Source: Myxococcota bacterium (GTDB lineage: Bacteria; Myxococcota_A; UBA796; GCA-2862545). Taken from it: a stretch of 25,338 nucleotides of DNA. Of this stretch, positions 1-25,338 are shown in pieces. Where the stretch lies: the NCBI GenBank assembly GCA_039208735.1, contig JBCCQY010000139.1, forward strand, positions 1 to 25,338. The letters run 5' to 3'. Within the stretch, counting starts at the first letter, position 1; every line of letters begins with the position of its first letter. The notes below the pieces were generated by a model. It was not told where the DNA came from. It saw only the letters and a list, made by a program, of their open reading frames with translations, and searched no databases. Made by a program: the position numbers and the translations under genes.

Positions 1-2
1 AC

Positions 3-1328
3 GACCGCAAGGATTACTCCGAACTCGTCGACTTTCCTGTCGAAATCGTCGGGCGAGACGGTGTGGTGCGCCGCTACACCTTCGAAGACTCCATTCGCCT
101 GTACCAACGCCGAATTACGTTCGCACCAATTCGGTATCGGGACAACGATCTGGTCCGGGCTGAAGTGAATCATTGCCGATCGCGCATCGACCAACTTCGC
201 CGAAGCTACTTCCACCGTTACGGCTGGGGTACACCCGACGGCCAGACTTCGGTTGAGGAAACATTCGGCGATCTGGCTGGAGAACTGGCGGCATTCCTCT
301 GCCGGGTGCTCAATTCAGAAGGCCGACCTGAGATCCAGTTCGACTCCATCGAAGCAGAAAATGACGGAGTCTCGACCTGGTACGTGACGCACGATCCCAA
401 CAACAGTGGAATGATCCTGTACTTCCACCGTTTCGAAGGGGTGCGCGCGGACCAAATCCGTGAGCGGTTCTTCTCTTCGCTAAAGGCCTTCGAGCGCATG
501 GGCCGATCGATGGGCGATGCGGAGCGCCTGATCGCCTTCCACCACACGGTGGACTGCGGCTTCGTGCTCACAGGCCGAGGCGCCGACCATTCGTCGATCG
601 TCCGGGTCAAAGAAGACTCCCGGCCGGTCGACCTCGCCCCCACCCCTTGGGATGAGCTGCTCGAGATCATCCGCAAAGGCGACTACGAAGCCGGACTCCG
701 ACGCTGCAAGGAGTTGGTCGCCGAACAGCCCTACCACCGCAATGCGTACGTCGCGGGCTCGATGTTGGGCGCCTTCCTGGGAGAACACCTCGACGGCGAG
801 GACCTTGCCCTTGTAGGTACGAGGTACTTCCCCGAGGATGGGTCCCTCCACTACTACTTGGGGCTGTGTCGGTCCCGACAGGGCCGCGGCGACGAAGCCG
901 AAACCGCGCTTCGACGAGCCCTCGAGCTGTCTCCCGATCTTGTGAGCGCCCGAACCGTTCTCGTCGTCCACTACGTCCAGGCTCGGCGCTACCGCGACGC
1001 CCTCGACGTACTCACAGCCCGACGAGAGGTCGATCCCGACGACCGGCGGGCCGACGCCGACCTGGCCCATCTCGAACATTGGATTCGCTGGCGAGGTTGG
1101 GCGTGGGTCCTCGGGCTGTGCCTCGGCGTCATTGGGGTCGGAGCCACCTGGCAAATCGGCCTCGCAGGTCTTGTCGTCGTGCTGTTGGGTGCGTTCGTCG
1201 CGGGTCTGGGCTGGTTTGCTTTCCAACGCCAACTCGACGCGATTGTGGCGCGCCAACGGTTTGAAGAGATCAGCCAAGGACTGCGCCGACTCACTCGCAA
1301 CACCCGCGCTGACCCCCTCGTGAGCTAA
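3..1328 (+). CDS. TPR-containing membrane protein of unknown function, 5' end outside the window
   Basis: The frame is open from base 3 (DRKDYSELVDFPVEIVGRDGVVRR...). Central TPR-like repeats (e.g. LHYYLGLCRSRQGRGDEAETALRRALELSPD) are followed by two C-terminal hydrophobic helices. TAA stop at 1326-1328. Confidence 0.75.
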   Translation, partial: DRKDYSELVDFPVEIVGRDGVVRRYTFEDSIRLYQRRITFAPIRYRDNDLVRAEVNHCRSRIDQLRRSYFHRYGWGTPDGQTSVEETFGDLAGELAAFLCRVLNSEGRPEIQFDSIEAENDGVSTWYVTHDPNNSGMILYFHRFEGVRADQIRERFFSSLKAFERMGRSMGDAERLIAFHHTVDCGFVLTGRGADHSSIVRVKEDSRPVDLAPTPWDELLEIIRKGDYEAGLRRCKELVAEQPYHRNAYVAGSMLGAFLGEHLDGEDLALVGTRYFPEDGSLHYYLGLCRSRQGRGDEAETALRRALELSPDLVSARTVLVVHYVQARRYRDALDVLTARREVDPDDRRADADLAHLEHWIRWRGWAWVLGLCLGVIGVGATWQIGLAGLVVVLLGAFVAGLGWFAFQRQLDAIVARQRFEEISQGLRRLTRNTRADPLVS

Positions 1329-1348
1329 TCGTGCACGGGGTGGAGCCC

Positions 1349-1376
1349 TTGCCGTCGTGGCCCTCGCGATTAGGGT
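1349..1376 (+). promoter_or_regulatory. Putative sigma70-type promoter for grpE (TTGCCG-N16-TAGGGT)
   Basis: Hexamers read directly in the intergenic gap, 19 nt upstream of the ATG. Confidence 0.35.
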
Positions 1377-1395
1377 CGGGGCATCTGGAGGTTCC

Positions 1396-2016
1396 ATGAG
1401 CGGGGTGGATAAGCCCACGGACCAAACCGACGGTGAGAAGACGCAGCCCATCGACGCTGCGCCGGCCGCGGATGGACTCAACGTGACCGACGATGATGAA
1501 CTCGACCGCACCGAAGAACTGACCCCAGAAAAGCAGCGCCTTCGTGACCTCGAAGGCCAGCTTTCGGAGGCTCAGGCTCGCCTGCGTGCCGTGTCGAAGA
1601 AGTACACGGAATTGGAAGGAGACAACAAGGCTTTCCGCGAACGCATGGAGGCCCGGGCCAAAGTCGATGCCGAACAGCGCGCCTTCACCATGGCCAAAGC
1701 GTTCTTCGATCCGGTGATGAACCTGCAACGCTCGCTCGAGAACGCCCCGGCGGGGGACTTCGGGCAGGGTTTGCAGATGGTCAATCGGCAGTTCATGGAA
1801 GCGTTGCGCAAGCTCGGTCTTGAAGAGGTGCCCGGCGTCGGTGCCCCCTTCGATCCCACGGTTCATGAAGCGCTGGCCATCACACCCGTGACCGACCCCG
1901 AGCAGGACGGCAAGGTGCTCGTCGTCCATCAGAACGGTTTCGTGGTCAAGGGCAAGGTCTTGCAGGCCGCACAGGTCGTGATTGGCAAGCTGCAGGACGC
2001 GGCTGGCGACGCCTGA
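1396..2016 (+). CDS. grpE: Nucleotide exchange factor GrpE
   Basis: GGAGG SD before ATG 1396. Acidic N-terminus and coiled coil, then GrpE signatures GAPFDPTVHEA and QNGFVVKGKVLQAAQVVI. Confidence 0.92.
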   Translation: MSGVDKPTDQTDGEKTQPIDAAPAADGLNVTDDDELDRTEELTPEKQRLRDLEGQLSEAQARLRAVSKKYTELEGDNKAFRERMEARAKVDAEQRAFTMAKAFFDPVMNLQRSLENAPAGDFGQGLQMVNRQFMEALRKLGLEEVPGVGAPFDPTVHEALAITPVTDPEQDGKVLVVHQNGFVVKGKVLQAAQVVIGKLQDAAGDA

Positions 2017-2020
2017 CCAC

Positions 2021-3250
2021 GTGGAGCGCGTCCAAGCCCGTCGCATCTTCGTTCTGTCCGGCGCGCTCGTCGTGGTTTCGGGGTTTCTCGCCTACGACCC
2101 CCCGGCACGGCCCGCCGAACGGACCGAGGTGTACCAGCCACCGGCGCGCATCGATCGCATCGAGATCGAGCACAACCACGAACAGACCGTGCTCGTGCAT
2201 CGAAACGACCTTTGGTGGGTGGGCGGTGCGGTAAACCAGGCCGCTGACGAACTCGAGGTCCGTCGCCTCGTCGATGCGCTCAACGCGCTCCAATTCGCCG
2301 ACGCGGTGAGCGTTCCGAACGGCGTCGACCCGACCGAGTTCGGGCTTGGGGATCCGCCTTGGGCCCGCCTGACCATCGAAGGGCCCGAAGGCTCGCAGCG
2401 CATCGACCTAGGGTCTTCCGCCGAGGTGGGCTTCCGCAGCTATGTGCGGGGCCCCGATGGAGCGATCCTGGTCGCCCGCGCAGGCCCTCACGGCGTTGTC
2501 GGGCAGCCCCCGGAGGCCTTCGCAGATCGTCGGCTGTCGGCCTGGCCCACCGAGCGCATCACGCAAGTCGATCGGAGTGGCCCCGATGGCGAGTGGTCGA
2601 TCGTACGGCGGGAGGCCGACATTCTGGTGGCTCGCCAATGGCGAGGCGACGCGGAACGTGTCGACGCTTGGCTTCGTGCTTGGACGTCGGTCCGGATTGC
2701 TCCCGGCCCCTTTGGAGGTCCGCCAGCGGGCTCTCTCACCCTGTGGCTCGGGACCGAGCCCTTGCGGGTGGACTTTGCGCCGGGAAGCGACGGCGGCACC
2801 CAGTTGTCGCTGTCGGACGGGCGAACCGGCACCGCAGCCCTCGAGTCCACCCTCATGACCCTCAAACCCGCCACCTTGGCTGCACGATCCCTGCTTGGGA
2901 TCGACCGAGCCGCAACCGATGCGGTGTCCCTGACCTTGGGTCGTACGGAATGGACGGGCCGTCGGAACGGCCCGGCGTGGACCTCCAACCTCGGTGAAAG
3001 CAGGAGCTGGGACGTGGTGAGTGCGTTGGCGACCCTCTCCCAAGCCCCTCCACCGCCCGGGGCTCGCAAACGGCCGCCGACCCGACCGTGGGGACAGATC
3101 ACAACCCTTCAGGACGGCCAGTCCCGTACCGTGCTCGTCGACCGAGACCGACGTGGCGTCCACCTCGCTTGGTGGCCCGAGGCCACGGTCCCCGTGGCGG
3201 TACCGGCGAAAGAACTCGATGAGGTCTTACGCGAGCTCGAAGGGGAGTAG
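2021..3250 (+). CDS. DUF4340-like membrane-anchored protein
   Basis: N-terminal TM helix and the pattern AD...VRRLVDAL...EFGLGDP...IDLGS...SYVR typical of DUF4340. The GTG start 4 nt after the grpE stop is inferred. Confidence 0.65.
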   Translation: MERVQARRIFVLSGALVVVSGFLAYDPPARPAERTEVYQPPARIDRIEIEHNHEQTVLVHRNDLWWVGGAVNQAADELEVRRLVDALNALQFADAVSVPNGVDPTEFGLGDPPWARLTIEGPEGSQRIDLGSSAEVGFRSYVRGPDGAILVARAGPHGVVGQPPEAFADRRLSAWPTERITQVDRSGPDGEWSIVRREADILVARQWRGDAERVDAWLRAWTSVRIAPGPFGGPPAGSLTLWLGTEPLRVDFAPGSDGGTQLSLSDGRTGTAALESTLMTLKPATLAARSLLGIDRAATDAVSLTLGRTEWTGRRNGPAWTSNLGESRSWDVVSALATLSQAPPPPGARKRPPTRPWGQITTLQDGQSRTVLVDRDRRGVHLAWWPEATVPVAVPAKELDEVLRELEGE

Positions 3251-3320
3251 CAAAGACCGATCGGGTGTCATGAGGCAGAGGAGCGAGGTATCCTCCCGCT
3301 CGTTCCCCCCGGACGGAGTC

Positions 3321-5603
3321 ATGTTGCTGTTCTTGACCGCCGTGCTGTCGATTCCTGCACTCGCTGCCCCCAACCGTTCGACGGTGGAGATCGGGTTGCC
3401 GCTCCGCAAGCTTGCGCTTGAGCTGCCCGAAGCCGTTCCTGACGCGTTTCGCGCCCGCGATCCCGATGCCGCACTGACCGCTCTCGCCGACCTCAAGATT
3501 GCCGAGCGCTCAGCGACCGAGCAAGCCGATCTCGCGTTCCTACGCGGGTGGGCAGCAATCCACAGCGAAGACGCGACCGCTGCTGCCAAGCTCATCGACC
3601 AACTCGACGCCATCGGCGATTCCTCGGCTCCTGAGCCGTACCGAGCATTGGTCCAGGGCGAGGTCCTGCGGGCGGCAGGTGAGCCACAAAAGGCCCTTAA
3701 ATACCTGAAGGTCGTCGGCAGTGAGTCCACGCTCTACCCTCGGGCGGCGGCAGCGGCGGCCGAGTCGTTGCGCGGCCTGGATCGCACCAAGGAGGCCATC
3801 GGCCGACTCGAAGATACCGTCTCGAGACCGGACCCGGCCGATGGCAATGCGGAAGCACTGCTCGCCCTGGCCGAACTGAAGGGCGTCGAAACCGACGATG
3901 GTTACACGCTGCTCCGCCGCTTGTGGACGTACTACCCCACGACATCAGCTTCGGACCTCGCCAAGCAGCATCTTTCCCAGCACCACAAAGGCCGCAAGCC
4001 CACGCTGGAGGAAGTCGGTCGACGGGCCGAACGCTGGATGCGTTCCGGCGAATACGACAATGCCTTGCTGGTGAGTGAACCGGTCAAGGATAAGGCGTCT
4101 GCCGAGAACGCCGATGCGTGCCGGATTCGCTTCGTACGAGGACGAAGCGCGTACAAGCGGAACCGGCTTTCGCAATCCATCCAAGAGTTTGGGGACATCG
4201 GGCGCCAATGTGCCGACGTGAGTGGCGCGTTTGGGCCGAGCGGCCTCTACCTCATCGGAACGGCCCAGTTCCGCCGTAAGGAGTACCAAGCCTCGGCCGA
4301 TGCGTACGCGCAACTCGTGGAGCTGTATTCGGGCTCGACGATGGCCGACGACGCCTTGACCCGCGGGGGCATCTCGCTGCTGGAAGGCGGACAGGTCGAA
4401 GCGGCTCGAGCCTTGTGGGAACGCGCGTTGACCGAGTTCTCCGATGGCGACACGGTCCCCGAAGCGACGTTGCGCCTCGCCTTCGCAAAGTACGACGAGG
4501 GAGACACTGCCGATGCGATTCGCATCGCGGAAAAGCTCGCGGAGTTGCCCAAGTCCGGCAATGCCGTGCACATCGAGTCCGGGCGCTATTGGGCCGCGCG
4601 GTGGCGCTACTTCCCCGACCGCGACAATCCCACGACCCCCAACTCCGATGAGGCCGCTCGTGCAGAGGCCATCGAGCGGTGGGTCACGTTGTGCCGCGAT
4701 TACCCGCACAGCTTCTATGCGCTTCTCGCGACGTCCCGACTCCGGGAACTCGCTCCCGATCAGGCCACCGCCCTCGATCAGCGGCCCACGGACCACACCA
4801 CCGGGGCCGACCAGAAGCCCTGGCACGTGCGCTACAAGTGGCTCACCGAACCGGCCGTGCGTGACGGTATTGCGCTGATGCGGCTTGGCCTCGTCAACGA
4901 AGCTCAGGCCGAACTCGCGCGATCACACCCGCTGACCTGGCAAACGGAAGAGATGGCGTTCATCACCGAACTGCGCATCGCGGCCGGCGACTGGTTGCTC
5001 GCGCACGATGACCTTCGAGCCTGGATCATCGACCATCCGCTGACCACGTTGGGCGACCGCGAGGCTCAGATCATCCGCTTGGCGTATCCGGACCGGTACT
5101 ACGACGAAGTCCTCGGCAACGTAAAGTCGGACTACCGCTACGACCCCCGGTTGTTCCACGCGCTCGTCCGCGAAGAGTCGAATTTCAATCGGGAGATCGT
5201 ATCGTTCGCAGGAGCGCGTGGGCTAAGCCAGCTCATGTGGGCCACGGCGAAGCAGACCGCGGGATGGCTCGGCATGACGTTGCCGAACAAGGCGGTGCTG
5301 TTCCAGCCCAACACCAACCTCAAGATTGGTGGGCGCTACCTCGACGCGATGCACAAGCAGTTGTCAGACAGCCCATTCCTTGCGCTTGCCGCCTACAATG
5401 GTGGAGCCACCAACGTGAAGCGTTGGGTGGCAGCCCACGACAATCCACCTACGGACGAATGGGTCGAACGCGTCCCCTTCCGTGAAACGCGAGGCTACAT
5501 CAAACGTGTGATGGGGACCTGGCAGACCATGCGCTACCACTTCGACGTAGAAAAGAACGCGTACGCCGACCTTTCGAAGTTCAACCACGAGGCCATGCCG
5601 TGA
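3321..5603 (+). CDS. slt: Soluble lytic transglycosylase (SLT domain) with N-terminal TPR-like superhelix
   Basis: Signal peptide MLLFLTAVLSIPALAA. SLT motifs REESNF (catalytic Glu), GARGLSQLM, AAYNGG and ETRGYIKRV. GGAG lies just upstream of ATG 3321. Confidence 0.88.
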   Translation: MLLFLTAVLSIPALAAPNRSTVEIGLPLRKLALELPEAVPDAFRARDPDAALTALADLKIAERSATEQADLAFLRGWAAIHSEDATAAAKLIDQLDAIGDSSAPEPYRALVQGEVLRAAGEPQKALKYLKVVGSESTLYPRAAAAAAESLRGLDRTKEAIGRLEDTVSRPDPADGNAEALLALAELKGVETDDGYTLLRRLWTYYPTTSASDLAKQHLSQHHKGRKPTLEEVGRRAERWMRSGEYDNALLVSEPVKDKASAENADACRIRFVRGRSAYKRNRLSQSIQEFGDIGRQCADVSGAFGPSGLYLIGTAQFRRKEYQASADAYAQLVELYSGSTMADDALTRGGISLLEGGQVEAARALWERALTEFSDGDTVPEATLRLAFAKYDEGDTADAIRIAEKLAELPKSGNAVHIESGRYWAARWRYFPDRDNPTTPNSDEAARAEAIERWVTLCRDYPHSFYALLATSRLRELAPDQATALDQRPTDHTTGADQKPWHVRYKWLTEPAVRDGIALMRLGLVNEAQAELARSHPLTWQTEEMAFITELRIAAGDWLLAHDDLRAWIIDHPLTTLGDREAQIIRLAYPDRYYDEVLGNVKSDYRYDPRLFHALVREESNFNREIVSFAGARGLSQLMWATAKQTAGWLGMTLPNKAVLFQPNTNLKIGGRYLDAMHKQLSDSPFLALAAYNGGATNVKRWVAAHDNPPTDEWVERVPFRETRGYIKRVMGTWQTMRYHFDVEKNAYADLSKFNHEAMP

Positions 5604-5992
5604 CCGATTTCGAGCGGCTTGGTGGTCAGGCAGGCGTCGACCGCATCCTGACCACGTTTGTGGACCGCATGCGGGGCGATTTCATCATCGGGTTCCTGTT
5701 TGAAGGACGCGACCGCGATCGCATCCTGAAGCACGAAATCGAACTTGCGTCAGCTCATCTTGGAGGGCCCAAGGGCTACACCGGTCGGTCGCTCGGCATG
5801 GTGCATGCTCCGCTACGGATCCTGCGAGGGCAGTTTCAACGTCGTATGGCGGTGTTGAAGAAGGTGCTGACCGAACACGACGTGCCCAACGACATCATGG
5901 CGCGTTGGGTGGCCCATGACAGCGCCCTGGAATCCGTGGTGTCGGAACCCATCGATTGCGTGCCGCCTCCCTCACGGCCCGAGAATCGATAG
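5600..5992 (+). CDS. Group I (N-type) truncated hemoglobin
   Basis: FERLGG start, LGGPKGYTGR motif and proximal His in VHAPL. GTGA overlap with the slt stop. Confidence 0.85.
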   Translation: MTDFERLGGQAGVDRILTTFVDRMRGDFIIGFLFEGRDRDRILKHEIELASAHLGGPKGYTGRSLGMVHAPLRILRGQFQRRMAVLKKVLTEHDVPNDIMARWVAHDSALESVVSEPIDCVPPPSRPENR

Positions 5993-6337
5993 CGTGCCCC
6001 GTTGGGCGGCGGTGTACTCCAGCCACTCCGCCATGCCGAACCCCAGTTCATAGGCGACTCGGTCATCGACCTCCGCCAGAGCCTGCTCCCGAAGCAGACG
6101 GGCCAGATGGGTGATTCGCTCTCGGTCGATCGACTCATAAAAGCCGTACAGGTCGAATGGCATGCCAAACGCCTGAGAAGCAGGACCCACGAGAATCTTG
6201 AAAGGTTCAACCGTGAAAAATAGCGAATCGTCGTGCCAATGAGTGTTTTGAAAGGGACCGGGTTGGAATTCCGTCCAGCCCCCAGATTTCATTCCGGTTT
6301 TGATGAACTCAGCTGGAGCCGGCACGTGGCTAGCCAT
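5972..6337 (-). CDS. Hypothetical protein (121 aa)
   Basis: Protein-like composition with aromatic motifs EFQPGPF..HWHDDSLF, FDLYG and EWL...LSILG. Its start overlaps the stop of the upstream ORF. The DNA is visibly more AT-rich than the flanks. Confidence 0.65.
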   Translation of the reverse strand: MASHVPAPAEFIKTGMKSGGWTEFQPGPFQNTHWHDDSLFFTVEPFKILVGPASQAFGMPFDLYGFYESIDRERITHLARLLREQALAEVDDRVAYELGFGMAEWLEYTAAQRGTLSILGP

Positions 6338-6596
6338 GCGGTATCGTCGAAGAGGAACCGGCAAAAAGGGGAGCGATAGCTCTACGATCCGACCCGCATC
6401 GCGCGCGGACTCCAGCGCCTTCGAAGGTCACGCCCGGGCCATCGCGCCACCATACCCAGATTTCGCCGTCGACTTCGATCGCACCGCGTTCCTCGGGCCG
6501 CGGCAGATTCCCAACCGACGCGTCGAGTGCGTTCAACAACCGATTCTGCAGGTCCACATACGCCTGAAGCAATTCGGCGGACAGCTTTCGGCTCAT
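6330..6596 (-). CDS. Small hypothetical protein (88 aa), possibly truncated
   Basis: ATG 6596 preceded by AAGG. Helical N-terminus then RGAIEVDGEIWVWWRDGPGVTF. 8-bp overlap with the next ORF. Confidence 0.45.
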   Translation of the reverse strand: MSRKLSAELLQAYVDLQNRLLNALDASVGNLPRPEERGAIEVDGEIWVWWRDGPGVTFEGAGVRARCGSDRRAIAPLFAGSSSTIPHG

Positions 6597-6681
6597 CGGA
6601 TCGCCTTGGATCGGGACTCTGCGGACAGATCGTGGCCCCCCGCAACAGTAGACTAGGACTTCGCCTGTGGAGCGACCGGCC

Positions 6682-9600
6682 ATGTCATTCGTGCACCTTC
6701 ACGTGCATTCTCAATTCTCGATCCTCGACGGCACGCCAACCGTCGGGGCCCTTGCCGAGCGCGCGGCTTCGCTCGGCATGCCTGCCTTAGCGCTGACCGA
6801 CGTGGCCAACCTCTACGGGGCCGTGCAGTTCCATAAGGCGTGCAAGAAGTCCGACGTCAAGCCCATTCTTGGGGCCGAGCTGCACGTTCAGCCCGAAGGC
6901 ATCGACCACGAAGATCCGAATCGCGAAGAGGGTGGCTACCAGATCATCGCGCTCGTCGAAAACGAAGCGGGCTACCACAACCTCTGTAAGCTCGTCACGC
7001 GCGGCATCTTCGATGGCATGCACTACAAGCCGCGCGTCGCCGTCGAGTGGCTCCACGAGCTGTCGGAAGGGCTCATCGTCCTCACCGCAGGACTCAAGGG
7101 GGTGGTGGGCCGTACCCTCACCCGTTCCGGTCCTGATGCCACGGAGGCCGCGGTGGCGGCCCTTCAGGCGGGCCTCGGTCCCGATCAGCTCTACCTCGAG
7201 CTTCAAGACCACGGACTCCCGGGCCAGGTCGAGCTGAACGAACATGTCCGCGCACTGTCCGCGAAGCTGAGCGTTCCGCTGGTGGTCACCAACGCCGTGC
7301 ACTACCTCGACGCGCAAGACAGCGCCGTTCATGAGCTGCTGAACGCGATTTCCGCCGGTTGCAGCATGCGCGACGACCGCCGATTCGATGCCCCGACCGA
7401 CCAGGCGTACTTCAAGACCGAAGACGAGATGCGGGAGTTGTTTCCCGATGACGGCGAGGCCATTGAGCGCACGGCGATCATCGCCGAGCGCTGCAACTTT
7501 GAATTCGAGTACGGCAACTACCACTTTCCCGCGACCACGCCGCCTGACGTCAGCGAGTCCGACCCGCAGCCCGATACCGACGCCAACTGGGCCTACTTCT
7601 ATGAAGCGTTCCCTCCGGCAAAGGACTGGGGACTGCCGATCGACGGCACCATTCCTCCCAAGCCCGATGGCGCGGGCAACATCAACGGCTACTTCCGTTG
7701 GTACGCCAAACGAGGCCTCGAGGTTCGCCTTGAACGCATCGATCCGGCGATGCACGGCGAGTACTGGGATCGGCTCGAACACGAGCTGAACATCGTCCTC
7801 AAGATGGGCTTTCCGGCCTACCTGCTCATCGTTGCCGAGTTTATCAACTGGTCCAAAGACAACCTGATTCCGGTGGGGCCAGGCCGTGGATCGGCTGCAG
7901 GTTCACTAGCCGCGTGGGCGATGCGCATTACCGACATCGACCCCATCCGGTATGGGCTGCTGTTCGAACGGTTCCTCAACCCCGAACGCGTCAGCATGCC
8001 CGACATCGACGTCGACTTCTGCCAGGACCGGCGTGAAGAAGCGATCGAACACGTCCGCGAAAAGTACGGCGCGCCCCTCGTTTCACAGATCATCACGTAC
8101 GGCACGCTGAAGGCGAAAGCGGCGGTGCGGGACGTGGCCCGTGTGCTCGACCTGTCGTTCACCGAAGCCGACCGCATCGCCAAGTTGGTTCCCGATCAGC
8201 TCGGCATCAAACTGAAGGACGCGCTAGCCCAAGAACCTCGGCTCCGGGCACTTCGAGACGGCGATCCCAAGGTCCGGAGAGTTCTCGACATGGCGCTCGC
8301 CATTGAGGGCACCACCCGCCAGACGGGCGTTCACGCGGCGGGGGTCGTCATCGCCGACCGTCCCCTCGTCGAGTACGCCCCGCTGTACCGCGACGAGCCT
8401 GAGGGTGGCCCCGTCGTCCAGTACGACATGAAGAGCGCCGAAGACATCGGACTCATCAAGTTCGACTTCCTCGGGCTCAAGACGCTCGACCAGATTCGTG
8501 ACGCCCTGGCGCTCATCGAGCAAAACCATGGCATTGCCCTCGACATGGAGGCGTTGCCCGACGACGATCCGACGACCTACCAGATGCTCGAAACGGGCGA
8601 CGCGCTCGGCGTCTTCCAGCTCGAGTCCAGCGGCATGCGCGAGTTGCTTACGCGGCTCAAGCCCTCCGACATCAACGACATGGTCGCACTCGTGGCCCTG
8701 TACCGGCCGGGGCCGTTGCAGTCGGGCATGACCGACGACTACGTCGAGCGGAAGCACGGTCGAACGGCCGTCACCTTCGCACTGCCCGAGCTTGAGCCGG
8801 TGCTGAAGAACACCTACGGCACCATCATCTACCAAGAGCAGGTGATGCAGATCGCCCAGGTCATGGCTGGGTACTCACTCGGTGAAGCCGACCTGCTTCG
8901 CCGCGCGATGGGCAAAAAGAAGCAGTCCGAGATGGACAAGCAGCGTGTCCGCTTCTTGTCGGGGTCCATTGAAAACAAGATCGATGAGGAAAAGGCGGCC
9001 GAGATCTTCGATCTCATGGCAAAGTTCGCCGCCTATGGCTTCAACAAGAGCCACAGTGCGGCCTACGGCTGGATTGCGTACCAGACCGCCTACCTGAAAG
9101 CCCACTACCGGCCCGAATACATGGCCGCATTGATGACGATCGAAGCGGCGAATACCGACAAGGTGCTCGCCTACGTACTCGATTGTCGTCGCGCCGGCAT
9201 CGAGGTCATGCCAGTCTCGGTCAACCATTCTGAGAAACACTTCTCCGTTCCCAAGCCCGCCGACCGGCCCCGCGATGAAGAGGGCAACGTGATCGATCAG
9301 ATCCGGTTTGGCCTTGCGGCGGTCAAGAACGTAGGGAGCGGCGCGATCGATGCCATCCTCGAAGCCCGTGCCGACGGCCCCTTCGAAGATGCCTTCGCGT
9401 TTTTTGAGCGCATCGATCACAGCAAAGTCAACAAACGCGTGGTCGAGAACCTCGTGAAGGCCGGTGCGTTCGATGTGTTTGGCATCCCTCGCCGGGCGCT
9501 CCTCGAGGGTCTGGAGGCCGCGGTCACCCTGGGGGCTCGAGCCCAACGCGACCGTGAGGCAGGTCAGATCGGACTATTCGCGGGGTCCCCCAAAAGCCCC

Positions 9601-10266
9601 AAGTTCCGCTTCCCCGAACTTACCGAATGGCCGCTTGCGCAGAAGCTCGCCTCCGAACGAGAGGTGTTGGGCCTCTACCTCTCGGGACACCCCATGCAGG
9701 CCCACGGCGCCGATGTGGCCCGGTACGCAACGGCTACGCTGTCCGAACTCGCCGCGCACGCCGAAGCCGACGAGGTTCGCATCATCGCCATGAGCGTTGA
9801 CGTGCGCACCGTGCGCACCAAACGCAACGACAAAATGGCCTTCGTTCGCCTCGAAGATGCCAAGGCGTCCATCGAGAGTGTGTTCTTTTCCGAGCCGTGG
9901 GCCCGAAGCCAGCGAGCCATCGAGTCGGGCGAGCCGGTCCTCGTCACCGGCCAAGTCGAATTGACGGGCGACGAAGTGAAGTTTCGCGCACGCTCGGCCG
10001 AGTCTCTCACCGACGTCCGGGCGCGCATGACCCGGGAAGTTCGGTTCATCCTCGACTTGGATGACCTGAACGGCGACCGGCTCGACCAGTTCCGGGACCT
10101 GCTTCGGAGCCAGAAAGGCGGCTGTCGCAGCACCCTTGTGGTGAGGGCCGAAGGCCGCTTCGAGGCCGAATTGCAGCTTCCCGAGCTGCCCGTCGAACCG
10201 AGCCCCAACCTCGAGCAATGCGTCCAAGCCCTCTTCGGACGGCTCGACGTGGTCGCGCTATCGTAA
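6682..10266 (+). CDS. dnaE: DNA polymerase III alpha subunit (DnaE1 type)
   Basis: HLHVHSQFSILDG PHP start, GPGRGSAAGS, catalytic PDIDVDF, HAAGVVI, KFDFLGL, YGFNKSH, clamp-binding QIGLF and a C-terminal OB fold. Confidence 0.98.
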   Translation: MSFVHLHVHSQFSILDGTPTVGALAERAASLGMPALALTDVANLYGAVQFHKACKKSDVKPILGAELHVQPEGIDHEDPNREEGGYQIIALVENEAGYHNLCKLVTRGIFDGMHYKPRVAVEWLHELSEGLIVLTAGLKGVVGRTLTRSGPDATEAAVAALQAGLGPDQLYLELQDHGLPGQVELNEHVRALSAKLSVPLVVTNAVHYLDAQDSAVHELLNAISAGCSMRDDRRFDAPTDQAYFKTEDEMRELFPDDGEAIERTAIIAERCNFEFEYGNYHFPATTPPDVSESDPQPDTDANWAYFYEAFPPAKDWGLPIDGTIPPKPDGAGNINGYFRWYAKRGLEVRLERIDPAMHGEYWDRLEHELNIVLKMGFPAYLLIVAEFINWSKDNLIPVGPGRGSAAGSLAAWAMRITDIDPIRYGLLFERFLNPERVSMPDIDVDFCQDRREEAIEHVREKYGAPLVSQIITYGTLKAKAAVRDVARVLDLSFTEADRIAKLVPDQLGIKLKDALAQEPRLRALRDGDPKVRRVLDMALAIEGTTRQTGVHAAGVVIADRPLVEYAPLYRDEPEGGPVVQYDMKSAEDIGLIKFDFLGLKTLDQIRDALALIEQNHGIALDMEALPDDDPTTYQMLETGDALGVFQLESSGMRELLTRLKPSDINDMVALVALYRPGPLQSGMTDDYVERKHGRTAVTFALPELEPVLKNTYGTIIYQEQVMQIAQVMAGYSLGEADLLRRAMGKKKQSEMDKQRVRFLSGSIENKIDEEKAAEIFDLMAKFAAYGFNKSHSAAYGWIAYQTAYLKAHYRPEYMAALMTIEAANTDKVLAYVLDCRRAGIEVMPVSVNHSEKHFSVPKPADRPRDEEGNVIDQIRFGLAAVKNVGSGAIDAILEARADGPFEDAFAFFERIDHSKVNKRVVENLVKAGAFDVFGIPRRALLEGLEAAVTLGARAQRDREAGQIGLFAGSPKSPKFRFPELTEWPLAQKLASEREVLGLYLSGHPMQAHGADVARYATATLSELAAHAEADEVRIIAMSVDVRTVRTKRNDKMAFVRLEDAKASIESVFFSEPWARSQRAIESGEPVLVTGQVELTGDEVKFRARSAESLTDVRARMTREVRFILDLDDLNGDRLDQFRDLLRSQKGGCRSTLVVRAEGRFEAELQLPELPVEPSPNLEQCVQALFGRLDVVALS

Positions 10267-10292
10267 GAGCAGGGTACAGCGGGGGGAGTTCG

Positions 10293-11039
10293 ATGATCGG
10301 CTGGGCGGTCGTGGCGATCGCGAAGGACCCCACGGCGGTCGTGCAATCGCTCACCGACGAGGTGACGATCGATTGGACGAACCTCGAGGTCGAGGTGCAA
10401 GCCACCGCCCAGGCCCCGGCGGTGGGTTCCCTGCGGGCCATCGAGGAACTCGCCCGACAGAACATCGCCAAGACCTTGCAACGGGCGCTGCCAAGGGTCC
10501 CTCTGACGGCGACGATCGCACTGGGGGCCATTCAGACCGACCCCGTTCTTGACGCTCCCATCGCGGCCCGTCAGGCACGCTGGCAGGTCACGGAGGCCCA
10601 GTACGCCACGTCGGGCACCGTTCGGCTCACCGCAAGCCTGTCCCTCGCAAGCGTGGTCAAGCCGTGGGTGTTGGCCAACGCACTCCCCGAGGCCACCTCG
10701 GCCGTCGATCCACCGTTTACGGGCGTGCTTGTGGATGCGCGGGCTGTCGACGTGTCGATGGCCGTAGCCCCTCGCATCGTCACCGAGGACGGTGAAGTCC
10801 TGTTCGATGGTCGACTCGATGCGTTTTCCGCCGTCACACGAGCGCCCGTTCGGTACGTCGCCTCTCCCGCCCACCGCAGGGCCGATCAAGCCGGTGAACG
10901 GCCCTGGCGCCTTCTTGCTACGGCGGTTCAGTCCGAGGTGGATCTGATTGTGGCCGAGGTTGACCCAGCCGAACGGGCATCGGCGCTGCAGGTCCTCCAA
11001 TCGGGCGAAATCATCATCGTGGTCCGCGATGGCCGCTGA
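10293..11039 (+). CDS. Exported protein resembling LPP20-family-associated proteins
   Basis: GGGAG SD before ATG. Motifs IDWTN, FTGVLVDAR and PRIVTEDGEV. Sits in an operon between dnaE and lipB. Confidence 0.6.
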   Translation: MIGWAVVAIAKDPTAVVQSLTDEVTIDWTNLEVEVQATAQAPAVGSLRAIEELARQNIAKTLQRALPRVPLTATIALGAIQTDPVLDAPIAARQARWQVTEAQYATSGTVRLTASLSLASVVKPWVLANALPEATSAVDPPFTGVLVDARAVDVSMAVAPRIVTEDGEVLFDGRLDAFSAVTRAPVRYVASPAHRRADQAGERPWRLLATAVQSEVDLIVAEVDPAERASALQVLQSGEIIIVVRDGR

Positions 11040-11655
11040 TCTCGCCGTTCAGTGGTTAGGCCGCCTGTCCTTTGGCTGGGCCGAGCGGTTGCAACGCGGC
11101 CGCCGACGCAGCATCATCGCTGGCGTTGCCCCAGAAGTCCTCTGGCTACTCGAGCATGATCCCGTGATCACCTTGGGCCGTCGTGGTGGTGAGGTCTTGG
11201 CGAACCCTTCGATCCCCGTGGTGGCGACCGACCGCGGTGGACTCGCGACCTACCACGGCCCGGGCCAGCTCGTCGGATACCTGCTGGTCGACGTCGACGC
11301 ACGGCGATTGGGGGTTCGGCGACTCGTCGAAGCCATCGAGGACGGACTGATCGCCTGGCTCACCACGAAGGGGATCCTGGCCGACCGTCGACCTCATGCA
11401 CCTGGAGTGTGGGTTGGTGATCACAAGATCGCGGCGCTGGGCCTGCACTTTTCGCGTGGCGTGAGCATGCATGGCTTTGCCTTGAACCTCGAACCGCACC
11501 TCGCCGCCTACCAAGCGATCGTCCCCTGTGGCTTTTCAAGCGACCAGGTCACCTCGGTTGCCAAGTTGAAAGGCGGCTCCTGGCCCGTCTTCGATCACGC
11601 CGCTGACGTGGGGCAGTACGTGCGCGACGCCATCGTGTCGAAGCCAGGACCTTGA
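11029..11655 (+). CDS. lipB: Lipoyl(octanoyl) transferase LipB
   Basis: LEHDPVITLGRR, DRGGLATYHGPGQLVGY, KIAALG, HGFALN and IVPCG. Confidence 0.95.
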   Translation: MAADLAVQWLGRLSFGWAERLQRGRRRSIIAGVAPEVLWLLEHDPVITLGRRGGEVLANPSIPVVATDRGGLATYHGPGQLVGYLLVDVDARRLGVRRLVEAIEDGLIAWLTTKGILADRRPHAPGVWVGDHKIAALGLHFSRGVSMHGFALNLEPHLAAYQAIVPCGFSSDQVTSVAKLKGGSWPVFDHAADVGQYVRDAIVSKPGP

Positions 11656-11680
11656 CCTCCTCCCAAGTGGGGATTAGCTC
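11652..11680 (+). promoter_or_regulatory. Putative promoter for tRNA-Val (TTGACC-N17-TAGCTC)
   Basis: Good -35 hexamer and 17-nt spacing, ending 11 nt before the tRNA. Confidence 0.45.
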
Positions 11681-11691
11681 TAGCGGAGCAA

Positions 11692-11763
11692 AGGCTCGTA
11701 GCTCAGTGGGAGAGCACCGCCCTGACACGGCGGGGGTCCGCGGTTCAAATCCGCGCGAGCCTA
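11692..11763 (+). tRNA. tRNA-Val(GAC), CCA not encoded
   Basis: Cloverleaf: acceptor AGGCTCG/CGAGCCT, D stem GCTC/GAGC, anticodon stem CCGCC/GGCGG with GAC at 11724-11726, T arm CGCGG-TTCAAAT-CCGCG, discriminator A. Confidence 0.96.
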
Positions 11764-11766
11764 CTC

Positions 11767-11788
11767 CTTCCCTTTCAAGGGAAGTGTT
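11767..11788 (+). terminator. Hairpin just 3' of tRNA-Val (weak terminator or processing signal)
   Basis: CTTCCCT-TTCA-AGGGAAG followed by TGTT. Confidence 0.35.
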
Positions 11789-11892
11789 CAATCGGCGCTC
11801 ACCCGCGCCAACGCCCCGACCCGGAAGTGTCTCGTGCGGTCTTGTCGCGTGGGCTATTCTGACCGTAGTTGCCTCCAACCGAGAGAGGGACT

Positions 11893-12555
11893 GTGCGCAG
11901 AGGACCCCGCCGCCGGCCCCAACAGGAGCCCGATCGCAACGAATTGCGGGTGAACCGACGGATCCGCGCTCCTCGGGTTCTCGTCATTGATGAGCAGGGG
12001 AACAAGCTGGGTGAGTTCCTCATCGAGGACGCGGTCCGGCTCGCCGAAGACCGTGGACTCGACCTGATCGAGGTCTCTCCCAACACCCGTCCCGTCGTGT
12101 GTCGCATCCAGGACTACGGCAAGCTCAAATACGAGCGCAAGAAGAAGGCCTCCCAAGCCCGAAAGAATCAGGTTCAGGTGCAGACCAAGGAAGTCAAGCT
12201 GCGCCCCAAGACCGACGACCATGACATCGCGGTGAAAGTTCGCCACTCCCGACGTTTCCTCGAGGAGGGCAACAAAGTCAAGGTGACCATCCGCTTCCGG
12301 GGACGGGAACTTGCTCACCGTGACATTGGGGCCCAGCAGTGCTTGCGGGTGGCCAAGGAGTGTGAGGATCTCGGCAACATCGAGATCCGACCTCGGATGG
12401 ACGGGCGGCAGATGTTCATGATCATCGCGCCCAACGCCAAGACTCGGGCTCGTGCGGTGGCCCGAGCCGAGCAGGCGGCCGCCGAAGGGGAAGTCGAAGA
12501 CGCGGCGGACGAAGGACTCGAAGATGACCTCGACGACGAGGCCGCGGAAGAGTAA
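11893..12555 (+). CDS. infC: Translation initiation factor IF-3 with acidic C-terminal extension
   Basis: RVNRRIRA, GLDLIEVSP, DYGKLKYE, KEVKLRPKT and KVKVTIRFRGRE. GAGGG precedes GTG 11893; in-frame TAG at 11866. Confidence 0.95.
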   Translation: MRRGPRRRPQQEPDRNELRVNRRIRAPRVLVIDEQGNKLGEFLIEDAVRLAEDRGLDLIEVSPNTRPVVCRIQDYGKLKYERKKKASQARKNQVQVQTKEVKLRPKTDDHDIAVKVRHSRRFLEEGNKVKVTIRFRGRELAHRDIGAQQCLRVAKECEDLGNIEIRPRMDGRQMFMIIAPNAKTRARAVARAEQAAAEGEVEDAADEGLEDDLDDEAAEE

Positions 12556-12568
12556 GTGCCGGGCTCCA

Positions 12569-12598
12569 TTGACGAGGGCCGGGCCACGTGGTTAGCCC
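12569..12598 (+). promoter_or_regulatory. Putative internal promoter for rpmI-rplT (TTGACG-N18-TAGCCC)
   Basis: Near-consensus -35 in the infC-rpmI gap. Confidence 0.35.
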
Positions 12599-12644
12599 AC
12601 ACCGGTCCGGGCACGCCACGGGTGTGCGTGCCCTCGGAGAAACC

Positions 12645-12842
12645 ATGCCCAAGATGAAGACCCACCGGGGCGCGGCCAAGCGCTTCAAGAAGACGGGTTC
12701 GGGTAAGATCCGCTTCAAGCGGGCCTTCCTGCGCCACTGCCTCGAGCAGCAGCCGAAGAGCGCAAAGCGTGTTCTGCGCAAGGCTGGCTACCTCTCGGGC
12801 GGCGATGCTCGCGCCATCCAGCGCAAGCTGCGCGGCGAGTGA
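12645..12842 (+). CDS. rpmI: 50S ribosomal protein L35
   Basis: MPKMKTHRGAAKRFKKTGSGK; GGAG SD. Confidence 0.97.
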   Translation: MPKMKTHRGAAKRFKKTGSGKIRFKRAFLRHCLEQQPKSAKRVLRKAGYLSGGDARAIQRKLRGE

Positions 12843-12937
12843 CCCTTCGGCGCCCCCGGCGCCCCCATCAACCCACCGTCACCGCCAGGTCGGATGAGCC
12901 GATCCAGGCTGGGAAGCGGTTTTAGAGGAGATGCCTC

Positions 12938-13294
12938 ATGGCTCGCATCAAGCGTGCTCAGATCCGGAAGACTCGCAAAAAGAACCTGTTCCGCCGCGTT
13001 CGGGGGTTTTTCCTAGGCCGCCGTCGCCTTCGTCAGGCCATCGAAGCCCGGATGAAGGCCGAGAAGCAGGAATTCATTGGCCGGAAGCTTCGTAAGCGGG
13101 ACTTCCGACGCCTTTGGACCCAGCGCATCAACGCCGCAGCCCGTCAGCACGGTCTGTCCTACTCGCGCTTCATCCACGGCCTGAAGACCGCAGGCGTGGA
13201 CGTGAATCGTAAAATGCTCGCTGACCTTGCGGTGAAAGAGCCGGCCGCCTTCCAGGCCCTCGTCGAGTGCGCAAAAACCGCCATCGCCAGCTGA
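12938..13294 (+). CDS. rplT: 50S ribosomal protein L20
   Basis: [27 protein letters not shown] and [17 protein letters not shown]. Confidence 0.97.
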
Positions 13295-13356
13295 CCCATC
13301 ATCCACGAGCCGCGTTAAATCGGGGATCGTAGAGCAACGTTTCCCGGAGCGCTCCA

Positions 13357-13857
13357 ATGTGGTGGTGGTTGGTCCTGGCCTGCAACAACGAAGAGCCAGT
13401 TGCCGAGCGCGTCAACGCCGAAGAGCAAGATCTCATCGTACTGGTTCGCCAGGCCTGCACCGATGACGAAAGCGCCACCCTGTCGCTGCCGCTGTTGTCG
13501 AATGTGGGCCGAATTGAAATCGGGGTGGCCGAGGTCACGCCAGGGTGCGCATCCGTAGGTGACACCTACGTGCTCGACGTTGAACTCTTTGATGAGTTCG
13601 AAGAAGTCGTCGATGAAACCCAGATCATCGCGCTTCCTGAGGCGGTTAGCGACCTCGACGGGGATGGCATGATCGAGGCTCGCGACGCGGCGACCTACTT
13701 GTTGGTCCGCGATGAGTTCGACCCGGGCGTGTTCTCCATCATGCTCCAAGCGCTTGGCGCCGCAACGGAAGAGCGCGACGATCGGTGGCGCGTCGAACTC
13801 CTCGCCTTCCCCGAGGAGCCCGAAGACGAAGGTGGTGGCGGGCTGTTGGGCGGCTAG
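13357..13857 (+). CDS. Acidic putative lipoprotein with an EF-hand-like Ca-binding loop
   Basis: GGAG SD, lipobox-like VLAC at Cys9 and a DLDGDGMIEARD loop. Its stop overlaps the amnA stop in CTAG (13854-13857). Confidence 0.65.
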   Translation: MWWWLVLACNNEEPVAERVNAEEQDLIVLVRQACTDDESATLSLPLLSNVGRIEIGVAEVTPGCASVGDTYVLDVELFDEFEEVVDETQIIALPEAVSDLDGDGMIEARDAATYLLVRDEFDPGVFSIMLQALGAATEERDDRWRVELLAFPEEPEDEGGGGLLGG

Positions 13858-14768
13858 GCGATGACGTCTCGGTCGCCCGAGAACGCCTCGACCTCATCTT
13901 CGTCGAATTCCTTCTCACCAATTCCATCGTCGGAAGGGGTCAGGGCCACGACCGCGCCTCCGGTTCCGACCAGCGCCTCGTAGGCGAAGATCTCGCCTCG
14001 GTACCGGTTGTGCTGCCCCATCGCCGCCGACCAGAACCAAAACGACTTGAAGTTCTGGACCTTGGGCACACGAATCTGCTGGTGCACAACACGAGACAGC
14101 TGTGCGGCGTCCTCGAGCCGACCCTCGCCCAAGAATTCCAAGAGCTTCGCATTCCATTCTTCATCTTTGGCAGAATGAATGCGATCTTCGGACGGGTCGA
14201 TCCAATCGGTAAACAACCGATTCGATAGGGTGCCCACCACGATGACGGCGACGCGACGACCCGCCGCACTTGCCGCATCGCGGCACGCCTTGCCCAGCAC
14301 GATGGTCTCCCCGCGGTCCGCGTACACATTGCTGCTCACAATGACCGCAGGAATTGCGTTGTCGGGATTTAGGAGCTTGAGGGCGACCACCGAGCCCGTG
14401 TCGATGGGAAAGCCATGGTAGGCGACGGTTCGCATGTGAAGTCCGCGCTCGGTTCCCGCCTTAGCCAACGTGTCGGCGAACGCCGCATCGATCCGAAACT
14501 GGTAGGGAATGCTGCCGAGGTCGTGAAAGAGTTCGTCAACATGGACCCACTCGGGCGTGGGGTGCGCCTGGATCTGGTGGCCAATCACCGACGGCCACAT
14601 GGTCGAATACACCAGTAGGACGTCTGGTTTTTGGGCCAGGACATGCTGGCGAGCGGCTTCGAAGCCTTCCCGGAGTCGCGTGTAGCCTGCGCTCTTCTCG
14701 GGACAGAGCAGGGGATGCGGAAGCCCGGGCACGAGCACCCCGACAACCGGACGGTCGGTCTCCTCCAT
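13854..14768 (-). CDS. amnA: 2-aminophenol 1,6-dioxygenase alpha-subunit-like (non-catalytic LigB fold)
   Basis: LVPGLPHP, KPDVLLVYSTMW, HVDELFHDLG, GFPIDTG and IDPSEDRI match AmnA/CnbCa motifs as recalled. TGATG coupling to amnB. Confidence 0.85.
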   Translation of the reverse strand: MEETDRPVVGVLVPGLPHPLLCPEKSAGYTRLREGFEAARQHVLAQKPDVLLVYSTMWPSVIGHQIQAHPTPEWVHVDELFHDLGSIPYQFRIDAAFADTLAKAGTERGLHMRTVAYHGFPIDTGSVVALKLLNPDNAIPAVIVSSNVYADRGETIVLGKACRDAASAAGRRVAVIVVGTLSNRLFTDWIDPSEDRIHSAKDEEWNAKLLEFLGEGRLEDAAQLSRVVHQQIRVPKVQNFKSFWFWSAAMGQHNRYRGEIFAYEALVGTGGAVVALTPSDDGIGEKEFDEDEVEAFSGDRDVIA

Positions 14769-15655
14769 CACGCACGCTCCGCGGGGGGAGCCCAGCCCAC
14801 CACGGCGTTGCCCGTGCCAATGACGGTGCCATAGCCAAACAGCTCGCCTGGGTAGGTGGGGTAATCGAGGGCTGCGATCAACCACGTGAGCGCGCCGGAG
14901 TCGGTCTCGGCCACCGCGTGTTCCGTGAACTCGGGCATGAGGTCGACGATCTGCCGCGTTTGACCTTTGCGCATCAGCTCGATGAGCTTCATGTCCCAGA
15001 GGTACTGGTGGTGGTTGGTGATGTGCTCGTGCGTCATGTCCTCGGGAACATCCGGCTCAACCACGAAGTGACGATGCGACAGGGACTCGCTCGCCAACAA
15101 GACCACCTTGCGGTCGCTCTCCTCGATGGCCTTGCGGGTGGCTTTCCCCAACGCGACCATCTGCTCCTGCATGACCTCGACGCTGTAGAAGTGGGTGGCC
15201 CGCTGCGACGACACAGCCACGATCGGCTTGTCGAACTCTGGCCGGGTGAGGTGGCAGCTCACCAACGTGCCGTAGTCGACTCGAAAATCGGGATTCCGCA
15301 TCATCTTGGTCACCAGCCCCGCTTCGCCAGCCGATGCGCACAGCTGCTCGGCGAGCGGCACATCCACCTTCAACTTGTAGTGGTAGCGAAACAGGTTGGG
15401 AAACACAGGATCGACCGACAACGAGTCGAACTCGGGCACTCCCAAGAAGTGGGTTCCGATATAGGTCTGCCAGTGGGGTGAAAGTACGACGATGGTGTCG
15501 TAGTCGATGCCGTCAAGCACCTGCCGCAGGCGTTCATAGCCCCAGCGCAACGTTTCCCAGCCGCATTCCGCCGATGGTTCGTTTTGCGGTGGATTGTCGG
15601 CGTAGACGAGGTGCGGAGGATGCGGCGCGAGCGCGCCATAGACGATGCGTCCCAT
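14768..15655 (-). CDS. amnB: 2-aminophenol 1,6-dioxygenase beta (catalytic) subunit-like
   Basis: APHPPHLVYADNPPQNEP, SPHW, SVDPVFPNLFR, TKMMRNPDFRVDYGT, LSH and GYGTVIGTGNAV. Fe ligands His/His/Glu and catalytic His/Tyr are present. Confidence 0.9.
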   Translation of the reverse strand: MGRIVYGALAPHPPHLVYADNPPQNEPSAECGWETLRWGYERLRQVLDGIDYDTIVVLSPHWQTYIGTHFLGVPEFDSLSVDPVFPNLFRYHYKLKVDVPLAEQLCASAGEAGLVTKMMRNPDFRVDYGTLVSCHLTRPEFDKPIVAVSSQRATHFYSVEVMQEQMVALGKATRKAIEESDRKVVLLASESLSHRHFVVEPDVPEDMTHEHITNHHQYLWDMKLIELMRKGQTRQIVDLMPEFTEHAVAETDSGALTWLIAALDYPTYPGELFGYGTVIGTGNAVVGWAPPAERA

Positions 15656-15657
15656 GC

Positions 15658-16794
15658 TCAATCCTTCTCGACAGGGGGCAAATGGTCTTCCCAGTCCCAA
15701 TACCAGCGGTCCGAATCGGGATCCCACTCGTCCCAGGTGGCTACGTGCGAGAGCAATTCCACGCGGTCAGGAGGCACAATGCCGGGCACAAAGAACGCTT
15801 TTTGGCGATGGAGCGGGTAGGGATTCCGAAGTTCAAATCCCAAAACCCCCAGGATGGCGCGGGCCACGTACCAGGTGGCCTGGGGATTCCACCCGTGCGC
15901 AATCTTGACGGCAACGCCAAGCCCATCCGGGTAGTCGGGGTGGACGATCGCCATGCCAAGCAGCCCGTCGGCCCCCTCCTTGGCGATGATGTTGCCCTTA
16001 CCGGCCTTGATCACCGTCGAGTCGAGTCGGTTGAAGCCGCCCACGAGATCAGGGTGCTGGGTCATCGCCGACCAGATCCAATCGTCATCGCGGGTGCGCA
16101 CCAAGCCCGCAAAGCAGCGGGCCAGCTCGGTCACGGTGTTGGAAACGGTGGGCAAGCCACACCCGTCGCGCGCGACCCGCAAGGGGGTCCACTCCGGACC
16201 GAGGAAGCACCGGAGCTGGTTGATGAACGCAGGAAACAGCGGGTGTGACGGCATTGTATAGGCGACCCGGGGCCAACCCTTCTTACGGCAGGCATGAAGG
16301 ATCGCGGCATGCTCCCCCGAACAGGTGTGGTACCAACGGCGCGGCCGCCGGACCTGTCGGCCGAACTGCACAAGCGGCACATCCAGCGGTGTGCGCATGA
16401 GGCCCCGTTCGGAAGGCGTGAGCAACGATTGGGCGGCCCGGACATGTTCGGTGTCGCCGTTGTGGCTCGCCACGGCAATCGCGTGCTGCTCGGTGGTGCA
16501 GTCCTTCAGCTCATCGACGAAGATCTTCATCGTCAGCGGCTTCATCATCGAACGGCCGTAGCAAAGCACATTGCCGCCGAACGAGTGCACCACCCGATCC
16601 CCACTCACCCAGGCCACCGCGCCGTGGATGGTGGTCTCGCTCACGCCGTTTCGACGGTAATCGACGAGCGGTTCCCACTCGACATCCCGACCTGTCGCGA
16701 TCCCTTTGATGGACTCCCCAAAGGGAGACATGGGGTAGATCGCCCGTCCTGGGCGCCCCGTCGTCACCGCACTGGGCCGATGATCATCGCTCAC
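15658..16794 (-). CDS. Class 3 (Rhizobium etli-type, asparaginase II family) hydrolase with altered motif
   Basis: RSMMKP (SxxK), ASHNG, TCSGEH, DGCGLP and AKEGADG. GGAGG lies 6 nt before GTG 16794, which overlaps the kynB end. Confidence 0.85.
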   Translation of the reverse strand: MSDDHRPSAVTTGRPGRAIYPMSPFGESIKGIATGRDVEWEPLVDYRRNGVSETTIHGAVAWVSGDRVVHSFGGNVLCYGRSMMKPLTMKIFVDELKDCTTEQHAIAVASHNGDTEHVRAAQSLLTPSERGLMRTPLDVPLVQFGRQVRRPRRWYHTCSGEHAAILHACRKKGWPRVAYTMPSHPLFPAFINQLRCFLGPEWTPLRVARDGCGLPTVSNTVTELARCFAGLVRTRDDDWIWSAMTQHPDLVGGFNRLDSTVIKAGKGNIIAKEGADGLLGMAIVHPDYPDGLGVAVKIAHGWNPQATWYVARAILGVLGFELRNPYPLHRQKAFFVPGIVPPDRVELLSHVATWDEWDPDSDRWYWDWEDHLPPVEKD

Positions 16795-17437
16795 GCAGAT
16801 CCTCCAATTGGCCGCCATCATCCCTTAGGACCGCCCGAACCGGGGACGCATCAACGCCCACCAAAGGCAACGGAAGTGCGACCAGGGTGTAGATCCCAGG
16901 CTCGACGTGGTCAAGCACGACCCCCTCGAGGATCGCTAGGTCGTGGCGTGCAATCGCGTTGTGGGAAAGCAGCTCTCGGTCATCGCACAGGTCCACCGAC
17001 GGGGTGTCCAGTCCCACCAACACGACGCCATGACCGACCAAATGCTCGATCAGCTCGGGCGATAGGGCAGCGAAGTCTTCGTTGAAGACCTGCGGGTCGG
17101 GGTAGGTGCCCGTGCGGAAGAGCACGCGCGAAGCCTTGGGCGCATGCGGCAAGTGGGCAGGTTGAATGCGGGTGTTGCGGGGTACGTTCACCGCCATCAC
17201 CTCACAGGGACCGAAGTAGCGTTCGAGCGGACGAGCCGCGATGCCCTGCCCGTCGCGGGCGTAGTGATTCGGGGCGTCGGTATGGGCGCCCACATGCACG
17301 GTGGTGCGGATGGATGACAGCGTCAGGTTGTCGCCCTTGGCCATCGACAACGCAACGTCTCGGGAAAACCCAACATCACCCGGCCAAACGGCAATCTTGT
17401 CGTCGATGGGAGGCGAAATGTCGATGAGGCGTGTCAT
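16784..17437 (-). CDS. kynB: Cyclase-family kynurenine formamidase
   Basis: DISPP, VWPGD, HVGAHTDAPNH metal motif, GLDTPSVD, ILEG and DASPVRAVLR. ATGA overlap with the RidA gene. Confidence 0.85.
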   Translation of the reverse strand: MTRLIDISPPIDDKIAVWPGDVGFSRDVALSMAKGDNLTLSSIRTTVHVGAHTDAPNHYARDGQGIAARPLERYFGPCEVMAVNVPRNTRIQPAHLPHAPKASRVLFRTGTYPDPQVFNEDFAALSPELIEHLVGHGVVLVGLDTPSVDLCDDRELLSHNAIARHDLAILEGVVLDHVEPGIYTLVALPLPLVGVDASPVRAVLRDDGGQLEDLRER

Positions 17438-17865
17438 GGAATCCAGGCGATGCACTTGAGTTCGACAGCGATGGGCGTCGGTAACGCTCGCACCGCCACC
17501 GTCGTCCGCGTCGGCCGATATGGGCCGATGAGTTCGGCGTAGACTTCGTTGAACGCCTTGAAGTCGCGGTCCATATCGACCAAGAACACCGTGATGTCGA
17601 CCAGGTTGGCAAGGGTGGCTCCGGATGCCTTGAGCACCGCCTCGAGGTTCGCCACCACCGCACGGGTCTGCGCGGCGACATCATAGTCCAGCGGCTGGCC
17701 GGCGGCGTCTCGAATGGGGCCGCCGGGAATCGCATCGGTGCCCGGCTGCCGAGGCCCCATGCCAGACAAAAACAGCATTGGGCCCACTTGGCGCGCGTGG
17801 GGGTACGCCCCGACTGGAGCCGGGGCCCCTTGGGCGTCGACAGCCCGAGAATCCGAATCGCTCAC
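17434..17865 (-). CDS. RidA-family protein, 2-aminomuconate deaminase (AmnD/NbaF)-like
   Basis: PVGAYPHAR, LSGMGPRQPG, RTTV (catalytic Arg) and LPTPIAVELK. Has the extended loop typical of the aminomuconate deaminase subgroup. GGAGAGG SD. Confidence 0.85.
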   Translation of the reverse strand: MSDSDSRAVDAQGAPAPVGAYPHARQVGPMLFLSGMGPRQPGTDAIPGGPIRDAAGQPLDYDVAAQTRAVVANLEAVLKASGATLANLVDITVFLVDMDRDFKAFNEVYAELIGPYRPTRTTVAVRALPTPIAVELKCIAWIP

Positions 17866-17889
17866 AACCTCTCCGGGAGAAACGGCAGC

Positions 17890-18315
17890 TTACCAGCTGC
17901 CCACGTTGGGCATCGAGGCCCACGGCTCTCGGATCTCGAGCGCTCCGCCACGTTGGAGCAGTTCAATCGAGATCGCATCCGGGCTGCGAACGAAGGCCAT
18001 TCGCCCGTCACGCGGCGGCCGCGCGATGGTGACGCCGTTTTCTTGAAGCTTCGTACACAAGGCGTAGATGTCGTCGGTCGCAAAGGCCAAATGGCCAAAG
18101 TTGCGGCCGCCCGTGTATGGCTCCTCCTGATCCCAGTTGTAGGTCAACTCGATCATCGCCGAGTCGTCCTCTTGGCCCGTTGCGAGAAAGACGAGGGTGT
18201 ATCGTCCCTTCTCACTCTCACTGCGCCGAACCTCGCGCAGGCCAAGCAAGTCGCAAAAGAAGTGTAGGGCCTGGTCGAGGTCACGCACGCGGATCATCGA
18301 GTGTAGGAATCGCAT
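17890..18315 (-). CDS. gloA: Lactoylglutathione lyase (glyoxalase I, VOC family)
   Basis: [23 protein letters not shown] and [21 protein letters not shown]. Confidence 0.9.
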
Positions 18316-18348
18316 GCGAGGTCGCTTAACGCTCGCTCTCCAGTGGCG

Positions 18349-21300
18349 TCAGTTCTGACCCACCGGATGGTGCTCGGAGGAGGGCACCTCCTGGTCGCCA
18401 GCGGGGGTGATCTCGTCGAAGACGACCTTGCCATCTCGCACCACAGCGTGCAATGCACGGCGCTTCTGGCCCGTGCGCAGCATCGAAGCCCCCAAGGGCT
18501 CCGCGACCAACTCGTCGATTGCCCGCAAGGCAGGCCGAGCCCCCATGCCGGCTCCGCCGACGCTGCTCGCCGGTTGGTAGCGCGCACAGAGTTCGGCCAC
18601 CTCTTCCGACCAGGTAAGCGTGATGCCGGTGAGGGCCGCGCGCTCCTGGAGCTGGGTGAGGTGGATGCTGACAATCTTGACCAGGTCGGCTTCTTCGACA
18701 TCGCGGAACACGACCACCCCGTCGAGCCGATTGAGCAGCTCGGGACGGAAGCGGTCCTGGGCCTTCGCCATGACCGCAGCCTTGCGAGAAGCCACGGTGT
18801 TGCCACCAAAACCGAGGCGTCCCTTCCCAGACACTTCCGAACCCGCGTTGGTGGTCAGGATGAAGAAGGCTTCGCGCGCATGCACCTTGCGGCCTTCAGC
18901 ATCGGTGACCACGCCTTCATCGAAGAGCGACAGGAACATCGCCTGCACATCAGGGTGCGCCTTTTCGAACTCGTCGAGCAGCACCACCGCGTAGGGACGG
19001 CGCCGTAGCGGCCCCGTGAGCTGGCCCTCTTCGCCGTGGCCCTGGTAGCCCGGAGGCGCCCCCAAGAGGCGACTGCTCGTGAACCGATCGCCGTACTCGG
19101 ACATGTCGAGCTTGACGAGCGCGTTTCCTTCGGGGAACAGGAAGTCCGTCAGGGCGCGAGCGAGTTCGGTCTTGCCAACCCCACTGGAGCCCGCGAACAG
19201 GAAGACGCCACGAGGACGCCGCGGATGACGAAGACCTGAACGCGCGAGACGCACTGCCGATGCGAGCTCGGACACGGCGTCTTCTTGGCCAATCACGCGA
19301 GCGCGCAGGAAGTCTTCGAGCGAATCGAGTCGTTCGCGTTCCGCCGCGGTCAGATCGTGAACCGGCACGCTCGTGCGCTCGCTGACGATGCGAGCCACCC
19401 GCTGGCCATCGACGACATGCGGTTCTGCCCCGAGGCTTACGTCCGCACACGCTTCATCCATGAGGTCGAGCGCCTTGTCGGGCAGGCGCCGTTCAGGCAC
19501 GAAGCGCACCGCAAGTCGTACACAAGCTTCGATCGCATCTCGCGTGATGCTGACCTTGTGATGCTCTTCGTACAGGTGCTTGATCCGCAGCAGCAGCTCC
19601 ATGGCCTCTTCGACCGAAGGCTCCTCCACCGGAATCGGCTGGAAGCGACGTTCGAGAGCCGAATCGGTTTCGAAGTGCTTGCGGTACTCTGCCACCGTGG
19701 TGGCGCCGATGACCGTGACCTCGCCGCGCGCGAGCGCCGGCTTGAGGATGTTGGCGGCATCAAGCGAGCCCCCTTCGGTGCGCCCCGCTCCCACCAAGGT
19801 GTGGATCTCATCGATGAAGAGCACGATGCCGGGATTCTCGCGCGCCTCGCGGATGATGTCCTTGAGTCGCTCTTCGAAGGTGCCCCGGTACTTTGTGCCC
19901 GCGAGCAACGAACCCATCGAAAGCTCGATGAGGCGCAGGTTCTTAAGGCGTTCCGGAGCATCTTCGGCGGTGAGCGCCTGCGCCACGCCTTCGACAATCG
20001 CGGTCTTGCCGACCCCTGGGTCGCCGAGAAGGAGCGGATTGGCCTTGAGTCGACGCACCAGCGTCTTCATGACGGCTCGGATCTCGCCCGAACGACCGAC
20101 GACCGGCGACAACTTGCCCGATCGCGACAGCGCCGTCAGGTCACGACCCTGCTCATCGAGCGTCGGCGTCGGGGATTCGCCCTCTTCATCGCTTGATTCA
20201 GGTTGGAGATTCTGCTCGCAGAACGCCTTTCCTTCGCGCGCAAACTGGCTGTCAGGCTCGATTTCGAGGGCCTTGTTCCACAGGGGAAGTGCCTCACGGT
20301 AGCGCTGCAGCGTGTTGAGCGCGGCCGCCTTGCCTTGGATCGCAAAGGCATGCCGAGACCCAACCTCGAGGGCCCGATCGAACCACACCAAGCAACCCGG
20401 CAGGTCGCCCAGCATGCGCATGCACTCGGCCCGCCCCGCAATCGCGTAGAGGTAGTCGTCCTTCAGCTTGAGGGCGCGCTCATACGCCTTGATCGCCTCT
20501 TCGTACCGCTCGTTCTTGCGGTAGGCCTCGCCGATGTTGGTGGCGGCGTGGAAGTGATCCGGATCGATGACGAGGCAACGCTCATAGGCCTCAATCGCCT
20601 TGTCGAGCTGCTTGTCTTCTTCGTAGGCCATGCCCAGCCGCAGCGCGGCTTCGGCGTAGGTGTCGTCGTAGCGAAGGGCTTCTTCGAAACAGGTGATGGC
20701 CTGCGAGAAGTTCCGCTCCTTGAAGAAGATGCGGCCCCGGTCCAGTTCATCACGGGCTCGCACGCGATCCGTCCGGGAGCGAGGACCGGCGAGACTGGTA
20801 GGCGGCGCCGCCATCGGCAACGCAGGTTCGTCGCGCCGTCCCGGCCCTGCAGGGCTCTGGCCAATGCGCCGTCGCGGAGCGCTGGTGATCGTTCGATCGG
20901 GCGCCGACTCCCCAAGACCCGCCCGACACTGGGCCAATCCGCGCTTCACGAAAGCCGCATTTGGGTTCTCGCGCAGGGCCGCAAGCCACAACGGCAGGGC
21001 TTCATCGAAGCGTCGCAGCGAATTCAGCGTCGCCGCCTTCCCACACAAGGCCAGGTAGTGACGAGGGCGGAGGACCAGCGTGCGGTCAAAACCATCCAGG
21101 GCTTCCTGGAACCGTCCCAACATTCGTAGGGCCTCGGCGCGGCCCGCCGTGGCCCGTACCTCGTCAGGACGCAGCTGGATCACCTCATCATAGGCTTCGA
21201 TCGCCGCGAGGAAGTCGTTGTTGCGCCGAAGTGCATCCGCACGATGGCACGCCGCATCGAGGTGATCCGGCTCGCGTTGCAACACTTCGTCGAAAGCCCG

Positions 21301-22335
21301 AATCGCCGCACGATACTGCCGATCTTCGCTGTGGGCGAGGCCCAGCAAGTACCACGCACTCGTCCAACTCGGATCCTCTTCGGTGGCGTGGCGAAGTGAG
21401 GTGGCCGCCTCGGGGAAGCGGCCCTGCTGCATGAGCGACCGCCCCTGCTCATAAGGCCCTCGCGCCCGATCCCGGGCTCCCGCCCGCACATCGACCGCGC
21501 GGTCGACCGATTCGCCAGACACGGATTCGCCCGCGAGAGCGGCTTCGGCTCGCTTGAGACCGAGCACCGCAGCCTGAGCGCTGGGCTCGATGGCCAAGGC
21601 CTGCCGCCAGATGGGAAGCGCCTCCGCCCACCGTCCCAGCTCATTGAGCGCTGACGCCTTGCCCCGAAGCGCTACCACATGGGTTGGACGCCCTTGGAGG
21701 GCGCGAGAGTACCATTCGACCGCATCGTCGAACCGTCCCTGTTGTCGCAGCGCATCAGCCCGGCCGGTCATCGCTCGGACATGTTCGGGCCGCTGGGCGA
21801 TGGCCCGGTCGTAGTCCGCCACGGCCTCGTCGAACCGCGCCGCCTGACGCAGCACGTCGGCCCGACCCACGAGCACGTCGGGATCATCTCCCAACGCCTT
21901 CAACAGCCGCCCGTAGGTGGAGACGGCCTGATCAAACCGCCGCATCCGCTCATAGACGCGTGCCAGATCGGCGAGTACGTCCTCATCGTTCGGCGAGATG
22001 GCCAACGCGGCCTCGAACGCCTCGGCAGCTTCGGCGGCGCGTCCGTCGGCGGCGAGCGCCCGCCCCCAGTTGCGCTGGGACTCCGCGCGGACCCGGTCCG
22101 GATCGGCGGGAGGAGGTACCGTGACGCGCCGACCGGTGCGCAACCCGTCCCGCGCCTCGGTCAGCCCGGCGGTTGCAAACGCCGACTCCGGATCGAGAGC
22201 GGCCGCCTGTTCCCACAACGCAATCGCGGGGCCGAACTGGCCAAGTGCGTTGAGAGCCGCCGCCTTTCCGCGCACCGCAAAGGTGTGCTCAGGCGACTTG
22301 GCGAGCGCCCGGTCGAACCATTCGAGCGCGGCCCT
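18349..22335 (-). CDS. TPR-array fused Clp/Hsp100 double-ring AAA+ ATPase (ClpA-like), 5'-truncated at the junction
   Basis: At least 16 complete TPRs. D1 has GDPGVGKT, GTKYRG, FIDEIH, ALERRF and LPDKALDL. No M-domain. D2 has GSSGVGKT, PPGYQG, LLDEFEKAH and RPELLNR, plus an LGF loop. The upstream limit is approximate. Confidence 0.9.
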   Translation of the reverse strand, partial: RAALEWFDRALAKSPEHTFAVRGKAAALNALGQFGPAIALWEQAAALDPESAFATAGLTEARDGLRTGRRVTVPPPADPDRVRAESQRNWGRALAADGRAAEAAEAFEAALAISPNDEDVLADLARVYERMRRFDQAVSTYGRLLKALGDDPDVLVGRADVLRQAARFDEAVADYDRAIAQRPEHVRAMTGRADALRQQGRFDDAVEWYSRALQGRPTHVVALRGKASALNELGRWAEALPIWRQALAIEPSAQAAVLGLKRAEAALAGESVSGESVDRAVDVRAGARDRARGPYEQGRSLMQQGRFPEAATSLRHATEEDPSWTSAWYLLGLAHSEDRQYRAAIRAFDEVLQREPDHLDAACHRADALRRNNDFLAAIEAYDEVIQLRPDEVRATAGRAEALRMLGRFQEALDGFDRTLVLRPRHYLALCGKAATLNSLRRFDEALPLWLAALRENPNAAFVKRGLAQCRAGLGESAPDRTITSAPRRRIGQSPAGPGRRDEPALPMAAPPTSLAGPRSRTDRVRARDELDRGRIFFKERNFSQAITCFEEALRYDDTYAEAALRLGMAYEEDKQLDKAIEAYERCLVIDPDHFHAATNIGEAYRKNERYEEAIKAYERALKLKDDYLYAIAGRAECMRMLGDLPGCLVWFDRALEVGSRHAFAIQGKAAALNTLQRYREALPLWNKALEIEPDSQFAREGKAFCEQNLQPESSDEEGESPTPTLDEQGRDLTALSRSGKLSPVVGRSGEIRAVMKTLVRRLKANPLLLGDPGVGKTAIVEGVAQALTAEDAPERLKNLRLIELSMGSLLAGTKYRGTFEERLKDIIREARENPGIVLFIDEIHTLVGAGRTEGGSLDAANILKPALARGEVTVIGATTVAEYRKHFETDSALERRFQPIPVEEPSVEEAMELLLRIKHLYEEHHKVSITRDAIEACVRLAVRFVPERRLPDKALDLMDEACADVSLGAEPHVVDGQRVARIVSERTSVPVHDLTAAERERLDSLEDFLRARVIGQEDAVSELASAVRLARSGLRHPRRPRGVFLFAGSSGVGKTELARALTDFLFPEGNALVKLDMSEYGDRFTSSRLLGAPPGYQGHGEEGQLTGPLRRRPYAVVLLDEFEKAHPDVQAMFLSLFDEGVVTDAEGRKVHAREAFFILTTNAGSEVSGKGRLGFGGNTVASRKAAVMAKAQDRFRPELLNRLDGVVVFRDVEEADLVKIVSIHLTQLQERAALTGITLTWSEEVAELCARYQPASSVGGAGMGARPALRAIDELVAEPLGASMLRTGQKRRALHAVVRDGKVVFDEITPAGDQEVPSSEHHPVGQN

Positions 22336-22405
22336 GGACCCTTGCCTCGATTTCGGGGAAGTTGCCGAGGTATATAACGCCGCCTGGTCCCAAGGGAAAG
22401 ACCCG

Positions 22406-23080
22406 ATGCGCTGGATCATTCTGCTCTTTCTGGCGGCGACGCTGGCGCCCACGCAATCGCAGGCCGAGGGTGAGCGGGCGGGCGACTTCGACTATTATGT
22501 GCTGGCGTTGTCCTGGTCGCCGAGCTTTTGTGCGCTGGAAGGCGCGGCGCGCGGCAACCCGCAATGCGACCGGTCTTTGGGCTGGGTGATGCACGGGCTT
22601 TGGCCTCAATATGACATGGCCTCAAGTAGCGAAGCGGTAGGCCAAAGAAATGGCGGTTGGCCGAGTTACTGCCCCACCGTCCACCGCAACCCATCCCGTG
22701 CAGACACCGCAGCCATGGCCGATATCATGGGCTCTGGCGGGTCCGCCTGGCACCAGTGGAACAAGCACGGCCGCTGCACGGGGCTCTCGTCAGACGATTA
22801 CTACGCCCTGTCGCGGCTGGCCTTCGATCGGGTCAACCGGCCCGAGGTGCTGCGCCGGCTCGACCGCTCGGTCACGCTGCCCGCCGCGGTGATTGAAGAG
22901 GCGTTTCTCGAGGCCAACTCTGGCTGGACCTCGGACATGCTCACCATCACCTGCAAAGGCGGCCGCATCGCCGAGGCGCGGCTGTGCCTCACCCGCGACC
23001 TCACCCCGCGCCCCTGCGCCGCCGACGTGCGCCGTGACTGCCGGGCCACCGACGCGCTGCTTGATCCCATCAACGAGTAG
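22406..23080 (+). CDS. Ribonuclease T2 family, secreted
   Basis: Signal peptide, FDYYVLALSWSP, CAS I HGLWP, CAS II HQWNKHGRC and conserved Cys residues. Confidence 0.93.
   Translation: MRWIILLFLAATLAPTQSQAEGERAGDFDYYVLALSWSPSFCALEGAARGNPQCDRSLGWVMHGLWPQYDMASSSEAVGQRNGGWPSYCPTVHRNPSRADTAAMADIMGSGGSAWHQWNKHGRCTGLSSDDYYALSRLAFDRVNRPEVLRRLDRSVTLPAAVIEEAFLEANSGWTSDMLTITCKGGRIAEARLCLTRDLTPRPCAADVRRDCRATDALLDPINE
22616..22651. repeat. Short palindromic element inserted in-frame in RNase T2
   Basis: TGGCCT...AGGCCA inverted repeat around GCGAAGC. Adds about 12 residues (MASSSEAVGQRN) after HGLWPQYD. Confidence 0.55.
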
Positions 23081-23089
23081 GGCCTGGGG

Positions 23090-23122
23090 CTTCTTCTCGT
23101 CCAAAATATCCCCGCCGGAGGC
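23090..23122. repeat. Intergenic repeat-like element (CTTCTTCTCGTCCAAAATATCCCCGCCGGAGGC)
   Basis: Resembles a dispersed intergenic repeat recalled from Rhodobacteraceae. Only one copy here. Confidence 0.35.
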
Positions 23123-23170
23123 TCCCACACTGTCCGTCCGCGCGCAGATCGTGCCTGATACGTCCGACCT

Positions 23171-23192
23171 GTAGGGCGGGACTTGTCCCGCC
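23171..23192 (+). repeat. GTAG-family REP element
   Basis: GTAG followed by the perfect palindrome GGCGGGAC-TT-GTCCCGCC, between convergent genes. Confidence 0.7.
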
Positions 23193-23203
23193 GCCCACCC
23201 TTG

Positions 23204-24064
23204 TCACTCGGCCGCCAGCGGAACCTCGTCGCGGCCGCTTTGGGTGATCTTGCCCATCACCCGCCGGATCAGTGCCTGGAAGGCCGCAAAGTTCGCGTTT
23301 GGCCGGATCAGCCGCTCATCCATGTAAAGCGAGCGGTCGATCTCCACCTGCACCACATGCTGGCCGTTCGACGGGCGACCATAATGCTGCGCGGTGTAGG
23401 CCCCAGCAAAGGGCGTGTTGCGCACCACCCTCAAGCCTTCGGCGGCAAAGGCATCTTCGATCCGCGCCACGACCTCTTCGCTCGCCGCGGCGCCGAACCG
23501 ATCCCCAAGTACGATCTCGGGCTTCCGGCCTCGGCCCGCCACGGCCGCTTCGATCGCCTCGTGCGGCATCGAGTGGCAATCCACCAGCACGGCCTCGCCG
23601 AACGTGGCGCGCGTGTCGTCCAGAAGCGTTTGGAGTTGCTCGTGATAGGGCCGCCAGTGGTCGCGGATGCGGCCACGCGCCTCGTCGAGTGCGATCTTGC
23701 CGCGATAGATTGCCCGACCGTTTGACACGACGCGCGGGATCACACCCAATCCGCTGGTCACACGCGGATTGTGCGCCATCTTGCGCACGCCCTCGATCAG
23801 CGCCGGGTCCAGCTCTTCGCTGGCGCGGTTCAGGTCGATATAGGCCCGCGGCGCTGTCGCGGACAACAGCACAGCCCCAAATTCCGGCGCATCGGCAAAA
23901 AGCATGTCGACGAACGCGTCCTCAGACGACCGAATCGCCTGCTCGTCCAAAAGCGAGGCCCGCAGGAACGCCCAAGGGTAATCCCGTCCGCTGTGCGGCG
24001 AAGCAAAGACGACCGATGTCGTCTGCTCTTTTGGTTCGCGCAACGTGAAAGGGGCGACCTTCAT
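23204..24064 (-). CDS. N-formylglutamate amidohydrolase family protein
   Basis: SPHSGRDYP, SEDAFVD, PRAYIDLNR, DCHSMP, LGDRFG, NTPFAG and QVEIDRSLYMDE. Confidence 0.93.
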   Translation of the reverse strand: MKVAPFTLREPKEQTTSVVFASPHSGRDYPWAFLRASLLDEQAIRSSEDAFVDMLFADAPEFGAVLLSATAPRAYIDLNRASEELDPALIEGVRKMAHNPRVTSGLGVIPRVVSNGRAIYRGKIALDEARGRIRDHWRPYHEQLQTLLDDTRATFGEAVLVDCHSMPHEAIEAAVAGRGRKPEIVLGDRFGAAASEEVVARIEDAFAAEGLRVVRNTPFAGAYTAQHYGRPSNGQHVVQVEIDRSLYMDERLIRPNANFAAFQALIRRVMGKITQSGRDEVPLAAE

Positions 24065-24219
24065 TCGGGCTCCTGTTGTGGACTGCTACCTTATCTAGGA
24101 TCATGGGCGCCAAATCCAGCGCCGCAGCGCAGCTTTGGCGTTTATGTGACATCCCGTCTCGTGAAAATCCAGCGGACTGCCCCCCACAATTGCCCAAAGA
24201 CTGCGCGTCGCAAATTTGC

Positions 24220-24248
24220 TTGAACCGTGGGGGCAACCCTTTTATACG
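24220..24248 (+). promoter_or_regulatory. Putative promoter for the second tRNA-Val (TTGAAC-N17-TATACG)
   Basis: 17-nt spacing and an alphaproteobacterial-style -10. Confidence 0.5.
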
Positions 24249-24283
24249 CTCGCAGACCGGCGGGGCGCCCTGCCCGGTGGACC

Positions 24284-24358
<75 letters not shown>

Positions 24359-24467
24359 TCGCCCCTCGGCTTGGCCGCAGGGGCCTCAGATATAACCGGC
24401 GCGGATGTGCCGAACCGTAACGCGGCGGGGCCTTGTGATCCGCCATAACCTTGGAAGGAGCAGGTCC

Positions 24468-24593
24468 ATGAAGGTCCGTAACTCGCTTCGTTCGCTCAAA
24501 AGCCGGCACCGTGATTGCCGGGTCGTGCGCCGGAAAGGCCGCGTCTACGTGATCAACAAGACGCAGCGTCGCTTCAAAGCCCGCCAGGGCTGA
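24468..24593 (+). CDS. rpmJ: 50S ribosomal protein L36, type B (zinc-free)
   Basis: [49 protein letters not shown]. Confidence 0.97.
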
Positions 24594-24630
24594 TCGGCAC
24601 CTGGGCGGCTGCCCTGGTATTGCCCGAACG

Positions 24631-24660
24631 GGCCGCCCATGGGGGCGGCCTTTTGCGTTT
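24631..24660 (+). terminator. Rho-independent terminator after rpmJ
   Basis: GGCCGCCC-ATGG-GGGCGGCC followed by TTTTGCGTTT. Confidence 0.8.
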
Positions 24661-24669
24661 GCGGGCAGT

Positions 24670-25338
24670 TCAGTTGCTTGATCCGGCCAATAGCAAAACA
24701 ATCGTGTCGCGGGTCACATACCCGGTCGCCGGCTGATCGTTCGCCCTTTGGAACTTGCGCAGTGCGCGCCGGGTCGCGCGGGTGAACCTGCCATCGACCT
24801 TGCCGGTTTCAAGCCCCTGCGCCTGAAGCTGCACCTCGATCAGTTGCCGGGTAAACTGATTTAGGCTCAACCGCTCTTCTTCATTGCGCGCGGCCTCTAC
24901 GACCTCAGGCGGCACTTCGGGGTTCGACAGTGCCGAGATGCGCGCCTCGGCCTCCGCCGCAAAGATCCCCGTCGGATAGGTGCCCAGGTAGTCCCGGTAA
25001 CTCGCAATTGTGCCCGTCATGACCGCTTTGTCCCAAGCCAGCCGCTCTGCCTCCTCCGCCTCGCGGCGCCGTTGCCGCTCTAACTCCGCCAGACGCGACT
25101 GAGCTTCATCGGCGAAGAGGCCGTCTGGAAACCTGTTGAGATAGGCACGCAAACCCTCCTCGGTTTCGCCCCGGCCCGTTTCAGTCCACCAGGCCCTGTC
25201 GCGCGCTTCCGCCAAGCGGCGGCGTTCTTCTGCCTCCCTCTGCAACTGCGCCGCGCGCGCCTGCGCCGCCGCTTGCAGCCGTGCCACTTGGTTGCCGGTC
25301 AAATACCCCGTGGTGGGATCGCCCAGGCTGCGCTGAAA
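24670..25338 (-). CDS. Peptidoglycan-binding domain protein, 5' end outside the window
   Basis: The frame is open to the window edge (FQRSLGDPTTGYLT). Two YL..[FY]P.G.FA.EA repeats and a C-terminal PG-binding motif VDGRFTRATRRALRKFQ...ATGY. Confidence 0.85.
   Translation of the reverse strand, partial: FQRSLGDPTTGYLTGNQVARLQAAAQARAAQLQREAEERRRLAEARDRAWWTETGRGETEEGLRAYLNRFPDGLFADEAQSRLAELERQRRREAEEAERLAWDKAVMTGTIASYRDYLGTYPTGIFAAEAEARISALSNPEVPPEVVEAARNEEERLSLNQFTRQLIEVQLQAQGLETGKVDGRFTRATRRALRKFQRANDQPATGYVTRDTIVLLLAGSSN

Follow-up and report, generated by a model that had tools for sequence, protein, structure and literature searches.

A conserved gene set with TDO, KynB, a class 3 asparaginase homologue and AmnAB points to tryptophan catabolism without kynureninase

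The canonical kynurenine pathway to 2-aminomuconate is entered through TDO and kynurenine formamidase, proceeds by KMO, KynU, HAO/NbaC and ACMSD/NbaD, and is left through a semialdehyde dehydrogenase and a deaminase. Classical 2-aminophenol meta-cleavage systems, whose enzymes are familiar from degraders of pollutants, are those of Pseudomonas sp. AP-3 and Burkholderia xenovorans LB400 (amnBACD and further genes), Comamonas CnbCab and the ARO microcompartment locus, and structures are available for this pathway (PDB 3vsg, 8ihg, 7txy and 6izh); the natural source of 2-aminophenol for aminophenol dioxygenases of unpolluted habitats was stated to be unknown (PMC10470539). Class 3 L-asparaginases are represented by ReAV and ReAIV of Rhizobium etli (PF06089; PDB 7os3, 8cly and 9g66), and Baeyer-Villiger enzymes among the luciferase-like monooxygenases (LLM) by the diketocamphane monooxygenases and the progesterone LLM of Caenibius tardaugens.

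The window, a stretch of 25,338 nucleotides from a Myxococcota bacterium (contig JBCCQY010000139.1), contains a run of genes related to several of these systems. All five minus-strand open reading frames of the preliminary description, as well as the four tight junctions between them, were confirmed on the window sequence with unchanged ends (Table 1). The rid and kynB genes meet in ATGA (rid TGA 17436-17434, kynB ATG 17437), kynB and the asparaginase gene overlap by 11 bp (kynB TGA 16786-16784, asparaginase GTG 16794, with GGAGG 7-11 nt 5' of this start), a gap of 2 bp separates the asparaginase gene (TGA 15660-15658) from amnB (ATG 15655), and amnB and amnA share TGATG (amnB TGA 14770-14768, amnA ATG 14768).

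Table 1. Genes of the run in the window and associated host genes on other contigs.
Feature	Position	Strand	Length	Match or location
Rid-family protein, predicted 2-aminomuconate deaminase (AmnD/NbaF-like)	17434..17865	-	143 aa	PF01042
KynB kynurenine formamidase (cyclase family)	16784..17437	-	217 aa	PF04199
Class 3 (Rhizobium-type) asparaginase homologue, distinct clade	15658..16794	-	378 aa	PF06089, E 4.4e-49
AmnB, catalytic beta subunit, 2-aminophenol 1,6-dioxygenase	14768..15655	-	295 aa	3vsg_B, E 5.7e-110
AmnA, alpha subunit, 2-aminophenol 1,6-dioxygenase	13854..14768	-	304 aa	3vsg_A, E 2e-44
Host SDR, LLM, ALDH	contig C102: 8476-11956 (LLM 9276-10502)			outside window
Host TDO	contig C109: 7707-8735			outside window

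The Rid protein has the 2-aminomuconate deaminase 6izh as its top PDB match (E 2.4e-25) and is 51% identical to the Rid protein of a canonical SDR-ALDH-Rid-HAO-ACMSD-KynU operon (locus L213); it shows the features of such a deaminase, namely a Rid fold, a 2-aminomuconate deaminase as closest solved relative and a neighbouring semialdehyde dehydrogenase in the gene set. KynB can be aligned from end to end with solved kynurenine formamidases (4cog, E 3.4e-43), including the metal motif HVGAHTDAPNH, and scores 212 bits on TIGR03035, just below the cut-off of 223. AmnA and AmnB are adjoining LigB-type alpha and beta subunits, homologous to solved enzymes. No kynU, HAO or ACMSD gene is found in the five-gene run.

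These five genes are part of a conserved set of nine, in the order TDO–SDR–LLM–asparaginase–semialdehyde dehydrogenase–AmnB–AmnA–Rid–KynB, which is shared by many uncultured bacteria and forms a single operon in several bacterial phyla, with TDO first and KynB last in records of Myxococcota, Holophagaceae and Planctomycetota. Most of the set is also present in Marine Group II archaea, where an alpha/beta hydrolase takes the place of kynB and TDO lies elsewhere in the genome. Within flanks of up to 10 kb around the 80 top relatives of the asparaginase homologue, many of these loci ending at contig edges, amnB was observed in 63, amnA in 58, rid in 56 and kynB in 14. Because of this recurrence the linkage is not a matter of chance, and its conservation in other genomes, on which the preliminary description had staked its reading, is borne out. 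The LLM gene lies directly 5' of the asparaginase gene in most relatives, and the hydrolase clade is almost always close to an LLM (74/80 and 69/75 loci). In the host, the LLM gene is on a separate contig and was therefore outside the view of the earlier description. The operon has no flavin reductase gene; in the host, a gene for such an enzyme is located on contig C41 (57891-58328).

Carriers of the set amount to 30 of the 201 genomes of the phylum, 27 of them from one class. TDO, commonplace in the phylum (89/201 genomes), is present in 28 of the 30, the search giving no match in G096 and G163. One genome, G171 (90% complete), has SDR, LLM, AmnAB, Rid, KynB and TDO, and the search gave no gene of the asparaginase clade there. 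An ordinary class 3 asparaginase is additionally kept in several carriers (G014, G050, G066, G146 and G166).

Neither kynU, HAO, ACMSD nor KMO was found in the whole host genome (92.7% complete, 6.15% contamination), in keeping with the proposal that the host lacks a kynU/nbaC/nbaD route. Kynureninase, KMO and HAO gave no match in any of the 30 carriers, and the same kynU, HAO and KMO searches matched in 38, 34 and 33 other genomes, respectively. ACMSD, searched for in the host and the loci, was found in neither. A kmo gene had been expected alongside the set; none was detected in the host, the 30 carriers or five archaeal carriers. Since non-carriers of the main carrier class are also without kynU, the anticorrelation with kynU does not count as independent evidence. 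The entry of the canonical pathway, TDO and kynurenine formamidase, is present, and the occurrence of both in one conserved operon supports the link to tryptophan and kynurenine first suggested for the run. Unlike this set, linked to TDO, KynB, LLM and the asparaginase homologue, none of 80 classical amnB loci has an asparaginase or LLM gene nearby. Because the carriers have TDO, show no match to kynureninase, KMO or HAO and differ in this linkage from classical amnB loci, we infer, with good support, that they very probably degrade tryptophan without kynureninase.

As in the classical 2-aminophenol pathway, the set combines homologous AmnB and AmnA with a semialdehyde dehydrogenase and a Rid deaminase. 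Five AmnB active-site residues are kept: His12, His61, Glu250, Tyr128 and His194 are invariant in 40/40 members of the clade and match the Fe ligands (His13, His62 and Glu251) and second-sphere residues (Tyr129 and His195) of CtAPD (PMC5291488). The AmnBs of the set nevertheless form a separate clade, approximately 55% identical to classical ones and distinguished by Arg195, next after the catalytic histidine, in 40/40 clade members versus 0/80 classical AmnBs. The latter have Tyr, Trp, His, Phe or Leu at this position (80/80), and three solved enzymes have Trp or Leu. This arginine could bind the carboxylate of a larger substrate. A comparison of the clade with classical AmnBs gives 106 positions with the same residue in each group at 90% conservation or more, and only six that are conserved with different residues.

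The asparaginase homologue retains the class 3 fold, the Ser48-Lys51 and Ser80-Lys263 tandems, Arg47 and Asp187. Its zinc site (Cys135/Lys138/Cys189) is altered: both cysteines are present in 41/42 sequences, and Lys138 is replaced by glutamate in 41 and by glutamine in one. In comparison with ReAV and ReAIV, the homologue is only 22-25% identical, differs at Lys138 (Glu), Gln54 (Thr, Met or Leu) and Asn134 (Thr or Cys), carries N- and C-terminal extensions, and is fixed in a catabolic operon. The conserved machinery supports the proposed removal of a beta-aspartyl group with aspartate as product, and we predict, from sequence, that the enzyme is a beta-aspartyl-2-aminophenol hydrolase. The K138A variant of ReAV, whose kcat drops from 416 to 4.8 per s, weighs against this explanation, given the glutamate at this position.

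The LLM (PF00296) has the luciferase TIM-barrel fold, with FMN rather than F420, and its identity to solved enzymes does not exceed 20%. It shares this fold with class C Baeyer-Villiger enzymes; the fold itself does not specify Baeyer-Villiger chemistry, because it also covers epoxidases, sulfonatases and others, RslO1 being a proposed epoxidase. A Baeyer-Villiger LLM with an amino acid substrate, kynurenine for instance, was not described in the literature searched. The gene order, with a hydrolase immediately after an oxygenase and phenol ring-cleavage genes behind them, resembles that of Baeyer-Villiger monooxygenase and esterase pairs such as the one acting on 4-sulfoacetophenone in Comamonas KF-1, where the aryl-ketone monooxygenase is of type I rather than an LLM.

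Regarding the lower pathway (AmnE/F/G/H: decarboxylase, hydratase, aldolase), TIGR03217 gave no match over the cut-off in the host, and none of the five FAA-hydrolase-family matches scanned, out of six (the sixth being a 66-position fragment), fits the 4-oxalocrotonate decarboxylase or hydratase model. No AmnE/F/G-type gene was thus found in the host, which has the SDR instead, and such genes are not recurrent in the relatives' loci. This SDR, common to the set and the canonical locus L213, lacks the classical YxxxK motif and has S-N-T-x-R there, with Asn162 and Arg165 invariant in 33/33 sequences; a close orthologue also occurs in five genomes that carry none of the set's genes.

In the route that we propose, which was not found in the literature searched, TDO and KynB would make kynurenine, as known for their families. 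The FMN-dependent LLM would then carry out an oxidation of the aryl ketone in which the electron-rich 2-aminophenyl group migrates, and general chemistry suggests that the product, O-(beta-aspartyl)-2-aminophenol, would undergo an O-to-N shift to N4-(2-hydroxyphenyl)-asparagine. The asparaginase homologue would hold the alpha-amino acid end of this ester or amide as ReAV holds asparagine and, by the conserved machinery, would release 2-aminophenol and aspartate via a beta-aspartyl-Ser82 intermediate. We regard this middle part as probable and as the likeliest reading. AmnAB and the semialdehyde dehydrogenase would yield 2-aminomuconate semialdehyde and then 2-aminomuconate, which the Rid deaminase would convert to 2-oxohex-3-enedioate and NH3, all known reactions of these families; the non-canonical SDR may most likely reduce this product to 2-oxoadipate. 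Three enzymes (LLM, hydrolase and AmnAB) would thus replace four (KMO, KynU, HAO and ACMSD), PLP would not be needed, C4 would be lost as aspartate rather than as alanine and CO2, and no quinolinate would be formed.

The same gene set, stoichiometry and two O2 steps would also suit a route in which ring cleavage comes first, the second option of the preliminary description with LLM standing in for KMO. Here LLM would 3-hydroxylate kynurenine, at a position ortho to the amine and activated for hydroxylation, AmnAB would open 3-hydroxykynurenine, and the hydrolase would free the ring-opened beta-enamino ketone of its beta-aspartyl group through retro-Claisen C-C hydrolysis, giving aspartate and 2-aminomuconate semialdehyde. 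Arg195 beside the catalytic histidine fits this order, and serine hydrolases do cleave C-C bonds of meta-cleavage products. We nonetheless find it unlikely, though a genuine rival: AmnB is otherwise near the solved 2-aminophenol enzymes, the opened product would be prone to cyclisation, just as 2-aminomuconate semialdehyde closes to picolinate, and, to our knowledge, aromatic hydroxylation is not typical of luciferase-fold monooxygenases and 3-hydroxyanthranilate is not a substrate of purified aminophenol dioxygenase. The first option of that description, in which the asparaginase homologue would split 3-hydroxykynurenine to yield 2-aminophenol and aspartate, agrees with the gene set and the beta-aspartyl machinery but is hardly credible, since an aryl carbanion leaves very poorly, the hydroxyl is meta to the acyl carbon, known Friedel-Crafts hydrolases require phloroglucinol-type activation, and the searches returned no KMO. 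Of the chemistries suggested earlier for the asparaginase homologue, hydrolysis of an N-acyl-aminophenol amide comes near the preferred reading, and direct C-C hydrolysis of 3-hydroxykynurenine does not; with LLM in the set, a simpler chemistry is to insert oxygen into the aryl-C(O) bond and then to hydrolyse the ester or amide.

Deformylation might alternatively come last, with LLM acting on N-formylkynurenine, the hydrolase releasing 2-formamidophenol along with aspartate, and 2-aminophenol being formed from the former by KynB or, in archaea, by the alpha/beta hydrolase. The position of kynB at the operon end, adjoining rid and with the lower-pathway genes in the window, its score below the TIGR03035 cut-off, and a formylated amine that would not cyclise onto the ester are compatible with this order. 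It remains highly doubtful, in view of the alignment of KynB with solved kynurenine formamidases and of the lower migratory aptitude of an N-formylated aryl group. That the set serves another aminoaromatic substrate or contains a plain asparaginase, TDO and KynB being mere neighbours, appears quite unlikely. TDO does lie elsewhere in the genome in the host and in archaea and is common anyway, and G171 misses the hydrolase; against this, TDO and KynB bound one operon in three bacterial groups, several carriers hold an ordinary class 3 asparaginase besides, and the hydrolase clade is rarely far from LLM.

On balance, we favour a third aerobic, PLP-independent kynurenine route, in which an LLM acting on kynurenine as a Baeyer-Villiger monooxygenase, together with a class 3 asparaginase turned to a new use, would give aspartate and 2-aminophenol, a large AmnAB clade would have its native function, and the Tyr-less SDR would be a 2-oxohex-3-enedioate reductase that leads to 2-oxoadipate. 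The conserved set linked to TDO and KynB argues for such a natural role of AmnAB, as was suggested from the window. If so, one of the best-studied amino-acid pathways would gain an extra route, with two new activities, kynurenine Baeyer-Villiger monooxygenase and beta-aspartyl-aminophenol hydrolase, and a candidate enzyme for the step following 2-aminomuconate deamination, and the class 3 asparaginase scaffold would likely have been adapted to aryl leaving groups. Tryptophan would supply 2-aminophenol in nature, and the hosts of the AmnAB clade would be myxobacteria-related bacteria, Holophagaceae, Planctomycetota, Bdellovibrionota and Marine Group II archaea. The latter, abundant uncultured protein degraders, would gain a tryptophan route overlooked by standard annotation.

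All five minus-strand ORFs claimed in the preliminary description were recovered exactly, and so were the four junctions between them (ATGA, 11-bp overlap, 2-bp gap and TGATG). In family and structure searches, the nearest match of the Rid protein was 2-aminomuconate deaminase, and the remaining four ORFs correspond to KynB, a class 3 asparaginase homologue (ASN), and the beta and alpha subunits of 2-aminophenol 1,6-dioxygenase (AmnB and AmnA). The host assembly (9.4 Mb, 288 contigs, 92.7% completeness, 6.15% contamination), whose closest named relatives are Myxococcota/Deltaproteobacteria MAGs, also contains an SDR, a luciferase-like monooxygenase (LLM) and a semialdehyde dehydrogenase (ALDH) as one coupled run, and TDO on another contig. 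The same two-part split is present in three related MAGs (L002/L111, L003/L115 and L005/L116), and in loci L035, L039, L077 and L120 both halves lie a few kb apart with the gene order of the window; the split is, therefore, a lineage feature and not contamination. GC is flat over the whole window. We place the glyoxalase I-like gene upstream of rid outside the set, since it accompanies the set in no more than 3 of 80 related loci.

Coordinates of the features (window positions unless a contig or locus is named)
Positions	Strand	Feature	Remarks
6667-10266, 10948-11655, 11869-13294	+	Housekeeping genes DNA polymerase III alpha and lipoyl ligase, plus further ORFs	Domain search; ORFs among them presumably infC and rplT (translations)
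11692-11764, 24284-24358	+	Two tRNA-Val(GAC) genes	Flank the cluster, 12.6 kb apart
13357-13857	+	166-aa ORF without Pfam match	Converges on amnA, 4-bp overlap
17890-18315	-	Glyoxalase I-like gene	24 bp upstream of rid; TIGR00068, 114 bits against a cut-off of 120
18349-22452	-	1367-aa ORF, long TPR array fused to ClpA/B-type double AAA module	AAA, AAA_lid_9, AAA_2; 33 bp upstream of glyoxalase gene
23204-24064	-	N-formylglutamate amidohydrolase family gene, PF05013	Not seen among the set's recurrent neighbours
C102:8476-11956		Host SDR-LLM-ALDH
C109:7707-8735		Host TDO
L213:249-6630 (G001:C31)		Canonical kynureninase operon	Tyr-less SDR (SN-x-x-R type)
L212:3038-6545		Canonical kynureninase operon	Tyr-less SDR (SN-x-x-R type)
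L104/L105, G171:C1:201525-232278		SDR-LLM, AmnBA-Rid-KynB and TDO	Asparaginase-clade gene not found; genome 90% complete

The best 80 of at least 559 asparaginase relatives (69-90% identical) belong to Myxococcota-like bacteria and Marine Group II archaea, and their loci contain LLM (74/80), ALDH of the muconic-semialdehyde type (70/80), amnB (63/80), amnA (58/80), SDR (57/80), rid (56/80), kynB (14/80) and TDO (2/80). An alpha/beta hydrolase gene accompanies 40 of the 80, these being archaeal; in the Marine Group II loci (L012, L022, L050, L054, L062 and others) kynB is absent and this gene lies upstream of SDR, and its product may be a eukaryote-type kynurenine formamidase. The archaeal cluster also includes panB (54/80 loci). 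Scans with LLM (505 relatives) and with a Bdellovibrionales asparaginase (580 relatives) added Planctomycetota, Holophagaceae, Bdellovibrionales and others: asparaginase, amnB, kynB and TDO occur in 67, 51, 24 and 12 of 77 LLM loci, and LLM, amnB, kynB and TDO in 69, 46, 31 and 29 of 75 new loci, the three locus sets partly overlapping, so that counts are not additive. In the loci of the latter scan the complete order TDO-SDR-LLM-ASN-ALDH-AmnB-AmnA-Rid-KynB was found repeatedly, with no additional recurrent enzyme gene beyond these nine. The linkage proposed in the preliminary description is thus conserved in other genomes, and the window's five genes make up half of this nine-gene set. As a specificity control, none of asparaginase, LLM, TDO and kynB was found within ~8 kb in the best 80 of 353 classical amnB loci. 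Classical-type amnBA loci (L218-L297 and L107) form a large group, located in environmental Gammaproteobacteria, Alphaproteobacteria and Binatia, and tryptophan genes are absent from them.

Among 201 genomes of the phylum (completeness ≥85%), the asparaginase clade was detected in 28 (65-75% identity vs 28-35% for ordinary class 3 matches), LLM in 29, AmnB in 30 and all three in 26; 30 genomes carry at least two of them and are here termed carriers. Four are partial: in G166, G186 and G111 a contig end cuts the cluster, and G171 gave no asparaginase-clade match. A 31st genome, G051 (L107), has classical-type AmnAB alone (54%), beside a gene that we take, from its translation, to encode a phenol hydroxylase subunit. 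TDO is present in 28/30 carriers vs 61/171 other genomes, while kynureninase, HAO and KMO (38, 34 and 33 genomes, respectively) are absent from all 30, so that the expected presence of kynA and absence of kynU were observed and the expected kmo was not. This profiling is not an independent statistical test, because 27 of the 30 carriers belong to the host's class, whose non-carriers also lack kynU. With relatives' canonical genes as queries, KynU, HAO and ACMSD were unmatched in the host at 1e-8, which argues against a complete kynU-nbaC-nbaD route, and KMO gave matches of only 26-27% identity. The five archaeal carriers examined all have TDO, and none of them has KMO or a kynU match over the cut-off.

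The known steps at the upper end of the route would stop at kynurenine and those at its lower end would begin at 2-aminophenol, which would leave one oxygenase and one beta-aspartyl hydrolase for the gap. Kynurenine may be viewed as an aminoaryl beta-aspartyl ketone, into which oxygen could be inserted with aryl migration, followed by ester or amide hydrolysis. We consider this Baeyer-Villiger oxidation and hydrolysis to aspartate and 2-aminophenol fairly probable, as it would be ordinary chemistry for both enzymes and AmnAB would keep its known substrate. The same chemistry acting on N-formylkynurenine appears improbable.

The five CtAPD active-site residues (PMC5291488) are all unchanged across 40 members of the AmnB clade. 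Compared with 80 classical AmnBs, the clade has 106 positions conserved and identical, and six conserved yet different. The position after the catalytic histidine is arginine in 40/40 clade members and in 0/80 classical ones, and this is the main result against a Baeyer-Villiger step, because the arginine could hold the carboxylate of 3-hydroxykynurenine. It would suit a sequence of hydroxylation, ring cleavage and C-C hydrolysis, which we nevertheless regard as rather unlikely. Direct aryl-acyl hydrolysis of 3-hydroxykynurenine seems very improbable, and it is unlikely that the set, with its recurrent TDO and kynB, is not a kynurenine route. What the analysis shows directly is which genes are present, how they are linked and distributed, and which folds and residues their products have; all reactions assigned to them are predictions.

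Concerning the lower end, no recognisable AmnE/F/G route, as known from PMC4539516, was found in the host. The SDR lacks the YxxxK motif. Among its closest solved relatives is YwfH of bacilysin biosynthesis, which reduces the C=C bond of an unsaturated 2-oxo acid. The canonical operon SDR-ALDH-Rid-HAO-ACMSD-KynU (L213) begins with an SDR of 47% identity, and one of 37% identity follows KMO in L212; the SDR therefore likely acts downstream of the convergence of both routes. This Tyr-less SDR is a candidate reductase after 2-aminomuconate deaminase in both, perhaps yielding 2-oxoadipate. Against this placement, the close orthologue occurs in five genomes without any other gene of the set.

We found no description of this route in the literature searched, which comprised openly available main texts, and it is not mentioned in the accessible parts of a 2026 review (PMC13151070) and of a 2026 preprint that deals with the reactions beyond 2-aminomuconate (10.64898/2026.06.05.730449). 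According to the ARO paper (PMC10470539), it is unknown where 2-aminophenol comes from upstream in nature. The nine-gene set probably encodes a modified form of the known kynurenine and 2-aminophenol pathways, and two of its predicted enzyme activities are probably new.

What the first reader, a model, noticed from the sequence alone, without database searches (positions are those of the whole stretch)
18349..22335. Clp ATPase whose N-domain is replaced by a giant TPR array
Seen: over 700 aa of TPRs run via an acidic linker (ESSDEEGES) directly into D1 (TPTLDEQGRDLT). There is no Clp_N repeat and no M-domain. Both Walker A/B sets and both Tyr pore loops are intact, and an LGF loop is present (KGRLGFGG). 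Known: the N-domain binds adaptors and substrates in ClpA/ClpC, and [LIV]GF docks ClpP. Inference: a ClpP-coupled unfoldase with a built-in receptor, i.e. adaptor-independent targeted proteolysis for signalling, development or defence. I know of no characterised Clp with this architecture.
Basis: partly seen in the sequence, partly recalled or inferred. Interest (0 to 1): 0.8.

Follow-up and report, generated by a model that had tools for sequence, protein, structure and literature searches.

The report
Clp unfoldase with built-in TPR modules
This gene encodes a two-ring Clp ATPase whose usual N-domain and middle domain are missing and replaced by four tandem five-repeat TPR modules; it is conserved in one family of uncultured marine Myxococcota, is uncharacterised, and is predicted to feed proteins that its TPR modules would capture into the ClpP protease.

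Summary
Window 18349-22332 (minus strand) encodes TPR repeats, a flexible acidic linker, then a ClpC-like D1-D2 AAA+ core. There is no Clp_N and no M-domain. Both Walker A/B sets, both Tyr pore loops and an LGF P-loop are intact.

The fusion is not an artefact. 118 of the 120 best database hits share the architecture. A junction-spanning query matched in full in 17 of 20 other genomes of the same family, and in 0 of 380 genomes of other families of the phylum.

New here:
- The "giant array" is four homologous ~190-aa modules, each five TPRs plus a cap helix, joined by disordered linkers. The module next to D1 is far more conserved than the others.
- The [L/M/V]GF ClpP-docking tripeptide is kept in 118 of 119 family cores. 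It is absent from ClpB-type controls.
- The AAA+ core is sister to an unnamed M-domain-less Clp_N clade, not to the genome's own ClpA.
- The window contig is mis-joined at 22333|22334. The true 5' end (123 more codons) lies on another contig, and the ORF's first 40 codons are spurious.

ClpP coupling and substrate capture by the TPRs are inferred, not shown. No conserved neighbour hints at substrates. Five literature searches found no description of this architecture. Verdict: real, a new variant of a known kind.

The parts
18349..22332 (-). Genuine part of the TPR-Clp coding sequence held by the window (residues 41-1367 of the window ORF, plus the stop codon)
   Evidence: Open frame. Homology to full-length relatives starts at about 22335. 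A read-derived contig matches up to 22333 with no differences.
22333..22452 (-). Spurious 5' extension of the ORF (codons 1-40), created by a contig mis-join at 22333|22334
   Evidence: No contig of runs X1-X4 bridges the point, and both sides run on into unlike sequence. The left side runs on into the start of G000:C170.
22138..22332 (-). TPR module 1, last two repeats only; the rest is on contig C170
   Evidence: Alignment to P0004/P0005/P0006. C170:345..1 encodes the missing 115 aa, 84% identical to P0004 residues 1-115, with TPR Pfam hits.
21523..22104 (-). TPR module 2 (residues 117-310)
   Evidence: Module HMM hit 117-310. Paralogous modules align without gaps at 36-41% identity.
20899..21492 (-). 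TPR module 3 (residues 321-518)
   Evidence: Module HMM hit.
20758..20898 (-). Pro/Arg/Ser-rich linker between modules 3 and 4 (residues 519-565)
   Evidence: Least conserved stretch: 0 of 44 columns at 90% or more. The start of the module 4 model has low pLDDT.
20218..20757 (-). TPR module 4 (residues 566-745), next to D1 and the most conserved module
   Evidence: AlphaFold2 model: pLDDT 95.3, 11 helices, i.e. 5 TPRs plus a cap. Mean pairwise identity 0.64, against 0.43-0.49 for modules 1-3.
20173..20202 (-). Acidic linker PESSDEEGES (residues 751-760)
   Evidence: Sequence. Residues 751-757 have pLDDT below 50 in the 820-aa model.
19390..20169 (-). D1 AAA+ module (residues 762-1021): Walker A 810-817, pore loop KYRG 854-857, Walker B 878-884, lid 946-1021
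   Evidence: Pfam AAA and AAA_lid_9. Aligns to ClpC 156-407. Motifs located.
18433..19389 (-). D2 AAA+ module (residues 1022-1340): Walker A 1088-1095, pore loop GYQG 1135-1138, Walker B 1157-1165, sensor-1 TTNAG 1200-1204, sensor-2 GARP 1304-1307
   Evidence: Pfam AAA_2. Aligns to ClpC 474-803. Motifs located.
18802..18819 (-). P-loop RLGFGG (residues 1212-1217), the predicted ClpP-docking tripeptide
   Evidence: Aligns with the ClpC P-loop. [L/M/V]GF is present in 118 of 119 family cores. Controls. The loop has low pLDDT, as docking loops do.

Best explanation
This is a class-I Clp/Hsp100 ATPase in which four tandem five-TPR modules stand in place of the Clp_N domain and the M-domain is absent. 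It is predicted to form a hexamer that docks on the housekeeping ClpP through its conserved [L/M/V]GF loops, and its TPR modules would capture substrates directly.

Shown by the sequence and my calls:
- the domain order and intact ATPase and pore motifs;
- the modular TPR anatomy with disordered linkers;
- a conserved P-loop tripeptide;
- membership of a conserved family confined, among the genomes searched, to one Myxococcota family;
- co-existence with a canonical ClpS-ClpA pair, ClpB, ClpX and ClpP in the same genome.

Inferred:
- It assembles into a hexamer. Without an M-domain it cannot form a ClpC-type M-domain resting state, so it would assemble as ClpA does.
- That would place up to 24 TPR modules on flexible tethers above the D1 pore.
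- The concave TPR grooves would bind extended peptide motifs of clients or of a partner protein.
- The highly conserved module 4 would be the main docking or hand-off site, with modules 1-3 adding avidity or range.
- A bound client's tail would be threaded by the KYR and GYQG pore loops into ClpP and degraded.

The substrates are unknown.
For: Architecture and motifs.

The fusion is real and conserved:
- 118 of the 120 listed hits carry both TPR and AAA families, at 47-91% identity and mostly 1300-1600 aa.
- A junction query (residues 560-900) matched in full in 17 of 20 other genomes of family f1, and in 0 of 380 genomes of 69 other families.

P-loop:
- [L/M/V]GF is present in 118 of 119 aligned cores; the remaining row is empty there.
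- The same loop has hGF in 25 of 26 ClpC-type and 46 of 46 M-less proteins and in the genome's own ClpA. It has none in 0 of 17 ClpB-type proteins or in the own ClpB.
- Passages of PMC13125188 state that VGF P-loops of ClpE and ClpC engage the hydrophobic H-sites of ClpP, and that mutating VGF to GGR abolishes the ClpP interaction.

ClpP is available: two copies, one in a tig-clpP-clpX operon.

Phylogeny: the TPR-Clp cores form one clade (SH-aLRT 100). It is sister (99) to M-domain-less Clp_N proteins that also carry hGF.

TPR anatomy:
- Four modules, 36-41% identical to each other.
- Each is 5 TPRs plus a cap helix, pLDDT 95.3.
- Nearest folds are consensus TPR designs, OGT, SPY, MamA, APC/C subunits and Hop. 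From my own knowledge, OGT, the APC/C subunits and Hop are peptide-binding TPR proteins.
- Linkers are disordered or poorly conserved.
- Module 4 is conserved almost as strongly as the ATPase: 0.64, against 0.74 for D1 and 0.68 for D2. It is kept in the short one- and two-module forms examined.
Against: - No experiment or structure shows ClpP binding, hexamer formation or any TPR ligand.
- Neighbourhoods of 16 related loci contain no ClpP, adaptor or recurring candidate substrate, so genomic context gives no functional hint.
- The TPR fold matches are generic, and TPRs can serve assembly or autoinhibition as well as client binding.
- Losing both N- and M-domains would, by analogy with ClpC, risk uncontrolled activity. 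The resting-state passages bear on this. Some other control is therefore needed, and I have not identified one.
- 3 of 20 family genomes, including one of the same genus, gave no full-length match. The gene is therefore dispensable, or was missed in assemblies that are 86-95% complete.
Confidence: 0.6

Rival explanations
1. The TPR modules are mainly regulatory rather than client receptors. They would replace the lost N- and M-domain control by blocking the D1 pore or driving higher-order assemblies until a signal releases them, or by tethering the machine to a cellular site.
For: - Module 4, tethered to D1 by only about 13 flexible residues, is conserved nearly as strongly as the ATPase. That would fit an intramolecular contact.
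- ClpC and ClpE use accessory domains for assembly control (passages).
- MamA, a self-assembling five-TPR protein, is among the closest folds and scores 201 bits on its NCBIfam model.
Against: - The 820-aa model gives no fixed arrangement of module 4 on D1: pTM 0.48 with a disordered linker.
- Four modules on long linkers are more than a pore plug needs.
- This reading is compatible with a receptor role, not exclusive of it.
Confidence: 0.2
2. It is a ClpP-independent unfoldase, disaggregase or remodeller, aimed by its TPR modules in the way ClpG is aimed by its N1 domain.
For: - Hsp100 proteins can act without a peptidase, and alternative N-domains can aim them directly at aggregates (passages of PMC8129007).
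- In the true context the gene is transcribed divergently from a peroxiredoxin gene, which is followed by an Hsp20 gene. Both are stress genes.
Against: - The hGF P-loop is kept in 118 of 119 family members over deep divergence, and is absent from every ClpB-type control.
- There is no M-domain for Hsp70 coupling.
- The Hsp20 adjacency was not found in the 17 other loci searched, 16 of which hold a TPR-Clp.
Confidence: 0.12
3. It is part of an anti-phage or conflict system, with a TPR sensor fused to an AAA+ effector.
For: - TPR arrays are common sensors in NTPase conflict systems of multicellular bacteria (PMC7159879, search listing and abstract; the passages I read concern Clp only).
- PADLOC gives hits to PDC-M37B and DolB at 89-101 bits.
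Against: - The PADLOC hits cover only D2 (residues about 1025-1214).
- The gene stands alone and is present in 17 of 20 genomes of one family.
- In several lineages it sits behind parC/parE-like genes, and otherwise among metabolic genes.
- No effector or mobile-element genes lie next to it.
Confidence: 0.04
4. The fusion is an assembly or gene-calling artefact, or a decaying pseudogene.
For: - The contig is mis-joined 2.1 kb upstream of the TPR-to-AAA junction.
- Some database relatives are frameshifted or truncated: P0119, P0124, P0126.
Against: - The same uninterrupted architecture occurs on contigs up to 6.9 Mb and in a single-contig genome of 9.4 Mb (G152).
- All catalytic motifs are intact.
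- Conservation is strong across the junction.
Confidence: 0.02

Closest known systems
ClpC (Bacillus subtilis / Staphylococcus aureus; PDB 3j3s, 6em8)
   Same: Best solved-structure match to the AAA+ core: 536 bits, with D1 aligned to ClpC 156-407 and D2 to 474-803. Shared features are two AAA+ rings, a KYR pore loop, and an hGF P-loop in the same place.
   Different: There is no Clp_N domain, which in ClpC binds MecA, McsB-made phospho-arginine and cyclic peptides. There is no coiled-coil M-domain/UVR, so no ClpC-type resting state is possible. Identity to UVR-bearing ClpC proteins is only 43-46%, and they fall on the other side of the tree.
ClpA (E. coli; PDB 1ksf, 6w1z) with its adaptor ClpS
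   Same: The domain layout after the N-domain is the same: D1 then D2 with no M-domain, aligned as a single stretch. Walker A spacing is 278 aa against 277 in the genome's own ClpA. A ClpP loop is present.
   Different: It is not an orthologue. The genome has its own clpS-clpA pair, 43% identical to this protein, which sits on a long separate branch. The ClpA NCBIfam score is 609 against a cut-off of 993. The N-domain that binds ClpS is absent.
Unnamed M-domain-less Clp_N ATPases of about 785 aa (records labelled Chloroflexota/Anaerolineae, e.g. P0138, P0141)
   Same: This is the sister clade of the AAA+ core (support 99), at 49-51% identity. It also has no M-domain and an hGF loop.
   Different: They keep Clp_N and have no TPRs. 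They too fall below every NCBIfam equivalog cut-off and, as far as I found, are uncharacterised.
ClpE, ClpG and ClpL: Hsp100s with alternative N-terminal domains
   Same: They set the precedent that exchanging the N-terminal module re-aims an Hsp100 and can make it adaptor-independent. ClpG's N1 domain binds aggregates directly; ClpE-ClpP is autonomous (passages).
   Different: Their N-domains are small single domains (recalled: a zinc finger in ClpE), and they keep an M-domain. Here, about 830 aa of TPR modules are present and the M-domain is absent.
TPR-based client selection in eukaryotic proteostasis (Hop, CHIP, PEX5, APC/C subunits; OGT/SPY TPR superhelices)
   Same: Works like: a TPR groove binds short linear motifs and hands clients to an enzyme. 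OGT, SPY, APC/C subunits and Hop are among the nearest folds of module 4.
   Different: No common descent is implied. The carboxylate-clamp and Asn-ladder signatures were checked only by eye and not found. In those systems the TPR protein is separate from the unfoldase, or is fused to a different enzyme.
Mycobacterial VCP-1 (TPR-like domain plus one AAA+ domain)
   Same: A bacterial AAA+ protein with an N-terminal TPR-like domain, of unknown function (passage of PMC5515868).
   Different: It is 43 kDa with a single AAA+ domain of a different clade and no ClpP loop. It is not a Clp/Hsp100.

Membership tests
Clp/Hsp100 class I (two AAA+ rings) | D1 and D2 AAA+ modules with Walker A/B motifs, pore-loop Tyr residues, and a ClpB_D2-small C-terminal subdomain | tested here: met
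   Pfam AAA, AAA_lid_9 and AAA_2. PF10431 appears in the precomputed list for the window's protein. Motifs located. Strong matches to ClpC, ClpB and ClpA structures.
ClpC | N-terminal Clp_N repeat domain | tested here: not met
   No PF02861 hit at E 0.01 or better. TPR modules occupy the N-terminus.
ClpC | Short coiled-coil M-domain (UVR) inserted in the D1 small subdomain | tested here: not met
   ClpC residues 408-473 have no counterpart. Walker A spacing is 278 aa, against more than 300 in the ClpC-type proteins used.
ClpC | hGF P-loop after D2 sensor-1, for ClpP docking | tested here: met
   LGF at 1213-1215 aligns with the ClpC loop. It is conserved in 118 of 119 family cores.
ClpA | Scores above the curated equivalog cut-off and groups with bona fide ClpA | tested here: not met
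   TIGR02639 scores 608.8 against a cut-off of 993.15; NF008263 scores 475.8 against 1350. The genome's own ClpA (next to clpS) is 43% identical and lies on a distant branch.
ClpA | Clp_N domain that binds ClpS | tested here: not met
   No Clp_N. The genome's ClpS sits next to the canonical clpA.
ClpB/Hsp104 | Long M-domain and no ClpP-docking tripeptide | tested here: not met
   There is no M-domain, and LGF is present. ClpB-type controls have the tripeptide in 0 of 17 cases. TIGR03346 scores 656 against a cut-off of 1232.
ClpV/TssH | Type VI secretion context and a sheath-binding N-domain | tested here: not met
   TIGR03345 scores 592 against a cut-off of 885. No T6SS genes appear in the window or in related loci.
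ClpP-coupled unfoldases (functional class) | Physical docking on ClpP and ClpP-dependent degradation | not testable with these tools
   Only the conserved loop argues for it. It needs biochemistry.
Canonical TPR domains | 34-residue helix-turn-helix repeats forming a right-handed superhelix with a capping helix | tested here: met
   Pfam TPR_1/TPR_2 hits. The module 4 model has 11 helices at pLDDT 95.3. Foldseek probability 1.00 to consensus TPR designs, OGT and MamA.
Known anti-phage defence systems (PADLOC) | Full-length match to a system component, and a system gene set | tested here: not met
   Only partial D2 or short TPR matches. No partner genes.

The most novel reading that the evidence does not exclude
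A self-aiming Clp protease. Each hexamer carries up to 24 independently tethered five-TPR modules that read linear degrons or a partner's tail directly. Substrate choice would then be built into the unfoldase rather than delegated to adaptors such as ClpS, MecA or SspB. That would make it a bacterial, ubiquitin-free counterpart of TPR-guided triage (CHIP/Hop-like). It was invented once in a marine Myxococcota family and tuned by gain and loss of modules.
Probability: 0.4. Interest if true: 0.7.

Novelty: new variant of a known kind. Interest (0 to 1): 0.55.

Why it matters
N-domains and adaptors decide what Clp proteases destroy, and M-domains keep ClpC-type machines switched off. Here both controls are gone and about 830 residues of peptide-binding repeats stand in their place, yet the protein has been kept, with an intact ClpP loop, through deep divergence of a bacterial family.

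If the TPR modules pick the clients, this is a natural example of a modular, multivalent receptor fused to an unfoldase. It would be useful for understanding how substrate selection evolves in AAA+ proteases. It could also serve as a scaffold for engineered targeted degradation, because TPR modules are easy to re-design.

It also raises a clear question: how is such a machine kept from running wild without N- or M-domain control?

For annotation, the family is currently labelled either 'tetratricopeptide repeat protein' or 'ClpC'. Neither is adequate.

Tried and rejected
- Complex prediction. D2 (residues 1001-1340, with a family alignment) was folded with three copies of the tig-operon ClpP. 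Result: no verdict (score 0.18, mark 0.32). This counts neither for nor against binding.
- RNA evidence. No RNA holder was listed for the stretch, so expression is untested.
- Gene neighbourhood as a clue to substrates. Sixteen related loci were clustered. Only parC/parE-like genes recur upstream: directly upstream in 4 loci and within two called genes in 3 more (two of those seven, L009 and L093, are the same place fetched twice). The window shares only the downstream glyoxalase-RidA-cyclase-asparaginase genes with L004. No functional lead came of it.
- A dedicated ClpP paralogue. The genome's second ClpP has no close counterpart in 9 of the 10 other f1 genomes searched; the best is 46% identical, in G152. 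It is therefore not a co-inherited partner.
- A DnaK tail as an EEVD-like TPR ligand. The main DnaK ends in an acidic tail that does not end in EEVD. No lead.
- ESM Atlas look-alikes of the TPR part: generic TPR clusters only.
- L013 ('Candidatus Thiodiazotropha') looked like a gammaproteobacterial member. It is a plain Clp ATPase followed by a separate TPR gene in another frame.
- P0121 (Clp_N fused to a core nested inside the TPR-Clp clade) sits on a 2.7-kb contig. It switches from ClpC-like to TPR-Clp-like sequence inside a conserved stretch, so I treat it as a probable assembly chimera and not as evidence of domain swapping.
- P0124 and P0126, which seemed to lack an N-domain, begin inside module 4 and are truncated gene calls.
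- Earlier notes of this scan: one unrelated clpC operon only.

Full report
**What is in the sequence**

On the minus strand, window 18349-22452 is one open frame of 1367 codons.
- Pfam finds TPR families over about residues 40-745 (TPR_1 E 1.2e-73), then AAA (807-938), AAA_lid_9 (946-1021) and AAA_2 (1079-1244). No Clp_N is found.
- NCBIfam's ClpA model aligns in one piece (745-1325 to 149-720 of 734). ClpB and ClpV align in two pieces. No equivalog cut-off is reached.
  - acidic linker PESSDEEGES 751-760 and TPTLDEQGRDLT 762-773;
  - Walker A 810-817 and 1088-1095;
  - Walker B 878-884 and 1157-1165;
  - pore loops KYRG 854-857 and GYQG 1135-1138;
  - RLGFGG 1212-1217.
- Against solved structures the AAA+ part matches ClpC best (S. 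aureus 6em8, B. subtilis 3j3s; 536 bits). D1 pairs with ClpC 156-407 and D2 with 474-803. ClpC's M-domain (408-473) has no counterpart, and LGF falls on the ClpC P-loop.

**The contig is mis-joined just upstream**

Close relatives (P0004, P0005, P0006; 75-86% identical) start MSDARKHFER... and are about 85-125 residues longer at the N-terminus. The window ORF's first 39-40 residues resemble nothing in them.

The missing 115 residues are encoded at the very end of another contig of the same assembly, G000:C170:345..1. They are 84% identical to P0004 residues 1-115 and give TPR Pfam hits.

I laid the contigs of public runs on the window:
- In the best holder, X1, a 3002-nt contig matches the window without a difference up to 22333. 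It then runs on for 38 letters that are unlike the window.
- The last 7 of the 30 letters shown equal the first 7 letters of C170.
- The 23 bridging letters, read in frame with both flanks, give eight codons (LRMCGQPE) between ...LAGKAEC and AALEWF.... Relatives have LRMSGQAD or LRVSGDPD at that position.
- On the other side, a contig of X2 starts at 22334 with 14 unlike letters before it.
- X2 covers 22334 onward but has no depth over 21000-21900.
- No contig of X1-X4 bridges 22333|22334.

I conclude, at about 85-90% confidence, that window 22334-25338 was joined on by the assembler or represents a minor variant. That stretch holds a secreted RNase T2 (22406-23080), an N-formylglutamate amidohydrolase and a peptidoglycan-binding protein. 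The real gene is about 1450 codons long.

These were assembled contigs, not raw reads, so mapping raw reads would settle it.

**The fusion is a conserved family, not an accident**

- Of the 120 best hits among 5.8 billion proteins, 118 (one is the window's own) carry both TPR and AAA/AAA_2 families. They are 47-91% identical and mostly 1300-1600 aa, on contigs up to 6.9 Mb. Sources call them 'tetratricopeptide repeat protein' or 'ClpC', mostly from Myxococcota or Deltaproteobacteria MAGs.
- The two exceptions are P0119, which is frameshifted, and P0121, which has Clp_N on a 2.7-kb contig and is probably chimeric.
- A query spanning the junction (residues 560-900) was run against 400 other genomes of the phylum. 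It matched over its full length in 17 of 20 other genomes of the window's family, f1. The misses were G202 of the same genus, G277 and G397, at 86-95% completeness.
- It matched in full in 0 of 380 genomes of 69 other families. Those gave D1-only matches.
- Several of the more distant database members (about 51-57% identical) sit on contigs whose lengths equal those of f1 genome contigs, so the family's depth lies within f1.
- One apparent gammaproteobacterial member, L013, is not a member.

**Place among Clp ATPases**

The genome (9.4 Mb, 288 contigs, 92.7% complete) also has the following:
- a canonical clpS-clpA pair (43% identical to this protein);
- ClpB;
- ClpX in a tig-clpP-clpX operon;
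- a second ClpP.

With the AAA+ core alone as the query, TPR-Clp members score 584 bits or more. The next best are about 785-aa proteins with Clp_N but without M-domain or UVR (49-51% identical; Chloroflexota/Anaerolineae labels). After those come UVR-bearing ClpC (43-46%) and ClpB.

I built a maximum-likelihood tree of 76 cores over 605 columns, using the quick search with SH-aLRT support.
- I chose every fourth family member, up to 14 of each outgroup type, three odd sequences and the genome's own ClpA and ClpB.
- TPR-Clp forms one clade (support 100, stem length 0.97).
- It is sister (99) to the M-less Clp_N clade.
- ClpC, ClpB and the long-branched own ClpA lie on the other side.

An M-less, Clp_N-bearing ancestor exchanged Clp_N for TPRs at the N-to-D1 linker. 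The sister clade also lacks a curated name.

**ClpP coupling (inferred)**

- In an alignment of 119 family cores, the loop after D2 sensor-1 carries [L/M/V]GF in 118. The remaining row is empty there. The tripeptide is usually preceded by Arg or Lys.
- The same columns hold hGF in 25 of 26 ClpC-type proteins, 46 of 46 M-less proteins and the own ClpA. They hold none in the 17 ClpB-type proteins or the own ClpB.
- Passages of PMC13125188 say that VGF P-loops of ClpE and ClpC sit in ClpP's hydrophobic H-sites, and that VGF to GGR abolishes the interaction.
- The genome's second ClpP is not conserved among f1 genomes. The partner would therefore be the housekeeping ClpP.
- Pore-1 KYRG[T/V]FE is kept in 118 of 120 family sequences, and two Walker A motifs in 119 of 120.

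**Anatomy of the TPR part**

- The repeats are four tandem copies of a module of about 190 residues. In P0006 these are 1-194, 195-399, 400-605 and 606-837. They align without gaps and are 36-41% identical to each other.
- A module HMM finds four modules in 86 of the 120 listed proteins, three in 17, two in 8 and one in 9. The window's own protein, listed twice, is among the three-module rows because of the contig break. Part of the shorter set are fragments.
- P0094 is a natural short form. It has a collapsed first module plus module 4, which suggests unequal recombination between modules.
- AlphaFold2 on module 4, with 58 module sequences, gives pLDDT 95.3 and pTM 0.88. The model has 11 helices, i.e. 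five TPRs and a capping helix.
- Foldseek places it nearest consensus TPR designs, OGT and SPY TPRs, MamA, APC/C subunits and Hop. This is a generic fold of the kind that commonly binds peptides, with no specific lead.
- Conservation was measured in 49 four-module members:

| Region | Mean pairwise identity | Columns conserved at 90% or more |
|---|---|---|
| Module 1 | 0.47 | 25 of 185 |
| Module 2 | 0.43 | 22 of 186 |
| Module 3 | 0.49 | 31 of 187 |
| Module 4 | 0.64 | 71 of 190 |
| D1 | 0.74 | 147 of 260 |
| D2 | 0.68 | 116 of 251 |

- The Pro/Arg-rich linker before module 4 has no conserved column (0 of 44).
- An 820-residue model of module 4 plus the ATPase has mean pLDDT 84 but pTM 0.48. 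Three stretches have pLDDT below 50: the acidic linker (751-757), the D2 pore loop (1136-1140) and the P-loop (1210-1215).

The picture is therefore beads on flexible strings above the D1 ring, not one rigid solenoid.

**Context**

- In 16 related loci there is no ClpP, adaptor or recurrent candidate client beside the gene.
- parC/parE-like genes lie directly upstream on the same strand in L007, L008, L091 and L095, and within two called genes in L009, L093 and L094 (L009 and L093 are the same place fetched twice). In L086 a parE-like gene lies on the opposite strand, beyond one unmatched gene on the 3' side of the locus's only TPR-Clp frame (7946-12304, minus), which my crude gene caller listed there as a plus-strand frame of the same 1453 aa.
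- The window shares only its downstream glyoxalase-RidA-cyclase-asparaginase II genes with its 67% orthologue L004.
- At the true 5' end the gene is divergent from an AhpC/TSA peroxiredoxin, followed by an Hsp20. The Hsp20 was not found in the other loci. The peroxiredoxin was not searched for there.
- PADLOC gives only D2-level partial hits.

None of this supports a defence, signalling or developmental role in particular.

**Mechanism I commit to (confidence 0.6)**

It is a ClpP-coupled unfoldase with a built-in, multivalent TPR receptor.
- Shown: the parts, their order, their conservation and their flexibility.
- Inferred:
  - a ClpA-like hexamer with no M-domain resting state;
  - docking on ClpP through the hGF loops;
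  - capture of linear motifs by the TPR grooves, with module 4 as the conserved main site;
  - threading of the client into ClpP.

Rivals:
- TPRs act mainly as regulators or assembly elements (0.2).
- It is a ClpP-independent remodeller (0.12).
- It is a conflict system (0.04).
- It is an artefact (0.02; true only of the first 40 codons).

**Novelty**

Five full-text searches and passages read in four papers turned up no description of a TPR-Clp fusion. Subscription-only papers are outside that library.

It is a new variant of a known kind: an Hsp100 with a new class of N-terminal module and no M-domain. I score interest at 0.55. It is a clean, conserved and testable oddity for the AAA+ protease field, but its function rests on inference and no substrate is in sight.

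Noticed in passing
window 22333|22334; G000:C170:1-345: The window contig is chimeric or mis-joined. Read-derived contigs leave the window at 22333 and continue into the start of contig C170, which encodes the gene's missing 115 N-terminal residues. The sequence from 22334 on has a different continuation and different depth across runs.
   Followed up: yes
window 22406-23080 (+), 23204-24064 (-), 24670-25338 (-): Beyond the break lie an RNase T2 family protein whose N-terminus looks by eye like a signal peptide, an N-formylglutamate amidohydrolase, and a protein with a peptidoglycan-binding domain. They probably belong to another locus or organism than the rest of the window.
   Followed up: partly
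G000:C170 (L096) 478-942 (+), 1004-1537 (+), 1971-3251 (+): At its true 5' end the gene is divergent from an AhpC/TSA peroxiredoxin. An Hsp20 small heat-shock protein and a putative Zn metallopeptidase follow, then carA and carB. It is a stress-flavoured neighbourhood; Hsp20 and the Zn peptidase were not found in the other TPR-Clp loci, and the peroxiredoxin was not searched for there.
   Followed up: partly
L007, L008, L091, L095 (also L009/L093, L094, L086): In several other lineages of the family, the TPR-Clp gene lies directly downstream of parC/parE-like (GyrA/GyrB-like) topoisomerase genes on the same strand. I named these from reading their sequences, not from a family scan.
   Followed up: partly
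proteins P0138-P0156 and the like: A sizeable, apparently unnamed clade of Clp ATPases of about 785 aa. They have Clp_N and an hGF ClpP loop but no M-domain, and carry Chloroflexota/Anaerolineae labels. They are sister to the TPR-Clp core and fall below all NCBIfam equivalog cut-offs.
   Followed up: partly
G000:C23:24270-24890 (L002): The second ClpP paralogue has an acidic N-terminal extension. Its best relative among 60 genomes of the order is only 46% identical. It lies after an arylsulfotransferase-like gene.
   Followed up: partly
window 13854-18315 (-): Downstream of the gene, on the same strand and starting after a 33-nt gap, is a catabolic-looking run. It holds a glyoxalase-family protein, RidA, a putative cyclase (PF04199), asparaginase II and two LigB-type extradiol dioxygenase subunits. 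Part of it is syntenic with L004.
   Followed up: partly
window 3-1328 (+), 1357-2016 (+), 3021-5603 (+): Also in the window are another TPR protein that runs off the window start, GrpE without an adjacent DnaK, and an 860-aa TPR plus SLT lytic transglycosylase. The rest of the window is housekeeping: dnaE, lipB, infC and rplT.
   Followed up: no
L084 (G152:C1) 5738-12223: In one complete-looking genome, the stop-to-stop frame of the orthologue is 2162 codons, with the first TPR module starting only at codon 712. I did not check whether the extra 700 codons are coding or just open GC-rich frame.
   Followed up: no
P0121 (767 aa, 2676-nt contig): This protein has a Clp_N N-terminus and a ClpC-like start of D1, then switches to TPR-Clp-like sequence inside a conserved stretch. 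It nests inside the TPR-Clp clade. It is probably a metagenome assembly chimera.
   Followed up: partly
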